From an uncultured bacterium (GTDB lineage: Bacteria; Patescibacteriota; Patescibacteriia; Magasanikbacterales; GWA2-37-8), in the NCBI GenBank assembly GCA_937903605.1, contig CALCZC010000028.1:6680-70679 (forward strand): 64,000 nucleotides of DNA, read 5' to 3'. The notes below the pieces were generated by a model. That model did no database searches. It was not told the origin of the DNA and worked only from the letters and a program-made list of their open reading frames with translations. How positions within the stretch are numbered: the first letter of the stretch is position 1; every line of letters starts with the position of its first letter. Below are positions 1 through 64,000 of this stretch, piece by piece. The translations under genes were made by a program, and so were the position numbers.

Positions 1-260
1 ATAAAACAAAAAGACCTACGGCCAAAAGAGCTTTTTTAGCAGAACAGCGTCTTGATTCGGATTTAGAACCGTTTGTCAAAGATTTGTTGATTGCAGAAAA
101 TTGGTATCGGGGTAATAACTATGAAGCAGCCAAAACATCTTTGGAATCGTTGTACAAAGAATGGATAAATTTACCCAGTGACGAAAAAGAACAAACTGTA
201 AATAGACAAAAAGAAGAAATTGTTAATCGAGCAAACACAAAGATCAATCAAACATATTAA
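1..260 (+). CDS. Hypothetical protein, C-terminal fragment; 5' end lies outside the window
   Basis: Frame is open from position 3 to a TAA stop at 258-260. No recognisable motif. Confidence 0.3.
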   Translation, partial: KTKRPTAKRAFLAEQRLDSDLEPFVKDLLIAENWYRGNNYEAAKTSLESLYKEWINLPSDEKEQTVNRQKEEIVNRANTKINQTY

Positions 261-270
261 GAAAAAAATT

Positions 271-714
271 ATGAAATTATTTAGAAAAAAATTTTTGTGG
301 ATATTGTTGATTGTCGCAGTATTTGTTCCCCTAAGTTTTGTTCAAGCTCAGACTTGGACAAAAATTTATCCAAAATGTATCCAATCTCAAATGACGGCGA
401 CAGGTCCTTGGAAATCAGACCCGGCCTGCGATGATCTGGGTGTTTTTATTGAATTGGCGATAAATATCGGGGCTTACATGTTTACATTTATTGGTGCGTT
501 GGCTCTATTGGTTTTTGTTTATGGTGGTTTTAAAATGATTATTTCTGCCGGAGATTCGGCAAAAATAAAAGAAGGTAAAGATGCTATGGTAGCTGCGGTT
601 ATCGGAATAATCATAGCATTTTCTGGTGTGGCGATAGTAAAATTTTTAGGTGATAGTTTACAACTGAAAGCTGAATATAGATTGGTACAGCCACCAACTA
701 CAACGCCAAATTAA
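271..714 (+). CDS. Pilin-like small secreted two-helix protein, paralog 1 (VirB2/TrbC-like 'T4SS pilin' type as annotated in CPR genomes)
   Basis: ATG at 271 follows an A-rich region. Has an N-terminal signal/TM segment and the conserved core VYGGFKMIISAGDSAKIKEGKDAM between two hydrophobic helices, a pattern shared with the 11 neighbours. Confidence 0.6.
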   Translation: MKLFRKKFLWILLIVAVFVPLSFVQAQTWTKIYPKCIQSQMTATGPWKSDPACDDLGVFIELAINIGAYMFTFIGALALLVFVYGGFKMIISAGDSAKIKEGKDAMVAAVIGIIIAFSGVAIVKFLGDSLQLKAEYRLVQPPTTTPN

Positions 715-720
715 TTTTAT

Positions 721-1083
721 ATGAAAAAAATTTTTTATTTTATATTATCTTTTTTATTATTAAGAGCCGATAATGTTTTTGCGGAAACAACTTCTGTCTA
801 CACCACAGAATCTCTTAAAAATAAGGCTACCACCAATCTTAATCCCGGTAATATCTGGAACACAGAAGATTTGTTGAGCCGAGGAATAAACGCCATGGTG
901 ATGTTTATGGGCTCTATCGCTTTGATTTTGATAGTTTATGCTGGTTTTTTGTGGATGACGGCGGGGGGAAATGATAGTAGGATAAGTAAGGCGCGAACGA
1001 TTATGATCTGGACCCTACTTGGCACGGTGGCTATAGGCGCAAGTTATGTTTTTGTGAAATTTGTTATAAATATTTTTGGTTAA
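721..1083 (+). CDS. Pilin-like protein, paralog 2
   Basis: Signal peptide. Core YAGFLWMTAGGNDSRISKARTIM, then a second hydrophobic helix. Confidence 0.65.
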   Translation: MKKIFYFILSFLLLRADNVFAETTSVYTTESLKNKATTNLNPGNIWNTEDLLSRGINAMVMFMGSIALILIVYAGFLWMTAGGNDSRISKARTIMIWTLLGTVAIGASYVFVKFVINIFG

Positions 1084-1103
1084 TAAAATTACCAAATTAA
1101 GAT

Positions 1104-1454
1104 ATGAAAAAATTTTTTTTATTTTTATTTATTTGTGCGATTTTTATTTTGACACCATCCTTTTCTTTGGCACAGGAGGTTGTTACATTGGAAAATCCTA
1201 TTCAAGATAAGTTTGCTACCGACGATCCGGCGGTTTTGATAGGTTATGTTATCAAAACTTTACTTGGTGTGGTTGGCGGGGTTTCGTTGTTAGTAATGGT
1301 TTATGGGGGATTCCAATGGCTTACGGCAGCGGGAAATGAAGATAAAATAAAAAAAGGAACCCAAACTATGCTTTGGTCGGCTATTGGACTAATTTTGGTT
1401 TTTTCCAGCTATTTATTAGTAGACACAATTTTTGGATTTTTTACTCCTAGATAA
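1104..1454 (+). CDS. Pilin-like protein, paralog 3
   Basis: Signal peptide. Core VYGGFQWLTAAGNEDKIKKGTQTM. Confidence 0.65.
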   Translation: MKKFFLFLFICAIFILTPSFSLAQEVVTLENPIQDKFATDDPAVLIGYVIKTLLGVVGGVSLLVMVYGGFQWLTAAGNEDKIKKGTQTMLWSAIGLILVFSSYLLVDTIFGFFTPR

Positions 1455-1525
1455 GTTGAAAAAAAACAATAAATAAAGTAAAATAAAAGTATGAAGAAAA
1501 TAAACTATAGAAGGGGGGTGAATAT

Positions 1526-1948
1526 ATGAAAAAAATAGTAAATTTAATATTAATGCTGACAATTTTGTTAAACGGTGTTTTGTTCGCTGTTTCAACAGTA
1601 TCAGCTCAAGCTTTGGAGACAAAAGATTTGATTAAAACAGACACTCTTGATCAAACAGGTTTAAAACAAGCAGATTTGCCATCTGTAATTGCTCAAATTA
1701 TCCGTACTGCCATGGGCTTGCTTGGTATCGTCGCTGTAGTCATCATTCTTATTGGTGGTTTTTATTGGATGACAGCCGGAGGGGACGAAGGACGTGTAGA
1801 AACCGGTAAAAAATGGATTTTTTCCGGGATTATCGGTTTGGCGATTATCTTGTCCGCTTATGCTTTAGCCACTTTTGTTATCAATTCCTTGACAGACGCT
1901 ATCGATGTAAGTGAACCAGTTGCCATTGGTTATGTTTTGAATGTATAG
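1526..1948 (+). CDS. Pilin-like protein, paralog 4
   Basis: RBS GGGGGG precedes the ATG. Signal peptide. Core IGGFYWMTAGGDEGRVETGKKWI. Confidence 0.65.
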   Translation: MKKIVNLILMLTILLNGVLFAVSTVSAQALETKDLIKTDTLDQTGLKQADLPSVIAQIIRTAMGLLGIVAVVIILIGGFYWMTAGGDEGRVETGKKWIFSGIIGLAIILSAYALATFVINSLTDAIDVSEPVAIGYVLNV

Positions 1949-2031
1949 TTTTTTTTCAAAGGGGGTTCGCGCGCGCAACCCCCTTTGAAAAATTGCTTTT
2001 TGCTGATAATTTTTTGTCATCAAAAAACAAT

Positions 2032-2421
2032 ATGAAAAAAAATAAAAAAATATTATTAGTAATAATGACCTTTGTTTTAATGGTACCGTTTTTGTTGTCT
2101 GCGGCGGAAAAACCTGATAAATACGGCGCTTATAATGTTTTTCATAATAGCCTTTTGTCAACTATTGGGATTGCTAATACAGGGGACGATCCCCTGGTTA
2201 TTGTTAATAAAATTGTTAATTTAATTTTGGGTTTTATCGGGATTGTTTTATTTGGGCTTATGCTTTATGCCGGGTTTACTTGGATCAAATCGCGGGGAAA
2301 TACCAATGAAGTAGATAGAGCTAAAAATATTATTGAAAATTGTTTATATGGTATATTGATAATCGTGTTGGCTTATGGTATTTCGGAATTTATTTTCAAT
2401 ATTCTCATAGGACTTGGTTAA
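2032..2421 (+). CDS. Pilin-like protein, paralog 5
   Basis: Internal ATG at 2032 (MKKNKKILL) is chosen because it precedes the signal peptide. Core YAGFTWIKSRGNTNEVDRAKNII. Confidence 0.6.
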   Translation: MKKNKKILLVIMTFVLMVPFLLSAAEKPDKYGAYNVFHNSLLSTIGIANTGDDPLVIVNKIVNLILGFIGIVLFGLMLYAGFTWIKSRGNTNEVDRAKNIIENCLYGILIIVLAYGISEFIFNILIGLG

Positions 2422-2428
2422 TTTAAAT

Positions 2429-2944
2429 ATGCGTAAAATAATAATTTTTTTAAGTTTTGTTTTATTACTTAGCGCCACGGCTGTTTGGGCGCAAAAATGG
2501 GGTTTGGATACAGCTGGAGAAACATCGGGTTTAAAAGATACTGCTATTGCTAAAACAGGAAGTATACCATCAGCTGTCGGTATAGTTTTGGGACAAGCTG
2601 TTTTATATTTAGGTATTATCTTTTTTCTCTTGATAGTTTATGCCGGATTTCTATGGATGACAGCCGGAGGAAATGATAAAAAAGTAGAGGAAGGTAAACA
2701 GATTTTGATCGCTGCGGTAACTGGTTTGGTAATAGTAATTTCCGCTTATGCGATAACCAGATTTGTTTTTGGTGAAGTTTTGAGTGTAAGTGTAAAAAAA
2801 TGTACCACAATCGAACAAAAAGCAAAATTTGCCGCTTGTCAGGATAAAAACACCCAAGCATGTATTTTTGAAGGAATAAAAGGAAATTACGAGCCTGGGC
2901 TTTGTGATGGAGGAATTAATATTCAGTGTTGTATAGTTAGATAG
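2429..2944 (+). CDS. Pilin-like protein, paralog 6, with a C-terminal 6-Cys module (C..C..C..C..CC)
   Basis: Core YAGFLWMTAGGNDKKVEEGKQIL. C-terminus KKCTTIEQKAKFAACQDKNTQACIFEGIKGNYEPGLCDGGINIQCCIVR. Confidence 0.65.
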   Translation: MRKIIIFLSFVLLLSATAVWAQKWGLDTAGETSGLKDTAIAKTGSIPSAVGIVLGQAVLYLGIIFFLLIVYAGFLWMTAGGNDKKVEEGKQILIAAVTGLVIVISAYAITRFVFGEVLSVSVKKCTTIEQKAKFAACQDKNTQACIFEGIKGNYEPGLCDGGINIQCCIVR

Positions 2945-2969
2945 AAATAAAATTAATTTTATTTAAATT

Positions 2970-3473
2970 ATGAAAAAAATCTTTATTTTATTTTTGATTG
3001 TCGGATCCTTAACTAGCTCTCTTGTTTTAGCTCAAGGTTTTGGTGAAGATAAATTACAAAATATAGCCCAAAAAGCAAACTTAGACACTGATCCGTTGGA
3101 TACTAGGGTAGGGAGTATCATTGCCGGTATTTTAGGACTTCTTGGGACAGTATTTTTGGTTTTGACTATTTACGCCGGAGTTTTATGGATGACAGCCAGT
3201 GGCGAGGAAGCCAAAATAGAAAAAGCCAAAGACATTCTCAAAGCTGCGATTATTGGCCTGGCAATTGTAATGTCTGCTTACACAATTACTTATTTTGTGG
3301 GAAATAGATTAGGGGCTTCAGGCGGTTCTGATCAAAATACTATAGGGTGTTGTATATTGATAGCACCAGATGGCACAAAAAGATATTCTCCATCTTCTAA
3401 ACAAGGATGTGTAAATCCTGATCCTTCCGCGTTGTCAACCGATTGGGTTTCTGGTAGTTGTCCTTCACCATAA
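2970..3473 (+). CDS. Pilin-like protein, paralog 7, with a Cys-containing C-terminal extension
   Basis: Core YAGVLWMTASGEEAKIEKAKDIL. C-terminus GCCILIAPDGTKRYSPSSKQGCVNPDP...SGSCPSP. Confidence 0.65.
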   Translation: MKKIFILFLIVGSLTSSLVLAQGFGEDKLQNIAQKANLDTDPLDTRVGSIIAGILGLLGTVFLVLTIYAGVLWMTASGEEAKIEKAKDILKAAIIGLAIVMSAYTITYFVGNRLGASGGSDQNTIGCCILIAPDGTKRYSPSSKQGCVNPDPSALSTDWVSGSCPSP

Positions 3474-3481
3474 TAAAAAAT

Positions 3482-3862
3482 ATGAGAACAAATATTAAAA
3501 AAATTTTTTTTATATTAAATATATTTATTTTAGTAGTTCTATCTTTATTTTTTTGTGGAAAAGCTTTGGCTGAAGAAAAACCTTCTTTTAATACGTCAAA
3601 AACCAAAATGCAGATGTTTGCCATAGATTTAAATTTTAGTAATTTTGATAAATCTGCAGAAAATATTATTAAACAAGTTATGTTTTTGGTAAATAGTTTA
3701 TTTTTTATCTTTATGATTTATGCGGGCATACTATGGCTGAGTTCTTCCGGAGAAGAAGCAAAAATAACTAAAGCCAAAACTATTATTATTTGGTGTGCCA
3801 TAGGTATGGTGGTAACTTTGAGTGCTTACTCCATAACAGCTTTTGTCTTGAGTAAACTTTGA
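3482..3862 (+). CDS. Pilin-like protein, paralog 8
   Basis: Start at internal ATG 3482 (MRTNIKKIFF). Core YAGILWLSSSGEEAKITKAKTII. Confidence 0.6.
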   Translation: MRTNIKKIFFILNIFILVVLSLFFCGKALAEEKPSFNTSKTKMQMFAIDLNFSNFDKSAENIIKQVMFLVNSLFFIFMIYAGILWLSSSGEEAKITKAKTIIIWCAIGMVVTLSAYSITAFVLSKL

Positions 3863-3869
3863 TTTAAAT

Positions 3870-4256
3870 ATGCTTAAGAAATTTATAATTCTAACTATCT
3901 TTGGCGGTTTATTTATTCCAACACTTTTTTGTTTTGCTCAGGATCCACTCCAAAATATTGCCAATGAAGCCGGTTATAAAACAGAGGGTGTTACCGAATA
4001 TTCTTTTTCCGAAACAGTCGGTACTTATATAAAAGGCATTTTAGTGATACTAGGAGTAATATTTTTTGTTTTAACTTTTTATGCCGGATTTTTATGGTTG
4101 ACAGCCAGTGGAGATGAAAGCAAAGTGGATACGGCAAAAAAAATTATTACCGGCGCCACGATTGGGCTAATAATAATTGTTATTTCTTACGGAATTACAT
4201 CTTTTGTTTTAACTAATATTCAAAAAACTGCGCAATTGCAAAAAATAGGTAAATAA
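3870..4256 (+). CDS. Pilin-like protein, paralog 9
   Basis: Core YAGFLWLTASGDESKVDTAKKII. Confidence 0.65.
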   Translation: MLKKFIILTIFGGLFIPTLFCFAQDPLQNIANEAGYKTEGVTEYSFSETVGTYIKGILVILGVIFFVLTFYAGFLWLTASGDESKVDTAKKIITGATIGLIIIVISYGITSFVLTNIQKTAQLQKIGK

Positions 4257-4261
4257 TTTAT

Positions 4262-4906
4262 ATGTCAAAGAAAATTTTAATTTTATTTTTATTATCCGTT
4301 TTTTGTTTTGCTGGTGCGGTTTGGGCTCAACCAAATATTGGTTTGGATACAGCCAGTAATATAGCCGCGCAAAGTGGATTGCCGATTTCCGGAGCTTCAG
4401 AAACAGGCTTGGCAGAAACAATTGGTAGATATATCAACATATTGCTTGGTTTTACAGGGATGATTTTTATGGTTTTGACATTATATGCCGGTTATTTATG
4501 GATGTTTGGCGGTGGTAATGAAGAAAACATTGCTCAAGCCAAAAAAACAATCACTTCTTCAATTATTGGGTTGGCAGTAATTTTACTTTCTTATAGCATA
4601 ACCGCATTGATAATGTGGGCGGTGGCCGGCACCACTAAACCAGAGCCTTATGGAGAATTGGAATTGACTGGCCCCAGCACATATACAGGTTGTTGTTTTG
4701 TAGCAACACCAGGGTGTACTAAAACACTGGGCGTTGGAAGGGCGGAATACACGGTTCCTTGTGGTAAGTGTCGTGAAAATATGGGATCAAGAGATTGTAG
4801 TGGAGATACAGGTAAACCAAAGGGCAAATGGTTTACTGATGGCTGCACCAAAGCTCAAAATGACAATGATTTTATTTGCACAGATTATGAGTTTAGCTCG
4901 ATTTAA
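4262..4906 (+). CDS. Pilin-like protein, paralog 10, with a ~90-aa C-terminal extension containing 10 Cys
   Basis: Core YAGYLWMFGGGNEENIAQAKKTI. C-terminus GCCFVATPGCTKTLG...PCGKCRENMGSRDCSG...GCTKAQNDNDFICTDYEF. Confidence 0.65.
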   Translation: MSKKILILFLLSVFCFAGAVWAQPNIGLDTASNIAAQSGLPISGASETGLAETIGRYINILLGFTGMIFMVLTLYAGYLWMFGGGNEENIAQAKKTITSSIIGLAVILLSYSITALIMWAVAGTTKPEPYGELELTGPSTYTGCCFVATPGCTKTLGVGRAEYTVPCGKCRENMGSRDCSGDTGKPKGKWFTDGCTKAQNDNDFICTDYEFSSI

Positions 4907-4934
4907 TAAATAATGAAATATTTTAAAAACCATT

Positions 4935-5330
4935 ATGTTTAAAAAAATAATTTTGATTGGCCTATTTACCCCTTTGCTTATTGGCAGTTTTGAATTTTGT
5001 GTTGCGCAAAGTGAAATGGAAAAACAACTTCAAGCCGCAGCCGGAGAAAAAGGAGCCGGATTTGAGAAGGCGGTAGATCCGTGGGATATGGTTTTTTTGG
5101 TTATTCGTTATGCTTTGAGTTTTTTGGGTTTTGTGTTTGTCCTTTTGACCATATATGCCGGAGCTTTATGGATGTTTTCAGGCGGTGAAGAAAATAAAAT
5201 AGAAACAGCCAAGAGTATTTTGACTGCCTCGGTTATTGGAGTATTAATAATTTTACTTTCTTATTCAATTACTTTTTTTGTTTTTAAACTATTTTTACTT
5301 GACGGGGCGACTTTTAGGATGCGTAAATAA
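4935..5330 (+). CDS. Pilin-like protein, paralog 11
   Basis: Core YAGALWMFSGGEENKIETAKSIL. Confidence 0.65.
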   Translation: MFKKIILIGLFTPLLIGSFEFCVAQSEMEKQLQAAAGEKGAGFEKAVDPWDMVFLVIRYALSFLGFVFVLLTIYAGALWMFSGGEENKIETAKSILTASVIGVLIILLSYSITFFVFKLFLLDGATFRMRK

Positions 5331-5364
5331 AATCAAGATAAAAATAACTCCGATTTGTTCGGGG

Positions 5365-6447
5365 TTATTTTTTTATAGCTAAAGAAAGTATTTGAGAATT
5401 GGGAAGATTATCGGATCTGTTTTTTGTTTTTTCTATTTTTAACAATTCTGAAATTTGTTTAGATATGTTTTTTTCTTCTATTTTAATTGCTAAATTATTT
5501 TTTAAAAAGTATTTTTCATTCAGTTCTTCTTGTCCGGGAATTGATTTTGACAAAATTATTTTTTTATTCAAATAAGCGCATTCGGTTAAAGTCAGTCCGC
5601 CTGGTTTGGTGATGATAATATCAGAAACCGCCATTAAATCTTCTATTTTTTCCACAAATTCAAATACTTGATAATTATAAAATCTCTCGTTTTTAAGTGA
5701 TAAATATCTTTTTACCAGTTTTTTATTACCTTTTCCGGCAATAACCAACAAATTTAAATCAGGAAAATTTTTAAGTATTTTTTTTATTAAAAATTTTTGA
5801 TTTTTTATCCCGAATCCGCCTGACATTATCAAAACAGTCTGATTTTTTGGATCTACGCCATATTTTGATTTTAAAAATTCAATATTTTTCTCTTCAAAAA
5901 AGGCCGGATTAATTGGTAAGCCGGTATTAAAGGAATTTAGTCCGTTAGCAGTTAAAGTGTCGGTTATTTGTTGATTGGCGGTATAAAAATTTCTTATTTT
6001 TGGACTTAGCCAAAAACCATGAAGCCCATAATCCGTAATAACCATATCTACAGGTAAATCGGGAAAATTTTTTTTGATCATAGCAGGAATCAGAAAGTGG
6101 GTGGCTATTATCAAATCTGGATCATAATTTTTTATGAACGCTTGGAGTTTTGGACTATTCAAGGCAAAAAGACCGGAAAGTTTTTCTATCAAAATAGCGG
6201 TTTTTGGAGAATCGGTAAATTTATAGGCTAGACGATAAATAAAAGGAATATATCTTACTAGGAAATGATAAGCTTGCGCTGTATGTAAATTCAAAAATTT
6301 AGTGGAGTAATCCAAAATATCAATATGTTGAGATTTAATGTCAGGATATTCTTTTTGACAGCTCAAAAAAAGAGCTTGGGCCGCTCGTTTGTGGCCAGCA
6401 CCAGCAGACATGGATAAAAACAATATTTTTTGGATTGGCTTGTTCAT
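5365..6447 (-). CDS. Glycosyltransferase family 28, MGDG synthase / UgtP-type diacylglycerol glycosyltransferase-like
   Basis: N-terminus ILFLSMSAGAGHKRAAQAL matches the MGDG-synthase N-terminal motif. C-terminal half resembles the GT28 C-terminal domain (GGFG, nucleotide-sugar binding). Confidence 0.6.
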   Translation of the reverse strand: MNKPIQKILFLSMSAGAGHKRAAQALFLSCQKEYPDIKSQHIDILDYSTKFLNLHTAQAYHFLVRYIPFIYRLAYKFTDSPKTAILIEKLSGLFALNSPKLQAFIKNYDPDLIIATHFLIPAMIKKNFPDLPVDMVITDYGLHGFWLSPKIRNFYTANQQITDTLTANGLNSFNTGLPINPAFFEEKNIEFLKSKYGVDPKNQTVLIMSGGFGIKNQKFLIKKILKNFPDLNLLVIAGKGNKKLVKRYLSLKNERFYNYQVFEFVEKIEDLMAVSDIIITKPGGLTLTECAYLNKKIILSKSIPGQEELNEKYFLKNNLAIKIEEKNISKQISELLKIEKTKNRSDNLPNSQILSLAIKK

Positions 6448-6538
6448 GATTTAAGTATAGGGGTAAAAGATGTTTTTTGTAAAGAAGAAAAAATATTAAT
6501 AAAAAAACACTTCTTTTTATAGAAGTATTTTTTGTATT

Positions 6539-6614
6539 TGGGGTGGCTATCGGGAATTGAACCCGAATTATCGGTACCACAAACCGATGTAATAACCATT
6601 ATACCATAGCCACC
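6539..6614 (-). tRNA. tRNA-His (anticodon GTG)
   Basis: Cloverleaf can be drawn. G-1 pairs with C73 as in tRNA-His. Anticodon loop TTGTGGT. T-loop GGTTCAATTCC. CCA is encoded. Confidence 0.8.
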
Positions 6615-7023
6615 GTTTAACTAGACCACAGTCCGTCAGACTACAGACTACAAAATTCGAATCGTCGAAGTCTGTAGACCGTAGTCCGAAGTCCAATCTA
6701 TATTGAAATTTTACTAACACGTTTGCGTAAAATTTTGGTTTTTGTTTTCAAAATTTTACCAATTTTTGTGTTTTTTTTGCAGTGTTTTATGCGGGCTTTA
6801 TAGGCGCTGTTCATAAAATATACATTAAAATATTGAATTAATTATTATGCATTATAACAGAAAGTTTTTATTTTTCAAGCCCCCGGCTTCGCTAAAGCTA
6901 CGCCAGGCAAGCACCAGGCTTCGTTTAGGTTTCGCTAAAGTTACGCCGGACTATGCTAGGCAAGCTCTTTTTTATCGGGTTTCTTACAAGCTTTACTGCT
7001 TACTGGCTTACTAGCTTATTTTG

Positions 7024-7095
7024 TATCCCCAGTAGGAATCGAACCTACATATTCAGCTTAGAAGGCTGATGTTCTATCCATTGAACTATGGGGAC
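7024..7095 (-). tRNA. tRNA-Arg (anticodon TCT)
   Basis: Acceptor GTCCCCA/TGGGGAT. Anticodon loop CTTCTAA. T-arm GTAGGTTCGATTCCTAC. No CCA encoded. Confidence 0.75.
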
Positions 7096-7189
7096 AAAAA
7101 TTCACCAGCAACTATAACACGTTTTGCTTTAAAAATCAAGGTGTGATAAAATAAAAACAGCTTAAAAGTTCATTTATAAGCTTATTTAT

Positions 7190-7918
7190 ATGCATTTTGA
7201 AAATAAAAATTTTAAAAAAGTGTTTATTTTGGCAATTTTTGCTATTGTTCTTTGCGTGCCAATTTTTGTTTTTTCTCAAGGTTTTGGTCTGGAAGAAACA
7301 GCTGGCAAAGGTGGGTATGATACAGCGCCTAGAGATGTTTATTCCATGATAGGAAATATCACAAATGCAGCTTTTGCAACCGTTGCTTTTATCTTTTTTG
7401 CTTTGACAGTATATGCTGGATTACGTTGGATCACCGCTCGTGGAAAAGAAGACTTGATAGAGAAAGCTAAGAGTACAATGGAATCGGCGATTATCGGGTT
7501 GATTGTCGTGGCTTTATCTTATACAATTGCCAGTTTTGTAATAAATAGATTATCGCCACCAAAAACATCTACCACGGGAGGAACAACACAAAACCTTGCA
7601 ACAGACAAAGAGTGTACTGATAAAGGTGGTTTTTGTACAGCTGGAAGTTGTGTTTTTGGAGAAAAACCCGATGATGGTGTTAAATGTAAAGATGCGGGAT
7701 ATGTTTGTTGTGTTAAAGATATACCTAAACAACCAAAATATTCCGATTCAAAATATTGTTGTATAAAAAAGCAGAGTGACTCTACTAAAAACAAGTGTTG
7801 GCCTTTGAATAGTAATTCTACAGCTTCAATGTCTGATGAAGGAAGCAAATGTATTTATGAATATTATGGTTTTGTACAAAACGGTAGTTGTAACACGACA
7901 ATGTTTGGTTGCGAGTAG
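7190..7918 (+). CDS. Pilin-like protein, paralog 12, with a long cysteine-rich C-terminal extension
   Basis: Core YAGLRWITARGKEDLIEKAKSTM. C-terminus contains CTDKGGFCTAGSCVFGEKPDDGVKCKDAGYVCC plus a second Cys-rich block. Confidence 0.65.
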   Translation: MHFENKNFKKVFILAIFAIVLCVPIFVFSQGFGLEETAGKGGYDTAPRDVYSMIGNITNAAFATVAFIFFALTVYAGLRWITARGKEDLIEKAKSTMESAIIGLIVVALSYTIASFVINRLSPPKTSTTGGTTQNLATDKECTDKGGFCTAGSCVFGEKPDDGVKCKDAGYVCCVKDIPKQPKYSDSKYCCIKKQSDSTKNKCWPLNSNSTASMSDEGSKCIYEYYGFVQNGSCNTTMFGCE

Positions 7919-7925
7919 TCAATTC

Positions 7926-7954
7926 TTGACAAAACACTTTATTTCTGCTAATAT
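7926..7954 (+). promoter_or_regulatory. Sigma70-type promoter for rpsO
   Basis: TTGACA, 17-nt spacer, TAATAT. Confidence 0.45.
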
Positions 7955-8024
7955 CTCTTTATTATAACTTACTTAACCCGTTCGGGTCCCATACCCCAGA
8001 TCGCGGTTTTAAACAATATTTTGT

Positions 8025-8396
8025 ATGTTGGACAATAAAAAGAAACAGCAAATTATCAAAAAATTTGCTACCCACACCGGAGATACCGGAAGTTCTGAAG
8101 TGCAAATTGCCATTTTGACTCATGAAATTGAGGAATTGGCCTCTCACTTGAAAACTCATCCCAAAGACCATTCTTCTCGTCGTGGGTTGTTGCGTAAAGT
8201 TAGCGCTCGCCGTCGTCTTATCGCTTATTTGAAAAAAGACAATCCGGAAAGTTTTGAAGAACTGGCAAAAAAATTGAAACTTAAACAAGCCAGAGTTATC
8301 AAAAATCCAAACATCAAAGAAGAAGAAGTTTTGGACGAAGAAATTTTGGACGAAGAAATTGAAAAAGAATTAGAAAATGAAAAAGATTCTGAATAA
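8025..8396 (+). CDS. rpsO: 30S ribosomal protein S15, with a ~30-aa acidic C-terminal tail
   Basis: GDTGSSEVQIAILTHEIEELASHLKTHPKDHSSRRGLLRKVSARRRLIAYL is a classic S15 sequence. The tail is EEEVLDEEILDEEIEKELENEKDSE. Confidence 0.9.
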   Translation: MLDNKKKQQIIKKFATHTGDTGSSEVQIAILTHEIEELASHLKTHPKDHSSRRGLLRKVSARRRLIAYLKKDNPESFEELAKKLKLKQARVIKNPNIKEEEVLDEEILDEEIEKELENEKDSE

Positions 8397-8919
8397 AAAA
8401 TCACATCCTCTCAAACACCCCGAACAACGCGTTGGGGTGTTTATTGATGTGCAAAATATGTATTACAGCGCCAAAAATCTTTTTGGCGCCAAAGTTAATT
8501 TTGGAGAAATAGTCAGAGAAGCCGTAGCCGGACGTAAATTGATCCGTGCCATTGCTTATGTCATTTCTACCGAAAGTAAAGAAGAACAACCTTTTTTTGA
8601 AGCACTTTATAACCTGGGGATTGAAACTCGCGAAAAACCGTTGCAGACATTTTATGGCGGAGAAAAAAAAGGTGACTGGGATGTAGGGATTACGGTTGAC
8701 GCAATTCGTTTATCTCCAAGCTTGGATACTATCATTATTGTATCTGGCGATGGAGATTATTTACCTCTTGTAGAATATTTACAAAATCAAGGCAAACAGT
8801 TGGAAGTGGTGGCTTTTGGTAATACCGCTTCCGCCAGATTAAAAGAAGAAGCCGACGATTTTATAGATTTGAGTGAAGATAAAGGAAAGTTTTTGATCAG
8901 AAATTATAAAAGAAATTAA
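8377..8919 (+). CDS. NYN-domain (LabA-like, PIN-related) protein
   Basis: GVFIDVQNMYYS ... IIIVSGDGDYLPLV matches the NYN/LabA fold signature. Confidence 0.6.
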   Translation: MKKILNKKSHPLKHPEQRVGVFIDVQNMYYSAKNLFGAKVNFGEIVREAVAGRKLIRAIAYVISTESKEEQPFFEALYNLGIETREKPLQTFYGGEKKGDWDVGITVDAIRLSPSLDTIIIVSGDGDYLPLVEYLQNQGKQLEVVAFGNTASARLKEEADDFIDLSEDKGKFLIRNYKRN

Positions 8920-9012
8920 AATTTATTTATTAAGGGTTGGTTTGGAGACAAAAGAGACTTCTTTCAATGAGGTCTTCAAAGCTTCCAAATCATCCCATAA
9001 CATTTTTTTGTT

Positions 9013-11253
9013 ATGTTAGACGTAAAACAATGGTCTATGGATTGGGGTGGCCGTACTTTAACGGTGGAAACCGGTAAATACGCTTTTCTCACCAATGGAT
9101 CCTGTACTGTGCGCTATGGCGATACGGTACTTTTGGCAACTGTAGTCATGAGTAAAAATATTCGTGAGGGTTTGGATTTTTTTCCTTTGATGGTAAATTT
9201 TGAGGAAAAAATGTATGCTGCCGGAAAAATCAAAGGCAGTCGTTTTATCAAACGTGAAGGCAAGGCTAGTGATGAGGCTATACTTTCCGGTCGTTTGGTA
9301 GACAGAGCTATTCGTCCGCTTTTTAATGCTGAAATGCGTAATGATGTACAAGTCGTTTTGACTGCACTTTCTTTTGACGGCGAAAATGATTCTCAAGTTC
9401 CGGCAATGATAGCTGCGGCAACCGTTTTGACAATTTCAGATGTACCTTGGAACGGTCCTATTGCCGGTGCCAGAATTGGAAAGATTGATGGAAAATTTGT
9501 TTTAAATCCTAGTATTGCCGATTGTGCTAAGGGAGATTTAGATGTTTTTGTGGCCGGAACACCGGAAAAGGTGATAATGGTTGAAGCGGAAGCAAGAGAA
9601 ATCCCGGAAGACGAGATGATTGCCGCTATGCAATTTGGCGCTCAAAATCTCAAACCGGTAATTGATTTTATCAATAAAATTCAAAATGAGATTGGAAAAG
9701 AAAAAATCAATTTAGAAGCAAACTTATCTGAGTTTGATAAAAAATTACGTGAAGTTGAAAAACAAGTTCGCGCTTTTGTGAAAAGTCATACAGCTGATTG
9801 GGTTTTTGATACCCCTAAAAAAGGACGATCTGAAAGAGTGGCGATGGTAGATAAATTTAGCGAGGCTATCAAAGAGATACTTGAAACAGAGGGTGTTGAA
9901 GAAGATGTTCAAAAAGTAGTTTTGGCTCGGGTAAAAATTTATGTTGAAGAAGTTATAACTGCCAGGATTTTAGAGAAGAACGAACGCCTGGACGGTCGTA
10001 AAATTGAAGAAATCAGACCTCTTTATAGTGAAATCGGTTTATTACCACGTACTCATGGTTCCGGTATGTTTATGAGAGGAGATACTCAGGTTCTTTCTCT
10101 TGTAACTTTGGGTGCGCCCGGAGACAAACAAACTATAGATACTATGGAAGAAGGCGGTACCAAGAGATATATGCATCACTACAACGACACTCCAGCCAGT
10201 TATGGTGAAGCAGGACCTCTGCGTGGTCCGGGTAATCGCGCTATCGGACACGGAGCTTTGGCGGAAAAAGCGCTTCTCCCTGTTTTACCGGAAGAAAAAG
10301 ATTTTCCATATACTATTCGTGTAGTGTCTGAGGTTATGGGAAGCAATGGCAGCTCTTCTATGGCTTCTACTTGCGGATCAACATTGGCTCTTATGGACGC
10401 TGGAGTGCCTATCAAAAAACCGGTAGCCGGAATTGCGATGGGTTTGGCTAGTATTGACAACGACTGGAAAGTAATTACAGATTTACAAGATATAGAAGAC
10501 GGTCCTGGTGGAATGGATTTCAAAATTACCGGAACGAGCGATGGTATAACCGCAATTCAAATGGACACCAAAACAACCGGTTTGAATTGGGAAATTGTAA
10601 AACAAACTTTTAAACAATCCAAAGAAGCCAGAGAGCATATTTTGGATGTGATGAAAAAAGTAATTGCTGAACCTAAAAAAGAAATGTCCCCATATGCTCC
10701 TAGAATCGTGACTATCATGATCAATCCGGATAAAATCCGTGATGTTATTGGTCCGGGCGGAAAAATGATCAATAAAATTATTGATGAAACTGGTGCTCAA
10801 ATTGACATTGAACAAGATGGACGCGTAATGATCACATCTTCTGATTCTGAAGGTATGAAAAAAGCGGTAGAATGGGTCAAAGCTCTGACTCATGAAATTA
10901 CTGCCGGGGAAACTTATGATGGTGAAGTTGTTCGTTTGGAAGATTTTGGTGCTTTTATAAATGTGCTACCGGGTCAAGACGGACTGGTTCATGTGAGCGA
11001 AATTGCTTGGAGCCGTACCAATAAACCAAGTGATGTTTTGAAAATTGGTGATAAAGTAAAAGTACTTGTAAAAGAAATTGATAATCTTGGTCGAGTAAAT
11101 TTAAGTATCCGTGCCTTATTACCTAAACCGGAAGGTTATGTGGAATATGAAAGACCGCAAAGAAGTGATAGAAATGACAGGGGTGGTAGAAGTGGTGGTG
11201 GTAGACCTTCTCATGGAAGCGGACGAGGCGGATTCGGTGGAAGAGGAAGATAA
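9013..11253 (+). CDS. pnp: Polynucleotide phosphorylase (PNPase) with an RGG-rich C-terminal tail
   Basis: Two RNase PH domains plus KH and S1 (GEVVRLEDFGAFINVLPGQDGLVHVSEI). 746 aa. Confidence 0.95.
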   Translation: MLDVKQWSMDWGGRTLTVETGKYAFLTNGSCTVRYGDTVLLATVVMSKNIREGLDFFPLMVNFEEKMYAAGKIKGSRFIKREGKASDEAILSGRLVDRAIRPLFNAEMRNDVQVVLTALSFDGENDSQVPAMIAAATVLTISDVPWNGPIAGARIGKIDGKFVLNPSIADCAKGDLDVFVAGTPEKVIMVEAEAREIPEDEMIAAMQFGAQNLKPVIDFINKIQNEIGKEKINLEANLSEFDKKLREVEKQVRAFVKSHTADWVFDTPKKGRSERVAMVDKFSEAIKEILETEGVEEDVQKVVLARVKIYVEEVITARILEKNERLDGRKIEEIRPLYSEIGLLPRTHGSGMFMRGDTQVLSLVTLGAPGDKQTIDTMEEGGTKRYMHHYNDTPASYGEAGPLRGPGNRAIGHGALAEKALLPVLPEEKDFPYTIRVVSEVMGSNGSSSMASTCGSTLALMDAGVPIKKPVAGIAMGLASIDNDWKVITDLQDIEDGPGGMDFKITGTSDGITAIQMDTKTTGLNWEIVKQTFKQSKEAREHILDVMKKVIAEPKKEMSPYAPRIVTIMINPDKIRDVIGPGGKMINKIIDETGAQIDIEQDGRVMITSSDSEGMKKAVEWVKALTHEITAGETYDGEVVRLEDFGAFINVLPGQDGLVHVSEIAWSRTNKPSDVLKIGDKVKVLVKEIDNLGRVNLSIRALLPKPEGYVEYERPQRSDRNDRGGRSGGGRPSHGSGRGGFGGRGR

Positions 11254-11267
11254 AAAATAAATAAAAA

Positions 11268-11298
11268 AATCTCGGAAACGAGATTTTTTTATTTATTA
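11268..11298 (+). terminator. Rho-independent terminator after pnp
   Basis: Hairpin ATCTCGgaaaCGAGAT followed by a T-run. Confidence 0.6.
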
Positions 11299-11447
11299 AA
11301 CTACAAATCAAAAATTACAAGTTCCAAACAAAGTTTTGAATTTTGAATTTAATATTTTGGATTTATTTGGTATTTGGTATTTTGAAATTGGTGCTTAATC
11401 GACATTGACTTTCCACTATTTTTATGATTTAATATGTTAGTTAATTT

Positions 11448-11529
11448 GCGGGCGTGGTGAAATTGGTATACACGCATGCCTTAGGAGCATGTACCTAACG
11501 GTTTGAGAGTTCGAGTCTCTCCGCCCGCA
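11448..11529 (+). tRNA. tRNA-Leu (anticodon TAG), long variable arm
   Basis: Acceptor GCGGGCG/CGCCCGC. Anticodon loop CTTAGGA. T-arm GAGAGTTCGAGTCTCTC. 82 nt, no CCA. Confidence 0.8.
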
Positions 11530-11725
11530 CTAAGAGGAATGCAATAGTTTGCATTCCGTCCGAGAGACGAGAACGGCGGAGCGATATTTGGCGAGTTTTT
11601 TGACGAGCCAAATCGCGAGTTGGTGGTCAGACAAAATTTTCGGAAGAAAATTTTAGTCGCGACCGAGTCTCTCCGCCCGCACGACGCTAAGCGTCCCACT
11701 AAGAGAAATACAATAGTTTGTTATA
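11510..11725 (+). repeat. Direct duplication of the tRNA-Leu(TAG) 3' end plus ~23 nt of flank, copies ~165 bp apart
   Basis: CGAGTCTCTCCGCCCGCAC...ACTAAGAG.AAT.CAATAGTTTG occurs at 11510-11560 and again at 11665-11722. The second copy has a 15-nt hairpin insert (GACGCTAAGCGTCCC). Confidence 0.7.
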
Positions 11726-11764
11726 AAATATTTTAACTCGCTTAATCGGCGGGTTTTAAAAACT

Positions 11765-12046
11765 ATGTCTGATAAAAACAAATTTCTTAAATTATCTCTT
11801 GAACTTGGATTGGAAATTCCGGAGTTGGATTTGCATGGAGAAAATATAAATGGAGTGGAAGAAAAAATTGATCAATTTATTTATCAAAATTTTTTACAAA
11901 GTGAAAGAGCGGTGAAGATTATTACTGGTGGAGGAACAGGAAAACTAAAAGAAAAAGTAAAAAACTGTTTATCAAAAAATAGCCTAGTAATTGAGGTTGT
12001 GGATGAATTTGGTGCATTGGTAACAATATTGTCAAAAAAGGCTTAA
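11765..12046 (+). CDS. Smr-domain protein
   Basis: LDLHGENINGVEEKIDQFI ... VKIITGGGTGKLK matches the Smr/MutS2 C-terminal domain. Confidence 0.6.
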   Translation: MSDKNKFLKLSLELGLEIPELDLHGENINGVEEKIDQFIYQNFLQSERAVKIITGGGTGKLKEKVKNCLSKNSLVIEVVDEFGALVTILSKKA

Positions 12047-12100
12047 AACAAGGGAAAAAGAAGGTTGTTTTCTTGTGGATAACTATCCACAAACCGGCTC

Positions 12101-12129
12101 TTGACACCTATCAATTAATTTGCTATCAT
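12101..12129 (+). promoter_or_regulatory. rRNA promoter
   Basis: TTGACA, 17-nt spacer, TATCAT, ~350 nt upstream of the 23S. Confidence 0.5.
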
Positions 12130-12461
12130 TTGCTTTGCAATAAAAAACTATTAAAAACCACGTCCACATTAAACTTTTCGACGGCAACGTCAAATTGGAC
12201 CTCTGGGTAAGAAGCTTAAAAGCTTAAAAAAATGTTTACAGAAAAAACAAATTATCTTACTTAGAATCCAAGCGGTTTAATGGGGCGCCCCATAATTTTG
12301 ACACCGCTTAGATAGGCGGTTGTTTTTTTTAAAAAATATTGGCAGATGATTTTAACTGAAAGTTTTGGTTGAAAACATCTGGTAAGATTACGGATTGTAA
12401 CTTGACAATTTAAAAGAATATTTTGGGGCACGACAAAGAACTTTTTAACGTTTTTGTCGTG

Positions 12462-15436
<2,975 letters not shown>

Positions 15437-15502
15437 AAAGCATTAAGTAGTGCTTTGAGTGTTCCAAAATATTCTTTTAAATAATTCAAATTTGAGTGTA
15501 GA

Positions 15503-15614
15503 GTTCAGGTGCTTTAAGCGAAGGGGTCACACCCGATCCCATCCCGAACTCGGTAGTTAAGCTCTTCTGCGCCGATGATAGCCCTAAAGGCAAAAGTAGG
15601 CCAGCGCCTGAACT
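15503..15614 (+). rRNA. rrf: 5S ribosomal RNA
   Basis: CCCGATCCCATCCCGAACTCGGTAGTTAAGC...GCGCCGATGATAG. Helix I closes with GTTCAGGTGC/GCGCCTGAAC. Confidence 0.85.
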
Positions 15615-15622
15615 CTGCATTT

Positions 15623-15658
15623 AAAGAAATACTCCGATTTAAAGTCGGAGTATTTTTA
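15623..15658 (+). terminator. Rho-independent terminator after 5S
   Basis: AATACTCCGATTTAAAGTCGGAGTATT followed by a T-run. A second hairpin plus T-run lies at ~15736-15766. Confidence 0.6.
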
Positions 15659-15814
15659 TTTATTAAGACATTGAATTAAATATGCTCGCCCGCCAAAGTC
15701 CCGAAGGACGACGGCGGGAACCCTATACTTAAAAGAAAAACTCGTCTAAAAGACGGGTTTTTTATTTCTTTACTTTTCAACCTAAAATTGGTAAAATATG
15801 GGTAGATTTGTAAA

Positions 15815-16474
15815 ATGAAATATATGCCAGATCTAATCAAAAAGACAATTGAATACGTTAAAGCCAAGCTAAAAGACGAACACACTGGTCATGATTGGTA
15901 TCATACGGAAAGAGTTTGGAAATTAGCTAAAAAACTTCAAGAAGAAGAGGGTGGAAACAAAGAGTTAATAGAACTTTCGGCCTTGTTGCATGATTTGGGT
16001 GATTATAAAAAGTATGAATTTAATCAAATCAAAGGTAATTTTGTGTTATTGGGGATGATGGATGTTTTGGGTATAGAGGAAGAAGATAAAGAAAAAATTT
16101 CTCAAATTATTGAAGACGCTCAATTTATTGGTGATGATACAAAATCTCCGGACTCACTTGAGGCAAAAATAATCCAAGATGCGGATTTCCTTGATGCTTT
16201 GGGAGCTATCGGAATTGCCAGGACTTTTGCCACAGGTGGCAAAATAGGTCGTGTGCTTCATGATCCTTATCGTAAGCCTAGAATCAGACTGAGTAAAAAA
16301 GATTATCAAACAAAAAAGAATGCCGGAACAAGTCTGAATTATTTTTATGAAAAAGTTTTGAAATTGCCGAAAATGATGAATACCAAAACCGGCAAAGAAA
16401 TAGCGGAAAAAAGAGCTGAATGCGTGAAAGATTTTTTGGAAAAGTTTTATAAAGAGTGGGAAGGGAAACAATAA
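15815..16474 (+). CDS. HD-domain phosphohydrolase
   Basis: HTGHDWYHTERV...ALLHDLGD matches the HD metal-binding motifs. Confidence 0.65.
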   Translation: MKYMPDLIKKTIEYVKAKLKDEHTGHDWYHTERVWKLAKKLQEEEGGNKELIELSALLHDLGDYKKYEFNQIKGNFVLLGMMDVLGIEEEDKEKISQIIEDAQFIGDDTKSPDSLEAKIIQDADFLDALGAIGIARTFATGGKIGRVLHDPYRKPRIRLSKKDYQTKKNAGTSLNYFYEKVLKLPKMMNTKTGKEIAEKRAECVKDFLEKFYKEWEGKQ

Positions 16475-16521
16475 ATTTTAAATATCAAATTTCCAATTTC
16501 CAATTTCAAATAATAAAATGT

Positions 16522-17499
16522 ATGTTTTTATATCAAAAATTCGGATTTGTTAATACGAAAGAATTGTTTAAAAAAGCGATGAAAGGCAGATACGCCATCC
16601 CAGCGTATAATTTTAATAATATGGAGCAACTGCAAGCTATCATAGAAGCTTGTTTATTGACTCAATCACCGGTGATTTTACAGGTGAGTAAAGGAGCTAG
16701 AGAATATGCTGACCCTACGATGTTGCAACATATGGCTTTTGGTGCGATGGAAATGATGAAAAGAATAGTAAAAGAAAAAAAACTAAAACAAATTCCGATT
16801 GTTTTGCATTTGGATCATGGTGCAGATTTTGAAATTTGCAAAAGCGCAATTGAAAGCGGTTTTTCTTCCGTGATGATAGACGGTTCTTATTTACCTTATG
16901 AAAAAAATATTACTTTGACCAAAAAAGTGGTTGATTTTGCACACAAACACGGAGTTAGTGTAGAGGGAGAACTCGGAGTGCTGTCTGGAGTAGAGGATGA
17001 TGTTAAATCCGAAGTTGCTCATTATACTGATCCAGATCAAGCGGTAGAATTTGTGAAAAAAACCGGCGTTGATTCACTGGCTATTTCTATTGGGACATCT
17101 CACGGTGCTTATAAATTCAAACCCGGAACTAATCCGAAAATTCGTTTGGATATTTTGAAAAAAATTGCTCAAAAATTACCCGGTTTTCCAATAGTTTTAC
17201 ATGGAGCTAGCTCGGTTCCGCAAGAATATGTTAAAATTGCCAATAAAAATGGGGCAAAACTCAATAAAACTATTGGGATAGATGAAAAACAACTTAGAGA
17301 AGCGGCAAAATCCGCAGTGTGTAAAATCAATGTGGATACTGATGGACGATTGGTGATGACCGCGATGGTTCGTCTTGTTTTAAATAATAAAAAAGAAGAA
17401 ATTGATCCGCGTAAATATCTCGGAGTTGCCAGGGAGGAATTGAAGAAAATGTATATGCGTAAAAATAAAGAAGTTTTTGGTAGCTTTGGCAAAGTGTAA
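16522..17499 (+). CDS. fba: Fructose-bisphosphate aldolase, class II
   Basis: YAIPAYNFNNMEQLQAIIEA, HLDHGADFE, EGELGVLSG, HGAYKF and HGASSVPQEY are all present. Start is uncertain (16522 or 16579); the ORF-track start 16456 is probably too early. Confidence 0.85.
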   Translation: MFLYQKFGFVNTKELFKKAMKGRYAIPAYNFNNMEQLQAIIEACLLTQSPVILQVSKGAREYADPTMLQHMAFGAMEMMKRIVKEKKLKQIPIVLHLDHGADFEICKSAIESGFSSVMIDGSYLPYEKNITLTKKVVDFAHKHGVSVEGELGVLSGVEDDVKSEVAHYTDPDQAVEFVKKTGVDSLAISIGTSHGAYKFKPGTNPKIRLDILKKIAQKLPGFPIVLHGASSVPQEYVKIANKNGAKLNKTIGIDEKQLREAAKSAVCKINVDTDGRLVMTAMVRLVLNNKKEEIDPRKYLGVAREELKKMYMRKNKEVFGSFGKV

Positions 17500-17502
17500 A
17501 TT

Positions 17503-18180
17503 ATGTTTGATTATATTTTTGTCGATTTGGACGATACAATTTTTGATACCACCAGATTTAAAACCGACATGTTAAAAATTTTGTCGGTTTTTGGTGTCAG
17601 TGCGGATGAATTTCAAAAAGCCTATCTGAAGGCCGGGGATTTACCAAAGCCGGGATATTATGATTATACTTTTGAAAAACAATTGGAAGAATTGCGAAAA
17701 ATGGGATATATCTTGGAAGACAAAATTATCATTTCTTTGAATGATTTGTTCAATAATGGTTATAAAAAAGACGGCGCGGAAGATTTTTTGAAAAGTTTGC
17801 AATGTGTAGGTAAAAAAATAATTTTATTGACTGCGGGTAACCATTTTTTTCAAGATAAAAAAATAAAAAATATCAATTTGACGAAATATTTTGATAGAAT
17901 AGAGATAATAGATGGTGGAAAAGATTTGATTTTAGAAAAAAATGAATTAAATAAAAATAAAATTTTGTTTATCAATGATAATTTGGAAGAAAATAAAATG
18001 ATAAAAGAAAAATTTCCGCAAACGGAAGTGCTAAGTATAGTGAATGAAACTTATTGGACGGAAGAGGAATATAAAAAAGCAGGGTTGACTTATTTTTTAA
18101 ATTTAGCGGAAATAAAAAATTATCTTGTAAAATCTCAAAACTCAAATGTCAAATGTCAAAACCAAAACTTAAAGTTCTAA
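17503..18180 (+). CDS. HAD-superfamily hydrolase
   Basis: N-terminal DxD motif FVDLDDTIFDT. The 3' end of the ORF runs into a palindromic repeat. Confidence 0.55.
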   Translation: MFDYIFVDLDDTIFDTTRFKTDMLKILSVFGVSADEFQKAYLKAGDLPKPGYYDYTFEKQLEELRKMGYILEDKIIISLNDLFNNGYKKDGAEDFLKSLQCVGKKIILLTAGNHFFQDKKIKNINLTKYFDRIEIIDGGKDLILEKNELNKNKILFINDNLEENKMIKEKFPQTEVLSIVNETYWTEEEYKKAGLTYFLNLAEIKNYLVKSQNSNVKCQNQNLKF

Positions 18181-18244
18181 AACTATAACAGTTTTGACAT
18201 TTACGGTTGTGGTTTTGACTTTTGCGTTTTGACTTTTGAGTTGA
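18134..18244. repeat. MITE-like palindromic element with CTCAAAACTCAAATGTCAAA-type terminal inverted repeats, short copy
   Basis: Left arm CTCAAAACTCAAATGTCAAATGTCAAAACCAAAAC. Right arm GTGGTTTTGACTTTTGCGTTTTGACTTTTGAGTTG. Related to the element at 61722-61926. Confidence 0.6.
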
Positions 18245-18270
18245 ATAATAAAAATTAGATAATATATATT

Positions 18271-19026
18271 ATGCAATTAAACAATGTTGGCGTCGTTATC
18301 CTTTCCGCCGGCAAGGGCACTCGCCTTGGCTGTACGGACAAACCCAAAGTCATGCTTGAAATCGGTGGAAAACCGATAGTTTCTTATTTGGTTGAAACCT
18401 TGAAAAGCATGGGGTTGGAACGCGAACAGATTTGCCTGGTCGTTGGTTTTTGTAAAGAAAAAGTAATTGAATATTTTGACGGACAAGTTATTTATGCGCA
18501 GCAAAAAGAACTACTTGGCACTGCTCATGCAGCTTACACCGGGATGATTTCTTTACCACCAAATATTACACAAGTTTTGGTGATGAATGGTGACGATGGA
18601 GCTTTTTATAGTAAAGAAACTTTGGAAAAATTTATGCAAGGACACGCGGAAAGTGGGGCGGTGTTGTCTATTTTGACCGTTGAGTTACAAGATCCGACAA
18701 TGTATGGCCGGATTGTGCGAGAAGAAAATGGAACCACACATATTATTGAAAAAGAATATTTAACTGATGAACAAAAAAAGATAAATGAAACCAGCACCGG
18801 CACTTTTTGTTTTGACCGCGACTGGTTTGAAAGCATGTTTCCAACTATGCCCAGAATGCAAAAATTAAATGAATTTGGTTTGCCGACAACATTATCCGTG
18901 GCCAACGAACAGGGGAAGAAAATCCAAGTGATAAAGCTTGAAAATAATGATGAGTGGTTTGGGATAAATACACCGGAAGAGTTGGATAAAGCCAACGATT
19001 TGAAGAATAAAGTATCCAGTATTTAG
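18271..19026 (+). CDS. Sugar-phosphate nucleotidyltransferase (GlmU N-terminal uridyltransferase-like domain only)
   Basis: VVILSAGKGTRLGCTDKPKVMLEIGGKPIV matches the NTP-transferase G-x-G-T-R motif. 251 aa, no left-handed beta-helix domain. Confidence 0.7.
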   Translation: MQLNNVGVVILSAGKGTRLGCTDKPKVMLEIGGKPIVSYLVETLKSMGLEREQICLVVGFCKEKVIEYFDGQVIYAQQKELLGTAHAAYTGMISLPPNITQVLVMNGDDGAFYSKETLEKFMQGHAESGAVLSILTVELQDPTMYGRIVREENGTTHIIEKEYLTDEQKKINETSTGTFCFDRDWFESMFPTMPRMQKLNEFGLPTTLSVANEQGKKIQVIKLENNDEWFGINTPEELDKANDLKNKVSSI

Positions 19027-19097
19027 TATTAAGTATGGAAACTTAGTACAAAATTTATATACTAGATACTGTATACTAAATACTTAATACTAATTTT

Positions 19098-20918
19098 ATG
19101 TGCGGAATCATGGCTTATATCGGCAAAAAAGATGCAACCCCGGTTTTACTTTCGGGATTGCGTCGCTTGGAATATCGCGGTTATGACAGCGCTGGTTTAG
19201 CGATTTTGCAAAATGATAAATTGGTTCGTTTTCGCGCTGTGGGTAAAGTAGATAATCTGGCGGAAAAAGTTAAAAATGAAAAATTAAACGGCAATGTTGG
19301 AATTGCTCATACGCGTTGGGCAACACACGGGGGAGTGACGGAAAACAACACTCATCCTCATAGCGGATGTGATGATAGTTTGATGATTGTTCACAATGGT
19401 ATTATTGAAAATTATCGTGAAATAAAAAAAGAGCTCGATAGTCACGAAATAAAATCTGAAACTGATACAGAAATTTTGGCGCATTTGATAGAAAAAAATT
19501 ATGAGGGCGACCTCAAAGAAGCAGTGGTAAAATCTCTACTGCAAGTGAGGGGAACTTACGGTATTGTGGCAATGCATAAAAACGAACCGCAAAAATTGGT
19601 AGCAGCACGAATGGGCAGTCCGTTGGTGGTTGGTATTGGCGAAGGAGAATATTTTTTGGCTTCCGACGCTTCACCAATTTTGCCTTATACCAAACAGGTA
19701 GTTTTTCTGAGTGATGGCGAGGTGGCGGAAATTACGGAAAATTCCCTGCAAATTTATAATCTCAAAGATCAAAAAGTGGAGAAAAAAATAGAAGAGTTAA
19801 CTTGGAATGAAGAGCAGGCACAAAAACAAGGTTTTCCACACTTCATGTTAAAAGAGATTTTTGACCAGCCGACTGTTTTTGAAGATGCTATTGCCGGGCG
19901 TATCCATTTTGAAGAAGGATCAGCTGTGCTTGGCGGGCTCAATATGACTCCGGAGCAAATGAAAAGTATAAATAGAATTATTTTGATAGCTTGCGGAACA
20001 GCCTCATATGCCGGAATGGTCGGTAAGTTTGCTTTTGAAAGATTGGCCGGTATTCCAACAGACGTAGAAATTGCTTCCGAGTTTCGCTACAAAGATCCGA
20101 TTGTTGACGAACACACACTTGTATTTGGGATTTCGCAATCAGGAGAAACTGCTGATACTCTGGCAGCTCTGCGCGAAGCTAAACGCAAAGGTGCGTATAT
20201 CCGCGGGATTATCAATGTAGTTGGTTCTACTATTGCGCGCGAAACTGATGGTGGAACTTATATTCACGCCGGACCGGAACTTGCTGTGGCTTCTACCAAG
20301 GCTTATACAAACATGGTGGCGATTTTACTTTTGTATGCGATTCAGTTTGGTCGCAATAATAAAATGACTCTAGCTACCGGTCAACGTCTCATCACAGCGC
20401 TCAAAGAAATTCCGGAAAAAATGGATGCAATTTTGGCACAAAATGAAACTATCAAACAAATTGCTTTGAAATACAAAGACACAAAAGATTTTTATTTCTT
20501 GGGACGCGGAATAAATTATCCTGTAGCTTTGGAAGGATCGCTCAAACTCAAAGAAATTTCCTATATTCACAGTGAAGCATATCCCGGCGGAGAGATGAAA
20601 CACGGTCCGATATCACTACTAGACGAAGATTTTCCAGTTTTTGCCATTGCCACCAAAAATCAACTTTATGAAAAAATGGTGAGCAATATTACCGAGGCTA
20701 AAGCGCGAAAAGCAAAAATAGTTGTGTTGGCTACAGAGGGAGATGAAGAGATAAAACACGTGGCTGAAGATGTGATTTATGTTCCGCCTACGATGGAACT
20801 TCTGGAACCACTACTTAACACCTTGCCCCTGCAACTTTTTGCTTATCATATTACTGTTGCACTTGGAAAAGATGTAGATAGGCCGAGAAACCTTGCTAAA
20901 AGTGTTACTGTGGAGTAA
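19098..20918 (+). CDS. glmS: Glutamine--fructose-6-phosphate aminotransferase
   Basis: N-terminal MCGIMAYIG (Cys nucleophile) and two SIS domains. 606 aa. Confidence 0.95.
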   Translation: MCGIMAYIGKKDATPVLLSGLRRLEYRGYDSAGLAILQNDKLVRFRAVGKVDNLAEKVKNEKLNGNVGIAHTRWATHGGVTENNTHPHSGCDDSLMIVHNGIIENYREIKKELDSHEIKSETDTEILAHLIEKNYEGDLKEAVVKSLLQVRGTYGIVAMHKNEPQKLVAARMGSPLVVGIGEGEYFLASDASPILPYTKQVVFLSDGEVAEITENSLQIYNLKDQKVEKKIEELTWNEEQAQKQGFPHFMLKEIFDQPTVFEDAIAGRIHFEEGSAVLGGLNMTPEQMKSINRIILIACGTASYAGMVGKFAFERLAGIPTDVEIASEFRYKDPIVDEHTLVFGISQSGETADTLAALREAKRKGAYIRGIINVVGSTIARETDGGTYIHAGPELAVASTKAYTNMVAILLLYAIQFGRNNKMTLATGQRLITALKEIPEKMDAILAQNETIKQIALKYKDTKDFYFLGRGINYPVALEGSLKLKEISYIHSEAYPGGEMKHGPISLLDEDFPVFAIATKNQLYEKMVSNITEAKARKAKIVVLATEGDEEIKHVAEDVIYVPPTMELLEPLLNTLPLQLFAYHITVALGKDVDRPRNLAKSVTVE

Positions 20919-20922
20919 AAAA

Positions 20923-20948
20923 AGCCCCGGTTTTCCCCGGGGTTTATG
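20923..20948. terminator. Bidirectional terminator between glmS and a convergent gene
   Basis: GCCCCGGTTTTCCCCGGGG hairpin flanked by A and T runs. Confidence 0.55.
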
Positions 20949-21791
20949 TTAATCGTTTTCTCCTTTTGAAACTTGCTCACGAATTTCCGTGAGCCTCTCT
21001 ATCCACTCTTCACAATCGCTTATCTTGTCCTGGACAAGCTTCATGGAAGAAGTATTGAATTCTTCAGTGGCAACTCGCAGTTCATCTCTGAACTGCTCGA
21101 GTTTTTCCTTGTAGCCCTTGATCCGATCATCAAGCCCGGCCAAACGAGCTTCACGATAAGCTGAAGTGCCGAGTTGAAAATTGGCATTAAGTTCGATACG
21201 GATTCCATGTTCTTTATCTTTGGGGAGGAGACGGACAAAAACCATGTCCGAAACCCACTGCTGCATCTTTTTGATTTCTTGATGCGTGGTGGTGTTGGCT
21301 GCTACTTCACGGATATTTTCCGGAGTAAGCTTCGGATTTTCCTGAAGATATGGAACAACCACCTTTTCTTCCCAAAGATCGTAGATCTTTTTTAAGCGAT
21401 CTTCCTTCATAAAGAATTTGGAAATTTTCTGAAGTTTGAAACTGACCAGATCTTTGAGTTTTTTTTGTCCGATGTTTTGAACAAACACATCAAACGCCTT
21501 GAGGAATTCATCAAAATGAAACTGAGAGATCAGGCTCTTGTGTTCCTCAAAGGATTTTTTGGTTTGTTCAATTTCTGCTTTCGCATCAGCAAGGAGAATT
21601 TCAAATCTCCTTGTGGCCATGTTTTCTACAAAAAGAATTCCCTTTTCAACATCCTCAATATCTTTGAGAGTAGATGATGTCCGGATTCTTTCCTGAAGAT
21701 CCAAAATTCTTTCTTTAAAGATTTCATAAGCCTCTTTTTCCGTAATAGGCTCTTTGGCCTCTGGCGGAAAATCTAAGTAAAAATTTCCCAT
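20949..21791 (-). CDS. Hypothetical coiled-coil protein
   Basis: 280-aa ORF, charged and helical, no recognised motif. Confidence 0.45.
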   Translation of the reverse strand: MGNFYLDFPPEAKEPITEKEAYEIFKERILDLQERIRTSSTLKDIEDVEKGILFVENMATRRFEILLADAKAEIEQTKKSFEEHKSLISQFHFDEFLKAFDVFVQNIGQKKLKDLVSFKLQKISKFFMKEDRLKKIYDLWEEKVVVPYLQENPKLTPENIREVAANTTTHQEIKKMQQWVSDMVFVRLLPKDKEHGIRIELNANFQLGTSAYREARLAGLDDRIKGYKEKLEQFRDELRVATEEFNTSSMKLVQDKISDCEEWIERLTEIREQVSKGEND

Positions 21792-21980
21792 TTTTGTTTA
21801 CCTCTGTATGTTTTGTTTTTAAACTCTTACCAACATATATAAAAGGAGCCTTATTGTAAAAGAACATCATACAAAGATAGCATATTTTTTGAAATATGTC
21901 AATACTCTGACTTGCTTTTTTCCTTAATTTTAGCTAAAATATCAACATAATCACAATTTTAGCTAATATTAAATAAAATT

Positions 21981-22862
21981 ATGTTTAATCCTATTGTAGA
22001 AAATGTTAAGCCAAGTAAAGATTATACGCTTCTTGATAGTGGAGATGGCGAAAAATTAGAACGCTACGGTGAGTTTGTTTTGCGTCGTCCGGATCCGCAA
22101 ACTCTTTGGCCAAAAAGTTTGAGCGAAAGTGTTTGGAAAAAAGCGGATGGCTATTTTGAACGTGCGGGGAAAAATGCAGGTTGGAAATTTAATAAGACAA
22201 TTCCCGAACGTTGGGTAATAGAATATGAAGGTTTAAATTTTTGGATCAAGCCCAGCGCTTTCAAACACACCGGTTTATTTCCGGAACAAGCGACGAATTG
22301 GAAGTGGTTTGGAACATTGATTGAAGAAAAAACAAAAAAAGGCGAGGAAGTGAATGTTTTGAATTTATTTGGTTATACTGGCGGCGCTAGTTTATTTGCA
22401 GCCAAATGCGGCGCCAAAGTTTGTCATGTTGACGGCAGTAAGAGTGCCATTGGTTGGGGACGAGATAATGCGGAAATTTCCGGACTCTCTGAAAAACCTA
22501 TCAGATGGATATTGGACGACGCGATGGAATTTGTAAGAAGAGAAATCAAACGCGGAAAAAAATATGATGGCATTATTATGGATCCACCGGCGTTTGGACA
22601 TGGTCCCACAGGTGAGATGTGGAAAATAGAAGAAGATTTTTTGAAACTGCTTGATGCCACACAACAAATTCTAACTGATAAACCGTTATTTTATCTTATC
22701 AACGGTTATGCTTCTGGATATTCGGCTATAGCTTATGGAAATTGTTTATTGCCGATGGAAAAAAAGTTTGGGGGAAAAATAGAAATTGGGGCTTTGACTA
22801 TTGAGGAGGAAAAAAGTGGGAGGTTGTTGCCGTGCGGCATCTTCGGTCGTTGGTCTAAATAA
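21981..22862 (+). CDS. Class I SAM-dependent methyltransferase (RlmI/YccW-like catalytic domain)
   Basis: LFGYTGGASLFAAKCGA (motif I) and IIMDPPAFGHG (motif IV, DPPxF/Y). Confidence 0.55.
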   Translation: MFNPIVENVKPSKDYTLLDSGDGEKLERYGEFVLRRPDPQTLWPKSLSESVWKKADGYFERAGKNAGWKFNKTIPERWVIEYEGLNFWIKPSAFKHTGLFPEQATNWKWFGTLIEEKTKKGEEVNVLNLFGYTGGASLFAAKCGAKVCHVDGSKSAIGWGRDNAEISGLSEKPIRWILDDAMEFVRREIKRGKKYDGIIMDPPAFGHGPTGEMWKIEEDFLKLLDATQQILTDKPLFYLINGYASGYSAIAYGNCLLPMEKKFGGKIEIGALTIEEEKSGRLLPCGIFGRWSK

Positions 22863-22875
22863 TAAAAATAAATAA

Positions 22876-22906
22876 AAACACCGCCCTTTCGGACGGTGTT
22901 TTTTTA
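22876..22906. terminator. Bidirectional terminator
   Basis: AAACACCGCCCTTTCGGACGGTGTTTTTTT. Confidence 0.6.
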
Positions 22907-22911
22907 ATTTT

Positions 22912-23136
22912 TTAATATCCAAGTAAAGCCAACATCCCAATCACTCCGTGAAACACTCCCAATCCAAGTCCGATATAAGCCATGCGGAAATGCCATGTTG
23001 GAGCAATACTCATATTGCCTTTTCTATTTTGATATCCGATGTATGCTCCAAAAGCAAAACAAAGGAAAGTTGCCATTCCTCCCCAAGCGATCATAGGTAT
23101 TCCTAAAATCGGGGAAAGTGCCATTTGTGCGATCAT
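22912..23136 (-). CDS. Small hydrophobic membrane protein (hypothetical)
   Basis: 74-aa ORF with two or three predicted TM helices. Confidence 0.35.
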   Translation of the reverse strand: MIAQMALSPILGIPMIAWGGMATFLCFAFGAYIGYQNRKGNMSIAPTWHFRMAYIGLGLGVFHGVIGMLALLGY

Positions 23137-23226
23137 ATTGATTTAATTAAGAATTAGTAATACTATTATAGCATAAAAAGAAATTAAAAGATTCAAAGAT
23201 TGAAAGATTTAAAGATTATGAACGGT

Positions 23227-23315
23227 CGTCATTCTGAGCACAGCGAAGAATCCCTTATCGTTTAACTTATTTCCTAAAGCATTGTTTAAGGGATCCTTCG
23301 TTTCACTCAGGATGA
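23227..23315. repeat. REP/MITE-like palindromic element, GTCATTCTGAG...CTCAGGATGAC family, copy A
   Basis: GTCATTCTGAGCACAGCGAAGAATCCC...GGGATCCTTCGTTTCACTCAGGATGAC. Near-identical termini to the copy at 51729-51815. Confidence 0.65.
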
Positions 23316-23369
23316 CAATTCGTTTCGTAATTACGTACCCTTTCGTATTTCGTATCTATAGCACAACCT

Positions 23370-24035
23370 ATGCCTACGCTAAAAGTAATTTATGAAGATA
23401 ACCATTTGATAGCTGTTGTGAAACCGGCTGGTTTGGCGACTCAGGGGGATGAAACAAGGGATGTTTGTTTGATGGATGTGGTCAAAGATTATCTCAAAGA
23501 AAAATATAATAAACCAGGAAAAGTATTCTTAGGCTTGCTTCATCGTCTAGATAGACCAGTTTCTGGAATTGTATTACTAGCCAAAACTAGCAAAGGTGCA
23601 AGTAGATTATCCGAGCAAATCAGAAATCATGAAATGAAAAAAGAATACTCAGCATTGGTCATAGGAAAAATGAAAAATAAAAAAGGCACGCTCATCAATT
23701 TTCTCAAACATAATGAAAAAAATAATAAAGCGGAGATTTTTGATAGGGAAGTGGAGGGTAGCCAACGCGCCGAACTTGATTACGAAGTAATAAAAGAAAT
23801 CAAAGGAAATACTTTGGTAAAAATAAATCTCAAAACCGGACGCCACCACCAAATCCGCGCGCAATTCGCGCATCTGGGCCATCCGCTAGTTGGGGATATC
23901 AAATACGGCGCCAAAAATCCGCTACCTGACAAAAGCATTGCTTTGTTTGCGGATAAACTTACTTTCAAAACCGCGACAGGAGATAAGGAGGTAGTGTTGG
24001 AATATAACGATTTTGACTATGGAAAAGATACTTGA
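23370..24035 (+). CDS. RluA-family pseudouridine synthase
   Basis: LHRLDRPVSGIVLLAKT contains the catalytic Asp motif HRLD. Confidence 0.75.
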   Translation: MPTLKVIYEDNHLIAVVKPAGLATQGDETRDVCLMDVVKDYLKEKYNKPGKVFLGLLHRLDRPVSGIVLLAKTSKGASRLSEQIRNHEMKKEYSALVIGKMKNKKGTLINFLKHNEKNNKAEIFDREVEGSQRAELDYEVIKEIKGNTLVKINLKTGRHHQIRAQFAHLGHPLVGDIKYGAKNPLPDKSIALFADKLTFKTATGDKEVVLEYNDFDYGKDT

Positions 24036-25317
24036 TTTACACATTCACTCCAAATATTCGCGAGCTTGCAGCCCGGATTTGGAATTGCCAAAAATTGCAG
24101 ACATGTGTGTGAAAAAGGGGATTGATATTGTCGCTACTGGTGATTTTACGCACCCGAAATGGTTTGAACATATTAAAGAGAATTTGGAAGAAGTTGGTAA
24201 GACAGGGTTATTTAAATTAACTACTTCACCTCAATCCTCTCCTTATAAAGGAGAGGAGGGCAACCCGACACGCTTCATACTTGGTACGGAAATTTCTTGC
24301 ATTTATCGCGACAAAGAAAAATGCCGCAGATTGCATTTATTAATTTTTGCGCCGAATTTAATAGCGGTGGAAAAAATAAATACAGAATTTGATAAAAGAG
24401 GATTAAATCGCAAATCTGACGGTCGTCCGATTATCGGGTTATCAGCCAAAGAATTATTGGAATTAATTTTACGCGCGGATAAAAGATGTTTTATGATTCC
24501 AGCACATGTCTGGACTCCTTGGTTTGCGGTTTTTGGTTCTAAATCAGGTTACGACAGTTTGCAAGAATGTTTTGAGGAAATGACTCTGCAAATTTTTGCC
24601 GCGGAAACCGGTTTAAGCTCGGACATCGTGATGAATAGGCGGTTAAGTCAATTGGATAAAATTACTTTGATTTCCAATTCCGACGCGCACAGTTTGGATA
24701 AGCTCGGACGCGAAGCTAATGTTTTTGATTTTGCGGATGAAAAAGAAATCACTTACGACAATATCGTGAAAATTTTAAAAACCGGAGATAAAAAGAAATT
24801 TTTATACACCATAGAGTTTTATCCCGAAGAAGGAAAATATCAATACGACGGCCATGCGGTTTGCGGAGTTTGTTTGTCCCCAAAACAAAGCAAGAAAGAA
24901 AAAAATATTTGCCCCAAATGCAAGAAACCGCTTGTTATCGGGGTGGAACATCGGGTGGATGATTTGGCGGACAGGGAAGCGGGAGAAATTCCTTGGAAAA
25001 AATTCGTGCCGTATAAATATATCGTGCCGCTGAGCGAAATTTTGGCGCAGATTTTGGGAGTCGGTTCCAAATCCAAAAAAGTTGTTGCTGAATATGAATA
25101 TTTGCTAAAAAATATCGGCAGTGAATTTTATATTTTGATAAAAGCCGGTAAAGAAGAAATAGAAAAGCACACCCATTATCCAGAGCTCTGGCGTGCTATA
25201 GACAACATGCACTCCGGCAGAGTGGATTTATCTCCGGGATATGATGGGGTGTATGGGAAGATTGGATTGATAGGGGAGAAAGAAATTAAAAAACCGGTGC
25301 AAAAGAGTTTGATATAA
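24013..25317 (+). CDS. PHP-domain protein, endonuclease Q-like (TIGR00375 family), with a C-terminal Cys4 zinc ribbon
   Basis: N-terminal LDLHIHSKYSRACSP (PHP HxH). CGVCLSPKQSKKEKNICPKCKKP is a zinc finger. Confidence 0.45.
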   Translation: MTMEKILDLHIHSKYSRACSPDLELPKIADMCVKKGIDIVATGDFTHPKWFEHIKENLEEVGKTGLFKLTTSPQSSPYKGEEGNPTRFILGTEISCIYRDKEKCRRLHLLIFAPNLIAVEKINTEFDKRGLNRKSDGRPIIGLSAKELLELILRADKRCFMIPAHVWTPWFAVFGSKSGYDSLQECFEEMTLQIFAAETGLSSDIVMNRRLSQLDKITLISNSDAHSLDKLGREANVFDFADEKEITYDNIVKILKTGDKKKFLYTIEFYPEEGKYQYDGHAVCGVCLSPKQSKKEKNICPKCKKPLVIGVEHRVDDLADREAGEIPWKKFVPYKYIVPLSEILAQILGVGSKSKKVVAEYEYLLKNIGSEFYILIKAGKEEIEKHTHYPELWRAIDNMHSGRVDLSPGYDGVYGKIGLIGEKEIKKPVQKSLI

Positions 25318-25564
25318 TCCGAATCTACAAATTAATCCCAGTAGCAGAACACTATTGTATTCGCTACGGGACAGGTATCCGAATTCCCCGAATTACCGCG
25401 ACATCCGAATTATTCGGGTGTTTTTATTTATTCGGAGCATTCGGATTATTGTAAAAAAAGACGGTCAGGATGGGGTGGGGATAGGAGTATTGACAAAACC
25501 GTCAAAATAGGGTAATGTAACTTGTTCTTTTTGTTTTTTATTTTTTTATTTTTTGGAGGTTTTC

Positions 25565-25750
25565 ATGCACAGTGGAGACAAAGATGATGCTGTAAAAGTA
25601 TCAAAAGACGGAGAAACCCAGGAAGAGTCTTCTGAAGTTGGTAGAATGTATGAAATAGCCCCTGTTTTCTTCACAAACGAAGATCCTGGAGTTGATAGAT
25701 TTATTAACTATCAGAAAAAGTTTTTCGAAAGAAATTTCGACAAACTCTAA
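25565..25750 (+). CDS. Small acidic hypothetical protein (61 aa)
   Basis: GGAGG RBS sits 5 nt upstream of ATG 25565. The ORF-track TTG at 25553 is rejected. Confidence 0.3.
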   Translation: MHSGDKDDAVKVSKDGETQEESSEVGRMYEIAPVFFTNEDPGVDRFINYQKKFFERNFDKL

Positions 25751-25931
25751 GCGTTGCTTTATTCAGGTGGCGCTTTTTTTATTCACCCCGTGAAATTTCG
25801 TCCCGATTTTATATCGGGACGAACCTGCCGAAGGCAGGATTTCACTGGGGTGAACCCTGCTAAACAGCGCAAAGCGCCAATTTTTACCTGAGGGTAAAAA
25901 TTATTTCACAGGGTAAATCCTAGTACCACCC

Positions 25932-25960
25932 TTGACTTATTTGTTTTAGTTTGGTATTAT
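25932..25960 (+). promoter_or_regulatory. Promoter of the rpsL-rpsG-fusA (str) operon
   Basis: TTGACT, 17-nt spacer, TATTAT, ~120 nt upstream of rpsL. Confidence 0.5.
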
Positions 25961-26080
25961 TTTATTCGAACGTAAACGTCTAAAAAGCGTTAAGAAATCG
26001 TGGCTGATTTTGAAACGTTATTTTTTGTTATTTAATTTATAAAATAAGCTCGTCATCGAGCTCAAAATCAAAGCATTTTT

Positions 26081-26509
26081 ATGCCTACAATTAACCAAAT
26101 CATCAGAAAAGGGCGCAGAGACAAAATTGTAAAAAGCAAAAACCCTGCTATGCAATTTACGATTGATAATTTACATCGTCGTAAAACTGTTTTTGCCAAA
26201 GGTTGCGCTTTTAAACGAGGTGTTTGCACCAAAGTTTATACTACTACTCCAAAAAAACCGAACTCAGCTTTGCGTAAAGTCGCCAAAGTTCGTTTGAGCA
26301 ACGGCGTGGAAGTTATCGCTTATATTCCGGGCGAAGGTCATAACCTTCAAGAGCACTCCATCGTATTAATTCGCGGCGGTCGCATAAAAGATCTTCCGGG
26401 TGTTCGTTATCATATTGTTCGCGGTGTTTATGATACTCAAGGTATCGAAAGTCGTCGCCGTGGTCGCAGTGTTTACGGAACCAAAAAACCGAAAGCAAAG
26501 AAAGCGTAA
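26081..26509 (+). CDS. rpsL: 30S ribosomal protein S12
   Basis: [13 protein letters not shown]...[11 protein letters not shown]...[18 protein letters not shown]. Confidence 0.95.
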
Positions 26510-26628
26510 TGCAAGTTCTAGGTGATTTATCGCGCTAAGGCGCTTGAAATATCGCTTCGCTTGTTTAAATCGTCTTTAACAATTAGAACATCTAGAACAA
26601 TTACAAACATCTAATAACTTATTAATAT

Positions 26629-27105
26629 ATGCGTGGAAAAAAAGCAATTAAAAGAGAAATTATTCCTGATCCGAAATACGGCAGTGTATTGCTTGCCAAA
26701 TTCATCAATTATGTGATGCAAGACGGTAAAAAAAATACAGCTCAAAGAATAGTTTATGAATCTTTGGACAAGATAGCGGCTTTGGCAAAAAAAGATGCCA
26801 TGGTTGTTTTTGAAGAAGCTATTCGCACAGTAGCTCCGCAAGTGGAAGTTCGTTCCAAAAGAGTTGGTGGTGCCAATTATCAAGTACCGCTCCCGGTTCG
26901 CGGTGAACGTCAAAATTCTTTGGCTTTCCGTTGGATTATCGGTGCGGCCCAAGCTAAAAAAGGTCAACCAATGGCTCAAAAATTGGCCACTGTTTTATTT
27001 GAAGCGTCCCAAGGATTGGGTGATGCTATCAAGAAACGCGATGATGTCCACAGAATGGCTGAGGCTAATAAAGCTTTCGCTCATTTTGCCAGATTCGCTA
27101 AATAA
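26629..27105 (+). CDS. rpsG: 30S ribosomal protein S7
   Basis: IIPDPKYGS...GKKNTAQRIVYESL...VEVRSKRVGGANYQVP. Confidence 0.95.
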   Translation: MRGKKAIKREIIPDPKYGSVLLAKFINYVMQDGKKNTAQRIVYESLDKIAALAKKDAMVVFEEAIRTVAPQVEVRSKRVGGANYQVPLPVRGERQNSLAFRWIIGAAQAKKGQPMAQKLATVLFEASQGLGDAIKKRDDVHRMAEANKAFAHFARFAK

Positions 27106-27121
27106 GTAATTGATACAAAAT

Positions 27122-27193
27122 GTCATCCCCGCGAAGGCGGGGATCCAGGAAAAATTAAGATAGCCACTGGATTCCCGCCTTCGCGGGAATGAC
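27122..27193. repeat. REP-like palindromic element (GTCATCCCCGCGAAGGCGGGGATCC ... GGATTCCCGCCTTCGCGGGAATGAC) in the rpsG-fusA spacer
   Basis: Perfect ~25-bp inverted arms, each itself containing a GC hairpin. Same GTCAT...ATGAC termini family as the other copies. Confidence 0.65.
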
Positions 27194-27235
27194 AAAAATA
27201 AAAATTGAAAATTAAAAATTAAAAATTATTTAACT

Positions 27236-29317
27236 ATGCCTCGTGAATATCCTTTGGATAAAACTAGAAATATCGGTATCATGGCTCACATTGATGCCGG
27301 CAAAACCACTTTTTCCGAACGCGTTTTGTTTTATACCGGACGCAAACATAAAATCGGCGAAGTACATGAAGGTGCTGCGGAAATGGATTGGATGGAACAA
27401 GAAAAAGAACGCGGTATCACTATAACTTCCGCCGCTACCACTTGTTTTTGGAAAAACTATCGTATCAATTTGATTGATACTCCAGGGCACGTAGATTTTA
27501 CCGTAGAGGTAGAGCGCTCTTTGCGTGTGCTTGACGGTGCTGTCGCTGTTTTTGACGGATCCCAAGGTGTGGAACCTCAATCGGAAACCGTTTGGCATCA
27601 AGCCACCAAATATGATGTGCCTCGTATCGCTTTTGCCAACAAAATGGACAAAATGGGCGCGGATTTTTATATGACATTGGCTTCCATCAGAGAACGCTTG
27701 AGTAAAGATGCTGTAGCTATTCAATTGCCAATTGGTGCAGAAAGTACTTTTGCCGGGCTTATTGATTTGATAGAGGAAAAAGCTTATAAAGTTGAAGGTA
27801 AAAACGGTGAAAATATCGTGGAAATTCCGATCCCTGAAGACATGAAAGATAATGTTGTTAAATATCGCGCGGAAATGATTGAAAAAATTTCCGAAGCCAA
27901 TGATGAAACTATGGGAAAATTTTTGAACGGCGAAGCTTTGTCTGTTGAAGAAATTAAAAAAGCTATTCGTGAAATGGTTATTGCCAATCGTTTGTTCCCG
28001 GTAATGTGCGGTTCTGCTTTGAGCAATATCGGCGTACAGCTGGCCCTTGATGCGGTCGTTGCATATTTACCAGCTCCAACAGATGTTCCGGAAATCAGAG
28101 GAACTGATCCGGAAACCGGAGAAGCCATGGCTCGTAAAGCTGATGACAACGAACCTTTTTCCGCTTTGGCTTTCAAAGTGGCTACCGATCCGTTTGTTGG
28201 TCGTCTTATTTTCTTTCGTGTATATTCAGGTAAGGTAACTTCCGGTTCTTATGTTTTCAATTCTTCCAAAGGCGAAAAAGAAAGAATCTCTCGTATCGTG
28301 CGTATGCATGCCAATCACCGCGAAGATGTGAATGAAGTTTTTGCCGGTGAAATCGCCGCCGCTATCGGTCTTAAAGACACTATTACCGGTGACACTCTTT
28401 GCGATGAGGCTAAACCGATTGTTTTGGAAAAAATCACTTTTCCGGAACCGGTTATTTCCGTCGCGATTGAACCGAAAACCAAAGCTGACCAAGAAAAAAT
28501 CGGTATGGCTTTGCAAAAACTTACCGAAGAGGATCCCACTTTCCGTGTTCATACTGATGAAGAAACTCTCCAAACTATCATTGAGGGTATGGGTGAGTTA
28601 CATTTGGAAATTATCGTTGATCGCATGAAACGTGAATTTAAAGTGGAAGCTAATGTTGGCGCTCCGCAAGTAGCTTACAAAGAAACTATCAAAAATTCTT
28701 CCGAAGCCGAAGGGAAATACGTCAAACAATCCGGCGGTCGCGGTCAATACGGTCACTGCTGGTTACGCGTGGAACCGCAAGACGACAAAACCAAAGGCAA
28801 TTTTGAATTTATTGATGCCATCAAAGGCGGTGTTGTTCCTCGTGAATATATCCCGGCGATTGAAAAAGGTATCAAAGAAGCTATCACTCGCGGTATCCAA
28901 GCAGGTTATCCGGTAGTGGATATCAAAGTTACATGTTACGACGGTTCTTATCACGAAGTTGACTCTTCTGAAGCTGCTTTCAAAATGGCCGGCTCTATGG
29001 CGTTTCAAGATGCTTGTCGTAAAGCTAATCCGATAATTTTGGAACCTATTATGAAAGTGGAAGTTTTGGTTCCGGAACAATTCATGGGTGATGTTATCGG
29101 TGATCTTAATTCCAAACGTGGTCAAATCCAAGAAATGACAGATCGTGGACAGCTCAAAGCCGTGCGCGCTATCGTGCCATTGGCGTCCATGTTTGGTTAT
29201 ACCACCAACTTGCGTAATATCACGCAAGGTCGCGCCAGCTCTACCATGGAATTTTCTCATTATGCTGAAGTTCCGGGTAATGTCGCGCAAAATATCATCT
29301 CAGGAAAACAAAAATAA
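27236..29317 (+). CDS. fusA: Elongation factor G
   Basis: [30 protein letters not shown] and all five EF-G domains. 693 aa. Confidence 0.95.
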
Positions 29318-29333
29318 TCACTTTGTTTAATAA

Positions 29334-29368
29334 AAAAATCTCTCCGTTTTTACGGAGAGATTTTTTGT
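29334..29368. terminator. Bidirectional terminator after fusA
   Basis: ATCTCTCCGTTTTTACGGAGAGAT flanked by A and T runs. Confidence 0.6.
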
Positions 29369-29377
29369 TTTTATTTT

Positions 29378-29764
29378 TTAGGCTCTGCCTATTCTTTTTC
29401 TAGCTTGTTCCAATTCTTTTTGTTCCAGTTCTTCCTGGGAAATGATTTTGGTTTTTGATTCTTCTCCTTCAAATTCATCCTCATCATAAAGAAAAGGATT
29501 GGATATGTGGATTTCTTCCAAATCTTTGATGTTTTGTTCGGTCAATACACTGCGACTTTTCAAGTCTTCGCGCTCCGCAATTTTCAACCTTTCTTCAAAA
29601 GGTATTTTTGATTCTTTTTCTATCTCTTTATTTATGCGTTTTTGTCTAAACTTCATTTCTTCGGCTTCTTTGGCTTCTGCCAAGTCCCATTTCTTTTTGT
29701 TGTTTGTTTTGGTCATATGATTTTTATGTTCTTGCGGATTAAAACCCGCTGTTTCTGATCTCAT
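29378..29764 (-). CDS. Hypothetical highly charged protein (128 aa)
   Basis: ORF with E/K-rich composition. Confidence 0.4.
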   Translation of the reverse strand: MRSETAGFNPQEHKNHMTKTNNKKKWDLAEAKEAEEMKFRQKRINKEIEKESKIPFEERLKIAEREDLKSRSVLTEQNIKDLEEIHISNPFLYDEDEFEGEESKTKIISQEELEQKELEQARKRIGRA

Positions 29765-29781
29765 ATATTTAAAATTATTTT

Positions 29782-30642
29782 TTAAGTTGTTATTAGATTG
29801 TCTAAATCATTTTTTTCCGCAGAATTGACAGCCAGAGATTTTAAAACTTGTTCAAAGAACGATTTTCCTTTTTCACCGGACTCTTTTGAGATGTTTTGAA
29901 CTAAATTTTCAGGGCTTTCTTTTAGATAACTGCTAATTATTTGTATGTTCTTTTTACCTTTCTCTACCAACTTCATAGAATCGGCGCTACCGGGATCATA
30001 ATTTTCAGCTAGGTTTTCTATTTGTTTTAATTTTTCCAATACAAGCTTATCTTCCAAACTTATGGGTTTTCCATTTACCATTTCAAAGCCTTCTCTTAGA
30101 TAATCTTTGTAATCTATCGGCTTAGAGATCCAATCGGTTTGTTTGGAAATATCAATTAAAAAATTTCTAAAATTTTTCAATGATTCCGTTAATTTTTTTT
30201 CTGCAATGATTTCGCCTCCGCCTTCGGTTTCTCCAATAAGTTTTTCTTGTTTTAGCAATTCAGTTTCGTTATGTTTTTCAACTTCCATTAAAAACATCCA
30301 AGTGATATATAGGTCATTGAATTCCAATTTTTCTTCTTGGATTATTTTTTTAATAAAGATTTCTTTTTCTTCCGGAGAATTTAATTTTTCATATTCTAAA
30401 AACAATTTCCTCATTTTTTGATAGTAACCTTTTTTAAGTTCGTTGTTTTTAAATTCAGTGTATTCTATATCCGGTTTTAAGGGTTTTTTTACTTTCTTCA
30501 TATCTTCTTCAGCCATCTTTTCCAACACTTTTAATTTTTCTGATAATGCAGGGTCTGTGGAAGTGATATAAAAATCATCCTTTTTTTCAGGCTCTTTGTC
30601 TTTTTTTAAAAATTCATATTTTGTAGGAAAAGAATTTTCCAT
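29782..30642 (-). CDS. Hypothetical charged, helical protein (286 aa)
   Basis: ORF preceded by an AT-rich region. No motif recognised. Confidence 0.45.
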   Translation of the reverse strand: MENSFPTKYEFLKKDKEPEKKDDFYITSTDPALSEKLKVLEKMAEEDMKKVKKPLKPDIEYTEFKNNELKKGYYQKMRKLFLEYEKLNSPEEKEIFIKKIIQEEKLEFNDLYITWMFLMEVEKHNETELLKQEKLIGETEGGGEIIAEKKLTESLKNFRNFLIDISKQTDWISKPIDYKDYLREGFEMVNGKPISLEDKLVLEKLKQIENLAENYDPGSADSMKLVEKGKKNIQIISSYLKESPENLVQNISKESGEKGKSFFEQVLKSLAVNSAEKNDLDNLITT

Positions 30643-30905
30643 ATTTTTGTTTTATATTAGCCAATAAACGTTGTATTATAGCACATTTTAGCATGTTTGT
30701 CAAGCCCTTTTTGGAGCTTTTTGGCTAATACTAGCCAAAATAGATTTTTTAGTTCTATCAATATTTTATCATAAAATTTAAAAAAATCAAAATAGCTAAT
30801 ATTTCTTATAGTTATAGTCCATAGTCTGTAGACCGAAGTCCGAAGACCATCTTGACTTTTTCTTAACCAATGTTACAATAAAAAAACTTTTTAATAACTA
30901 TTTTT

Positions 30906-31484
30906 ATGCTTAATAAAATTTTAAAAGATTTGTTCAAATTATTGCGTCAAACCGAGGGTAGAGGTGTCTTGGCAGATAGTGATAACGGTGATTTATACGT
31001 TATTTTACCGGCTACCGAGTATAAGCGATTAACTGCTGGTACACATCATCAAATAGCCAATCTCAACGAAGAAGAAATGTTAGAAAAGGTGAACAAGGAA
31101 ATTGCTTTTTGGCATTCTTTACAAGAAGAAAAGCAAAAATATGAAGAATTTGAAGAAATTTTGCGTAAGAATAAAGAAAAAAAGAGTTTAAATAGGGCTT
31201 TGGAGCAACTTATCAGAGAAGATAGAAAAGTTAGCCAACCAGAGATAAATTTTAGCAGAAATGAGCGAAAAAATCCGATGGGTCCGGGTCTGGTTTCTTT
31301 GAAAGATGTTTTAACCACCCAAGATGTTTTTCGTCGTCGAGATGTGAAAAAAGAGGATTTTGAGCAGAAATTACGCAAAAAAACCGATCCTGATCAAGAT
31401 TTTTATCCTAGTAAATTCTTTGAAGAAGAAAATTTGAGTGATATTCCTCAGGAAGAAAATTTTTATCTGGAACCAGTTGAATAA
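30906..31484 (+). CDS. Hypothetical charged protein (192 aa)
   Basis: ORF with a promoter-like TTGACT, 16-nt spacer, TACAAT at 30853-30880. Confidence 0.45.
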   Translation: MLNKILKDLFKLLRQTEGRGVLADSDNGDLYVILPATEYKRLTAGTHHQIANLNEEEMLEKVNKEIAFWHSLQEEKQKYEEFEEILRKNKEKKSLNRALEQLIREDRKVSQPEINFSRNERKNPMGPGLVSLKDVLTTQDVFRRRDVKKEDFEQKLRKKTDPDQDFYPSKFFEEENLSDIPQEENFYLEPVE

Positions 31485-31580
31485 AGACTGAATAATGGGT
31501 ATTTTTGTAAGTTACAGATGACAAGCTGTGGATTATAAGCTATTCGCTAACTTGTGCACAAAATGTCCACAACGACCCTC

Positions 31581-31609
31581 TTGTCAAAAATTAAAATATC
31601 TGTTACAAT
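31581..31609 (+). promoter_or_regulatory. Promoter upstream of tuf
   Basis: TTGTCA, 17-nt spacer, TACAAT. Confidence 0.45.
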
Positions 31610-31757
31610 GCAAAAGCTATTAAAAAACAGCTATTAACCAAAATGGTTACGGGCTGTTGTTTGATAACATTTTTTAATTTATTTTTTTCGCGGTTGGATC
31701 ACAAAACTTAAAACCCGACCACTCGGGAGAAGTGCCGCAATATTTATGTTAACCAAT

Positions 31758-32948
31758 ATGGCTGAGTTCGTAAGAAGCAAGCCACACGTCAACATTGGCA
31801 CTATCGGCCACGTTGACCATGGTAAGACAACTCTTACCGCTGCTATTTTGTCAGTTTTAACTGCACATGGCATGACCGCCCAAAATAAGGGCGTTGATGA
31901 TTTGGACAAAGCTCCAGAATCAAAAGCTCGTGGGATTACTATTTCTACTGCTCATGTAGAATATGAAACCGCCGCTCGTCACTATGCTCACGTAGACTGT
32001 CCAGGTCACGCCGACTATGTGAAAAACATGATTACTGGTGCCGCTCAGATGGATGGTGCTATTCTTGTAGTTTCTGCTACTGATGGTCCTATGCCTCAAA
32101 CCCGCGAACACATCGTGCTTGCTCGTCAGGTTGGTGTGCCTTATATTATCGTTTTCTTAAACAAAGTGGATCAAGTTTCCGATCCAGAATTGATCGATTT
32201 AGTAGAAGCTGAAATTCGCGATTTGCTCAAAAAATATAATTTCCCTGGAGATACCACTCCTATCATCCGCGGTTCTGCTTTGAAAGCTTTGGAAAACCCA
32301 AGCGATGAAGCTGCTTCCAAACCTGTTTTGGATTTGATGAAAGCAGTTGACGAATATATTCCGACTCCACAACGTGATGTTGATAAACCTTTCTTGATGC
32401 CGGTTGAAGATGTATTTTCTATCGAAGGTCGTGGTACTGTAGTTACTGGTCGTATTGAACGTGGTGTTATCCATATCAATGATGAAATTGAAATCGTTGG
32501 TTTAAGCGAAGAACCTGCTAAAACCGTTATAACCGGTATTGAAATGTTCAATAAACAATTGAAAGAAGGTCAAGCTGGGGACAACGCCGGCTTGTTGCTT
32601 CGTGGTACTAAAAAAGAAGATGTAGAAAGAGGTATGGTTTTGGCCAAACCTGGTTCTATCACTCCTCATACAGAATACGAAGCTCAAGTTTACGTGCTTA
32701 AACAAGAAGAAGGCGGTCGTCACAAACCATTCTTTGCTGGATATAAACCACAGTTCTATATCAGAACTACAGATGTTACTGGTGAAGTATTTTTACCAGC
32801 TGGCACGGAAATGGTGATGCCTGGTGATACCGTTTCTATCACTGTTAAACTTATTAAACCGGTAGCTATGGAAGACAAAATGAACTTCGCTATTCGCGAA
32901 GGTGGTCGTACTGTCGGTTCCGGTGTAGTAACAAAAATTATTAAATAA
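31758..32948 (+). CDS. tuf: Elongation factor Tu
   Basis: [35 protein letters not shown]. Confidence 0.95.
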
Positions 32949-33015
32949 TTATAAGCTGAGGGGGTGCAAGTAATTGCGCCCCCTTGGACTATAAAAGTTC
33001 TTTAATGTTAATCAC

Positions 33016-33357
33016 ATGACAGAAAAAAAAGCGACAATCAAGAAAAATCCTGAAACAAGCCGAATCAGAATCAAAATTCGCGCTTATGACAACAAAATAA
33101 TTGATCAAGCTACAAAAACGATTATTGAAACCGCCCAAAGAAATGATGCTAAAGTTGTCGGTCCGGTACCACTTCCAACCGAAGTGAACAAATTTACTGT
33201 TAACCGTTCCACTTTTGTACATAAAGATGCTCGTGAACAATATGAAATGCGGGTACATAAACGTTTGATTGATATTTTGGACGCCTCGGCCAAATGTATT
33301 GATGCTTTGATGAGCCTCAATTTACCCTCAGGCGTGGATGTGGAAATTAAGATGTAA
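33016..33357 (+). CDS. rpsJ: 30S ribosomal protein S10
   Basis: IRIKIRAYDNKIID...VGPVPLPTE...FTVNRSTFVHKDAREQYE. Confidence 0.95.
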   Translation: MTEKKATIKKNPETSRIRIKIRAYDNKIIDQATKTIIETAQRNDAKVVGPVPLPTEVNKFTVNRSTFVHKDAREQYEMRVHKRLIDILDASAKCIDALMSLNLPSGVDVEIKM

Positions 33358-33391
33358 AAAAAGTTTGTTGACAATAGAAAAAGTCTAACCC

Positions 33392-33420
33392 TTGACATAA
33401 ACTTAAAATTTGTTTATAAT
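33392..33420 (+). promoter_or_regulatory. S10-operon promoter
   Basis: TTGACA, 17-nt spacer, TATAAT. Followed by a ~300-nt leader that may carry an L4 autoregulatory structure. Confidence 0.45.
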
Positions 33421-33729
33421 AGGGCAAAATTTTATTATTGAATTTTTAACTAAATAAGATTGCTTAATCGAAAGATTAACCAAAAACATTTAGGCAAAAG
33501 ATTTAATAAAACAAATAGAAAGGAATACGCTAACAAAATAAATGTATTGTAAAAAGCCAAAAATTCTCAAACAAGAGAGTTTTCTGCGATATTTTTAAAA
33601 TATTGGCAGGTAAAAGGGCTAGAAGCAGTATCATTGATGATAGAAATATCGATGTTAGCGCTTCTAGTTTTTTTGTTAAGCACCCTGTTTCTTCACAAAC
33701 AAACAGGAGGCCAATGACACATAATTTTT

Positions 33730-34455
33730 ATGAAATTTATTTTAGGACAAAAAATGGAAATGTCGCAGGTATTTTTACCAAGCGGCGAAGTCGTACCGGT
33801 TACCAAGATAAAAGCCGGTCCTTGTGTTATCGTACAAGTTAAGGATGGGGACAAAAATAATCAAAAAGCCGTTCAGTTGGGTTTTGGCGAAAAGAAAGAA
33901 TTTCGTTTGAATAAACCGCAAGCAGGTCATTTAAAAGGTTTGCCTTCAGTGCGCTTTTTGAAAGATTTTGCTATGGACAAAACTGAAGGAGTGGAAAAAG
34001 GCGATCTTGTAACTGCCGAAACTTTTGTTTCCGGAGATATTGTAGATGTTATCGGTTTTTCCAAAGGGCGTGGTTTTGCCGGGGTAGTCAAAAGACATCA
34101 TTTTAAAGGTGGTCCAGCCTCTCATGGTCATAAAGACAATTTGCGTGCTCCTGGTTCTATCGGAGCCGGTGGTGTGCAAAGAGTTTTTAAAGGTATGCGT
34201 ATGGCCGGCCGTATGGGTGGAGATCAAGTAACTATCAAAAATTTGGAAATTGTGGAAGTAAATCCGCAAGAAAATATTTTATATATTAAAGGAGCTGTTC
34301 CCGGAGGACGTAATGGACTTTTGATTATAGAGGGGAACGGTGAATTGAAAATTACCAAGAAAAATCAAGAGGTCGAAGCTAAACAAGAAGAAAATCTTCC
34401 GGTGGAAAATGCAGTAGAGGAAACCCCGGTTGAACAGGTTGAAAACAAAGCTTAA
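33730..34455 (+). CDS. rplC: 50S ribosomal protein L3, with an acidic C-terminal extension
   Basis: ILGQKMEMSQVF...VTKIKAGPCVIVQVK. Confidence 0.9.
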   Translation: MKFILGQKMEMSQVFLPSGEVVPVTKIKAGPCVIVQVKDGDKNNQKAVQLGFGEKKEFRLNKPQAGHLKGLPSVRFLKDFAMDKTEGVEKGDLVTAETFVSGDIVDVIGFSKGRGFAGVVKRHHFKGGPASHGHKDNLRAPGSIGAGGVQRVFKGMRMAGRMGGDQVTIKNLEIVEVNPQENILYIKGAVPGGRNGLLIIEGNGELKITKKNQEVEAKQEENLPVENAVEETPVEQVENKA

Positions 34456-34460
34456 ATATT

Positions 34461-35099
34461 TTGAAAAATATGAAAACAGCAGTTTATAATATTTCCGGTA
34501 AAGAAGTTAGCACCATTGATCTAAATGAAGCTATTTTTAATGTTGCTATCAAACCGGAAGTTGTTCACCAAGTATATGTAGCGCAAAGTAGCAACACTCG
34601 AGAACCTATCGCTCATACCAAAACCAAAGGTGATGTTAGCGGTGGTGGTAAAAAACCTTGGAAACAAAAAGGTACCGGTCGTGCACGTCATGGTTCTATC
34701 CGTTCTCCAATCTGGAGAGGTGGTGGTGTGACTTTTGGTCCGAACAATGAACGTAACTGGAAAATGAAGGTAAATAAAAACACCAGACGTTTAGCTTTAA
34801 AAATGTGTTTGACCGACAAAGCTCAAAACAATGTTTTATATGTAGTTGAGGACTTTAATTTTTCCGAACCAAAAACAAAATTGGTAGCGGAATTTTTGAC
34901 AAAGTTGCCGGCCAAAAATAAAAACTTCTTGTTGTTAAATGATGAAAGCAACAAAGGATTACTGAAAATGAGCCGTAATCTCAAAAAAATAAATACCGTC
35001 CGCGCCAAAGACGTTAGTGTTTTGGATTTGCTTAGTCGCGAAGCGGTGATTGTCAGTAAAAAAGGTCTGGAACAATTGGATAGTATTTTGGTTAAATAA
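34461..35099 (+). CDS. rplD: 50S ribosomal protein L4
   Basis: GGGKKPWKQKGTGRARHGSIRSPIWRGGGVTFGP. Confidence 0.9.
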   Translation: MKNMKTAVYNISGKEVSTIDLNEAIFNVAIKPEVVHQVYVAQSSNTREPIAHTKTKGDVSGGGKKPWKQKGTGRARHGSIRSPIWRGGGVTFGPNNERNWKMKVNKNTRRLALKMCLTDKAQNNVLYVVEDFNFSEPKTKLVAEFLTKLPAKNKNFLLLNDESNKGLLKMSRNLKKINTVRAKDVSVLDLLSREAVIVSKKGLEQLDSILVK

Positions 35100-35119
35100 A
35101 TTTAAGCATTTCTAAATAT

Positions 35120-35434
35120 ATGACTAGTGAAATTAAAAAAGAAAATAAAACCAAAAGAGCTTATAAAATTGTTTTACGTCCTTTGGTAACCGAAAAAATG
35201 GCTATTGAAGCCGGTAAAAATAAATATGGTTTTTTGGTTAATCGTACAGCCACCAAAAAAGACATCAAAGATGCGATTGAAGAAATTTATAAGGTAAAAC
35301 CAACGGCAGTTAATGTTGCAAACATCCAGGGTAAATTTGTTTATCGTGGACGAGTAGCCGGTAAAAGAAGTGATTTTAAAAAGGCTATTGTTACATTGGC
35401 TTCTGGTCAAACTATTACTCACGAAGGTGTTTAA
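35120..35434 (+). CDS. rplW: 50S ribosomal protein L23
   Basis: LRPLVTEKM...VNRTATKKDIKDAIEEIYKVK. Confidence 0.9.
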   Translation: MTSEIKKENKTKRAYKIVLRPLVTEKMAIEAGKNKYGFLVNRTATKKDIKDAIEEIYKVKPTAVNVANIQGKFVYRGRVAGKRSDFKKAIVTLASGQTITHEGV

Positions 35435-35487
35435 TTACATACGAACATACAAAATAATACGAAATTACGAAATAAATAATAAAATGT

Positions 35488-36333
35488 ATGCCTATTAAAG
35501 TTTATAAACCAACCACTCCGGGTCGTCGCATCAGTAGCGTTGATGCTTTTTCCGATTTGACGAAAAAGAAACCGGAAAAATCTTTGGTTGTTGCTTTGAA
35601 TCGTAAATCCGGTAGAAACAATCAAGGTGTTATTACCGTGCGTCATCAAGCCGGAGGAGCAAAAAAACTATATCGTTTAGTTGATTTCAAACAACAAAAA
35701 TTTGATATTCCAGCTGAAGTTTTGGCTATTGAATACGATCCTAACCGTGGTCCGCGTATTGCTTTGATTAAATATGAAGATCAGACAAAATCCTATGTTT
35801 TGGCTCCGGCTGATTTAAAAGTTGGCGACAAGATAGTTTCTTCCAAAAATTTAGTGGAAGCCAAAAATGGCAATCGCATGCCTCTATCACAAATTCCGAT
35901 AGGTCTTTTTGTTTACAATATTGAAGTTACTCCCGGTAAAGGCGGACAATTGGTTAGAGGTGCTGGAATTTCCGCTCAACTTATGGGCGTAGAAGGAGAC
36001 TTTGCTTTATTGAAATTACCATCTGGTGAGATCAGAAAAGTTCGCAAAGAAGGCATGGCTTCTATCGGGATGCTCAGTAATGCTGATCGTCGTTTGATTC
36101 GTTGGGGTAAAGCCGGACGCAGTCGTCATCGTGGTATCAAACCGACCGTAAAAGGTAAAAATATGAATCCTGTTGATCACCCACATGGTGGTGGTGAAGG
36201 TCACTCTCCGATAGGACAAAAACGAGGTCCGATGACTGTTTATGGTCAGAAAGCTCGTGGTGTAAAAACCAGAAAACCTGGAAAGTGGAGTGATAAGTTT
36301 ATTATCAAAAAAAGGGTTAAAAAGACCGCTTAA
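35488..36333 (+). CDS. rplB: 50S ribosomal protein L2
   Basis: GRNNQGVITVRHQAGGAKK...PVDHPHGGGEG. Confidence 0.95.
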   Translation: MPIKVYKPTTPGRRISSVDAFSDLTKKKPEKSLVVALNRKSGRNNQGVITVRHQAGGAKKLYRLVDFKQQKFDIPAEVLAIEYDPNRGPRIALIKYEDQTKSYVLAPADLKVGDKIVSSKNLVEAKNGNRMPLSQIPIGLFVYNIEVTPGKGGQLVRGAGISAQLMGVEGDFALLKLPSGEIRKVRKEGMASIGMLSNADRRLIRWGKAGRSRHRGIKPTVKGKNMNPVDHPHGGGEGHSPIGQKRGPMTVYGQKARGVKTRKPGKWSDKFIIKKRVKKTA

Positions 36334-36349
36334 TAAATAAAGTAAAAAT

Positions 36350-36676
36350 ATGTCCAGAAGTTTAAAAAAAGGCTTATACGTTGATCCGCGCGTTTTAAAA
36401 AAAGTGATGGTGATGAAAGACAGCGGAAAACGACAACCGATAAAAACATGGTCTCGCGCTTGCGTTATTTCTCCGGAAATGGTCGGGATGACTTTTTTGG
36501 TCCACAATGGTAAGGATTTTATAAATGTATTTGTGGAGGAAAACATGGTCGGTCATCGTTTGGGTGAATTTTCACCGACCAAGAAATTTATTAGTCATGG
36601 CGGTAAGATGGCCAAAGAACAAGCCACTGCTAGTACTGCCAAGGCTGCTGCTCCGGCTCCGGCGGCTAAAAAATAA
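36350..36676 (+). CDS. rpsS: 30S ribosomal protein S19, with an Ala/Pro-rich tail
   Basis: [12 protein letters not shown]...[29 protein letters not shown]. Confidence 0.95.
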
Positions 36677-36684
36677 TTAAATAT

Positions 36685-37056
36685 ATGAACCAGGAAGTTA
36701 TTGCAAAATTGAGATTTTTGAGAATGGGACCTCGCAAAGTACGTTTGATTACCGACTTGGTAAAAGGACGTAAAGCTACCAGAGCGCGAGATATTCTTTC
36801 TCTCACCAATAAACGCGCCGCTTTGCCGATTTTAAAATTACTTAATTCCGCTATTGCCAATGCTAAAAATAATTTTAAATTAGACGAAGAAACTTTGTTT
36901 ATTAAAAATATTACTGTTGATGGCGGTCCGATGTTAAAACGTTGGATGCCTAAAGCACATGGTCGAGCCACTCCGATAAGACAGAGAACTTCACACGTAA
37001 TGATTGTTTTGAAAGTGGTGGAAAAAACTGATAAAAAAACCAAAACTAAAAAATAA
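36685..37056 (+). CDS. rplV: 50S ribosomal protein L22
   Basis: AKLRFLRMGPRKVRLITDLVKGRKA. Confidence 0.9.
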   Translation: MNQEVIAKLRFLRMGPRKVRLITDLVKGRKATRARDILSLTNKRAALPILKLLNSAIANAKNNFKLDEETLFIKNITVDGGPMLKRWMPKAHGRATPIRQRTSHVMIVLKVVEKTDKKTKTKK

Positions 37057-37067
37057 ATTTAAAACCT

Positions 37068-37742
37068 ATGGGACACAAAGTACATCCGAAAATTTATCGT
37101 ATTCCCAATATTTATGTTTGGGATTCCAGATGGTTTGGAAAAAAAGACCAACTCTCTCTTTTTTTAAAACAAGAAGTTGGTATCCGTGCTTTTTTGACAA
37201 AAAAACTTAAAGAAGCAGGGGTTGATTCTATTTGTTTTGAACGTACTGAAAAAGAAATGACAATTACTGTTTTAGCTGCCAAACCAGGTGTAGTTATCGG
37301 TCGTAGCGGACAGGGATTGGAAGAAATTCGCAAAGAAATAGAGAAAAAATATTTAAAACAGAGCCTCAAGGTTAAAATAAATGTTTTACCACTTAAACAA
37401 CCAGCTCTTTCTGCTCAAGTTGTGGCACAAAATGCGGTATTGGAAATAGAAAAACGTATTCCTTTCCGTCGTATTATGAAACAAGTGTTAGAAAAAGTGA
37501 TGGCTGCCGGAGCTAAAGGGGTAAAAATAAATATGGCTGGTCGTTTAAACGGTGTAGAAATCGCTCGTCGAGAAACTCTTTCTGCCGGTAAAATGTCTTT
37601 GATTACTCTACGATCCGATGTTGATTACGCTTTTGTTGAAGCTCATACTATTTACGGAAAAATTGGAGTAAAAGTTTGGATTTATTATGGTGAAGCCTTT
37701 GGTCGTCGTGATAAATTTGAAAAAAGAGACGAAAAGAAATAA
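37068..37742 (+). CDS. rpsC: 30S ribosomal protein S3
   Basis: MGHKVHPKIYRI...KPGVVIGRSGQGLEEI (KH domain). Confidence 0.95.
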   Translation: MGHKVHPKIYRIPNIYVWDSRWFGKKDQLSLFLKQEVGIRAFLTKKLKEAGVDSICFERTEKEMTITVLAAKPGVVIGRSGQGLEEIRKEIEKKYLKQSLKVKINVLPLKQPALSAQVVAQNAVLEIEKRIPFRRIMKQVLEKVMAAGAKGVKINMAGRLNGVEIARRETLSAGKMSLITLRSDVDYAFVEAHTIYGKIGVKVWIYYGEAFGRRDKFEKRDEKK

Positions 37743-37754
37743 TTTTAAACTCAT

Positions 37755-38168
37755 ATGTTGTTACCTAAAAAAGTATTACATCGCAAATGGCAAAAAGGCC
37801 GTGGTCGTCAAAAAGGAATTGCTACTCGCAATAACAATATTTCTTTTGGCGAATTTGGCTTGAAAGCCGAGGATTTTGGCTGGATAACTTCCCGTCAAAT
37901 TGAAGCTGCCAGACGTGTGCTTACTCGTTATGTTCGTCGCGGTGGTAAGATTTGGATTCGTATTTTTCCTGATAAACCGGTTACCCAAAAAGGCAACGAA
38001 ACTCCGATGGGTGGTGGTAAAGGATCACCGGATCATTATGTAGCGGTAGTAAAACCGGGAACTATTATTTTTGAAATGAGTGGTATTACCAATGAAATCG
38101 CTAAAGAAGCAATGAATTTGGCCGGTCATAAATTTGGTGTAAAAACTCGTTTAATTTTGAAAAAATAA
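37755..38168 (+). CDS. rplP: 50S ribosomal protein L16
   Basis: [18 protein letters not shown]...[27 protein letters not shown]. Confidence 0.95.
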
Positions 38169-38178
38169 TCGCAAGCAT

Positions 38179-38373
38179 ATGGATTTTAAAGAAATTAAAA
38201 ACAAAACTACTGAGGAATTGGAAAAATTTTTATCCGACCTACAAGAAGAGGTTAGAGTATTGCGTTTTAAGGTCAGCGCGCAGAGTTTGAAACAAAATCA
38301 TAAAATTTCAGAAACGAAAAAAAATATTGCCCGCTTGCAAACTGAGCTTAAATTGCGTAATTCTAATAAGTAA
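38179..38373 (+). CDS. rpmC: 50S ribosomal protein L29
   Basis: EIKNKTTEELEKFLSDLQEEVRVLRFK. Confidence 0.85.
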   Translation: MDFKEIKNKTTEELEKFLSDLQEEVRVLRFKVSAQSLKQNHKISETKKNIARLQTELKLRNSNK

Positions 38374-38382
38374 TAAAATTGT

Positions 38383-38652
38383 ATGGAAAATAAACAAAAA
38401 ACAATTAAAAATACACGTGCTTTTACGGGTGAAGTAACTTCTGTTGCCATGACAAAGACCATTGTGGTTAGAGTTGATAGTTCAAAAATGCACCCGAAAT
38501 ATAAAAAAGCTTACCGTGTTTCCAAAAATTTTCATGTGCATGACGAAAAACAAGAAGCTAAGGTCGGTGATATAGTAAAATTTGTAGAATCACGTCCGTT
38601 TTCCAAAACAAAAAAATGCCGTCTGGTTGAAGTAATTAAAGCAAACAAATAA
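38383..38652 (+). CDS. rpsQ: 30S ribosomal protein S17
   Basis: GEVTSVAMTKTIVVRV...YRVSKNFHVHDEKQEAKVGDIVKFVESRPFSKTK. Confidence 0.9.
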   Translation: MENKQKTIKNTRAFTGEVTSVAMTKTIVVRVDSSKMHPKYKKAYRVSKNFHVHDEKQEAKVGDIVKFVESRPFSKTKKCRLVEVIKANK

Positions 38653-38664
38653 TTTTTGAAATAT

Positions 38665-39036
38665 ATGATACAACATCGTTCAATGTTGGAAGTAGCCGAC
38701 AATTCCGGCGCCAAAAAATTACAATGTATTCGCGTTTTAGGCGGTTATAAAAAACGTTATGCCCGATTGGGAGATATTATTACTTGTTCTGTAAAAACAG
38801 CGGCACCGCGAGGTATGGTAAAAAAGGGTGAAGTTGTTCATGCTGTTTTAGTGAGAATTAAAAAAGAAACCAGACGTAACGACGGCACCTATATTCGTTT
38901 TGATGAAAATGCCGCTGTTGTTATCGATAAAAAAAATAAAGAACCAAAGGGCACCCGTGTTTTTGGTCCTATTGCTCGTGAATTGCGTAGCAAGGGTTTT
39001 CAAAAAATTATTTCTTTGGCTCCGGAAGTTTTATAA
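38665..39036 (+). CDS. rplN: 50S ribosomal protein L14
   Basis: [27 protein letters not shown]. The ORF-track start 38656 is TTG; ATG 38665 is preferred. Confidence 0.95.
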
Positions 39037-39060
39037 AGAAATGAAATTGATTTTAAAAAT

Positions 39061-39369
39061 ATGAATATCAAAAATAACGACAAAGTAAAAATTATCGCCG
39101 GTAAAGATCGCGGTAAAGAAGGCAAAGTAATCCAAATTTTTGAAAAAGAAAATAAAATCGTAGTTGAGGGTGTAAATTTGCTCAAAAAACACATGCGTTC
39201 TCGCAAACAAGGCGAAAAAGGTCAAATTATTGAACTCCCGGCTCCGATTGATGCCAGTAATGCTAAGGTTATTTGTCCGAAATGTGGTCTAGCTGTCAGA
39301 ATTTCCGCTAAAAAAGAAGCAGACGTTAAAAAACGCGCTTGTAAAAAATGTCAACAGTTTATAGATTAA
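39061..39369 (+). CDS. rplX: 50S ribosomal protein L24 (KOW domain) with a C-terminal Cys4 zinc-ribbon extension
   Basis: KVKIIAGKDRGKEGKVIQI is the KOW domain. C-terminus CPKCGLAVRISAKKEADVKKRACKKCQQ. Confidence 0.85.
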   Translation: MNIKNNDKVKIIAGKDRGKEGKVIQIFEKENKIVVEGVNLLKKHMRSRKQGEKGQIIELPAPIDASNAKVICPKCGLAVRISAKKEADVKKRACKKCQQFID

Positions 39370-39373
39370 AAAT

Positions 39374-39919
39374 ATGACTCCAACTTTATATCAAAAATAC
39401 AAAAAAGAAGTAGTACCGGCTTTGTCTAAGGAATTTAAGTATAAAAGCATAATGCAAGTTCCGAAAATTACCAAAGTAGTGCTTAATGTTGGTTATGGTC
39501 GTTTTTTGAAAGAACCGAACTTTGCCGAATTTGTGGAAAAAAACCTAACTAATATTTCCGGTCAAAAACCGATTCGCACCAAAGCTAAGAAATCTATTTC
39601 CAATTTTAAAACCAGAGAAGGTATGGAAATCGGAGCGGCCGTAACTTTACGCGGACCCCGAATGTATTATTTTTTGGAAAAATTATTGAATATCGCTTTT
39701 CCTCGGGTACGTGACTTTAGAGGAATTTCCGACAAATCTTTTGATCGTCAAGGAAATTATAATTTTGGTTTAAAAGAATTATCAGCTTTCCCAGAAATTA
39801 AACAAACAGAAAACGACAAAAATCATGGCTTGGAGATAACCGTGAACACTACGGCTAAAAGCAGAGAAGAAGGTAAAGCCTTATTGACTCTTTTGGGTTT
39901 TCCTTTTATTACCAAATAA
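39374..39919 (+). CDS. rplE: 50S ribosomal protein L5
   Basis: IMQVPKITKVVLNVG...FKTREGMEIGAAVTLRGPRMYYFLEKL. Confidence 0.95.
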   Translation: MTPTLYQKYKKEVVPALSKEFKYKSIMQVPKITKVVLNVGYGRFLKEPNFAEFVEKNLTNISGQKPIRTKAKKSISNFKTREGMEIGAAVTLRGPRMYYFLEKLLNIAFPRVRDFRGISDKSFDRQGNYNFGLKELSAFPEIKQTENDKNHGLEITVNTTAKSREEGKALLTLLGFPFITK

Positions 39920-39931
39920 TTATAAACCCCT

Positions 39932-40117
39932 ATGGCTACTCAAAATCAAATAGCAAAATCAAATCGCAAACCAAAATTTAGCACCAGAGTGGTGCGTCGT
40001 TGCTGGAAATGTGGTCGTCAGCACGGTTTTTTTCGTAAATTCGGCTTATGCCGCATTTGTTTTCGTGAATTGGCCAATGATGGAAAAATTCCAGGCGTTC
40101 GCAAATCAAGCTGGTAA
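39932..40117 (+). CDS. rpsN: 30S ribosomal protein S14, type Z (zinc-binding, 61 aa)
   Basis: [23 protein letters not shown]. Confidence 0.9.
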
Positions 40118-40163
40118 GTTTTAATTTGCGATTTATTTAAATATATAATCAATAAAGTTTATG

Positions 40164-40550
40164 ATGACTGATCCTATCGCCGACATGCTAACTAGAATCC
40201 GTAATGCTTCCACAGTTAAAAAATCTGAAGTTACGGTTTCTTACTCTAAAATCAAAATGGCGATTGCCCAAACTCTTGTCAAAGAGGGTTATTTGGAAAA
40301 AGTAGAAAAAACCAAAGATAAATTACCACAATTGGTAATATCGTTGAAATACGACGGTCGTGAACCGATTATTCATTCACTCAAGCGCATAAGTAAACCG
40401 GGTCAAAGAAAGTACGTTAAAAACGATGAAATTGGCAAAGTGTTGAATGGTTTTGGTATTTCTATTTTATCTACTCCCAGAGGCATTATGACCAATTGGG
40501 AAGCTCTTCGCGACAAAGTCGGCGGCGAAGTTATTTGTGAAGTTTATTAA
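40164..40550 (+). CDS. rpsH: 30S ribosomal protein S8
   Basis: MTDPIADMLTRIRNA. Confidence 0.95.
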   Translation: MTDPIADMLTRIRNASTVKKSEVTVSYSKIKMAIAQTLVKEGYLEKVEKTKDKLPQLVISLKYDGREPIIHSLKRISKPGQRKYVKNDEIGKVLNGFGISILSTPRGIMTNWEALRDKVGGEVICEVY

Positions 40551-40574
40551 TCCAGAAATTAATTTTTTAAATAT

Positions 40575-41123
40575 ATGTCTCGTGTAGGTAAAACAATTAG
40601 AAAAATTCCTTCTGGAGTAACGGTAGAAATAAAAAATGGATCTCTGAATGTCGCCGGTCCAAAAGGTAAATTAACCTTAAATCTTCACCCTCATGTCACC
40701 GTTACCCAACAAGACGGCGCTTTGACTGTCGGTGTAGTTAATGAAAACAGCAAAAAAGATCGTTCTCTTTGGGGTACTTTTTCAAGTTTAATAGAAAACT
40801 TATTTGATGGTGTCACCAACGGTTTCAAAAAAGAACTTGAAGTTAATGGAGTTGGTTTTAAGGTTAATATGAAAGGACCAGATTTGGCTTTGGAGGTCGG
40901 TTTTTCTCATCCGATTATTTATAAAGCTCCGCAAGGAATAACTTTTAAAGTTGAAAAAAATGTTATTACCGTAGAAGGAATAGACAAACAATTGGTGGGT
41001 GAAACTGCAGCACAAATACGTAAAATCAGAAAACCCGAACCTTATAAAGGAAAAGGAATTAAATATATGGATGAAGTGATAAGACGAAAAGCGGGTAAAA
41101 CTGCGGCTAAGTCTGCCAAATAA
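40575..41123 (+). CDS. rplF: 50S ribosomal protein L6
   Basis: MSRVGKTIRKIPSGVTVEIKNGSLNVAGPKGKLTL. Confidence 0.95.
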   Translation: MSRVGKTIRKIPSGVTVEIKNGSLNVAGPKGKLTLNLHPHVTVTQQDGALTVGVVNENSKKDRSLWGTFSSLIENLFDGVTNGFKKELEVNGVGFKVNMKGPDLALEVGFSHPIIYKAPQGITFKVEKNVITVEGIDKQLVGETAAQIRKIRKPEPYKGKGIKYMDEVIRRKAGKTAAKSAK

Positions 41124-41147
41124 TTTATCTTCTTAATATTTTCTGTT

Positions 41148-41522
41148 ATGAAAAGAAATTTTTCTAAAGCCAAAAACGTACTAAGACAAACACGTCATCA
41201 GCGTGTTCGTGCTAAGATTAAAGGTACGACTCAAATTCCACGTTTGTCTGTTTTTCGTGGTTTAAAAAATATCACCTTACAGCTTATTGATGATACCAAG
41301 GGTGTAACAATTTGTTTTGTAAAATCTTCCGAAATTAAAGAAGCTAAAGTTGAAGGTAAACAAGCTAAAGTAGCCTTGGCTTATCTAACCGGTAAGAAAT
41401 TAGCGGAATTAGCTAAAAGTAAAGGCGTAGAAAAGGTTGTTTTTGATCGAGGTGGTTACCGCTATCATGGTCGAGTAGCTGCGGCAGCCGATGGAGCTCG
41501 AGAAGGCGGTTTACAATTTTAA
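41148..41522 (+). CDS. rplR: 50S ribosomal protein L18
   Basis: [27 protein letters not shown]...[26 protein letters not shown]. Confidence 0.9.
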
Positions 41523-41533
41523 TAAAAATCTAT

Positions 41534-42172
41534 ATGCAAAAAAATTATCGTAAAAAAGATAACCGTCAGCGCGAGGAAAAGAAAGAGTTCGATCAATATA
41601 TTTTGGATCTAGCTCGAGTAACTCGTGTTACGCAAGGCGGTAAGCAGTTGAGCTTCCGTGCCTGTGTAGTATTGGGAGATCGTAAAGGCCGTGTGGGCTT
41701 CGGTTTATCTAAAGGAAAAGATGTACAATTTGGAGTGGAAAAGGCTGTACGACAAGCTAAGAAAAATATTATTAGCGTGCCAATAGTCAATGAAACTATT
41801 CCTCATCCGGTAATCAGTAAAGCTAATGCTGCGGTAGTTATGCTCAAACCGGCCCCAAAAGGATCCGGAGTAATCGCCGGTGGTGCGGTGCGAGTAGTTC
41901 TAGAATTAGCCGGTATTCCAAATGTTTCTTCTAAAATTTTGGGTCGTACCAAAAATAAAATTGCTACTGTTCAAGCAACTTTTGCCGCATTGCAATCTTT
42001 TAAAAGCAAAAACGGTAAGTATGATTTTTTGGCCAAAATAAAAGAAAAAGAAAATAATAAAAAAAATACAATCATAAACACAGTAGTTGAAAAAACAGAA
42101 AAGAAAGAAGAAGTAAAACCGATAAAAAAAGAAATAGTAAAAAAAGAAATTAAAAAAGCCAATAAAGAATAA
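41534..42172 (+). CDS. rpsE: 30S ribosomal protein S5, with a ~50-aa K/E-rich C-terminal extension
   Basis: RVTRVTQGGKQLSFRACVVLGDRKGRVGFGLSKGKDV...GSGVIAGGAVRVVLELAGI. Confidence 0.9.
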   Translation: MQKNYRKKDNRQREEKKEFDQYILDLARVTRVTQGGKQLSFRACVVLGDRKGRVGFGLSKGKDVQFGVEKAVRQAKKNIISVPIVNETIPHPVISKANAAVVMLKPAPKGSGVIAGGAVRVVLELAGIPNVSSKILGRTKNKIATVQATFAALQSFKSKNGKYDFLAKIKEKENNKKNTIINTVVEKTEKKEEVKPIKKEIVKKEIKKANKE

Positions 42173-42176
42173 TTTT

Positions 42177-42617
42177 ATGAAATTGACTATTCACACTTTA
42201 AAACCAGCTCGTGGAGCCAGTAAAAAAAAGAAAGTGGTTGGTCGTGGTAATGCTTCCGGTCACGGAACTTCTTCTACCCGAGGTGGTAAGGGACAAACTG
42301 CCAGATCCGGTGGTTCTCACCGCTTACGTCAAAAAGCTTTTCGTCGCTTGATGCAATCAACTCCGAAATTACGCGGATTTAAATCTTTGCAATTTAAACC
42401 GGTGACTTTAAATTTTGAAGTTTTGGAAAAGAAATTTAACAACGGAGATGTTGTTAAGATGTCTTCTTTAATAGAAAAAAATATTATTAAAGATACAGTA
42501 AAAGCTGTCAAAATAGTAAATACCGGTAAATTGACCAAAAAATTAAATTTTGAAGGAATAAAGTTTACCTTAACTGCTGCTGAAGTTGTCAAAAAATTAG
42601 GCGGTGAAATTAAATAA
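42177..42617 (+). CDS. rplO: 50S ribosomal protein L15
   Basis: LKPARGASKKKKVVGRGNASGHGTSSTRGGKGQTARSG. Confidence 0.9.
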   Translation: MKLTIHTLKPARGASKKKKVVGRGNASGHGTSSTRGGKGQTARSGGSHRLRQKAFRRLMQSTPKLRGFKSLQFKPVTLNFEVLEKKFNNGDVVKMSSLIEKNIIKDTVKAVKIVNTGKLTKKLNFEGIKFTLTAAEVVKKLGGEIK

Positions 42618-42644
42618 GGCTTTAGGCTTTAATTTTAAAATCCT

Positions 42645-43922
42645 ATGTGGGATACTTTTCAAAAAATTTGGAAAATAAAAGATGTCCGTAATAATATTTT
42701 AGTGGTAGTCGGTCTACTAGTTATTTTTCGCGTAGTAGCCCATATTCCGGTACCAGGAGTAGATGTGGTAGCTTTACGTAATTTTTTATCAGGTCAACAA
42801 ATGTTTCAATTTTTGGATGTTTTTGCCGGTGGTACGGTTAAAAACTTTTCTTTGATAATGTTGGGTGTGGCTCCATATATCACTTCTTCAATCATCTTCC
42901 AGCTTTTGAGCATGATCGTTCCGAAATTTGAAGAAATGAGTAAAGAAGGGGAAGGTGGACGTCAAAAAATAAACATGTATACTCGTTGGTTGACCGTGCC
43001 GCTGGCTTTTATTCAATCTTACGCCATGATCAAACTCTTGAGTAGTTCTGCCCGCTCTATTCTACCAGCCAATTTTACTGGTTTTGATATGTTGATAATC
43101 ATGGTAAGTATTACTGCCGGTACCATGTTTTTAGTTTGGCTTGGCGAGCTAATTTCTGAACGTAAAGTTGGAAACGGTATCTCTCTTTTAATCTTTGCCG
43201 GTATAGTTTCTTCTCTACCCACATCTTTAGGGAGTATGATTGCAAACTATAATACCGGAAGTTTCTATACTATTTTGATGTTTTTGGTTTTGACTATTTT
43301 GACCGTGGTAGGTGTTGTGTTTATCAATGAAGGGCAACGCCAGATACCGGTCAATTATGCTAAACAAATGCATGGTAATCGTACCTATGGTGGATCCAGC
43401 ACTCATTTACCGCTTCGAGTTAATATGGCTGGGGTAATCCCGATTATATTTGCGATTTCACTTGTTATGATGCCTTCTATGATGGCTCAGTTTTTTGTAA
43501 ATGCCAAAGCCGATTGGATAAAAGACGCCGCTTATTTTATTGTTTCTCTGTTTCAAAACCAAGCCTTTTATGGCGCAATATATTTCTTGTTGGTTTTTGG
43601 ATTTACCTATTTTTATACCGGTGTAGTATTTAATCCGCAAAAAATTGCTGAGAACTTACAAAAACAGGGAGGCTTCGTACCGGGTATTAGACCAGGTAAA
43701 GAAACAGAAATTTATTTACAAAAGACGGTCAATAGAATCAATTTAGTAGGAGCTTCTTTTTTGGGCTTGATAGCCGTATTGCCTTTATTGCTTCAGGTTA
43801 TTATTGGTTCACGTAGTCTGACTATTGGCGGTACTTCTTTATTGATTGCTGTGGCAGTGGCTATAGAAACTTATAAACAAATAGATTCGCAAGTAACGAT
43901 GCATCAATACGATCATTTATAA
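42645..43922 (+). CDS. secY: Preprotein translocase subunit SecY
   Basis: Ten TM segments. GVAPYITSSIIFQLL and GQRQIPVNYAKQ motifs. Confidence 0.95.
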   Translation: MWDTFQKIWKIKDVRNNILVVVGLLVIFRVVAHIPVPGVDVVALRNFLSGQQMFQFLDVFAGGTVKNFSLIMLGVAPYITSSIIFQLLSMIVPKFEEMSKEGEGGRQKINMYTRWLTVPLAFIQSYAMIKLLSSSARSILPANFTGFDMLIIMVSITAGTMFLVWLGELISERKVGNGISLLIFAGIVSSLPTSLGSMIANYNTGSFYTILMFLVLTILTVVGVVFINEGQRQIPVNYAKQMHGNRTYGGSSTHLPLRVNMAGVIPIIFAISLVMMPSMMAQFFVNAKADWIKDAAYFIVSLFQNQAFYGAIYFLLVFGFTYFYTGVVFNPQKIAENLQKQGGFVPGIRPGKETEIYLQKTVNRINLVGASFLGLIAVLPLLLQVIIGSRSLTIGGTSLLIAVAVAIETYKQIDSQVTMHQYDHL

Positions 43923-44025
43923 GAATAAATATAAAAAGCTTTAAATTAGCCCCGCTGATAAATAAGCGGGGTTAATTGTATAAAAAAGACGGTTTTGTTA
44001 TAATAAGAACGTAAAAAATAATCAT

Positions 44026-44694
44026 GTGAAAAAAATACTTATTTTTATTGGTAGCCCAGGGTCGGGAAAAGGTACTCAGGCCAAGCGTATCGCCAAAGAA
44101 TTTGGTTATGTTCATTTAAGTACCGGAGCTTTGTTGCGACGTTTAAGTGAAAAAAAAGAGATTCCAAGACGTATTGAAAAAGCTCTTGATTTTATGAAAA
44201 AAGGACACCTGGTTCCGGATTGGCTAGTTTATGAAATAGTTTTTCCGGAAATAGATAAAATACTCTTAAGAAAAGGCGGGGGAGTTATTTTTGACGGAGC
44301 TATCAGAAATTTAAAACAAGCCAGAGCTTTTCAAACTCACTTTAAAAAAATGAAATTGGAGAATGAAGTCCTGGCTTTACAAATAAAAATTACCAATAAA
44401 GAAGCTTTCGATCGTTTGACCAAAAGGAGGGTTTGTAGTAAATGTGATGAAATTATACCCTGGACTTCTTTGACCGCTAAAATAAAAAATTGTACCAAGT
44501 GTGGCGGTAAATTGGTATTACGCAAAGACGATAATTTGGCTGTAATCAAAAGAAGGATCAAGGTACAAGGGACAGGAGCCCAAAAACCGATTTTAGATTT
44601 TTATCGTCAACGCAAAATGCTCAAAGTGATAGATGGGATGAAAAGTATTGAAGAAGTAATGTTACTGGTAGAAAATGAAATTATTAGTTCTTAG
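44026..44694 (+). CDS. adk: Adenylate kinase (zinc-lid type)
   Basis: P-loop IGSPGSGKGTQA. Lid CSKCDE...CTKCGG. Confidence 0.9.
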   Translation: MKKILIFIGSPGSGKGTQAKRIAKEFGYVHLSTGALLRRLSEKKEIPRRIEKALDFMKKGHLVPDWLVYEIVFPEIDKILLRKGGGVIFDGAIRNLKQARAFQTHFKKMKLENEVLALQIKITNKEAFDRLTKRRVCSKCDEIIPWTSLTAKIKNCTKCGGKLVLRKDDNLAVIKRRIKVQGTGAQKPILDFYRQRKMLKVIDGMKSIEEVMLLVENEIISS

Positions 44695-44697
44695 TTT

Positions 44698-45492
44698 ATG
44701 TTGATTAAGACAAAAAAAGAAATAGATATCTTAAAAAAAGACGGTCAAATACTAGGCCAAATTTTAGCTAATTTAAGCAAAATTTGTGTTCCAGGAAAAA
44801 CAACTTGGGAAATAGATAAAAAAGCTGAAGAATTAATTTTGAAAGCTGGAGGTAAGCCGGCATTTAAAAATTATCAGGGCGATCCAAGAGATCTGCCTTT
44901 TCCTTCTACCATTTGCGCTTGTATCAATAATCAGATAGTTCATGCTATAGCTTCCAAAAAAGTTGTACTGAAAGATGGGGATATATTTACCATAGATATT
45001 GGCATGGAGAAAAACGGTTTATTTACTGATACAGCGATTACATTAGCTATTGGAGAAATTTCTCCACAAACAAAAGAATTAATGCGCGTTACAAGACAAT
45101 CTCTTGAAGAAGGAATAAAAGCCGTTAGGCCCGGGAATAGCGTAGCTGATATCGGAAAAGCAATAGAAAATTATGTCAAAAGCCAAGGGAAATACGGTAT
45201 TGTTAGAGATTTAGTTGGACATGGGGTTGGACACGGGGTTCATGAAGATCCAGTAATCCCGAATTATTATGATAGAAAATTAGAAAACTTTAAATTAAAA
45301 CCCGGAATGGTTTTGGCGATTGAACCAATGATAACAACAGGTGATTGGAAAATCAAAGACGGCCCGGACGGTTTTTCAATAGATACGGCTGACGGTTCAT
45401 TGTGTGCACATTTTGAACACACTGTTGTAGTTACTAAAGACGGTTGTGAAGTTATTACAAGAAGGCCGGATGAAAATCAAGAAATAATTTGA
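44698..45492 (+). CDS. map: Methionine aminopeptidase type I
   Basis: Metal-binding residues in FTIDIGMEKNGLFTDTA, VGHGVGHGVHEDP and LAIEPM. Confidence 0.9.
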   Translation: MLIKTKKEIDILKKDGQILGQILANLSKICVPGKTTWEIDKKAEELILKAGGKPAFKNYQGDPRDLPFPSTICACINNQIVHAIASKKVVLKDGDIFTIDIGMEKNGLFTDTAITLAIGEISPQTKELMRVTRQSLEEGIKAVRPGNSVADIGKAIENYVKSQGKYGIVRDLVGHGVGHGVHEDPVIPNYYDRKLENFKLKPGMVLAIEPMITTGDWKIKDGPDGFSIDTADGSLCAHFEHTVVVTKDGCEVITRRPDENQEII

Positions 45493-45624
45493 TTAAATAC
45501 TTTTTAATGACCAAACCCCAATGACCAATGACCAATCAAACCCTAAATCCCAATTACATTTAGACATTTAGGCATTGGGCATTGATTGGGAATTGGGATT
45601 TGGACATTGGGATTTTTAAATATT

Positions 45625-46011
45625 ATGAACATTCTCGGTGTTGATTTCGGCACAAAGCGTATCGGTCTTGCCTGGGTGAATAAAGAGCTCGGGGTTGTTT
45701 TGCCATACGGTCAAATCAGAGGTGCTGATAGGGAAGAAATGATGCTAAAATTAGCCAAATTTATCAAGGAAGAAAAAATAGACAAAGTTGTTTTTGGATT
45801 GCCGCTATCGCTTGAAGGAGAAGAAAGTAGTAATAGTAGACGAGTGCGTGAATTTGTGGATGAATTGAAAAAAAATATTAATGTTCCAGTTGATTTTTAT
45901 GATGAAAGATACAGCTCTTTTGCTGCTGATCAAATGGGAGGAGATGCTACGCGTGATGAAAAAGCAGCGATGATAATTTTACAAGATTATTTGGAGAATG
46001 AAGAAAAATAA
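45625..46011 (+). CDS. ruvX: Holliday-junction resolvase-like RuvX/YqgF
   Basis: MNILGVDFGTKRIGLAWVN...VVFGLPLSLEGEES. Start chosen at ATG 45625. Confidence 0.85.
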   Translation: MNILGVDFGTKRIGLAWVNKELGVVLPYGQIRGADREEMMLKLAKFIKEEKIDKVVFGLPLSLEGEESSNSRRVREFVDELKKNINVPVDFYDERYSSFAADQMGGDATRDEKAAMIILQDYLENEEK

Positions 46012-46012
46012 T

Positions 46013-46732
46013 ATGCTTGCTTTTGTTTTAAAAAGAACCGATTTAAAAGAATTTGATCAGATAATCACTTTATTTACATCAGAAAAAGGTAAGATAGAGG
46101 TTTTAGCCAAAGGCGTGAAGAAAGTCACAGCCAAGAATTCGGCTTTTTTGGAACTGTTTTTTTTAATTGAAGCCGAAATTGTAGAAGGAAAAGAATTTTT
46201 GCGTCTTACCACTGCCACACCTGTAGAAAGTTTCAAAGAAATTCGCGCGGATTGGCAAAAAAGTTTATTGGTCGGATATATTTGTGAAATTTTGGCGCGT
46301 TTGTTACCGAATAATCAACCAGAAAGCAAAATTTTTAAATTATTTTTTTCATTTTTAAAATTTTTGGTGGAGGTAAAAGAAATAAGTAGGATTTTTAGTA
46401 TTGCTTTTATTTGGAAAGTCTTTGCTCTACAAGGTTATCTGCCTGTTTTAGACGCTTGTGTAGTTTGTGGAGAAGGTTATAATTTAAATTTCTTTTCATC
46501 TTTGAACGGGGGACTACTCTGTGATAATTGCAGAGATAAAAATTTATATTTACAAAAAGCTATTTTGTTAAAAGATAAAGATAAAGAAAATTTGAAAATG
46601 TTAGTTAGAAATGATTGGTTAGATATTAAAATAAGTAAAGAAGATGGAGAAAAACAGGAAAAAATTCTAAGCGATTTTTGCGCTTATCATAGCGAAAAAA
46701 AGGTTCCAGTCTTAAATTTTTTGGTAAATTAA
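46013..46732 (+). CDS. recO: DNA repair protein RecO
   Basis: N-terminal OB region (AFVLKRTDLKEFDQIITLFTSEKGKI). C-terminal zinc motif CVVCGEGYN...LLCDNC. Confidence 0.75.
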   Translation: MLAFVLKRTDLKEFDQIITLFTSEKGKIEVLAKGVKKVTAKNSAFLELFFLIEAEIVEGKEFLRLTTATPVESFKEIRADWQKSLLVGYICEILARLLPNNQPESKIFKLFFSFLKFLVEVKEISRIFSIAFIWKVFALQGYLPVLDACVVCGEGYNLNFFSSLNGGLLCDNCRDKNLYLQKAILLKDKDKENLKMLVRNDWLDIKISKEDGEKQEKILSDFCAYHSEKKVPVLNFLVN

Positions 46733-46740
46733 AAAGGTTA

Positions 46741-46960
46741 TTGACAAAAATACGTTTTATTTGTAACATATACGATGTTCGATTGGTTTTAGGGCCATCG
46801 AAACTCCTGATGGAAGGAGAATTTTATCGGCTTGTTCTTCTTTGCAGAGAAGAACGCTAGAGCCGCGCTTCAAAAACTTTCATCTCGCGCGGTTAAAAAC
46901 TCCTTTATCAACTTCATGTTTACGCTCCTTTTAGCGCGGCCTGCAAGCCGTGCTTTTTTT
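46741..46960 (+). ncRNA. Candidate small non-coding RNA (promoter + ~185-nt structured transcript + terminator); identity unknown
   Basis: TTGACA, 17-nt spacer, TAACAT at 46741-46769. No ORF longer than 16 aa. Hairpins GGCCATCGAAACTCCTGATGG and TTCTTCTTTGCAGAGAAGAA. Terminal AGCGCGGCCTGCAAGCCGTGCTTTTTTT. Confidence 0.25.
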
Positions 46961-47028
46961 ATAAAAAATTCGTCCAATAGGACGAATTTTCTAATCTTGT
47001 AATCTTTAAATCTTGCAATCTTGTAATT

Positions 47029-48045
47029 TTACTCGACGAAAGGTCCGACAAATTCCATTTTTTTATCAGGATGCAAAATAGTTTTTCCACCAATTGGTAA
47101 AATTAACGGATTTTTATCCACTCCATGACCAAAATTTTCTACTTTTAGAATATATAATGGATTTTTTTCTTCTATTCTTCTTTGCAAAACATCGGAAATC
47201 AAATATTCAAAAACATTGGTAAACTTCATTTCGTGTTCACGATTAAAAATATCGTTAAAACGTCTGTATTCGCTACCAAGTTTTTTCTCGTTCATTTTTC
47301 CGATAACCAAAGCTTTTATTTTTTTGAAAACTCCGCGTGCATCCAAAGCGATAACTATTCTATGCAGATCCTCCAGATCCATATCAAGTTCTTCAATAAA
47401 TAAAATATAATCTTCCCAAGAACGGGGGTTTATCTCGCTAATATCCAATAAATCACGAAATGTACTAAAATTACCCCCGATGCAAATTCCTTCAATTGGT
47501 TTTTCAGGCGCTCCAGAGCCACCTATCCATTTATAATTTTTTTCTTGAAAAGAAAATTTATTTTTTTCTCCGGAAATAATATCAAAAAACAATTTGTAAT
47601 TATCTTGAACAAAAAGGCCGCAAGCGTTGCTGTAATGAAAAGTAAGAAGTTTGATTTTGAAATATAAATAATTTATCAAAAAAGTTGTGTCGGAAAAACC
47701 ACTTACAATTGGTTTTTGTTTTTTGAGACGCGCTAAATCTTCAGGAGAAAAACGACGAACAATATCAGCACACCCTGTTCCACCGTAAACAGGTAAAAGC
47801 CAATTTACCTTTTTGAGAGCTTTGCGAAGTTTACGTAAACGTTCTAAACCGGATGCAGAAAGATAGCGTGGATCAAGATAATTTCTTTCCACTTCAAAAT
47901 ATTTGGTTAGTGGGTATTGTTCTTTAAGTTTGCTTAAAGATTTTTCAAAAACCGACCAATCATTTTTTCCTACTGGGGAAGACGTATTAACCAGGTTAAT
48001 TTGGCTAAAATTAGTGATTTTTTTAGGATATAGCATATGTTTCAT
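47029..48045 (-). CDS. LD-carboxypeptidase (peptidase S66, LdcA/MccF-like)
   Basis: VYGGTGCADI (GG-x-G) and the nucleophile region VSGFSDTTFL. Confidence 0.7.
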   Translation of the reverse strand: MKHMLYPKKITNFSQINLVNTSSPVGKNDWSVFEKSLSKLKEQYPLTKYFEVERNYLDPRYLSASGLERLRKLRKALKKVNWLLPVYGGTGCADIVRRFSPEDLARLKKQKPIVSGFSDTTFLINYLYFKIKLLTFHYSNACGLFVQDNYKLFFDIISGEKNKFSFQEKNYKWIGGSGAPEKPIEGICIGGNFSTFRDLLDISEINPRSWEDYILFIEELDMDLEDLHRIVIALDARGVFKKIKALVIGKMNEKKLGSEYRRFNDIFNREHEMKFTNVFEYLISDVLQRRIEEKNPLYILKVENFGHGVDKNPLILPIGGKTILHPDKKMEFVGPFVE

Positions 48046-48079
48046 ATTTTGCCTATTTTAGCACAAATTAGCCAAAAAA

Positions 48080-49048
48080 TCAAGGGGTTAATGACACTAG
48101 AACAATTTCCGGGATGGATAAAAATCTTATTTGTCCCCCAGACTCGCCAGCTCCTACTGAAGTATAAATAGGGGTATTTTTCCAATAATTTAATCCGCGG
48201 TAGAATTTTTTTGGTAATATCAAGTCAACACTCCCGATAGGGCCTATTATAGGCAAGTAAACTTGACCACCATGCGTATGTCCGGCTAAAACCAAGTCTG
48301 GTTTTTTGAATATTTCTGGATATCCAAGGATACCATCGGGATTATGAGCAATAAAAATCAAAGGGTGATTTTCTGGTAAATTTTTTAATTCTGAATAATC
48401 TTTTTTTCCAACGTAAATATCATCTATACCAAAAAGACAGAGATCCTGTTTATTTATTTTTAAACAGTAAAGATTATTTTTCAACAAAGTTATATTATTT
48501 TTTTTCATTTGATCCATCAATTCTTTTGTTTTATCACCAGTACCCAAATGTCTTTTGGACAAATCCATTTGTCCCAAACCATATTCGTGATTTCCAAACA
48601 CATAGAAACTTGGATATTTTTCCGCAACTTTTTTTAACGGCTCTAGATAGATGCTTTCGTCTTCAAAAACCCCTTCATTGTCGATTAGATCTCCGCCAAA
48701 AATTACCAAATCCGGTTCGGTCGCCATTATTTCATTCGCGATTTTTTCTATCCAGTCAGTTTTTTTATGTTTGCCGGCCTGCATATCAGCAACAAAAGCA
48801 ATTTTGATAGGAGTTTGAAAAGATGTATTTTTTATTTCTACTTGTTTGGTGATTAAAATAAAAGGCTCTATCAGGTGGGCGTAAAGAGAACAAAAAATAC
48901 CGAAAATTAATATAGATAAGAGCGAATAAGTGGTTTTTTGGTGTCGATTAAAAAACAGATCTTTTTGTCGTAAATCGCGAACTATAAAATAAACCAGCAA
49001 TAAAGCGGTGGAGATATAGCCGTAAACTATAACAGTAATAAAATTCAT
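48080..49048 (-). CDS. Membrane-anchored calcineurin-like metallophosphoesterase
   Basis: N-terminal TM helices. IAFVADMQ, LVIFGGDLID, GNHE and GHTHGG motifs. Confidence 0.75.
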   Translation of the reverse strand: MNFITVIVYGYISTALLLVYFIVRDLRQKDLFFNRHQKTTYSLLSILIFGIFCSLYAHLIEPFILITKQVEIKNTSFQTPIKIAFVADMQAGKHKKTDWIEKIANEIMATEPDLVIFGGDLIDNEGVFEDESIYLEPLKKVAEKYPSFYVFGNHEYGLGQMDLSKRHLGTGDKTKELMDQMKKNNITLLKNNLYCLKINKQDLCLFGIDDIYVGKKDYSELKNLPENHPLIFIAHNPDGILGYPEIFKKPDLVLAGHTHGGQVYLPIIGPIGSVDLILPKKFYRGLNYWKNTPIYTSVGAGESGGQIRFLSIPEIVLVSLTP

Positions 49049-49161
49049 AGTAGCTATATTTTAGCGGAAAATTTGGGTTGTGGCAATAATATGTACAAAC
49101 TGGACACAGCTGGTTATTTTTGGTACGATTTAGTTAATAAAATTAAAAAATAATTAAAAGT

Positions 49162-49539
49162 ATGGAAAAATTTAAACCTGAAGAAACCAGTTTGCCCCTG
49201 GAAGAAAAAAGGCAAGTAGATATGCAATTTGGTGGTAATGTAAAATTAAGTATGGATTATGTAAATGCTTATTTGATGATAGATTTTTGTAGACAACTAT
49301 CAAAATTTGAAGAAATGAAACCGATACAAACTTACGAAGAGTATTTTTCAGGGGAAGGAAAAAATCCAAACATTCTTCCGTATGTTTTAAAATTAAGCGA
49401 TGCTAAAGCAATAGAAAATCTAAATAGTCTAGTTATTGATTTTAACAGCGATCTAGATAGAATAAAAGAAGAAAAGGACATTGAAGCGGTAAAAGAATTT
49501 TTGGATAAGATAGGTATTTTAATGAAAGAAAAGAAATAA
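49162..49539 (+). CDS. Hypothetical protein (125 aa)
   Basis: ORF only. The 3' end overlaps a tRNA-Leu-derived fragment. Confidence 0.4.
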   Translation: MEKFKPEETSLPLEEKRQVDMQFGGNVKLSMDYVNAYLMIDFCRQLSKFEEMKPIQTYEEYFSGEGKNPNILPYVLKLSDAKAIENLNSLVIDFNSDLDRIKEEKDIEAVKEFLDKIGILMKEKK

Positions 49540-49648
49540 GGGTTCGATTCTCTCCCAGGGAACCCGGTAATAAAAAAGACAGGATTTATTCCTGTCTTTT
49601 AAGCGTTTAGTGGGACGCTGAGCGTCCCGATCACGACGCTTAGCGTCG

Positions 49649-49730
49649 TGCCCTAGGAGAGAATCGAACTCTCACACCTTGCGGTACACGATTTTGAGTC
49701 GTGCGCGTCTACCAATTCCGCCACCAGGGC
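49649..49730 (-). tRNA. tRNA-Leu (anticodon CAA), long variable arm
   Basis: Acceptor GCCCTGG/CTAGGGC. D-arm GGCGGAATTGGTAGACGCG. Anticodon loop CTCAAAA. T-arm GAGAGTTCGATTCTCTC. 82 nt. Confidence 0.8.
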
Positions 49731-49928
49731 CGATTATATTGTTTTGTTGTAAAAGTATCCAGTTTTAACTCTCAATGAGCCATCTTGTGGTCCTGAATCG
49801 AACCTGTTCTGGTTTAGGACCGCCACCAGGGCATTTTTATGTGTATAATTGTACCAAATTTTGATTTTTTGTCAAGCTTGTGATAAAATAAGTTCATCCA
49901 TAAAGAATTGGCTAATTTTAGACTATTT

Positions 49929-50717
49929 ATGTCAAAAGTCATTTCCGTAGTTAATCAAAAAGGTGGTGTGGGTAAAACCACCACAGCCGTGAATTTGGCT
50001 GCCGGGCTTGCTGAACTGGGCAAGTTTGTTTTGCTTGTAGATTTAGATCCGCAAGCTAATGCAACTTCTGGTTTAGGTGTTAATCATAACGAGCTTGAAA
50101 AAGGTTTATACCATGCTTTGATAAACGATCACCCGGTTCACGATGTAATAGTTGATTCTAAACACATTGGTTTGCGAATTTTACCAGCCACACAAGATTT
50201 AGCCGGAGCGAATGTGGAATTGGTAAATTTAGATAGGCGTGAATTTAAACTTGACGATCTTTTGGCACAAGCCAAACACGCTTATGATTATATTATCATT
50301 GACTGTCCGCCATCACTTGGTATTTTGACTCTCAATGGGTTGGTCGCCGCCGATCATATTCTTATTCCTGTACAAGCTGAGTACTATGCATTGGAAGGTT
50401 TGGGGCAACTTCTTAAAACCATAGCTTTGGTAAAAGAAAATGTTAAAGCTGAATTAAATGTTTTAGGAGCGGTTTTGACTATGTTTGATAGTCGCAATCG
50501 ATTGTCTGAGGAAGTTTTGCATGAATTGTATAAATATTTTCCTAACAATATTTTTCGTTCGGTTATTCCACGAACTGTTCGTTTGGCCGAGGCTCCTTCT
50601 TATGGTAAAAGCATTTTTCATTACGAACCCAGTGGTAAGGGAGCAAAAGCATATGAACGTTTAGCAAGAGAGTTTGTGGAGAGATTTGAAAATAATAATA
50701 ATTCAGATACAATTTAA
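49929..50717 (+). CDS. parA: Chromosome partitioning ATPase ParA/Soj
   Basis: MSKVISVVNQKGGVGKTTTAVNLAAGLA (deviant Walker A). Confidence 0.9.
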   Translation: MSKVISVVNQKGGVGKTTTAVNLAAGLAELGKFVLLVDLDPQANATSGLGVNHNELEKGLYHALINDHPVHDVIVDSKHIGLRILPATQDLAGANVELVNLDRREFKLDDLLAQAKHAYDYIIIDCPPSLGILTLNGLVAADHILIPVQAEYYALEGLGQLLKTIALVKENVKAELNVLGAVLTMFDSRNRLSEEVLHELYKYFPNNIFRSVIPRTVRLAEAPSYGKSIFHYEPSGKGAKAYERLAREFVERFENNNNSDTI

Positions 50718-50760
50718 TCTTTCAATCTTTAAATCTTTGAATCTTTTAAATTAATAATGT

Positions 50761-51678
50761 ATGTCTTTAGGCCGAGGTTTAGGCGCTTTAATTTCGTCTA
50801 ACAATAATATAAAAAAAGAACCGGTCGCCACAACTATTACTTCAAAAACAGGTAGTTTGGCTACCTTAGAAAAACCAATTAGCAAAAAAGAAGAAAAAAG
50901 TTCAGAAAATAATCTTTGGTTTATACCTGTAAGTAAGATTTTTAGTAATCCTAATCAACCGCGTAAAAATTTTAAACCGGAACTTTTAGACGAGCTTTCT
51001 GAAAGTATTAAAAAACATGGTGTTTTACAACCTCTTGTTTTATCAGAAAAATCAGATGGTAATTACGAGATTATTGCCGGAGAGCGTCGTTGGCGAGCCA
51101 GTAAATTGGCTGGTCTGGCTACCGTACCAGCTTTAGTAAAAGAATTTAAAGATCAAGAAAAATTAGAAGTGTCTCTGATAGAAAATGTACAACGAGCGGA
51201 CCTTAATCCTATTGAAGAAGCTTTTGCTTATAAACGACTGATGGAAGAGTTCGATTTGACCCAAGAAGAGGTAGCTGGCAGAGTAGGTAAGAGCCGTTCT
51301 TTTGTGGCAAATATCGTTCGTTTATTGGATCTGCCGGAGAAAGTAAAAGAAGCCTTGATAGATGGTAAAATTAATACTGGACAAGCTAGAGCTTTGCTGT
51401 CCTTGCCTTCTGATAAAGAACGTTTGGAAATGTTATCTTCAATGTTGGGACAAAAGATTACTGTTCGTGAGTTGGAAAGAGAAGCGCAAAAAATAAGAAT
51501 TAAAAAAATTCCGATCAAACGTGATGCAAACCTTCTTTTTTTGGAAGAAAAATTACGAGAAGCACTTGGTACAAAAGTTTCTATTTCCGCTCGCGGGGAG
51601 TCTGGTAGTATAAATATTTCATATTACTCCAAAGAAGAATTAGTACAACTTATTCGTAAAATCACTGGATTGGAATAA
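50761..51678 (+). CDS. parB: Chromosome partitioning protein ParB/Spo0J
   Basis: ParB box GERRWRASKLAG and an HTH region. Confidence 0.9.
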   Translation: MSLGRGLGALISSNNNIKKEPVATTITSKTGSLATLEKPISKKEEKSSENNLWFIPVSKIFSNPNQPRKNFKPELLDELSESIKKHGVLQPLVLSEKSDGNYEIIAGERRWRASKLAGLATVPALVKEFKDQEKLEVSLIENVQRADLNPIEEAFAYKRLMEEFDLTQEEVAGRVGKSRSFVANIVRLLDLPEKVKEALIDGKINTGQARALLSLPSDKERLEMLSSMLGQKITVRELEREAQKIRIKKIPIKRDANLLFLEEKLREALGTKVSISARGESGSINISYYSKEELVQLIRKITGLE

Positions 51679-51728
51679 TATTAGATATTGAATATTTTAA
51701 AACATCCGACATAGGTCGGATGTTTTTT

Positions 51729-51815
51729 GTCATTCTGAGTGAAATGAAGAATCCCTTATAGTTTGCTTATTGTTTAAGCGTTGTCGAAGAGATCCTTCGC
51801 TACGCTCAGGATGAC
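51729..51815. repeat. REP/MITE-like palindromic element, GTCATTCTGAG...CTCAGGATGAC family, copy B
   Basis: GTCATTCTGAGTGAAATGAAGAATCCC...GAGATCCTTCGCTACGCTCAGGATGAC. Confidence 0.65.
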
Positions 51816-51823
51816 GCGAGACG

Positions 51824-53329
51824 TCATTTTTTTAATGGTGGAATAAGCATTTTCAACCAACCGCTCTTATTATTATTTATCGCTTCTTTTATTTTAGCTT
51901 TAGCACTATTAGTTTTGACAAAATCTAACCAGTCGGAATTAGGGGCTTTCCTGGTTCTATCAACAAGTATTTCTATCACGTCGCCATTTTTAAGAGGGGT
52001 ATCAAGACTTACCATTTGGTCATTTATTTTAGCTCCAATACATTTGTTGCCAACATCAGTATGAATTTGATAAGCAAAATCGACCGGTGTGGCATTTTCT
52101 GGTAAATCAATAACATCACCGACCGGGGTAAAAACAAAAATTCTATTTTGGAAAAAATCTAATTTCAAATTTTCCAAGTCAGTCATGTTGTTCAAAAGTT
52201 CTTTTTGAATTTTGGCCAATTCTTTTGCCCAAGGGATATCACGGTTAGGTATTTTTGACCTACCTTTTTCATCATAATGCCAGTGAGCGGCGATACCATA
52301 TTCAGCTTCATCATGCATATCCGGTGTACGGATTTGAAACTCAACTATTTTTCCATCATCGCAAAACACGGTGGTATGTAATGATTTATAACCGTTTGGT
52401 TTTGGTTGGGCGATATAATCCTTAATTCTTCCTTTGAGTGGACGCCATAGTTTATGGATAATACCAAGTGCCGCATAACAATCCCCGATATCTTTGACCA
52501 AAATACGCAAAGCTACGATATCGTAAATTTTATCCACCATCCAGTTTTTGGCCAAACATTTCTGATATAGGCTATAAAGTTGTTTTTTGCGACCGTGAAT
52601 ATCCATTACCTCAATATCATTTTTGGCCAATTCTTTTTTTGCCACTTCCATTATTTCTTCCAAAGAACTTTCAGATTCGCTGATAAAATTTTCTCGGATT
52701 TTTTTTACTTTGGCATATTCTTCAGGATAGACATAAGGAAAAGATAGATCTTCAAGCGCGCCCTTGAACTCACCCATGCCAAGACGATTAGCAATCGGGG
52801 CATAAATTTCCAAACTTTCTTTGGCAATACGGTATTGTTTAGCCGGAGTATGAAATTCCAGAGTTTTGAGGTTATGAATACGGTCGGCAAATTTGATAAT
52901 CATCACGCGCATATCTTCAGCCATGGCCAAAAACATCTTGCGTAAGTTTTCTATATATCTTTCCAATCCGCGGTATTTGAGTTTACCGAGTTTGGTGATA
53001 CCTCTAATCATCCCGGCGATATCATCGCCAAAATTTTTAGCAATTTCCTCCAGCGGTATGCCCGCATCTTCTGGTACATCGTGAAGTAATCCCGCGATCA
53101 CGATATTAATATCAATATGCATTTTAGCCAGGAAATAAGCGGCAGTCAAAGGGTGGGTAATATATGGTTCGCCGGAATACCTTTTTTTATCTTTGTGAGC
53201 TTCAGCCGCATAATCGTATGCCAAAATAGCCCGTTCAACATCATTTGGTGAGCAATATGTTTTTAGTTCCTTAAACAGCAAATCGGCGTTTAAATTTTTT
53301 GGAATTTCGAAAAACCAACCTCTTTTCAT
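51824..53329 (-). CDS. rel: Short bifunctional (p)ppGpp synthetase/hydrolase of the RelA/SpoT family (HD + synthetase + TGS, no ACT)
   Basis: HD motif LLHDVPED. Synthetase region RIKDYIAQPKPNGYKSLHTTV. TGS IFVFTPVGDVIDLP. 501 aa. Confidence 0.85.
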   Translation of the reverse strand: MKRGWFFEIPKNLNADLLFKELKTYCSPNDVERAILAYDYAAEAHKDKKRYSGEPYITHPLTAAYFLAKMHIDINIVIAGLLHDVPEDAGIPLEEIAKNFGDDIAGMIRGITKLGKLKYRGLERYIENLRKMFLAMAEDMRVMIIKFADRIHNLKTLEFHTPAKQYRIAKESLEIYAPIANRLGMGEFKGALEDLSFPYVYPEEYAKVKKIRENFISESESSLEEIMEVAKKELAKNDIEVMDIHGRKKQLYSLYQKCLAKNWMVDKIYDIVALRILVKDIGDCYAALGIIHKLWRPLKGRIKDYIAQPKPNGYKSLHTTVFCDDGKIVEFQIRTPDMHDEAEYGIAAHWHYDEKGRSKIPNRDIPWAKELAKIQKELLNNMTDLENLKLDFFQNRIFVFTPVGDVIDLPENATPVDFAYQIHTDVGNKCIGAKINDQMVSLDTPLKNGDVIEILVDRTRKAPNSDWLDFVKTNSAKAKIKEAINNNKSGWLKMLIPPLKK

Positions 53330-53371
53330 AAAATTTATCTCTACTATATATCATATCCTCAAATTAAACTC

Positions 53372-53480
53372 TTGACAAGATGCCAAAAATATGCTATAGT
53401 ATCGGTGGTAATGTCAAGATAGCCTTTAAAGCTGGCTTAACTCCGTGTCCAATTTATTGGACACGGAGTTTTGCTTTTTG
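53372..53480 (+). ncRNA. Candidate ~70-80-nt sRNA: consensus promoter plus transcript ending in a 12-bp-stem terminator
   Basis: TTGACA, 17-nt spacer, TATAGT at 53372-53400. CTCCGTGTCCAAtttaTTGGACACGGAG followed by TTTTGCTTTTT. No ORF; sits between two minus-strand genes. Confidence 0.3.
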
Positions 53481-53755
53481 AGGTTGCTTTTTTTATTCTT
53501 TTTTGTTATTATAATTTTGCGTTGCGCCAGAACCTTGGCATTACCAAAGGCATTAAGGCGTCTAGGCGTGATGCAATCTTAGAAACACTTCCCCTATGGG
53601 GAGGTGTTTCGCTTTAAATAATAGGAATAATAATTCTCCCTCCTCTTATTCAAGAGGAGGGCTGGGGTGGAGTTGAAAAACAAGACTCTCCCTTAATCCC
53701 TCTCTTGAAGAAGAGAGGGAAAATACTTGTAGGGCGGTGAATGTAAAATAAAAAA

Positions 53756-53776
53756 ATTCTCCGTATTAAGGAGAAT
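53756..53776. terminator. Terminator downstream of topA
   Basis: ATTCTCCGTATTAAGGAGAAT flanked by A and T runs. Confidence 0.55.
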
Positions 53777-53794
53777 TTTTTAGTTTGTTTTGTT

Positions 53795-55996
53795 TTAATT
53801 ACATTCTTTATTACTACATTTCTCTATACCCTTTCTATCAATTATCATTGGCGCCTTACATTCTTCGCAGAATTTTCCAGTTGGTTTATCCCAGAGTGCG
53901 AAATCGCAATCAGGATATTTGCTGCAACCAAAAAACATTTTCCCGCGTTTACTACGTTTTTGTATAATATCACCGTCTTTGCATTTGGGACATTTCATGT
54001 CTATCTTTATTTCTATATTTTTTATATTTTTGCATTTTGGATAATTGGCGCAAGCCATAAAAGGACCGAAACGTCCGACTTTCTTGACCATATCTCCGCC
54101 ACATTTTTCACATTTTTCACCAGTGATTTCTTCCGGAGTTTTTTCTTCTACTTTTCCGTCTTTGCCGATATTTTTGGTATTTTTACATTCCGGATATCCG
54201 GTGCAAGCCAAAAATTTTCCGTAACGGGAAGTTTTTATCACCATCGGCTTACCGCATTTTTCACAAATTTCATTTGTTTCCATTTCAACAATATCTTTTT
54301 TGACCAATTCTTTATCTTTGGTTTCCAGGTTTTCTTTAAAAGGAGTATAAAAAGCACGGATTACCGGAGGCCATTGTTTTTTACCCTCGGCTATTTCATC
54401 AAGCGATTCTTCCATTTCCGCAGTAAATTTATAATCCACGATTTGCGCGAAATGTTCTACCAGCACATCATTGACCAAAAAGGCGATGTCAGTCGGAGCA
54501 AGACGTTTTTTTTCATCGCGTTCTACGTATCCGCGACTTTCAATTGTAGCGATAGTTGGCGCATAAGTACTCGGACGGCCGATACCATATTCTTCCAGAG
54601 CTTTTACCAGGGTGGCATCACTATAGCGAGCCGGTGGTTCGGTAAAATGTTGTTCTGGTTTGAGTTCTTCACAATTAACCTTGTCGCCGATGACAAGTTC
54701 CGGTAAAGTGTTTTCTTTAGTTTTTTCCGGGAATAATTTCAAGAAACCGTCAAAAATAATAGTCTGACCGGTGGCGCGAAATAAATAATCGTTTTCAGAT
54801 ACCACATCCATACTCACGGAATTCAATTCCGCTTCGGCCATCTGTGTGGCTACGGCTCGACGCCAGATCAAATCATAAAGTCTATATTGATTTCTATCCA
54901 AATATGGCTCTACTGATTTTGGTGTACGAAAAGCGTCGGTTGGACGAATAGCTTCGTGGGCTTCTTGAGCGTTCTTGTTTTTGTTTTTATAAAATCTCGG
55001 TGCGGATAAAGAGTATTTTTTTCCAAATTCTTTTTCAATCACCTCTCTGGATTCATTGAGAAATTTTTCCGATAAATTTACCGCATCGGTTCTCATATAA
55101 GTGATGAGACCGACGTGTCCCTCGGTTCCGATTTCAATACCTTCATAAAGTTTTTGCGCCAGCATCATGGTTTGTTTGGCGGAAAATCCCAGAGCGTTGT
55201 TGGCTTCTTGTTGTAGGGTGGAAGTGGTAAACGGAGGTAGGGGATTACGTTTAGTTTGTTTTTTCTCCAAATCTTTTATCGTGTATTTTTGTTTTTCCAA
55301 ATCAGCAATAATTTTATTTACTTGTTCGGCATTTTTCAAATCCATTTTATCCAATTTTTTGTTTGCGACAGAATGTAGCTTGGTATTAAAAATATTTTTT
55401 TCTTTACTAAAAACACCCTCCAAACTCCAGTATTCCTCGGTGTTAAAAGCTTTGATTTCACGTTCGCGTTCCACTATCAAACGCACAGCCACAGATTGCA
55501 CACGTCCGGCAGATAGTCCTTTGGCGACTTTACGCCACAGAAATGGGGACAGTTCGTAACCGACCAAACGATCAAGCACGCGACGAGCTTGTTGAGCGTC
55601 TACCAAATTCATATCCAATTCACGAGGATGCTTCATAGCCTCTTCAAGTGCATGTTTGGTAATTTCATGGAAAGTGATGCGTTTGAGTTCTTTTTTCTTC
55701 AAATCCAAAATTTCGGACAAATGCCAAGCAATAGCTTCTCCTTCGCGGTCCTCATCGCTTGCGAGTATCACTTCGTCGGCTTTTTTGGCCGCTTCTTTGA
55801 GTTCTTTGACGACTTTGGTTTTATCCTTGGAAACTATGTATTTTGGAGCAAAATCATGCTCAATATCAATACTTAATTTACTTTTTGGTAAATCTCGGAC
55901 ATGACCAAAAGAGGATTTTATTATAAAATCCTTGCCCAAAAAACGGGAAATTGTCTTGGCTTTTGTCGGAGATTCTACGATTACGAGTGTTTTCAT
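53795..55996 (-). CDS. topA: DNA topoisomerase I with C-terminal zinc ribbons
   Basis: MKTLVIVESPTKAKTI (Toprim), active-site region, and repeated C-x2-C...C-x2-C modules. True start is ATG at 55996; the ORF-track 56158 is too far upstream. Confidence 0.9.
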   Translation of the reverse strand: MKTLVIVESPTKAKTISRFLGKDFIIKSSFGHVRDLPKSKLSIDIEHDFAPKYIVSKDKTKVVKELKEAAKKADEVILASDEDREGEAIAWHLSEILDLKKKELKRITFHEITKHALEEAMKHPRELDMNLVDAQQARRVLDRLVGYELSPFLWRKVAKGLSAGRVQSVAVRLIVEREREIKAFNTEEYWSLEGVFSKEKNIFNTKLHSVANKKLDKMDLKNAEQVNKIIADLEKQKYTIKDLEKKQTKRNPLPPFTTSTLQQEANNALGFSAKQTMMLAQKLYEGIEIGTEGHVGLITYMRTDAVNLSEKFLNESREVIEKEFGKKYSLSAPRFYKNKNKNAQEAHEAIRPTDAFRTPKSVEPYLDRNQYRLYDLIWRRAVATQMAEAELNSVSMDVVSENDYLFRATGQTIIFDGFLKLFPEKTKENTLPELVIGDKVNCEELKPEQHFTEPPARYSDATLVKALEEYGIGRPSTYAPTIATIESRGYVERDEKKRLAPTDIAFLVNDVLVEHFAQIVDYKFTAEMEESLDEIAEGKKQWPPVIRAFYTPFKENLETKDKELVKKDIVEMETNEICEKCGKPMVIKTSRYGKFLACTGYPECKNTKNIGKDGKVEEKTPEEITGEKCEKCGGDMVKKVGRFGPFMACANYPKCKNIKNIEIKIDMKCPKCKDGDIIQKRSKRGKMFFGCSKYPDCDFALWDKPTGKFCEECKAPMIIDRKGIEKCSNKECN

Positions 55997-56126
55997 AAAA
56001 TTATTAAACTCTATACTACTATATAGTTCCGTTTTCGTCAATTCTATGTAAAAAATTGTTATCTTGCAAAAATCGTCAAATTGTGCTATAATTAGATAAA
56101 CAAAGGAGTATTTTAAATAATTTGTT

Positions 56127-57956
56127 ATGTCCGAAAATCCAAATTTTCTCAAAAACAAATATAATCTTCACACCAGTGAGGAAGTTTTGCGTGCCAAAAA
56201 ACGCACAGAAAGTAAAACCGGAGAAAAGGTCAAAGAAGACCCGTCTTCGCTTATTCAAAATTATCTAAACCGTTTCAAAGAAATTACTGACCGCAAAGAC
56301 CCTACTGACAGAGAACAAGGTATAGAAGCTCTCAAACGCGTCCTTTATCGTGACAGTATTATCAAGCCCGAAGATATCCCACAGTCATATTGGGAAGCCC
56401 AAGCTCGTTTAGCTCGTGAACAAGGTCATGGCGATATTGAGATTACAGAGGAAATGAAAGACAGTGGTGCGGAAATACTTATCACTGATCAAAAAAGCAG
56501 TTTAGATACTTGGATTGATTATATGGCATCTCAAGATGCCACTTATCCAGACTGGCTTAAATATTTTGCCATTCGCAGTGTTTTGAATTTGGGCGAATAC
56601 GATAAAGAAAAAAAAGTTTTTTCCAAACGATCCAAAGGCACAGTCAAACCATTTCCCGACCTTAACCGTGAAGCTCTAGCTTACGTTTTGGATGCCGTGG
56701 AGAAAAAATATCAAAAGCAAGGTATTGATTTGGAAAATCTTAACGAAGAAGATAAAAAAACTTTTGATAAAATACTCAAAGAAGAAAATTTCGGCAAGCT
56801 TTACGCTTTTGCTATTGATAAAGTTACTCCGACCGAAGTTAATCTCTTAACTGTAACAGAAGGGCAATGGAAAAAATACGATAAAGACAGCGACCATATG
56901 CCTTTGGTAAAATCTCTGCAAGGACACGGCACCGGTTGGTGTACAGCCGGCGAAAGTACTGCTCAAACCCAGCTTCAAGGCGGAGACTTTTATGTTTATT
57001 ACTCTCTTGATAAAGACGACAAACCAACTATTCCTCGTGCCGCAATCAGAATGCAAGAAAACAAAATTGCCGAGGTTCGTGGAATAGGGCCTGACCAAAA
57101 TCTTGATCCCTACATTGGCGAAGTGGTTAAACAAAAAATGACTGAATTTTCTGATGGACAACTTTATGAGAAAAAGGCGGGAGATATGAAATTCTTAACT
57201 CAAATAGACAAAAAAACCCAAAATCAAGAACCACTAACAAAAGAAGAACTAAATTTTCTTTATGAAGTAGATGAAAAAATACAAGGTTTTGGTTATAAAG
57301 ATGATCCAAGAGTAAAAGAAATCAGAAACCAAAGAAACCCGGAGCAAGATATGTCCATAATTTTTGATTGTACCCCTGACCAAATCGCCCACAATCAAAA
57401 AGAAGTGAACGAAAACACCAAAGCCTATGTTGGCGAACTATTTCCCAATATTTTTCAAACTCTCCAAACTGAACATATTTACACTGAATTTCCCGAAGGT
57501 AAAATCAGAAGATATAATATTGAAATTGGTGGCAAAAGCAAAAAAGAACTGGAAGTGGAAATGAAAAAACAAAAGATTACCATTAGTAGTTATGCGCAAG
57601 ATATGTTAAACAGTTCGGATTTCGCCACTTCAAAAAAAGCAGAAAGAGAAACCCTTATCCGTTTAAGAGTCGCTGATCTCAAAACAAAAAATCAAACCAC
57701 GGATGAAATATTTGCTAAAGCCAAAGAATTGGGCCTTGAACTCTGTCCTCCTGAAACCGGACCGCAATTTAGATTGCAAAACCCAACTCAAGAATATATT
57801 ATAATTGGAATGAAACAAATCGCCGACCGTTACGACTATCCGAGCGTGTTCAACTTGGACAGCGATAGCGATGGTCTGTGGCTCAACGGCATCATTGCCC
57901 GTCCTGGCCTCAGGTGGAATGATGACAGCAAGTTCGTTTTCCGTCTTCGTAAGTGA
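56127..57956 (+). CDS. DGR target (variable) protein, 609 aa, variable region at the extreme C-terminus; no obvious signal peptide
   Basis: C-terminal ...YPSVFNLDSDSDGLWLNGIIARPGLRWNDDSKFVFRLRK is encoded by the VR. Ends with TGA. Confidence 0.8.
   Translation: MSENPNFLKNKYNLHTSEEVLRAKKRTESKTGEKVKEDPSSLIQNYLNRFKEITDRKDPTDREQGIEALKRVLYRDSIIKPEDIPQSYWEAQARLAREQGHGDIEITEEMKDSGAEILITDQKSSLDTWIDYMASQDATYPDWLKYFAIRSVLNLGEYDKEKKVFSKRSKGTVKPFPDLNREALAYVLDAVEKKYQKQGIDLENLNEEDKKTFDKILKEENFGKLYAFAIDKVTPTEVNLLTVTEGQWKKYDKDSDHMPLVKSLQGHGTGWCTAGESTAQTQLQGGDFYVYYSLDKDDKPTIPRAAIRMQENKIAEVRGIGPDQNLDPYIGEVVKQKMTEFSDGQLYEKKAGDMKFLTQIDKKTQNQEPLTKEELNFLYEVDEKIQGFGYKDDPRVKEIRNQRNPEQDMSIIFDCTPDQIAHNQKEVNENTKAYVGELFPNIFQTLQTEHIYTEFPEGKIRRYNIEIGGKSKKELEVEMKKQKITISSYAQDMLNSSDFATSKKAERETLIRLRVADLKTKNQTTDEIFAKAKELGLELCPPETGPQFRLQNPTQEYIIIGMKQIADRYDYPSVFNLDSDSDGLWLNGIIARPGLRWNDDSKFVFRLRK
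57823..57953 (+). repeat. DGR variable repeat (VR)
   Basis: Aligns without gaps to 58254-58384. All 15 differences fall at positions where the TR has A (VR has G, T or C there). Confidence 0.9.
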
Positions 57957-58253
57957 TTTTTAAAAAATTTATAACTTTCGGTTACTTTGATTCTTTTGTT
58001 CTTGGATTCTTATAAAAAATTTGCTATAATTTAGTTAGTTTGATTATTTTGAAAGGTCATGGCTTTTCAACATCTCTCTGGCAATTGTAAATTGAGTTAT
58101 AAACGGTTACGGCTTTTTACAGAGTGATTTATATATTGTCTAACAAAAAGAAAACACTTGGTATGGAAAACTGGCGGATTTTAGATCCCAAATAAAATAC
58201 AGCCCAATGTTATTTTCACATAGGCAGTGTAATAGAAGGTTTTCCATATAAAA

Positions 58254-58384
58254 CCGACCGTAACGACAATCCGAACGTGTTCAACTTGAACAGCAATAGC
58301 GATGATCTGTGGCTCAACAACAACAATGCCCGTCCTGACAACAGGTGGAATGATGACAACAAGTTCGTTTTCCGTCTTCGAAAG
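58254..58384 (+). repeat. DGR template repeat (TR), non-coding, Asn-codon (AAC)-rich
   Basis: ...AACTTGAACAGCAATAGCGATGATCTGTGGCTCAACAACAACAATGCCCGTCCTGACAACAGGTGGAATGATGACAACAAG... Adenine-rich counterpart of the VR. Confidence 0.9.
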
Positions 58385-58401
58385 TTTTATCTTTTCCACG
58401 C

Positions 58402-58749
58402 CTACAAAGCGTGGTTTTTCTTTTCCGGATTGTTTAAACTATTTTTCCAACCGCCAAACATTTTCCCTATTTCTTCTATTTTAGAAGAAATTGTTTCATA
58501 GTGGGTGTGCGCGATAATTTTTCCTTCCCAAGCAGTGTAAATTAAAAATTTCAGAGTATCCAGTATTACTAAACAATTTGTTATTTTTTCCGCTTTATTT
58601 TCTTTATTGCTAAAATATGTCAAATAAGCAAGCTCCATCAAATCTAAAAATTTATTTTCAATTCGCGCGCCCAAGGTATAGCGTGTGCTTTTTTGCATAT
58701 GAATAGCGATATTAATCCACGACAAATAAAGTTCTTTGACCTTGTTCAA
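58402..58749 (-). CDS. avd: Avd-like accessory variability determinant (four-helix-bundle protein)
   Basis: ~100-115 aa. C-terminal KIEEIGKMFGGWKNS resembles Bordetella phage Avd ...IAEVGRILGSWIARV. Helical and basic. TTG start at 58749, or internal ATG (M17). Confidence 0.5.
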   Translation of the reverse strand: MNKVKELYLSWINIAIHMQKSTRYTLGARIENKFLDLMELAYLTYFSNKENKAEKITNCLVILDTLKFLIYTAWEGKIIAHTHYETISSKIEEIGKMFGGWKNSLNNPEKKNHAL

Positions 58750-58832
58750 GATAGAAGCGTTGTTGAAAGTGCGGGGGGGGGGGTAGAAGATGTGATCATA
58801 AATATAATGAAATTATTTCTAAAGGAAATTTA

Positions 58833-59783
58833 TTGGTTTCTTGGCAGGAATTTTTATCCGACAAGAAAGAACGTAAAGATATAGCCGAGTTTATGATCAA
58901 TTTCTCCGGTAATATTTCAAATTTGTGTAATGAATTAAAAGAAAAAACATATAAACATAATGATTATATTGCATTTAAAATAAACGATCCCAAACCGCGC
59001 GATATTCACAAAGCGAGTGTACGAGACAGGGTTGTCCATCACGCCATTTATAGAATTTTGTATCCGTATTTTGATAGACAGTTTATTTTTGATTCTTATT
59101 CCTGTCGGATTGATAAAGGAACACACCGGGCGATTGGTCGTTTTGAGAATTTTGCGCGAAAAGTTTCCTTAAACAGCAAGCGGACGGTTTGGGTTTTGAA
59201 ATGCGATATCAGAAAATTTTTTGCCAATATTGATCATCTTATTTTGAAAACAATATTAGACAAACATATTTTAGATAAAGATATTGTCTGGCTTTTATCG
59301 CAAATAATAGACAGTTTTAACACAGCGGGTAAAGAAAATGTCGGCTTGCCACTTGGAAATCTAACCTCTCAGCTTCTGGTTAATATTTACATGAACGAAT
59401 TTGATCAATTTGTTAAACGAAAATTAAAAATCAAATATTATGTTCGTTATGCCGATGATTTTATCATTTTACACGAAAATAAAAGTTTTTTACAGGATTT
59501 GATTTTGGAAATAAGCGAATTTTTGGAAACAAAATTGAAACTTTTATTACATCCAAAAAAAGTTAGTATAAAAACTTTCAATTCGGGTGTGGATTTTTTA
59601 GGTTGGGTCTGTTTTTCAAACCATAAAGTATTGCGGACAAAAACAAAGAGACGAATGTTTAAAAGAATAGAGAAACATAAAACTAAAGAAACATTGGCTT
59701 CATATTTGGGGATGTTGAGTCATGGAAATGCGTATAAATTGAGTAAGAAGATAAAATTTATAACTCCAACCCCGCTTGTTTAA
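58833..59783 (+). CDS. DGR reverse transcriptase; N-terminus unresolved (frame open from 58767, no in-frame ATG; possibly fused to ORF 58693 through the poly-G tract)
   Basis: RDRVVHHAI (RT motif 2 region), GLPLGNLTSQLLVNIYMNEFD (DGR-specific motif 4), YVRYADDFIIL (YxDD). Confidence 0.85.
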   Translation: MVSWQEFLSDKKERKDIAEFMINFSGNISNLCNELKEKTYKHNDYIAFKINDPKPRDIHKASVRDRVVHHAIYRILYPYFDRQFIFDSYSCRIDKGTHRAIGRFENFARKVSLNSKRTVWVLKCDIRKFFANIDHLILKTILDKHILDKDIVWLLSQIIDSFNTAGKENVGLPLGNLTSQLLVNIYMNEFDQFVKRKLKIKYYVRYADDFIILHENKSFLQDLILEISEFLETKLKLLLHPKKVSIKTFNSGVDFLGWVCFSNHKVLRTKTKRRMFKRIEKHKTKETLASYLGMLSHGNAYKLSKKIKFITPTPLV

Positions 59784-59851
59784 AAGTGCCATGGTATTTT
59801 ATTTTACAAAAGCTGATTTTAATGATAAAATTTTTGCATTATTTATCAAAT

Positions 59852-60472
59852 ATGAATATTTACCTTGACGAATCATACAATTTACAAAAAACAAGAGGTA
59901 AAATGTTTGTCAGTATCAACGGTTTTGCTGTTTTTGACGACCGACTATTGAGAAAACGTTGGAAAATTGTAAGAAAGGATTATGTACGATCAAAAAGACG
60001 TGTTCATGCGACCGACTCTTATTTTGAAGAATTAAGAAAAAAAAGTTTGAAGTTATTAAACAGAAATGATATTAGCGTTTTTTCGGTATTCCAAGTAATT
60101 CAGGAATTGCCGTATGATTATTTTGATAAAGAGGGCATAAAGTTTGATTTTTTGTATGCCTCTTTACTGAAAAAGTTGTTTGTGGAAATGTCCTTGGGAG
60201 AGTATAAAAAAATAAGAATATTTATAGATGCCAGAAAACACAAAGGTGGAAAATTGGGAGAAAAAAAGTTTCAAAAAGAGATTGAAGATTTTTTAAAAAA
60301 TAAATTTTTCAACACCGTTTGTATTTACAAAGCCACCCCGTCATATTTGGATGTTTTGGTTGAATTATCCGATTTTGTTTCTAATACTTTTTATAGGGAA
60401 TATCAAAATAATTCTACGCATGTATTTAAAGATGCCGGCATTAGATTTATACAAATCAAAAATCCGCTGTGA
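59852..60472 (+). CDS. DUF3800-family protein
   Basis: N-terminal MNIYLDESYN matches the DUF3800 IY(I/L)DES signature. Confidence 0.5.
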   Translation: MNIYLDESYNLQKTRGKMFVSINGFAVFDDRLLRKRWKIVRKDYVRSKRRVHATDSYFEELRKKSLKLLNRNDISVFSVFQVIQELPYDYFDKEGIKFDFLYASLLKKLFVEMSLGEYKKIRIFIDARKHKGGKLGEKKFQKEIEDFLKNKFFNTVCIYKATPSYLDVLVELSDFVSNTFYREYQNNSTHVFKDAGIRFIQIKNPL

Positions 60473-60620
60473 TGCGGATCTTTTAAAAGCGCCTTTTGGG
60501 AATGTCTTTGTTTCAGCGGGATGTTCCTAAATGGGAACGCCCTCCACGAAGCTTTACCCTAAGGACTTATCTTCTAACCTGATTATACAATATTTGTATA
60601 AATGTGTCAATATCGCCATT

Positions 60621-61700
60621 TTAGGCGATATTTTTATAAAAATTCATATTTCCGGCGTTTTTGATAATACCCCTCATTTCCAAAAGCACCATGATAGTGC
60701 TGACTTGAGGGGCGGGTAACCCTGATTCGCGGATGATAAAATCAATGTTTTTTGGCTCGGTTGAGAGAAAATTTAGTATTTTTTCTTCTTCCGGAGAAAA
60801 ATTCATCACTGATTGTTTTATGGTTTGTTCAACCGCCATGTTTAAATTTAGAATTTCCAAAATATCAGTGGCTTTCAGCACCAATTTGGCATTTTTTTGC
60901 AATAATAAATTACCCCCGGCTCCCAAAATAGATGTTATAGGGTGGGGAAAACAAAGAACTTCGCGATTGTATTCACGGGCGTTTTCCGCAGTAATGAGAG
61001 ATCCGGAACCCACAGGAGCTTCTACCACCAGAGTTGCGGGAGTGGATCCGGCAATGAGGCGATTACGAAGAGGAAAAGAATAAGCGGTTGGTTCAAAACC
61101 GGGTGGATATTCGGAAATCACCGCTCCGTCGTTTTTGATAATCTCTTCAGCCAGTTTTTGATTGGAAGCGGGATAAATTTCTCTTTGCACTACACTACTG
61201 CCCAGATATGCCACGGTTTTTCCACCGGCTTTCAGAGTGTATTCATGAACCAAAGCGTCTATCCCAAGCGCTAGTCCGGATACGATAACAAAGCCTCTAT
61301 TCACCAAAGGGGCGGTGATTTGTTCCAACGCCATTTTGGCGTAAGTGCTATGTTTGCGCGTGCCAACGACACTTAGGCTGCGAGGGGTAAGTGGTGGAAT
61401 TTTACCGCGCACAAAAAGAGTAAAAGGCGGATCCGGAATTTTTTTGAGCAGTTCAGGGTATTCTGCATCATTTATATTTATAATTCTGACATTTTCTTTA
61501 TTCAAAATTTCTTGTAGTTTTTCTTTGGTTTGCTGTTCGCGCCAAGAGATAAATTCTGCGGATATATTTTCTTCCCAGCCCGCACTCATAAAGTCAGACA
61601 CCTCGGCATTCCAAATATCTTTTGGGTTAATAAAATAATTCACCGCCTTTTTAAAGCGGGAATAGGTGATCTTAGGAAAAAACGACAACAGTAAGTACAT
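60621..61700 (-). CDS. dprA: DNA processing protein DprA (Smf)
   Basis: Rossmann-like core VVSGLALGIDALVHEYTLKAGGKTVAYLGSSV and a C-terminal winged-helix region. Confidence 0.85.
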   Translation of the reverse strand: MYLLLSFFPKITYSRFKKAVNYFINPKDIWNAEVSDFMSAGWEENISAEFISWREQQTKEKLQEILNKENVRIININDAEYPELLKKIPDPPFTLFVRGKIPPLTPRSLSVVGTRKHSTYAKMALEQITAPLVNRGFVIVSGLALGIDALVHEYTLKAGGKTVAYLGSSVVQREIYPASNQKLAEEIIKNDGAVISEYPPGFEPTAYSFPLRNRLIAGSTPATLVVEAPVGSGSLITAENAREYNREVLCFPHPITSILGAGGNLLLQKNAKLVLKATDILEILNLNMAVEQTIKQSVMNFSPEEEKILNFLSTEPKNIDFIIRESGLPAPQVSTIMVLLEMRGIIKNAGNMNFYKNIA

Positions 61701-61721
61701 TGGTTTGAGAAAAGTTGTTTT

Positions 61722-61926
61722 AACTCAAAACTCAAATGTCAAAAGTCAAAACCAAAGCCTTAAATGTCAAAACTGACGATAAGTGTCATTACGAATCCGC
61801 AAAGCGGATGAAGTAATCCCACTGCTTTCTGAATTTTGTGGGATTGCTTCGTCATTACACTCCTCGCAATGACAAGGTTTTAAGGTTTTGAGTTGTAGTT
61901 TTGAGTTTTGCGTTTTGAGATTTGAG
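61722..61926. repeat. MITE-like element (~205 bp) with CTCAAAACTCAAATGTCAAA-type terminal inverted repeats, carrying a nested GTCATTAC...AATGAC palindrome
   Basis: Left arm AACTCAAAACTCAAATGTCAAAAGTCAAAACC. Right arm GGTTTTGAGTTGTAGTTTTGAGTTTTGCGTTTTGAG. Internal GTCATTACGAATCCGCAAAGCGGATGAAGTAATCCC...GGGATTGCTTCGTCATTAC. Confidence 0.65.
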
Positions 61927-61929
61927 ATA

Positions 61930-62457
61930 TTATTTTTGCGTAATTTTGCCAACAATTTCTTTGATAATATCTTCCAAACTTGTCAGTTCCGTCTTCGTAA
62001 AATTCATTAGCACAAACTCCGCCGTGTCTCCCATCTTCTCCTTGTCTTCCCAAGCTACGCCGATGCGGATGCGGGCAAAATCTTGCGTGCCCAGGTGTTC
62101 AATGATAGATTTTATACCATTGTGTCCGGCTGCGGATCTGTTGTTTTGATATTTTACCTCCCCAAACAAAATATCTTTGTCGTCTTGAACAACAATAATA
62201 TCTTTAATTTTAATTTTATAAAAATCCATAACCGCGCGTACCGGAGAGCCCGATAAATTCATGAAAGTTTGCGGTTTGAGCAATACCACATCTTCGTTTT
62301 CCAATTTTACTTGCGCTATTTCGGCGTTGAATTTTTTTTGAAACTTAAAATCCGCGCCTAAAACTTTCGCAAGCGCGTCAACCACTATAAAACCGGCATT
62401 ATGCCGTGTTTTAGCGTATTCTTTTCCAGGATTTCCCAGGCCGATAATAAGTTTCAT
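61930..62457 (-). CDS. pth: Peptidyl-tRNA hydrolase
   Basis: MKLIIGLGNPGKEYAKTRHNAGF. Confidence 0.9.
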   Translation of the reverse strand: MKLIIGLGNPGKEYAKTRHNAGFIVVDALAKVLGADFKFQKKFNAEIAQVKLENEDVVLLKPQTFMNLSGSPVRAVMDFYKIKIKDIIVVQDDKDILFGEVKYQNNRSAAGHNGIKSIIEHLGTQDFARIRIGVAWEDKEKMGDTAEFVLMNFTKTELTSLEDIIKEIVGKITQK

Positions 62458-62598
62458 ATGGATATAGTATAGAGTATTTGGTATTTTGTATCAAGCTTGC
62501 CCCGTGAATTGCGAAGCAATTTTTACGGGGTAAAAAAAGCCCGCTGCTTGCAGCGGGCCGAATGAAAGGAGTATCGAGGTTTTTTGTCCGCCCCCTAC

Positions 62599-62805
62599 TC
62601 ACTTTTTGAGAAATGATCGCGAGGAAAAGAGAATAAACATAAAGGTCGGGAAAAGGACAATCGACTTTTTCCACCACTCCCATTTGTCAAACTGGAAAAA
62701 GAAATTCGCTAGATAAAGGAAAAATCCGAACAAGAGACCCAAAAAGATAGTGACAAGAACAAGACGGGTGTTTTCCTTGTTAAAGAAGGCCTTAACTTTT
62801 TCCAT
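62599..62805 (-). CDS. Small hypothetical membrane protein
   Basis: MEKVKAFFNKENTRLVLVTIFLGLLFGFFLY... Two hydrophobic segments. Confidence 0.3.
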   Translation of the reverse strand: MEKVKAFFNKENTRLVLVTIFLGLLFGFFLYLANFFFQFDKWEWWKKSIVLFPTFMFILFSSRSFLKK

Positions 62806-63190
62806 GGCTTCCTCCGCCACAAAGTTGTTAGAATGTACGATAACAGTACATTGTAGCACATTTTGGCTGTTTTGTCAATGGTTAGCCATTTTTTGGTTTT
62901 AATTGGTCAACAATCACAAAGGCGAACATTTAAAAATACGAACAAATTTTGTTAAGGAGCGAAGCGTTAAGAAATTCTACTGTTTGAGGAATGTAATGAC
63001 GAGTTTAGAATTTTAGCGTAGCGAGCTTTACAAAATTGTGAGGATTTTTAACAGTGAGCGATTTTCTTTCAGTCCATTTTCTTTTCTAAAAAGAAAGTGG
63101 ACGAAAAGAGTGATAGCGGGATGAATATATTTAGCAAGAAGGATGTTGGAATAACAAGGGAGACAAAAAATCGCCCTTTCGGACGATTTT

Positions 63191-64000
63191 TTATCTATAT
63201 CTTTGCGCAGTGCGCACAAACTTCCTTTGTTTTCTTGTCGGCTTATTTCCGGCTTTTCTTTCCTGTCTATTAAATGAAACTTGTTTTAATTTGGAAACTT
63301 TGATTATAAGCGGAGTGGCAAAAAAGCCAAATTTTTCACGTAAGCGTTTTTTGAGATATTGGATATAAGAGTTATGTAAAGAAGTTTTAACCTTGATAAG
63401 CAACTCAAACACAGGCGGATTGCTGGCCAACTGTTTCAAACTCAAAATTTTCGGATGACGAACACCCTTGCCGGTTGTCGGCATCTTTTTATGAGTAGTG
63501 TTTTTGAGGAATTCTTTGAGCGTAGCGTCGTCTATCGTAATTTGTCTGGCTTCATACGCCTGCTTGATAAGCGGGAAAATTTGGTGTACGCGATATTGGG
63601 ATTTGGCGCTGACAAAAACAATAGGCGCGAAATCCAAGTGAGGAAAATTGTTATAAATCAATTGTTTAACTTCTCCTCTAAATTCATCATCATTGGCTTC
63701 GGCTTTATCCCATTTGTTTATAACGATAATCGTACTTTTGGTATGTTCTTTGAGAAATCCGCCAAGCTGTTGATCTTGATCGGTTATTGGTTCACCTGCA
63801 TCCAATACAAACAAAACTATATCTGATTTATTTATCGCTTCCAAACTTTTACCAATACCGATTTTTTCTAATTCTCCGGAAACTTTAGTTTTTCTTCTTA
63901 TTCCGGCTGTGTCTACAAACAATAAGTTTGTTCCTTCAGCTTCTATCAAAATATCATGTGGTTCACGTGTGGTGTGTGGCATATCACTGACGATAACCCT
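63191..64000 (-). CDS. der: GTPase Der (EngA), C-terminal portion (second G-domain + KH-like domain); N-terminus lies beyond the window
   Basis: RVIVSDMPHTTREP (G2), FVDTAGIRRK (G3), INKWDK (G4), then a KH-like tail. Frame is open to position 64000. Confidence 0.8.
   Translation of the reverse strand, partial: RVIVSDMPHTTREPHDILIEAEGTNLLFVDTAGIRRKTKVSGELEKIGIGKSLEAINKSDIVLFVLDAGEPITDQDQQLGGFLKEHTKSTIIVINKWDKAEANDDEFRGEVKQLIYNNFPHLDFAPIVFVSAKSQYRVHQIFPLIKQAYEARQITIDDATLKEFLKNTTHKKMPTTGKGVRHPKILSLKQLASNPPVFELLIKVKTSLHNSYIQYLKKRLREKFGFFATPLIIKVSKLKQVSFNRQERKAGNKPTRKQRKFVRTAQRYR

Follow-up and report, generated by a model that had tools for sequence, protein, structure and literature searches.

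A twelve-gene array of T4SS_pilin (PF18895) paralogs with conserved gene order in a Magasanikbacteria-type bacterium

The 64-kb stretch of DNA analysed here (the window) belongs to a Magasanikbacteria-type CPR bacterium, whose best named homologues are from Candidatus Magasanikbacteria. A substantial part of bacterial diversity falls within the Patescibacteria, whose cells live attached to those of a host. The initial annotation had described 12 co-oriented pilin-like genes at 271–5330 plus 7190–7918, and our ORF check of the window recovered all of them on the + strand, each with an ATG start (pil1 to pil12; Table 1). The GT28 gene and two tRNA genes between pil11 and pil12 were likewise recovered, whereas the spacers measured 5–83 nt instead of the 5–70 nt first given. 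Pairwise identity in an alignment of the 12 paralogs averaged 28% (18–42%), the core being more alike (33%) than the remainder (21%), and an 82-nt DNA repeat family extends over the core in 11 of the 12 genes (61–72% identity). The resemblance among the 12 genes goes far beyond chance. A six-frame scan of the window with an HMM built from the 12 paralogs (circular for those same 12) found no further member, the next best match having E = 0.15.

Table 1. Features of the pilin array and adjoining genes, in window positions. E-values of the 12-paralog HMM are circular for its own members.
Feature	Position (nt)	Strand	Description
Upstream SBP gene, 3' end	1..260	+	Sugar-type solute-binding protein (SBP_bac_1/8); frame-3 translation, source-contig gene calls
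pil1	271..714	+	147 aa; signal peptide 26 aa; PF18895 30.3 bits
pil2	721..1083	+	120 aa, minimal pilin; PF18895 21.7 bits (< gathering score 26.6); 12-paralog HMM E = 2e-43
pil3	1104..1454	+	116 aa, minimal pilin; PF18895 40 bits; PF04956 22.3 bits, E = 1.6e-4
Shine-Dalgarno-like motif AAGGGGGGTGA	1511..1521	+	4 nt before pil4 ATG
pil4	1526..1948	+	140 aa; candidate major subunit; PF18895 43.4 bits; PF04956 18.4 bits
pil5	2032..2421	+	129 aa; PF18895 32.3 bits
pil6	2429..2944	+	171 aa; 56-residue C-terminal tail at nt 2774-2941; PF18895 31.3 bits
pil7	2970..3473	+	167 aa; 55-residue tail at nt 3306-3470; PF18895 44.6 bits
pil8	3482..3862	+	126 aa; PF18895 30.2 bits
pil9	3870..4256	+	128 aa; PF18895 33.8 bits
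pil10	4262..4906	+	214 aa; 95-residue tail at nt 4619-4903
pil11	4935..5330	+	131 aa; PF18895 19.2 bits (< gathering score); 12-paralog HMM E = 4e-45
UgtP-like GT28 glycosyltransferase	5365..6447	-	MGDG_synth + Glyco_tran_28_C (Pfam); convergent with pil11
tRNA-His (GTG)	6539..6613	-	ARAGORN, Rfam; between pil11 and pil12
tRNA-Arg (TCT)	7023..7095	-	ARAGORN, Rfam; between pil11 and pil12
pil12	7190..7918	+	242 aa; 123-residue tail at nt 7547-7915; PF18895 35.2 bits

The 12 proteins share a common plan that includes a Sec signal peptide, a variable segment of 23–37 residues, a first helix ending in YAGFLWM, a basic loop, a second helix, and a tail. This signal peptide and two-helix architecture had been proposed before and is seen in the 12-paralog alignment, but the variable segment is shorter than the ~40 residues claimed. 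The "invariant core" was also overstated: strict invariance is limited to three Gly and one Lys, with Y, W, and Y conserved at ≥90%. A cleavable signal and two hydrophobic helices were predicted in 12/12 paralogs from sequence features; each protein has a K/R-rich n-region, an h-region, and small residues at positions -3 and -1. The loop contains 2–4 K/R in every paralog, the N-terminal segments are acidic, and the tailed paralogs have an even number of Cys. AF2 predicted mature pil3 as a helical hairpin (H19–51 and H56–90) with a pLDDT of 83 overall and >90 in both helices. Based on these features, we propose that the preprotein would be cut after an AxA-type site, leaving Q or E at +1, and that the hairpin would insert with its basic loop in the cytoplasm and with the N-terminal segment and C-terminal tail outside the cell.

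PF18895 (T4SS_pilin), a Pfam model independent of our 12-paralog HMM, matched all 12 paralogs, with 10/12 at or above its gathering score (30.2–44.6 bits). The two lower-scoring members, pil2 and pil11, nevertheless aligned over the full core with every motif present. Judged by these matches, the paralogs are members of the T4SS_pilin family. With respect to PF04956 (TrbC/VirB2), the gathering threshold of 27.9 bits was reached by 0/12, pil3 and pil4 being the best. Among 113 relatives, PF18895 was matched by 112 and PF04956 by 19 at E < 0.01 (best 2e-8). An hhalign comparison with Agrobacterium VirB2 (P = 4.6e-4, probability 33%) aligned helix 1 and the W-M motif. These links are weak but fall at consistent positions, and they indirectly support a remote TrbC/VirB2 kinship. 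The VirB2/TrbC-type reading of the initial annotation thus stands as regards PF18895 membership, Sec-type signal peptides, and the two-helix hairpin, while its tie to PF04956 is remote. In an NCBIfam scan that took E-values up to 1, pil1–pil10 matched NF045849 (Mbov_0395 pilin-like) at 10.5–32.8 bits, all below the cutoff of 40, and pil11 and pil12 had no NCBIfam match at E < 0.001. No pilin was among the matches of a profile search against PDB sequences, and hairpin fold searches were non-discriminating, with thousands of unrelated structures matching.

VirB2/TrbC pilins polymerise with phospholipid into an extracellular tube, and some are N–C cyclised. Our paralogs resemble the diderm VirB2/TrbC/TraA pilins (PF04956; 8cue, 8fai, 8exh) in their signal peptide, mature length (~70–110 aa), two hydrophobic helices, and short basic loop, and the G-x-x-W-M at the end of helix 1 aligns with IGISWMFG of VirB2. 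They differ in having longer N-terminal segments, many Cys-rich C-terminal domains, a monoderm host, twelve paralogs instead of one, and an array that is not beside virB3/virB4. The Mbov_0395/MMCAP2_0565 proteins of Mycoplasma ICEs (NF045849), which are the best NCBIfam match for pil1–pil10, are also small, two-helix, and pilin-like and come from a wall-less/monoderm lineage, but they are encoded by a single-copy ICE gene rather than a chromosomal array.

Each of the 12 paralogs has a 1:1 positional ortholog, with gene order preserved, in at least 4 other species (loci L008–L011 and L014). Between orthologs, dN/dS was 0.09–0.12 in the core and 0.24–0.27 in the exposed parts, values that are approximate with dS near saturation (pS 0.5–0.66). 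The exposed segments evolve ~2.5 times faster than the core, in line with the earlier expectation that N-terminal segments and tails would be the quicker parts; the fastest-evolving ortholog group was pil8 (55–58% identity). However, dN/dS was <1 in every region, which indicates that selection on the array is purifying. DNA comparison within the array found no signs of gene conversion between paralogs and no near-identical stretches, and we found no invertible elements, silent cassettes, or switching repeats in the tight co-oriented operon. The array was therefore not borne out as a "diversifying multigene family"; instead, the paralogs look like fixed, non-redundant parts.

One paralog stands apart from the others. 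The 71-nt spacer before pil4 is A-rich and unstructured, and its motif AAGGGGGGTGA forms a duplex with CACCUCCUUU at -15.0 kcal/mol, whereas the median over all 66 genes of the window is 0.1 and the runner-up reaches -7.8; these energies presume a canonical anti-SD, the host 16S rRNA lying outside the window. This makes pil4 the sole window gene with a strong Shine-Dalgarno (SD), and the motif is kept in 5 species. At 13 further loci, each array has one strong-SD pilin gene, with a pil4-type match in most, and 0/108 neighbouring non-pilin ORFs reach -15. The ortholog alignment showed that the pil4 core is identical in five species over ~60 consecutive residues (region identities: TM1 0.94, loop 1.00, TM2 0.95). 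Because of this invariant core and the only strong SD, pil4 is probably the major subunit. Such a candidate can be recognised by these two marks in an otherwise SD-less genome. We also note that pil4, the most conserved and apparently most translated member, has no cargo tail.

The C-terminal tails behave differently. In pil6 the tail has 6 Cys (C-x11-C-x6-C-x13-C-x7-CC), all kept in 5 species, and in pil10 it forms a small beta-rich domain with 8 conserved Cys. The pil7 tail has 4 Cys and is exchanged or missing as a whole in orthologs, and the pil12 tail, with 12 Cys, differs from the tails of its orthologs in L008 and L010 and is a near-orphan (a search of 1.84 billion sequences gave 3 representatives at E < 1e-3). 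The pil1 tail is short in this genome and has 0, 2, or 4 Cys in orthologs; pil1 also has two conserved Cys in its exposed N-terminal segment. The Cys-rich tails are thus modular, kept in pil6 and pil10 and exchanged or lost across species in pil1, pil7, and pil12, and change at the locus is concentrated in their gain, loss, and exchange. We regard them as candidate host-specificity modules.

Taken together, we consider it rather probable that the twelve products are VirB2/TrbC-like pilins with two helices, exported by Sec and used together as subunits of one T4SS-built filament or stalk. Given the same-strand genes with spacers of 5–83 nt, the 1:1 orthologs, the absence of near-identical paralog DNA, and the low dN/dS, the twelve would most likely be co-expressed from one operon and used jointly rather than alternately. 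A patescibacterial T4SS encoded elsewhere in the genome would assemble the structure, with pil4 as its abundant major subunit; the other eleven may be low-abundance accessory subunits, whose exposed segments and disulfide-rich tails could set the specificity of host-cell contact. As the initial annotation had stated, a Pfam scan found no VirB4, VirB6, or VirD4 in the window, nor VirB3 (every ORF ≥500 aa and most ≥200 aa), and no T4SS components were present in ~9 kb to the left or ~8.5 kb to the right of it. The nearest related gene lies beside RadA and encodes a pilin-domain protein, which in the relative L013 is fused to SLT. A Saccharibacteria relative has its pilin array adjoining a VirB4-like ATPase. 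To our knowledge, a T4SS pilus has yet to be observed experimentally in Patescibacteria.

It is also conceivable, although we think it unlikely, that the hairpins stay in the cytoplasmic membrane as anchors that display their extracellular N- and C-terminal parts. Diverse cargo is attached to the pilin domain in relatives, which include a fusion to an SLT lytic transglycosylase (L013), ORFs of 3,459–3,536 aa (L027, L029, and L033), and polypeptides with two or three hairpins (P0003, P0014, P0021, P0087, and P0110). The SLT fusion and the extensions of >3,400 aa are easier to reconcile with a membrane anchor than with a packed filament subunit and count against a filament. The range of tail lengths within the array (2–123 residues) would also be consistent with display. 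However, pil4 is without cargo despite being the most conserved member, tails are ≤6 residues long in 5/12 paralogs, and the loop motif is conserved like the helices, which suggests a shared assembly interface. Furthermore, arrays are T4SS-linked in Saccharibacteria, and in the one species tested, Southlakia epibionticum, Wang et al. (2023, Cell) reported both the T4SS and its pilin array as essential to growth as an epibiont (PMC10633639).

Quite unlikely, in our view, is an antigenic or host-range repertoire, in which the twelve would be interchangeable major pilins, either switched on singly or in small subsets or subject to rapid turnover, for evasion of host defences or matching of different hosts. 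The low identity among paralogs, the faster exposed segments, and the tails that vary between species are compatible with it, and an analogy of patescibacterial arrays with the VirB2 paralogs of Bartonella and Anaplasma has been made in the literature (PMC12102498). Those systems likewise have several divergent tandem copies that are proposed to vary the exposed surface, but there a canonical virB operon is linked to the copies, which are read as antigenic variation, whereas the array here is ancient and order-fixed. The fixed 1:1 orthology, with paralog number, order, and identity kept in at least 5 species, and the purifying selection speak against a fast-turnover repertoire. The same holds for the lack of gene-conversion tracts and switching devices in the array, and an SD on one member only fits unequal, fixed roles.

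The genes that frame the array are conserved as well. In the source contig, the full SBP gene (463 aa; weak GanS/MalE matches) is immediately preceded by GalU (NCBIfam 335.6 bits; cutoff 326.8), and SBP genes lie directly upstream of pilin arrays in at least 10 other loci. The best NCBIfam match of the GT28 gene was diglucosyl-diacylglycerol synthase (171 bits against an equivalog cutoff of 500), and a UgtP-like GT occupies the equivalent position in L008–L011 and the more distant L049. The order GalU, SBP, array, UgtP-like GT is constant in related genomes, even where the outer flanks differ. It is highly improbable that the twelve paralogs are T4SS-unrelated small membrane proteins (accessory subunits of SBP uptake, or holin-like and phage-derived) with a convergent pilin likeness: the SBP gene directly before the array in many lineages, the lack of T4SS genes nearby, and the unspecific hairpin fold would allow it, but the PF18895 matches are curated and significant, relatives bridge to TrbC, source-contig gene calls place no ABC permease or ATPase beside the SBP, a PHROGs search of the paralogs gave no match, and Sec signal peptides are atypical of holins. 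For the proposed filament, the combination of GalU, a sugar-type SBP, and a UgtP-like synthase suggests a glucose-derived lipid or glycan partner. Only tentatively do we extend this to a monoderm T4SS-type filament with division of labour, in which eleven fixed minor subunits bearing exchangeable, disulfide-rich adhesin modules would sit on a pil4 polymer, a glucose lipid made by the GalU and UgtP-like enzymes would assemble with the filament or modify it, and the genes would be unlinked from that of the secretion ATPase.

VirB2-like pilin arrays of Patescibacteria have been published (PMC12102498, PMC10633639, PMC12857230). Quiñonero-Coronel et al. (2025, Microb Genom) listed 441 arrays of 2–11 pilins, with identity of 25% on average and 54% at maximum, and found them commonest in Microgenomatia and Saccharimonadia (PMC12102498). 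Their definition, at least 2 pilin genes (PF18895/PF04956) in tandem or split by one non-pilin gene (PMC12102498), describes our locus, with 11 contiguous genes plus one past the GT28 gene and two tRNAs. Both have tandem co-oriented genes on a CPR chromosome at ~25–28% identity, with a possible non-pilin interruption and no relaxase nearby; ours differs in its 12 members, its ABY1/Magasanikbacteria-type host, and the lack of an adjoining virB4. The locus is thus a further large case of a known kind of array, at the upper end of the sizes reported, and leaves the picture of what exists unchanged. Term searches of PMC10633639 and PMC12102498 gave no description of fixed orthology, a lone SD-led member, Cys-rich tails, or the GalU-SBP-UgtP-like frame. 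These features, including the conserved sugar/glycolipid gene frame, are testable handles that could steer expression, cryo-ET, and structural work on what is proposed to be the first "Gram-positive" conjugative-type pilus.

The proposed roles recall type IV pilus sets (PilA with FimU/PilVWX; ComG), in which one abundant major and several minor subunits are operon-encoded. However, those have another fold and another signal, and the class III G|F/M-x-x-x-E prepilin motif (N_methyl, TIGR02532) was absent from all 12 paralogs (0/12). Genes for true T4P pseudopilins (N_methyl) lie just upstream of the array.

The twelve pilin-like paralogs (pil1-pil12, numbered in order) form a VirB2-like T4SS_pilin array, an identity that we consider secure. 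PF18895 (T4SS_pilin) matched all twelve, ten of them above the Pfam gathering score (26.6 bits) and two below it (pil2, 21.7 bits; pil11, 19.2 bits), and it matched 112 of the 113 family members when database homologues were included. Matches to PF04956 (TrbC/VirB2) were subthreshold only (pil3, 22.3 bits; pil4, 18.4 bits), and 19/113 family members matched it at E < 0.01 (best 2e-8). When the family profile was aligned with Agrobacterium VirB2 using hhalign (VirB2 sequence recovered from PDB 8cue and verified against 8cue/8fai), the alignment spanned the expected region of mature N-terminus, helix 1 and G-x-x-W-M motif (P = 4.6e-4, probability 33%). A profile of the twelve against PDB sequences returned noise only. 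At a loose threshold, the best NCBIfam match of pil1-pil10 was the Mycoplasma ICE "Mbov_0395 pilin-like" model, always under its cutoff, while pil11 and pil12 had no NCBIfam match at E < 0.001. Among named homologues, those nearest to the pilins and to the neighbouring RadA belong to Candidatus Magasanikbacteria and "Patescibacteria group" MAGs. A phage or holin origin was rejected, as a PHROGs search gave no matches.

All twelve proteins carry the features of a signal peptide (K/R-rich n-region, hydrophobic h-region, small residues at -3/-1), with Q (9/12) or E (3/12) after the -1 residue, an acidic or neutral N-terminal segment, and two hydrophobic helices joined by a 15-residue loop bearing 2-4 K/R. 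Pairwise identity averages 28% (18-42%), with 33% in the core (helix 1, loop and helix 2) and 21% outside it. A reading as membrane proteins unrelated to T4SS is very improbable given the PF18895 matches.

The initial annotation had described twelve co-oriented ORFs here, and we confirmed these at the positions listed below with minor corrections. Spacers in the array are indeed short, but range from 5 to 83 nt instead of 5-70 nt; likewise, the variable segment exists but spans 23-37 residues and not about 40. Alignment of the twelve supported a common core, although the term "invariant" holds strictly for only three Gly and one Lys, with the motif Y, W and Y conserved at ≥90%. An HMM built from the twelve had no further match when six-frame ORFs from across the window were scanned (next best E = 0.15). 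At the DNA level, an 82-nt repeat family with 61-72% identity marks the core in 11/12 genes. Across positions 1-8100, neither predicted promoters (41 vs 31 ± 6 in shuffled sequence) nor terminators (5 vs 5.9) exceeded expectation; it is the spacing of the genes that points to a putative operon structure.

Pilin-like genes of the array and the features between pil11 and pil12
Feature	Position	Strand	Remark
pil1	271-714		ATG start
pil2	721-1083		ATG start
pil3	1104-1454		ATG start
pil4	1526-1948		ATG start
pil5	2032-2421		ATG start
pil6	2429-2944		ATG start
pil7	2970-3473		ATG start
pil8	3482-3862		ATG start
pil9	3870-4256		ATG start
pil10	4262-4906		ATG start
pil11	4935-5330		ATG start
MGDG_synth/GT28 gene	5365-6447	minus	between pil11 and pil12
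tRNA-His, tRNA-Arg			between pil11 and pil12
pil12	7190-7918		ATG start

Arrays of this type are already known, and with its member count this one equals or slightly exceeds the largest in the published range. Wang et al. 2023 (PMC10633639) reported, within the T4SS cluster of Southlakia epibionticum, a series of predicted pilins that is essential. Quiñonero-Coronel et al. 2025 (PMC12102498) described VirB2-like pilins in 1,948 assemblies, with identity of 25% on average and 54% at most. The latter report draws an analogy with antigenic variation, and a 2025 review repeats its findings and adds the speculation that a monoderm could bear a pilus.

An alternating repertoire of variants is a less probable rival reading of the array. 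Four other species (L008-L011) share the order of solute-binding protein (SBP) gene, eleven pilins and opposite-strand GT28, and wherever the contig extends far enough (L008, L010) the tRNAs and pil12 come next, followed in L008 (GCA_036744835.1) by S15, NYN and PNPase as in the window. A further locus (L014) repeats both the 11 + 1 set of pilin ORFs and their spacing. For every window paralog present in a given species, the best match was the gene at the same position. Identity between orthologs was 52-78% for the pilins vs 84-99% for GalU, S15, NYN and PNPase. Pooled Nei-Gojobori dN/dS over the twelve ortholog groups, which is approximate because dS is near saturation (pS 0.5-0.66), was 0.48 in the signal peptide, 0.24 in the N-terminal segment, 0.09 in TM1, 0.10 in the loop, 0.12 in TM2 and 0.27 in the tail. 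No long near-identical DNA was found between the twelve paralogs. On these comparisons, the array is an ancient, fixed set in which the exposed parts change faster, yet under purifying selection and with no paralog lost. Non-redundant roles of the paralogs thus seem more likely than a variation repertoire with rapid turnover.

Among strains, five of six other contigs were 100% identical, and the sixth (L005) was 98.3-98.5% identical, with changes too few for a selection test. In L005 the changes are concentrated in the pil3-pil4 spacer and pil4 signal peptide (window 1455-1573) and include a 6-nt insertion, with the Shine-Dalgarno (SD) motif of pil4 intact. The upstream PilX-like gene has another patch of changes, mostly at third positions.

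One member of this fixed set stands apart. All five species share an identical pil4 core (~60 residues, both helices plus loop), a degree of conservation above that of PNPase. The widest unstructured spacer precedes pil4, and AAGGGGGGTGA lies 4 nt upstream of its ATG. The duplex energy of this motif with CACCUCCUUU is -15.0 kcal/mol, compared with a median of 0.1 kcal/mol across 66 window genes and a next best value of -7.8, ribosomal-protein genes included. The motif is kept upstream of pil4 in 5/5 species and is missing from the other eleven pilin genes. The scan of the genome collection was seeded with the pil4 ortholog alignment, since the twelve paralogs aligned together were too divergent to serve as a seed. 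In 13 further loci from the collection, a single pilin gene of each array carries a near-perfect SD (-12.8 to -16.6), in most cases the pil4-type match; of 108 neighbouring non-pilin ORFs, none reached -15 and two reached -12. Given the invariant core and an SD confined to pil4, we infer that pil4 is the abundant major subunit and the others accessory, assuming a canonical anti-SD since the window holds no 16S rRNA. We regard this major/minor model, with moderate confidence, as the best-supported mechanism. The genome is otherwise essentially without SD sequences, judging by the 66 window ORFs and including the EF-Tu and EF-G genes, and pil4 is the single strong exception.

The literature and the predicted topology would suggest that the pilins form filaments, depend on a T4SS and contact a host. 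Less probably, the hairpin might instead anchor proteins in the membrane for display without a filament. Elsewhere, the same hairpin is joined to SLT, forms part of ORFs of 3,459-3,536 aa, or occurs as two or three copies within one protein. These giant ORFs, with an N-terminal T4SS_pilin domain, run off their loci in L027 (9896-20275), L029 (9707-20317) and L033 (9719-20326), each preceded by a pilin-domain protein of ~700 aa. Other single polypeptides (P0003, P0004, P0014; P0021, P0087, P0110) have two hairpins (pil1-like, Cys-rich linker, pil2-like) or three tandem pilin hairpins per polypeptide.

Four paralogs have tails of 55-123 residues with cysteines (six in pil6, four in pil7, eight in pil10, twelve in pil12), and the N-terminal segment of pil1 holds a conserved Cys pair. 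For PMC12102498 (cysteine and disulfide) and the pilin, VirB2 and T4SS passages of PMC10633639, no mention of Cys-rich tails was found. The Cys patterns of pil6 and pil10 are conserved across species, and the tails of pil7, pil1 and pil12 are replaced, gained or lost; an exhaustive search of 1.84 billion representatives recovered three relatives of the pil12 tail. Because of the predicted pilin topology the tails would be extracellular, and the even Cys counts, together with a DsbA-like gene near a related pilin-SLT gene, would fit disulfide bonding.

Upstream of the array lie GalU (TIGR01099, above cutoff) and then a sugar-type SBP whose 3' end occupies window 1-260. The order GalU, SBP, array and UgtP-like GT28 is kept in a more distant Magasanikbacteria locus (L049) with different outer flanks, and in many other loci arrays of 6-8 genes are directly preceded by an SBP. 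The best NCBIfam match of the GT28 was diglucosyl-DAG synthase, which at 171 bits fell short of the equivalog cutoff. In conjugative pili, pilin is co-polymerised with phospholipid, and a link of the array to a glucolipid is therefore conceivable, if speculative. Two large type IV pilus pseudopilin-like genes (L002 3125-4915 and 5679-7148) lie 4-6 kb left of the window start, just upstream of GalU, SBP and the array, such that two kinds of pilin gene are neighbours. The product of one (596 aa) contains a prepilin N_methyl domain, and that of the other (489 aa) matches PilX_N weakly. Three conserved proteins, none with a Pfam match or a Walker A motif, are encoded downstream of the 6-8-gene arrays of other ABY1-type genomes (L019 11455-17032, L030 11297-16460 and similar loci). 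One, of 548-599 aa, has 7-9 TM helices and the N-terminal motif 'ADPDAFYH', and may be GT-C-like; another, of 351-369 aa, is soluble; the last, of 705-756 aa, also has 7-9 TM helices.

As the initial annotation had noted, the window contains no VirB4, VirB6 or VirD4. The remainder is housekeeping (S15, an NYN-domain protein, PNPase, 23S and 5S rRNA, aldolase, GlmS, EF-G, EF-Tu, a ribosomal-protein cluster, SecY, RecO, ParA, ParB, RelA/SpoT, TopA, DprA, Pth and Der). The source contig is ENA ERZ724078 NODE_54 (212.7 kb). RecG, RadA and a pilin-domain protein of 462 aa lie ~8.5 kb right of the window end. Such pilin-domain proteins (462-513 aa; L012 1-1529; L013 1022-3206; L048 7762-9983) stand beside RadA/RecG and next to a DsbA-like Thioredoxin_4 gene, and in L013, a relative with 90% RadA identity, the protein is a VirB1-like T4SS_pilin and SLT fusion. 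This neighbourhood matches the published siting of ABY1 T4SS loci near radA and recG. No VirB4 was found within 10 kb of RadA in a more distant genome. A distance of ~45 kb separates the array from parA and parB (window 49908-51678), and cumulative GC skew climbs monotonically across the window. This is compatible with an origin-proximal placement such as has been reported for T4SS genes of Patescibacteria. The rRNA operon appears unlinked, since tRNA-Leu and PNPase, with no 16S in the window, stand upstream of the 23S and 5S genes (12462-15612).

The window also holds a diversity-generating retroelement (56127-60472). Its target ORF (609 aa, 56127-57956, no Pfam match) ends in a variable repeat (57823-57954) that is 89% identical to a 132-nt template repeat (58254-58385), with all 15 mismatches at template adenines. 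A bAvd gene was called between the target and the reverse transcriptase (58833-59783), which is followed by a DUF3800-like ORF (59786-60472). The retroelement looks to have been inserted in the window lineage, because DprA directly abuts TopA in the relative L048.

What the first reader, a model, noticed from the sequence alone, without database searches (positions are those of the whole stretch)
56127..59783. Complete diversity-generating retroelement with textbook adenine-specific VR/TR divergence
The last 131 nt of the 609-aa gene (VR, 57823-57953) align without gaps to a non-coding copy 430 bp downstream (TR, 58254-58384). I count 15 substitutions, and every one sits where the TR has an A (TR A becomes VR G seven times, T seven times, C once). 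There are no differences at TR C, G or T positions. The TR is AAC-rich (template NPNVFNLNSNSDDLWLNNNNARPDNRWNDDNKFVFRLRK against the VR product YPSVFNLDSDSDGLWLNGIIARPGLRWNDDSKFVFRLRK). This is the mutagenic-retrohoming signature of DGRs. Downstream lies a reverse transcriptase with the DGR-diagnostic LPLGNLTSQLLVNIY motif and YADD. A four-helix-bundle Avd-like gene sits between TR and RT, on the opposite strand, which is unusual. The target protein has no signal peptide, unlike most DGR targets, and its VR is short and at the extreme C-terminus, so it may be an intracellular or non-classically exported ligand-binding protein. DGRs are known to be enriched in CPR lineages, but each target family is essentially uncharacterised.
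Basis: seen in the sequence. Interest (0 to 1): 0.95.

Follow-up and report, generated by a model that had tools for sequence, protein, structure and literature searches.

The report
Candidate-phyla DGR with possible on/off switch
This is a real diversity-generating retroelement of a type already known in candidate-phyla bacteria, and it also carries a conserved structured RNA and a slippery poly-G tract at the start of its reverse transcriptase gene that may switch the hypermutation on and off.

Summary
VR (57823-57954) and TR (58254-58385) align without gaps. All 15 differences lie at TR adenines (P about 3e-9), split 8 G, 6 T and 1 C, not 7/7/1. The RT matches the Bordetella phage DGR RT best. 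Avd passes Pfam's bAvd cut-off. The target's last 195 residues model confidently as a C-type-lectin fold.

The element is a member of the known CPR clade with the published TR-(avd)-RT layout, so the inverted avd is normal there. A target without signal peptide is also typical, and the VR is not short.

The target family is large: at least 2851 clusters, in at least 534 species genomes. About half of the informative loci have no DGR nearby. Near-identical family members differ almost only at VR positions.

Three features were not in the finding:
- A roughly 215-nt structured RNA with strong covariation lies just upstream of TR and has no Rfam match.
- A conserved terminator-like hairpin follows TR.
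- Poly-G or (GA)n sits at the RT 5' end in most related cassettes. Here it is G10, G11 or G12 in assemblies of one population. The window's G11 puts the RT out of frame with every upstream start.

VR is identical in all eight assemblies, so current activity of this copy is unproven.

The parts
56127..57956 (+). DGR target gene, 609 aa. Residues 1-414 are a conserved region of unknown function whose most conserved motif is GHGTGWCTAGESTA. Residues 415-609 form a C-type-lectin-fold domain that ends in the VR.
   Evidence: ORF. No Pfam, NCBIfam, PHROG or PADLOC hit. At least 2851 homologous clusters at 56-65% identity over the full length. Full-length model pLDDT 86.9. No transmembrane segment or signal peptide.
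57369..57953 (+). C-type-lectin-fold ligand-binding domain of the target (aa 415-609).
57823..57954 (+). Variable repeat (VR), the last 44 codons of the target. The 5' edge may lie at 57819.
   Evidence: Ungapped alignment to TR with 15 mismatches, all at TR adenines. In the family alignment invariant and hypervariable (>3 bits) columns alternate at exactly these positions.
57931..57954 (+). IMH-like 3' end of VR (GTTCGTTTTCCGTCTTCGTAAGT). TR has no adenine here except its final AAA. This segment holds the fixed TR/VR difference at 57950.
   Evidence: The TR/VR tails of 20 related cassettes differ systematically in this hexamer: VR CGCAAG against TR CGAAAG or CGCCAG. This rests on family comparison only; function is inferred.
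57957..58019 (+). AT-rich spacer with CTTTG(A/G)-type repeats of about 9-10 nt between the VR stop codon and the TR promoter. There is no GC-rich inverted repeat.
   Evidence: TRF finds period 8-9 at 57986-58011. Similar repeats appear in all aligned loci and in the cassette-less relative L028. Only AT-rich inverted repeats were found.
58020..58030 (+). Conserved extended -10 promoter (TTTGCTATAAT), inferred to drive the TR RNA.
   Evidence: TGnTAnnnT is conserved in 16 of 18 aligned loci at the same place. Inferred, not shown.
58038..58249 (+). Structured 5' domain of the DGR RNA, with three helical domains (58038-58078, 58080-58140, 58161-58249) and an invariant A-rich linker (58141-58160).
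   Evidence: RNAalifold predicts 62 pairs. 94% of cells are paired against 37-45% in slid controls, and 42 pairs carry compensatory changes against 16-22. A covariance model of the 3' domain hits 31 loci, all with a TR module and always just upstream of TR on the same strand. No Rfam match at E<=1.
58254..58385 (+). Template repeat (TR), non-coding and AAC-rich.
58396..58424 (+). Conserved hairpin (CCACGC...GCGTGG) followed by an invariant GGTTTTTCTT, terminator-like on the + strand only. The stop codon of the convergent avd gene lies in its loop.
   Evidence: Terminator scan. In 17 loci there are 6 pairs, 4 of them with compensatory changes and none broken in 5.
58402..58749 (-). avd accessory gene (115 aa from TTG; gene callers give 98 aa from the ATG at 58698).
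   Evidence: Pfam bAvd 2e-14, above cut-off. NCBIfam DivGenRetAVD 1.2e-17, below its cut-off. phrog_3206 'Avd protein of DGR' 2.5e-18. Homologues align from residue 1.
58773..58783 (.). Poly-G tract (G11 here), the only G/C run of 8 or more in the 64-kb window. It lies in the first codons of the RT and in the likely 5' UTR of avd.
   Evidence: G10, G11 and G12 occur in assemblies of the same population that are otherwise nearly identical. G8-G11 or (GA)n of 17-27 nt sits at the same place in 19 of 22 related junctions.
58768..59783 (+). DGR reverse transcriptase. The conserved coding sequence starts directly after the poly-G (RRCDHKYNEIISKGNL...). The GTG at 58768 is in frame only with G10. 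In the window (G11) the first in-frame canonical start is the TTG at 58833, which lies inside the conserved N-terminal segment.
   Evidence: ORF. RVT_1. BPP-1 bRT is the best PDB hit, and the alignment reaches bRT residue 3 with the G10 form. Frame analysis.
59786..60472 (+). ORF of 228 aa directly after the RT, with weak DUF3800 similarity. It is part of the block missing in cassette-less relatives, but whether it belongs to the DGR is doubtful.
   Evidence: DUF3800 E 9.5e-4, 20.3 bits, just below the cut-off of 21. No tblastn match in the 80 related loci. Nothing in NCBIfam, PHROGs or PADLOC.

Best explanation
This is a chromosomal DGR of the Patescibacteria (CPR) clade with the TR-(avd)-RT layout, lying between topA and dprA in a Magasanikbacteria-like genome.

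Inferred mechanism:
1. A conserved extended -10 promoter at 58020-58030 drives a non-coding RNA of about 385 nt.
2. That RNA consists of a 215-nt structured 5' domain, the 131-nt TR, and a hairpin plus U-tract that ends most transcripts. Read-through would run antisense across avd into the RT gene.
3. The RT, together with Avd, copies TR into cDNA and misincorporates opposite adenines.
4. The cDNA replaces the VR, up to the boundary hexamer at 57949-57954. This recodes up to 25 codons on the ligand-binding face of a C-type-lectin-fold domain at the C-terminus of a 609-aa protein that is soluble and probably cytoplasmic.

The target is a resident gene conserved across CPR. The block RNA-TR-avd-RT(-orfX) is present in some close relatives and absent in others.

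RT synthesis appears to be gated by a hypermutable tract in its first codons. G10 puts GTG/TTG start codons in frame. The window's G11 does not, so this copy is probably in an OFF phase, unless slippage or a non-canonical start rescues it.

Shown here: the A-specific VR/TR pattern, the identities of RT and Avd, the CLec fold, the RNA covariation, the conservation of the repeat tract, and the G10/G11/G12 polymorphism.

Inferred: the transcript ends, the role of the RNA as a scaffold for RT-Avd, the ON/OFF effect of the tract, and the ligand and cellular role of the target.
For: VR/TR: 15 of 15 mismatches are at TR adenines, P 3e-9. Forty of 41 TR adenines are at codon positions 1 or 2.

RT: BPP-1 bRT is the best solved relative, with the SQ and YADD motifs; phrog_1423 at 1e-106. 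Avd: Pfam bAvd above cut-off.

CLec fold.

Family-level activity: inside clusters of 90% identity almost all differences fall in the last 50 residues, for example 18 of 19 and 20 of 21 variable columns. The hypervariable columns coincide with A-templated codons.

Layout: the same order, target > RNA > TR > (avd) > RT, occurs in about 30 loci, and the module is inverted as a unit in a few. It is a named architecture in PMC5758913.

RNA: covariation, hairpin.

Cassette gain or loss: L028 and L038 (topA 87-91% identical) have topA-target-dprA without the module.

Repeat tract. The two junctions without a tract (L030, L043) instead carry an ATG right after the conserved His codon.
Against: VR and TR are identical in all eight assemblies of this population, from at least six samples, including the G10 one. 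No diversification of this particular copy is seen at consensus level.

Differences in the length of a long G homopolymer between short-read assemblies can be errors.

Across related loci the RT frame relative to the upstream sequence is spread evenly over the three frames. That pattern is also what a non-coding tract would give. Several loci have an ATG or TTG just after the tract.

Confidence: 0.85

Rival explanations
1. The repeat tract is not a coding-frame switch. It would instead be a purine-rich element of the divergent avd/RT control region (promoter spacer, 5' UTR or Shine-Dalgarno-like sequence). The RT would start at a codon just after it, possibly a non-canonical one, so the window's DGR would be constitutively competent.
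For: The RT frame relative to upstream sequence is spread 7/6/9 over the three frames in 22 junctions. L023, L029, L049, L059, L073 and L087 have an ATG or TTG 2-8 codons before the conserved His, downstream of the tract, at Shine-Dalgarno-like spacing. Most (GA)n loci have no canonical start between avd and the tract.
Against: In the window and in about 10 other loci there is no ATG, GTG or TTG between the tract and the conserved N-terminal segment, which aligns to bRT residues 3-24. Every canonical start between avd and the tract lies in one frame, and that frame is in phase with the RT in 5 of 8 such loci. Junctions without a tract carry a canonical ATG instead.
Confidence: 0.35
2. The element is a recently inactivated DGR relic. 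The VR is frozen and the RT is frameshifted.
For: VR is identical in eight assemblies. The G11 frame problem stands. The only SNPs in 13.8 kb hit the avd TTG start (58747) and the conserved His codon of the RT (58797) in single samples. Many family members persist with no DGR nearby, and one such orphan cluster shows no VR variation (cluster 10; L008).
Against: There is not a single non-adenine difference between VR and TR over 131 nt. All catalytic motifs, avd, the RNA helices and the hairpin are intact. A G10 variant with an intact 337-aa RT exists in the same population.
Confidence: 0.12
3. VR and TR are an ordinary partial duplication that drifted apart, with an unrelated retroelement next to it.
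For: None beyond the existence of a repeat.
Against: The mismatches are exclusive to adenines, P 3e-9. The same pattern recurs in about 25 independent loci, typically with 15-27 A-mismatches and 0-2 others. RT and Avd are strictly linked to it.
Confidence: 0.01

Closest known systems
Bordetella phage BPP-1 DGR (mtd-avd-TR-brt)
   Same: Both have an RT of the same family, with bRT as the best solved relative here, and an Avd partner. TR and VR are about 130 nt with adenine-only differences. The VR lies at the 3' end of a gene for a CLec-fold binding domain. TR needs flanking RNA on both sides (abstract of bioRxiv 10.1101/2023.10.23.563531).
   Different: This element is chromosomal in a CPR bacterium, not in a phage. 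avd is inverted and lies between TR and RT. Upstream of TR there is a dedicated 215-nt non-coding structured RNA rather than the end of avd. Downstream there is only a short hairpin plus U-tract in place of a spacer of about 140 nt. No GC-rich cruciform follows the VR. The target is a soluble protein, not a tail fibre. A repeat tract sits at the RT start.
CPR DGRs: the 'CPR set' and Architecture B3 of Wu et al. 2018 (PMC5758913); clade 2 of Roux et al. 2021 (PMC8144416)
   Same: The layout TR-(avd)-RT, a Patescibacteria host, and targets without recognisable membrane or other known domains. The published descriptions fit this locus.
   Different: I could not check whether this target family corresponds to one of their unclassified VR groups (UVR1-6), because no supplementary files are held. 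In the texts I could read I found no mention of the upstream structured RNA, the post-TR hairpin or the repeat tract. Paul et al. 2017 could not be read.
Treponema denticola TvpA and FGE/EgtB-type CLec-fold DGR targets
   Different: There is no sequence-level match to FGE-sulfatase or DUF1566 models. No lipoprotein or secretion signal is present. The N-terminal 414 residues are unrelated.
Simple-sequence contingency loci (poly-G in Neisseria and Campylobacter ORFs; repeat tracts in Haemophilus promoters)
   Same: A homopolymer or dinucleotide tract sits at the extreme 5' end of an ORF or in a divergent control region, and tract length differs within one population.
   Different: The gene controlled would be the reverse transcriptase of a targeted hypermutation system, not a surface structure. 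No expression data exist. My literature searches found no report that links such tracts to a DGR.
RT-associated RNA motifs of Weinberg et al. 2017 (RT-1 to RT-19; RT-10 proposed to be part of a DGR; PMC5737381)
   Same: A structured non-coding RNA next to a bacterial RT gene, followed by a terminator-like hairpin.
   Different: No Rfam 15 family matches 55500-61000 at E<=1.

Membership tests
Diversity-generating retroelement (DGR) | Template/variable repeat pair whose differences are confined to template adenines | tested here: met
   15 of 15 mismatches are at TR adenines over 131 nt, P 3.3e-9.
Diversity-generating retroelement (DGR) | Reverse transcriptase of the DGR lineage (motif 4 with SQ, YxDD) | tested here: met
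   The best PDB relative is BPP-1 bRT at 1.7e-37, against 4e-22 for group II intron RTs. GNLTSQ and YADD are present. phrog_1423 at 1e-106. NCBIfam has no DGR-RT model that passed its cut-off.
Diversity-generating retroelement (DGR) | VR at the 3' end of a protein-coding target, in a variation-tolerant fold (CLec or Ig) | tested here: met
Diversity-generating retroelement (DGR) | Accessory variability determinant (Avd) | tested here: met
   Pfam bAvd at 54.4 bits against a cut-off of 40. PHROG 'Avd protein of DGR'. The NCBIfam equivalog scores 64 bits, below its cut-off of 80.
Diversity-generating retroelement (DGR) | IMH at the VR end, distinct from IMH* at the TR end | tested here: inconclusive
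   A fixed TR/VR difference in the terminal hexamer is seen in about 20 related cassettes. This fits IMH/IMH* but has not been tested functionally.
Diversity-generating retroelement (DGR) | GC-rich inverted repeat downstream of VR (present in only about 34% of DGRs according to PMC5758913) | tested here: not met
   Only AT-rich inverted repeats follow the VR. The feature is not universal.
Diversity-generating retroelement (DGR) | Ongoing VR diversification in the population | tested here: not met
   For this copy the VR is identical in eight assemblies from at least six samples, at consensus level only. For the family the feature is met: differences within clusters are confined to VR positions. 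Read-level data are not available here.
DGR Architecture B3, TR-(avd)-RT (Wu et al. 2018) | TR, then avd on the opposite strand, then RT | tested here: met
   Coordinates. The same order occurs in about 30 related loci.
FGE-sulfatase / DUF1566 CLec sequence families | Match to the Pfam models | tested here: not met
   No Pfam hit even at E<=10 for eight family members. The similarity is at fold level only.
PcfJ-like domain (named for some CPR DGR targets in PMC5758913) | Sequence or profile similarity to PcfJ | tested here: not met
   No Pfam PcfJ hit. hhalign of the family profile against pCF10 PcfJ gives probability 0.2%.
Known RNA families (Rfam 15, including the RT-1 to RT-19 motifs) | Covariance-model match | tested here: not met
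   No match at E<=1 in 55500-61000.
Simple-sequence-repeat contingency locus | Repeat tract in the 5' coding or control region whose length varies within a population | tested here: met
   G10, G11 and G12 in otherwise near-identical assemblies. A tract is conserved at the same position in 19 of 22 junctions. Caveat: homopolymer error cannot be excluded.
Simple-sequence-repeat contingency locus | Tract length switches expression on and off | not testable with these tools
   Only frame logic is available: G10 is in frame with GTG 58768, G11 is not.

The most novel reading that the evidence does not exclude
In this CPR clade the hypermutation machine may itself be phase-variable. A slippery poly-G or (GA)n tract in the first codons of the RT would stochastically switch targeted mutagenesis on and off within a population, and the window would hold an OFF allele. 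The clade would also use a dedicated 215-nt structured RNA plus a 3' hairpin as the scaffold around TR. That RNA would be a new family and would replace the avd-end and spacer segments of the Bordetella paradigm.
Probability: 0.4. Interest if true: 0.8.

Novelty: new variant of a known kind. Interest (0 to 1): 0.6.

Why it matters
The DGR itself adds one more member to a clade that is already catalogued. Four results go further.

1. The target family is one of the most widespread uncharacterised proteins of Patescibacteria. It is found in at least 534 species genomes, is soluble, and is diversified in some lineages and frozen in others. This gives a natural comparison for asking what an intracellular, hypervariable lectin-fold binder does in organisms that live attached to other cells.

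2. The covariation-supported RNA and hairpin define the non-coding RNA of this clade precisely enough to be synthesised and tested with RT-Avd.

3. If the repeat tract really gates the RT, it would show that bacteria limit the cost of a targeted hypermutator with a second, stochastic layer of variation. It would also explain why many DGRs look silent in metagenomes.

4. A practical point follows from the tract: gene callers give this RT four different lengths (296, 316, 337 and 361 aa) from one locus.

Tried and rejected
- Second VR: searching the window with TR adenines wild-carded found only VR and TR.
- PcfJ-like identity of the target N-terminus, a lead from PMC5758913: no Pfam hit and hhalign probability 0.2% against pCF10 PcfJ. 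Rejected.
- Function of the N-terminal 414 residues:
  - A profile search against PDB sequences gave only chance-level hits.
  - An exhaustive phmmer search found 1858 cluster representatives. Eight long variants carry no informative Pfam domain.
- An intron or insertion in homologues whose DNA matches were 2.3-2.4 kb long: those matches simply ran on into the translated TR.
- Rfam identity of the upstream RNA: none.
The 3' domain alone was modelled instead.
- Replicating the tract-length polymorphism in other populations through exact-protein look-ups (P0033, P0017, P0007): those loci were orphans or their contigs ended too early.
- Using the identical VR in 13 contigs as evidence of inactivity: the assemblies differ by 0-2 bases in 13.8 kb. 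They are one clonal population and carry little independent information.
- Paul et al. 2017 (PMC5436926) and the supplements of Wu et al. 2018 could not be read.

Full report
**The observation**

The last 131 nt of the 609-codon ORF (57823-57953) align without gaps to a non-coding copy at 58254-58384. All 15 mismatches lie at positions where the downstream copy has A. TR holds 41 A in 131 nt, so the hypergeometric probability of this is 3.3e-9. Forty of the 41 TR adenines are at codon positions 1 or 2. Nine codons are AAC and 25 codons are mutable. No further VR exists in the window.

**The proteins**

The RT is RVT_1. Its closest solved relative is the Bordetella phage BPP-1 DGR RT, 8ub7_A, at E 3e-36, ahead of group II intron and retron RTs. 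GNLTSQ aligns to GSLTSQ, and YADD is in place. It also matches phrog_1423 at 1e-106.

The minus-strand ORF 58402-58749 passes Pfam's bAvd threshold. It matches NCBIfam DivGenRetAVD below that model's cut-off and PHROG 'Avd protein of DGR'.

**Context and family**

The cassette sits between topA (53795-56158, minus strand) and dprA (60621-61700, minus strand), with parAB, relA/spoT, pth and der nearby. This is a chromosome, not a phage.

The target family is very large. At least 2851 clusters at 90% identity match over the full length at 56-65% identity. At least 534 species-representative genomes carry it, all Patescibacteria where named sensibly. The N-terminal 414 residues alone find 1858 cluster representatives at 50% identity.

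In the family alignment the last 40 residues alternate between invariant scaffold positions and columns with more than 3 bits of entropy, and the variable columns are the A-templated codons. Inside clusters of 90% identity nearly all differences fall in the last 50 residues, for example 18 of 19 and 20 of 21 variable columns. This is direct evidence that DGRs diversify this family in nature.

Of 80 loci fetched:
- 34 carry RT, avd or the RNA next to the target.
- 18 have at least 4 kb on both sides and no DGR module.
- 8 have no module downstream and too little sequence upstream to judge.
- 20 are too short to tell.

Two close relatives, L028 and L038 (topA 87-91% identical), have topA-target-dprA with only 0.1-0.45 kb between target and dprA. 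The target is therefore a resident gene. The block from the TR promoter to orfX, about 2.6 kb, has been gained or lost.

One orphan cluster (P0036, locus L008) shows no VR variation. A linked one (P0052, locus L009) does. This is a single pair and no more than suggestive.

**What is already known**

Wu et al. 2018 define Architecture B3 as TR-(avd)-RT and treat 126 CPR DGRs, most of whose targets have no recognisable domain (PMC5758913). Roux et al. 2021 describe a CPR-restricted clade 2 whose targets typically lack transmembrane or other known domains, and they expect new CLec variants there (PMC8144416). So the inverted avd, the missing signal peptide and the unrecognised C-terminal domain are the rule for this clade. 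The VR length is ordinary.

**A structured RNA upstream of TR**

The 297 nt between the target's stop codon and TR are not filler. Aligning 18 loci shows a conserved extended -10 box (TTTGCTATAAT, 58020-58030), followed by conserved blocks that run up to TR.

RNAalifold on 16 sequences predicts 62 pairs in nine helices. On that structure 94% of cells form standard pairs, against 37-45% when partners are slid by 1-3 columns. Forty-two pairs show changes on both sides, against 16-22 in the slid controls. No shuffle out of 500 reaches any of the observed measures. The window's own minimum-free-energy fold reproduces the main helices.

A covariance model of the 3' domain finds the motif in 31 loci, many of them not in the seed. 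It occurs only where a TR module exists, and it is always directly upstream of TR on the TR strand, including in the loci where the module is inverted. Rfam 15 has no match at E<=1.

**A hairpin downstream of TR**

Eleven nucleotides after TR there is a 6-bp hairpin followed by an invariant GGTTTTTCTT. Seventeen loci keep it, with compensatory changes in four pairs. It looks like a terminator on the + strand only. The stop codon of the convergent avd gene lies in its loop.

I infer a discrete DGR RNA of about 385 nt. In it, the structured 5' domain and the 3' hairpin would play the part of the avd-proximal and spacer segments that the Bordetella RT-Avd complex needs. This rests on the abstract of bioRxiv 10.1101/2023.10.23.563531 and on my own knowledge of that system.

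One untested idea remains. The invariant A-rich linker (58141-58160, AAAAAGAAAA) is complementary to the U-tract after the hairpin. The U-tract is also constrained by the avd coding sequence on the other strand, so its conservation proves nothing.

**The VR/TR boundary**

The 3'-most difference (57950) is the only one at a third codon position and involves the only third-position adenine in TR. In about 20 related cassettes TR and VR differ in this same hexamer. In five of them TR has C where VR has A, which adenine mutagenesis cannot produce. I read this as the IMH/IMH* distinction. On that reading the window shows 14 mutagenic differences plus one boundary difference.

**A repeat tract at the RT start**

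Between avd and the RT lies G11 (58773-58783), the only G/C run of 8 or more in 64 kb. At the same place 19 of 22 related junctions carry G8-G11 or (GA)n of 17-27 nt. The tract ends 13-14 nt before the conserved His codon of the RT N-terminus.

That N-terminal segment (RRCDHKYNEIISKGNLL) aligns to residues 3-19 of BPP-1 bRT, so it is coding. It lies upstream of the TTG at 58833 that a mechanical ORF list gives as the start.

Eight assemblies of this same population, from at least six samples, differ by 0-2 substitutions over 13.8 kb. They nevertheless carry three tract lengths:
- G10, which gives a 337-aa RT starting at the GTG at 58768.
- G11, as in the window. No in-frame ATG, GTG or TTG lies upstream of the conserved segment, and gene callers give 316 or 296 aa.
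- G12, which is in frame with the ATG at 58699 and gives 361 aa.

Every canonical start codon between avd and the tract, in all loci that have one, lies in a single frame. In five of eight such loci that frame is in phase with the RT. The two junctions without a tract have an ATG immediately after the His codon instead.

This pattern is what a translational contingency switch looks like. Four caveats apply:
- Homopolymer lengths in short-read assemblies can be wrong.
- The three frames are about equally represented among loci.
- Some loci have a start codon just after the tract.
- Transcriptional slippage could blur any switch.

Three literature searches found no report that ties such tracts to a DGR. 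The library is limited, and Paul et al. 2017 could not be read.

**Is this copy active?**

For activity: there is no non-adenine difference between VR and TR, and every component is intact. Against: VR and TR are identical in all eight assemblies, and the window's RT is out of phase. These assemblies are one clonal population, so the identical VR carries little weight. Read-level data are needed.

**Verdict**

The finding is a correct identification of a DGR that belongs to a known, CPR-specific kind. On its own it is a new member. The upstream structured RNA, the post-TR hairpin and above all the conserved, length-polymorphic repeat at the RT start make the clade a new variant worth experimental follow-up. 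Interest is 0.6.

Noticed in passing
window 58773-58783; related loci listed: Poly-G (G8-G11) or (GA)n of 17-27 nt is conserved at the avd/RT junction in 19 of 22 related cassettes. In this population it is G10, G11 or G12 depending on the sample, and the three lengths give gene calls of 337, 316/296 and 361 aa for the same RT.
   Followed up: partly
window 58695, 58747, 58797: Apart from the G-tract, the only substitutions among eight assemblies (13.8 kb or 3.3 kb compared) all lie at the avd/RT junction. One is in the avd 5' region. One destroys the avd TTG start (58747 C>A). One changes the conserved His codon of the RT (58797 C>A).
   Followed up: no
window 59786-60472: An ORF of 228 aa starts 3 nt after the RT stop codon and has borderline DUF3800 similarity (20.3 bits against a cut-off of 21). 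It is absent from all 80 related loci. It lies inside the block that the cassette-less relatives L028 and L038 lack. DUF3800 genes are known to associate with unexplained structured RNAs (PMC5737381).
   Followed up: partly
L028 9893-9999 and L038 9893-10346, compared with window 57957-60620: Close relatives (topA 87-91% identical) have the target directly followed by dprA, with no RNA, TR, avd or RT. The CTTTG-type repeats after the VR are still present in L028.
   Followed up: partly
window 57957-58019 and the same region of 18 loci: Repeats of CTTTG(A/G)-like units, phased at about 9-10 nt, fill the space between the target's stop codon and the TR promoter in all loci. They may be bent DNA, an UP-like element or a protein-binding array.
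   Followed up: no
L009 8001-14817: Two tandem copies of target + RNA + TR lie about 3.1 kb apart, with identical last 135 nt and identical RNA scores, ahead of one avd-RT pair. This could be a duplication or an assembly artefact.
   Followed up: no
L087 5407-5817: Two copies of the RNA 3' domain are present, and the VR-TR spacer is 694 nt instead of about 350.
   Followed up: no
L023 130-3408; L012 and L055: In L023, avd and RT follow the target directly, with no detectable TR or RNA motif on the contig. In L012 and L055 an inverted RT abuts the target, with no detectable avd or RNA.
   Followed up: no
L093 4416-5076, L094 4400-5024: In the P0033 loci a small GIY-YIG ORF (86 aa) lies about 520 nt after the target, followed by a minus-strand ORF cut off by the contig end.
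   Followed up: no
L010, L044, L046, L048, L057 (contig ends): Several contigs stop inside or just beyond avd, close to the TR and repeat-tract region. This would fit assembly breaks caused by population heterogeneity there.
   Followed up: no
window 12462-15612: A 23S and a 5S rRNA gene are present with no 16S gene upstream in the window; a tRNA-Leu lies at 11448-11530. The rRNA operon is apparently unlinked.
   Followed up: no
window 56910-56950 (aa 262-275 of the target): The most conserved stretch of the whole target family, SLQGHGTGWCTAGESTA, fits the Q-x-x-G-x-G pattern of GNAT acetyl-CoA-binding loops. Weak GNAT fold hits and a weak GNAT Pfam hit point the same way. The reading of the pattern is from memory and was not tested.
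   Followed up: partly

Follow-up and report, generated by a model that had tools for sequence, protein, structure and literature searches.

The window, by which we mean the whole 64,000-nucleotide stretch of DNA analysed here, contains a complete DGR consisting of a DGR-clade RT, an adenine-specific TR/VR pair and an Avd. A run of exactly 11 G lies where its divergent avd and RT genes meet. Based on the comparisons described below, we consider it probable that this G tract is a slipped-strand contingency switch on DGR diversification, placed within the coding sequences of both genes.

The cassette around the tract is composed of the following features:
56127-57956: target gene, with VR at its 3′ end.
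57822-57953, + strand: VR.
58253-58384, + strand: TR, a 132-nt match to VR.
58396-58414, + strand: terminator-like hairpin followed by a T run (TTTTTCTTTT), directly 3′ of TR.
58402-58749, − strand: Avd core, 115 aa from TTG 58749 (Pfam bAvd, 2e-14).
58784-59783, + strand: RT core ORF (Pfam RVT_1, 2.8e-22), its frame open from 58767.

TR and VR differ at 15 positions over 132 nt, every one of them at a TR adenine. The bAvd match (58405-58749, − strand) aligns residues 9-104 with profile positions 12-106 of 107. The RT sequence includes the DGR motif LGNLTSQ, and its best solved relative is the Bordetella-phage DGR RT 8ub7_A (E 1.8e-37). The gene order, namely target with VR, TR, opposite-strand avd and RT, corresponds to the TR-(avd)-RT architecture B3, as described by Wu et al. 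2018 (PMC5758913). The hairpin after TR is GC-rich, overlaps the avd stop codon and resembles an intrinsic terminator for the TR RNA; a comparable hairpin and T run is present in two related loci, L003 and L004. Since it directly follows TR, the TR RNA and the RT mRNA are probably separate transcripts. Downstream of RT, an ORF at 59786-60472 (+ strand) has a sub-threshold match to DUF3800 (E 9.5e-4, 20.3 bits vs. a cut-off of 21), and its start varies with the gene caller across assemblies, giving 189 or 206 aa.

The repeat itself was determined by direct count:
58773-58783: simple-sequence repeat, G11 on the + strand and C11 on the − strand (10, 11 or 12 G elsewhere).

The GC content of the window is 36.9%, and its longest other run of G or C is 6. 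The number of G runs of at least 11 expected in the window is 0.001 with independent bases and 0.006 under a first-order Markov model, which upholds the view of an earlier, sequence-only reading of this DNA that the run is extreme. Homopolymers of about 7 or more are slippage-prone, and the G11 run is both longer than this and unusual for the genome. If translated, the tract encodes Gly in RT and Pro in the long form of Avd. Six nt past the tract lies a start-stop mini-ORF (ATG TGA, 58790-58795, + strand), with a Shine-Dalgarno-like spacing from it. This ATG 58790 was rejected as an RT start, as the TGA comes immediately next and the mini-ORF is off the RT frame at every tract length.

Three further features define how the two genes approach the tract:
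58699-58772, + strand: RT leader, ATG 58699 plus 24 codons (MNSDINPRQIKFFDLVQDRSVVES).
58769-58771, + strand: GTG, an in-frame RT start at 10 G (MRGGGRRCDHKYNE..., 337 aa; P0123, L165).
58750-58799, − strand: Avd leader, from ATG 58799 (the complement of the RT His codon) through the poly-C tract.

On the + strand, the RT frame is open from 58767, where it reads KCGGGGRRCDHKYNEIISKGNLLVSWQEF. The first ATG, GTG or TTG in this frame is TTG 58833, as the sequence-only reading had stated, and an RT started there would lack the conserved segment HKYNEIISKGNL. CAT at 58797-58799 encodes the conserved RT His. The same reading had described an upstream ORF in the +1 frame that runs into the tract. 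Such an ORF exists and reads MHMNSDINPRQIKFFDLVQDRSVVESAGGG into the tract (..MNSDINPRQIKFFDLVQDRSVVESAGGG), but the start assigned to it, "ATG 58693", is a TTG, and the ATG is at 58699. The leader that begins at this ATG joins the RT core frame only at 12 (or 9) G, and in the 11-G allele it ends at TAG 58882-58884. Upstream of the repeat, 39 of 46 related loci have a start codon in the +1 frame (‘frame B’, ..KIEAL..) and 1 of 46 in the +2 frame. G11 joins the RT core to the startless frame, and thus the window's allele has no route to an RT with the conserved N-terminus.

On the − strand, 12 C places the Avd leader MITSSTPPPRTFNNASI in front of the Avd core for a total of 132 aa. With 11 C, the leader stops at TGA 58748-58746, which overlaps TTG 58749. 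An additional internal Avd ATG is found at 58698. With 12 G (or 9 G) in the window, both long ORFs are in frame (RT of 361 aa and Avd of 132 aa), and the window's 11 G breaks both. An alternative code with TGA read as Gly was also considered and rejected: it rescues no frame, because a TAA comes next, and the neighbouring genes are normal under table 11.

The alignment with 8ub7_A begins at query residue 30, i.e. just past the tract. This indicates that the leader and the repeat are an add-on to the canonical RT. When the 361-aa RT was modelled with AF2, pLDDT stayed below 50 over residues 1-39, leaving the leader without confident structure.

The sequence-only reading had predicted, by frame arithmetic, a 12-G allele in which the upstream ATG is fused to RT. 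Such an allele was found in the same strain, in P0001/L002 and in P0124/L167; the arithmetic was correct, and the fused protein is 361 aa from ATG 58699, not ~364. P0001, obtained by protein search, begins MNSDINPRQIKFFDLVQDRSVVESAGGGGRRCDHKYNE and is 100% identical to the window RT. Over 7086 bp, its contig, L002 (NCBI GCA_036788035.1), matches the window except for one gap, which is the extra G of its tract (12 vs. 11). Further alleles were drawn from the 90% identity cluster of the window RT:
L165, Logan SRR3330212: G10, no other difference; RT called from GTG 58769, 337 aa.
L001, ERZ724084: G11, no other difference from the window.
L166, ERZ724078: G11, 2 SNPs vs. the window.
L167, ERZ724082: G12, 1 SNP vs. 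the window.
L168, SRR24236060: G9, in frame; a different strain, ~85% identical, with Avd called at 131 aa and beginning MITSSTPPRTFNNASILNKVKELY.

The G10, G11 and G12 alleles are thus represented by consensus sequences from six assemblies, with flanks that differ by 0-2 mismatches over 6-7 kb. When more allelic pairs were sought among the 160 fetched loci, just duplicates of identical tract length were obtained. VR is identical across the 10-, 11- and 12-G alleles, so a link between phase and diversification is not visible in them. Only three SNPs occur among the alleles of this strain over ~7 kb, and all of them lie in the 103 nt shared by avd and RT. The first, 58695 G>T, abolishes TTG 58693 and substitutes K for Q in Avd. 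The second, 58747 C>A, converts the Avd TTG 58749 to TTT, and the third, 58797 C>A, replaces the conserved RT His with Asn and the Avd ATG with ATT. Their confinement to the overlap suggests selection on DGR expression.

The length differences could in principle be sequencing or assembly artefacts, in which case the true tract would always be 12 G and in frame, and the 10- and 11-G contigs would be low-coverage homopolymer miscalls. Long G homopolymers are indeed error-prone, and the coverage of the ENA contigs is just 8-14x. Against this stand three consensus lengths in six assemblies from several samples, together with the distribution of the repeat among related loci, to which we return below.

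Whether the two genes are actually read through the repeat was assessed in the window's family, which comprises 51 independent loci, all with an ATG exactly 18 nt before a conserved P-x-Q (M..N.NPNQISLFD). In all 51, RT and avd overlap head-to-head with their codons in exact antisense register, and the RT ATG is invariant (49/49). The RT leader frame contains no stops in 1175 codons from ATG to repeat, vs. 54.7 expected from avd codon usage outside the overlap. When conditioned on the Avd amino acids, TTA, CTA and TCA codons number 0 vs. 40.7 expected (P ~2e-18). Antisense stops in the RT-frame codons flanking the repeat are similarly depleted, with 1 observed vs. 14.4 expected (P ~8e-6). In addition, 50 of 50 family loci encode the RT His with CAT, compared to 62% CAT elsewhere in RT, and the complement of this CAT is the ATG that opens the Avd frame. 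The third-position entropy of Avd is 1.39 bits outside the overlap and 0.94 bits inside it.

Frame status follows the same pattern. Both long ORFs are intact in all 21 in-phase loci (two Avd ORFs being cut by contig ends), with lengths of 126-143 aa for Avd and 355-376 aa for RT; both are truncated in all 30 out-of-phase loci (10-67 codons). The four family loci that have no repeat (L009, L015, L025 and L115) are all in frame. The comparison of orthologous RTs that the sequence-only reading had named as a check therefore finds them, in these four, uninterrupted from the conserved ATG and not starting at the TTG/Leu position. Taken together, stop avoidance, the His CAT codon, the entropy and the frame status indicate that avd and RT overlap head-to-head by ~35 codons each, with the repeat in the middle of both. 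Since the antisense codon register is kept on either side of the tract, any length that is in frame for one gene is also in frame for the other.

These results bear on the start of Avd as well. TTG 58749, with the tract simply upstream, is a candidate main start in that it aligns with the ATG from which some Avds of the sister family begin, but the tests of stop avoidance and of CAT/ATG speak against it. ATG 58799, across the tract from the core, is thus the more likely start in light of these tests, with TTG 58749 a possible secondary one. The earlier statement that the tract lies ~25 nt upstream of Avd holds as a distance, since 23 nt separate it from TTG 58749 on the minus strand, but the tract is inside the Avd ORF when this is read from ATG 58799. 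Likewise, the proposal that tract length gates RT translation, Avd transcription or both is supported as far as gating is concerned; with the tract inside the ORF, the effect on Avd is most likely translational, not transcriptional.

In order to place the window among its relatives, 160 related loci were anchored on the conserved RT Trp codon. Half of these (80) are from GTDB species representatives, mostly labelled Patescibacteria/CPR MAGs, and the other 80 are from metagenomes. A repeat is present at the avd-RT junction in ~140 of ~155 related loci, and ~15 are without one. In nearly all loci it lies 55-106 nt upstream of the Trp codon. About 90 loci have G7-13, with a mode of 10, and 46 have a GA dinucleotide tract of 10-37 nt. 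The following loci carry other units at the same junction:
L054: (TGATTGC)11, at about 2330-2410.
L152: (CTGG)9.
L145: (GT)8.
L012: composite, (GA)n then G10.

The heptamer of L054 contains stops in every frame and is therefore not coding on the + strand. Runs of G≥8 or (GA)≥5 number 136 in the 29 kb around the junctions vs. 4 in the remaining 701 kb of these loci, a density ~800-fold above that of the rest. As judged from these loci, the junction repeat is a family-wide feature of Patescibacteria DGRs and not a peculiarity of one genome. The repeat units differ, the site is orthologous and the RTs are only 57-70% identical, which argues for selection for a mutable tract as such. Additional tracts occur away from the junction, namely G10 and G10 in L068 (+988 and +2837 from the RT Trp codon) and C12 in L145 (−910), and these could mark further phase-variable genes beside the DGR.

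Several 90% identity clusters contain RTs with identical bodies that differ in the number of RE repeats or in the upstream frame. Examples are the series MRERE-/MRERERE-/MRERERERE-SKRRSGH, a series of 369, 371 and 373 aa, and the frame-A vs. frame-B versions of RT in Woesebacteria and Falkowbacteria. Four ENA contigs (L169-L172) carry GA tracts of 15, 21, 27 and 27 nt; three of them have 0-1 mismatches in their flanks, and L170 has 14 in its right flank. These lengths differ only by multiples of 6 nt and so keep the frame. Each of the four contigs begins at the same base, 165 nt upstream, where the usual avd sequence is absent.

It should be noted that four contigs (L098, L023, L031 and L162) begin or end at the repeat and that L029 ends in an artefact-like run of 48 C, which is consistent with assembly breaks at a heterogeneous or hard-to-sequence tract. 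Although these breaks would also be expected if the length differences were artefacts, the 46 loci in which GA tracts of 10-37 nt occupy this site, the length variants on identical RT bodies and the retention of the repeat at the junction across ~140 loci argue otherwise. Furthermore, the phases are even over ~97 independent loci, so errors would be needed in two thirds of the assemblies. We therefore regard the artefact explanation as very unlikely.

The same distribution can be set against neutral decay, in which the repeat is a mutational liability and out-of-frame alleles are dying DGRs with no reversible or adaptive switching. Three observations are as decay would have it: in about 70% of the loci with a repeat it is out of phase, the three SNPs that are the only ones to separate the window's alleles strike start or conserved codons in the overlap, and VR is unchanged between alleles. 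A liability would not, however, be expected to persist with varied units in ~140 loci at this level of RT divergence. Moreover, the out-of-frame loci keep both ORFs otherwise intact, TR/VR differences are adenine-specific only, and repeat units inside ORFs are always stop-free on both strands. Neutral decay thus appears quite unlikely.

The other poly-G loci, which form a sister family, are organized differently on the RT side. In 60 of 79, the RT ATG lies 4-34 nt (median 13) after the tract, and RT there excludes the repeat. On the Avd side, the frame that begins at the ATG opposite the RT His codon (CAT in 50 of 52 loci) meets no stop before the tract in 51 of 52, and the 543 codons concerned contain 1 stop vs. 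~24 expected. The repeat thus appears to be within the avd ORF throughout, and additionally within the RT ORF in the window's family. Tract lengths in the sister family cluster tightly around a single mode of 10 (range 7-13) and show no 3-nt periodicity, and a −10-like TAnnnT directly follows the tract in 25 of 77 loci, about a third. Loci such as L018, L046 and L081 have a palindrome TTTTGCCA..TGGCAAAA upstream of the tract and, past it, a TAnnAT box followed by the RT ATG ~7 nt on. If xTGGCA is read as the −35, the G tract and a further 5-8 nt make up a spacer of 16-18 nt, an arrangement that only about a third of the sister-family loci fit. As suggested by these motifs, the sister-family tract may serve in addition as the promoter spacer of an RT mRNA that is nearly leaderless.

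This raises the alternative that the tract is a transcription- or translation-initiation element, i.e. a −35/−10 spacer or an SD-like purine run, and that the ORF extensions are incidental. The position of the sister-family RT ATG, the TAnnnT boxes and the unimodal tract lengths are all in line with such a role. In the window, the tract is flanked by TTGAAA (58763-58768) and TAGAAG with a spacer of 15-16 nt, a further point in its favour (the spacer being counted there as 15 nt), but the −10 candidate is without the final T, and the promoter scan gave no hits above those in shuffled controls. In the window's family, stops are avoided in both frames across the tract, and the members that have no repeat are in frame. 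The sister family, too, keeps the Avd-sense frame open through the tract, and GA tracts of 10-37 nt are unfit as a fixed promoter spacer. For the window's tract, an initiation element is thus an unlikely explanation.

Among repeat-bearing loci, the three phases number 16, 19 and 10 in the window's family and 11, 22 and 19 in its sister family. With ~27 of 97 loci in frame, near one third, there is no enrichment of this state, which is compatible either with a fast switch at mutational equilibrium or with frame mattering little. Another reading is recoding, with polymerase slippage or ribosomal frameshifting restoring the frame, the tract tuning dosage and all alleles yielding some RT and Avd. 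The lack of in-frame enrichment among consensus sequences would agree with this, as would the capacity of long homopolymers to induce transcriptional slippage. The GA dinucleotide tracts of 46 loci are nevertheless poor slippage substrates, and we consider recoding highly improbable.

Our preferred reading remains that of a switch. The G tract would be a hypermutable repeat inside the 5′ coding parts of the overlapping divergent RT (ATG 58699) and Avd (ATG 58799) genes, and slipped-strand mispairing during replication would alter its length. At 12 G (or 9 G), the full-length RT of 361 aa and the long Avd of 132 aa would be made. At 11 G, both genes would be broken and the RT with its conserved N-terminus left startless, and at 10 G, RT could start at GTG 58769 with the long Avd broken. 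Cells would in this way flip reversibly between a VR-diversifying state and a state that keeps the current variant. Given that Avd could be made from TTG 58749 and that RT has alternative starts in one of the two ‘off’ phases, the switch may be leaky or three-state. What the sequences show directly is the anatomy of the locus, the protection of both frames, the variation in tract length between assemblies and the retention of a repeat at this site throughout the family; the rate of switching, effects on protein levels and on retrohoming and any adaptive value are inferred. The broader proposal, which we favour by somewhat more than even chances, is that many Patescibacteria DGRs have a heritable and reversible master switch, a slippery repeat in the avd ORF (and in one large family in RT too) that turns hypermutation on and off stochastically. 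The rival readings (artefact, promoter/RBS element, neutral decay and recoding by slippage) together account for about one third of the probability for the window's tract.

A term search of Wu et al. 2018 (PMC5758913) gave nothing on an avd-RT overlap, a junction repeat or promoters. Among the texts searched, which included large DGR surveys other than Paul et al. 2017 (the main one on CPR DGRs), none linked DGRs to repeats, frameshifts or phase variation.

If the proposal is correct, a repeat switch on Avd and RT would be a simple genetic answer to the question of how mutagenesis stops once a useful variant has arisen. To our knowledge, no other prokaryotic system hypermutates proteins in a targeted manner, and DGRs are particularly frequent in the CPR/Patescibacteria, which are ultra-small and host-dependent. 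A contingency locus placed over such a diversity generator would allow a lineage to explore variants and then to lock one. It would also explain environmental DGRs that look inactive and gene calls of ‘truncated’ RT and Avd, and the phase of the tract would be an allele readable directly from metagenomes and correlatable with VR diversity. For annotation, the consequence is that gene calls at these loci systematically misplace the starts of RT and Avd and that contigs tend to break there.

Translational phase variation through intragenic repeats is known from the poly-G tracts of Campylobacter jejuni surface-structure genes and of Neisseria hmbR/hpuA, and from the mod methyltransferase genes (phasevarions). 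As in those contingency loci, the repeat described here is near the 5′ end of an ORF, its length shifts the frame and varies between isolates or assemblies, and ‘off’ states are common in sequenced genomes. Unlike in those loci, one repeat is in two opposite-strand ORFs, what would be gated is a targeted hypermutation machine and not a surface or modification gene, and the hosts are uncultivated Patescibacteria, in which switching is predicted from assembled sequences.

Promoter repeats offer a second comparison. In Haemophilus influenzae, hifA/hifB have (TA)n in overlapping divergent promoters, and Neisseria porA/opc have promoter-spacer homopolymers. Like the hifA/hifB repeat, a single repeat between divergent genes would co-regulate both. 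In the sister family, whose RT ATG follows the tract, the repeat could plausibly act on RT through a promoter or 5′ UTR, as in the promoter-repeat systems. However, the hif repeat is non-coding and changes −35/−10 spacing, whereas the repeat of the window's family is coding in both genes and would act via the reading frame.

The BPP-1 DGR (bRT-Avd; PDB 8ub7) shares with the window a homologous RT, an Avd and an adenine-specific TR/VR pair. It differs in that bRT starts at the position just past the tract, the 28-residue leader and the repeat being an add-on of the Patescibacteria family, and in that its avd is co-oriented with brt, whereas avd in the window is opposite to RT. We know of no repeat switch in the BPP-1 DGR. 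By analogy, the mechanism itself would be classical slipped-strand phase variation that resembles hifA/hifB; what appears new is that the gated system would be a DGR, that one repeat is in two head-to-head ORFs on opposite strands and that the arrangement is spread across the Patescibacteria.
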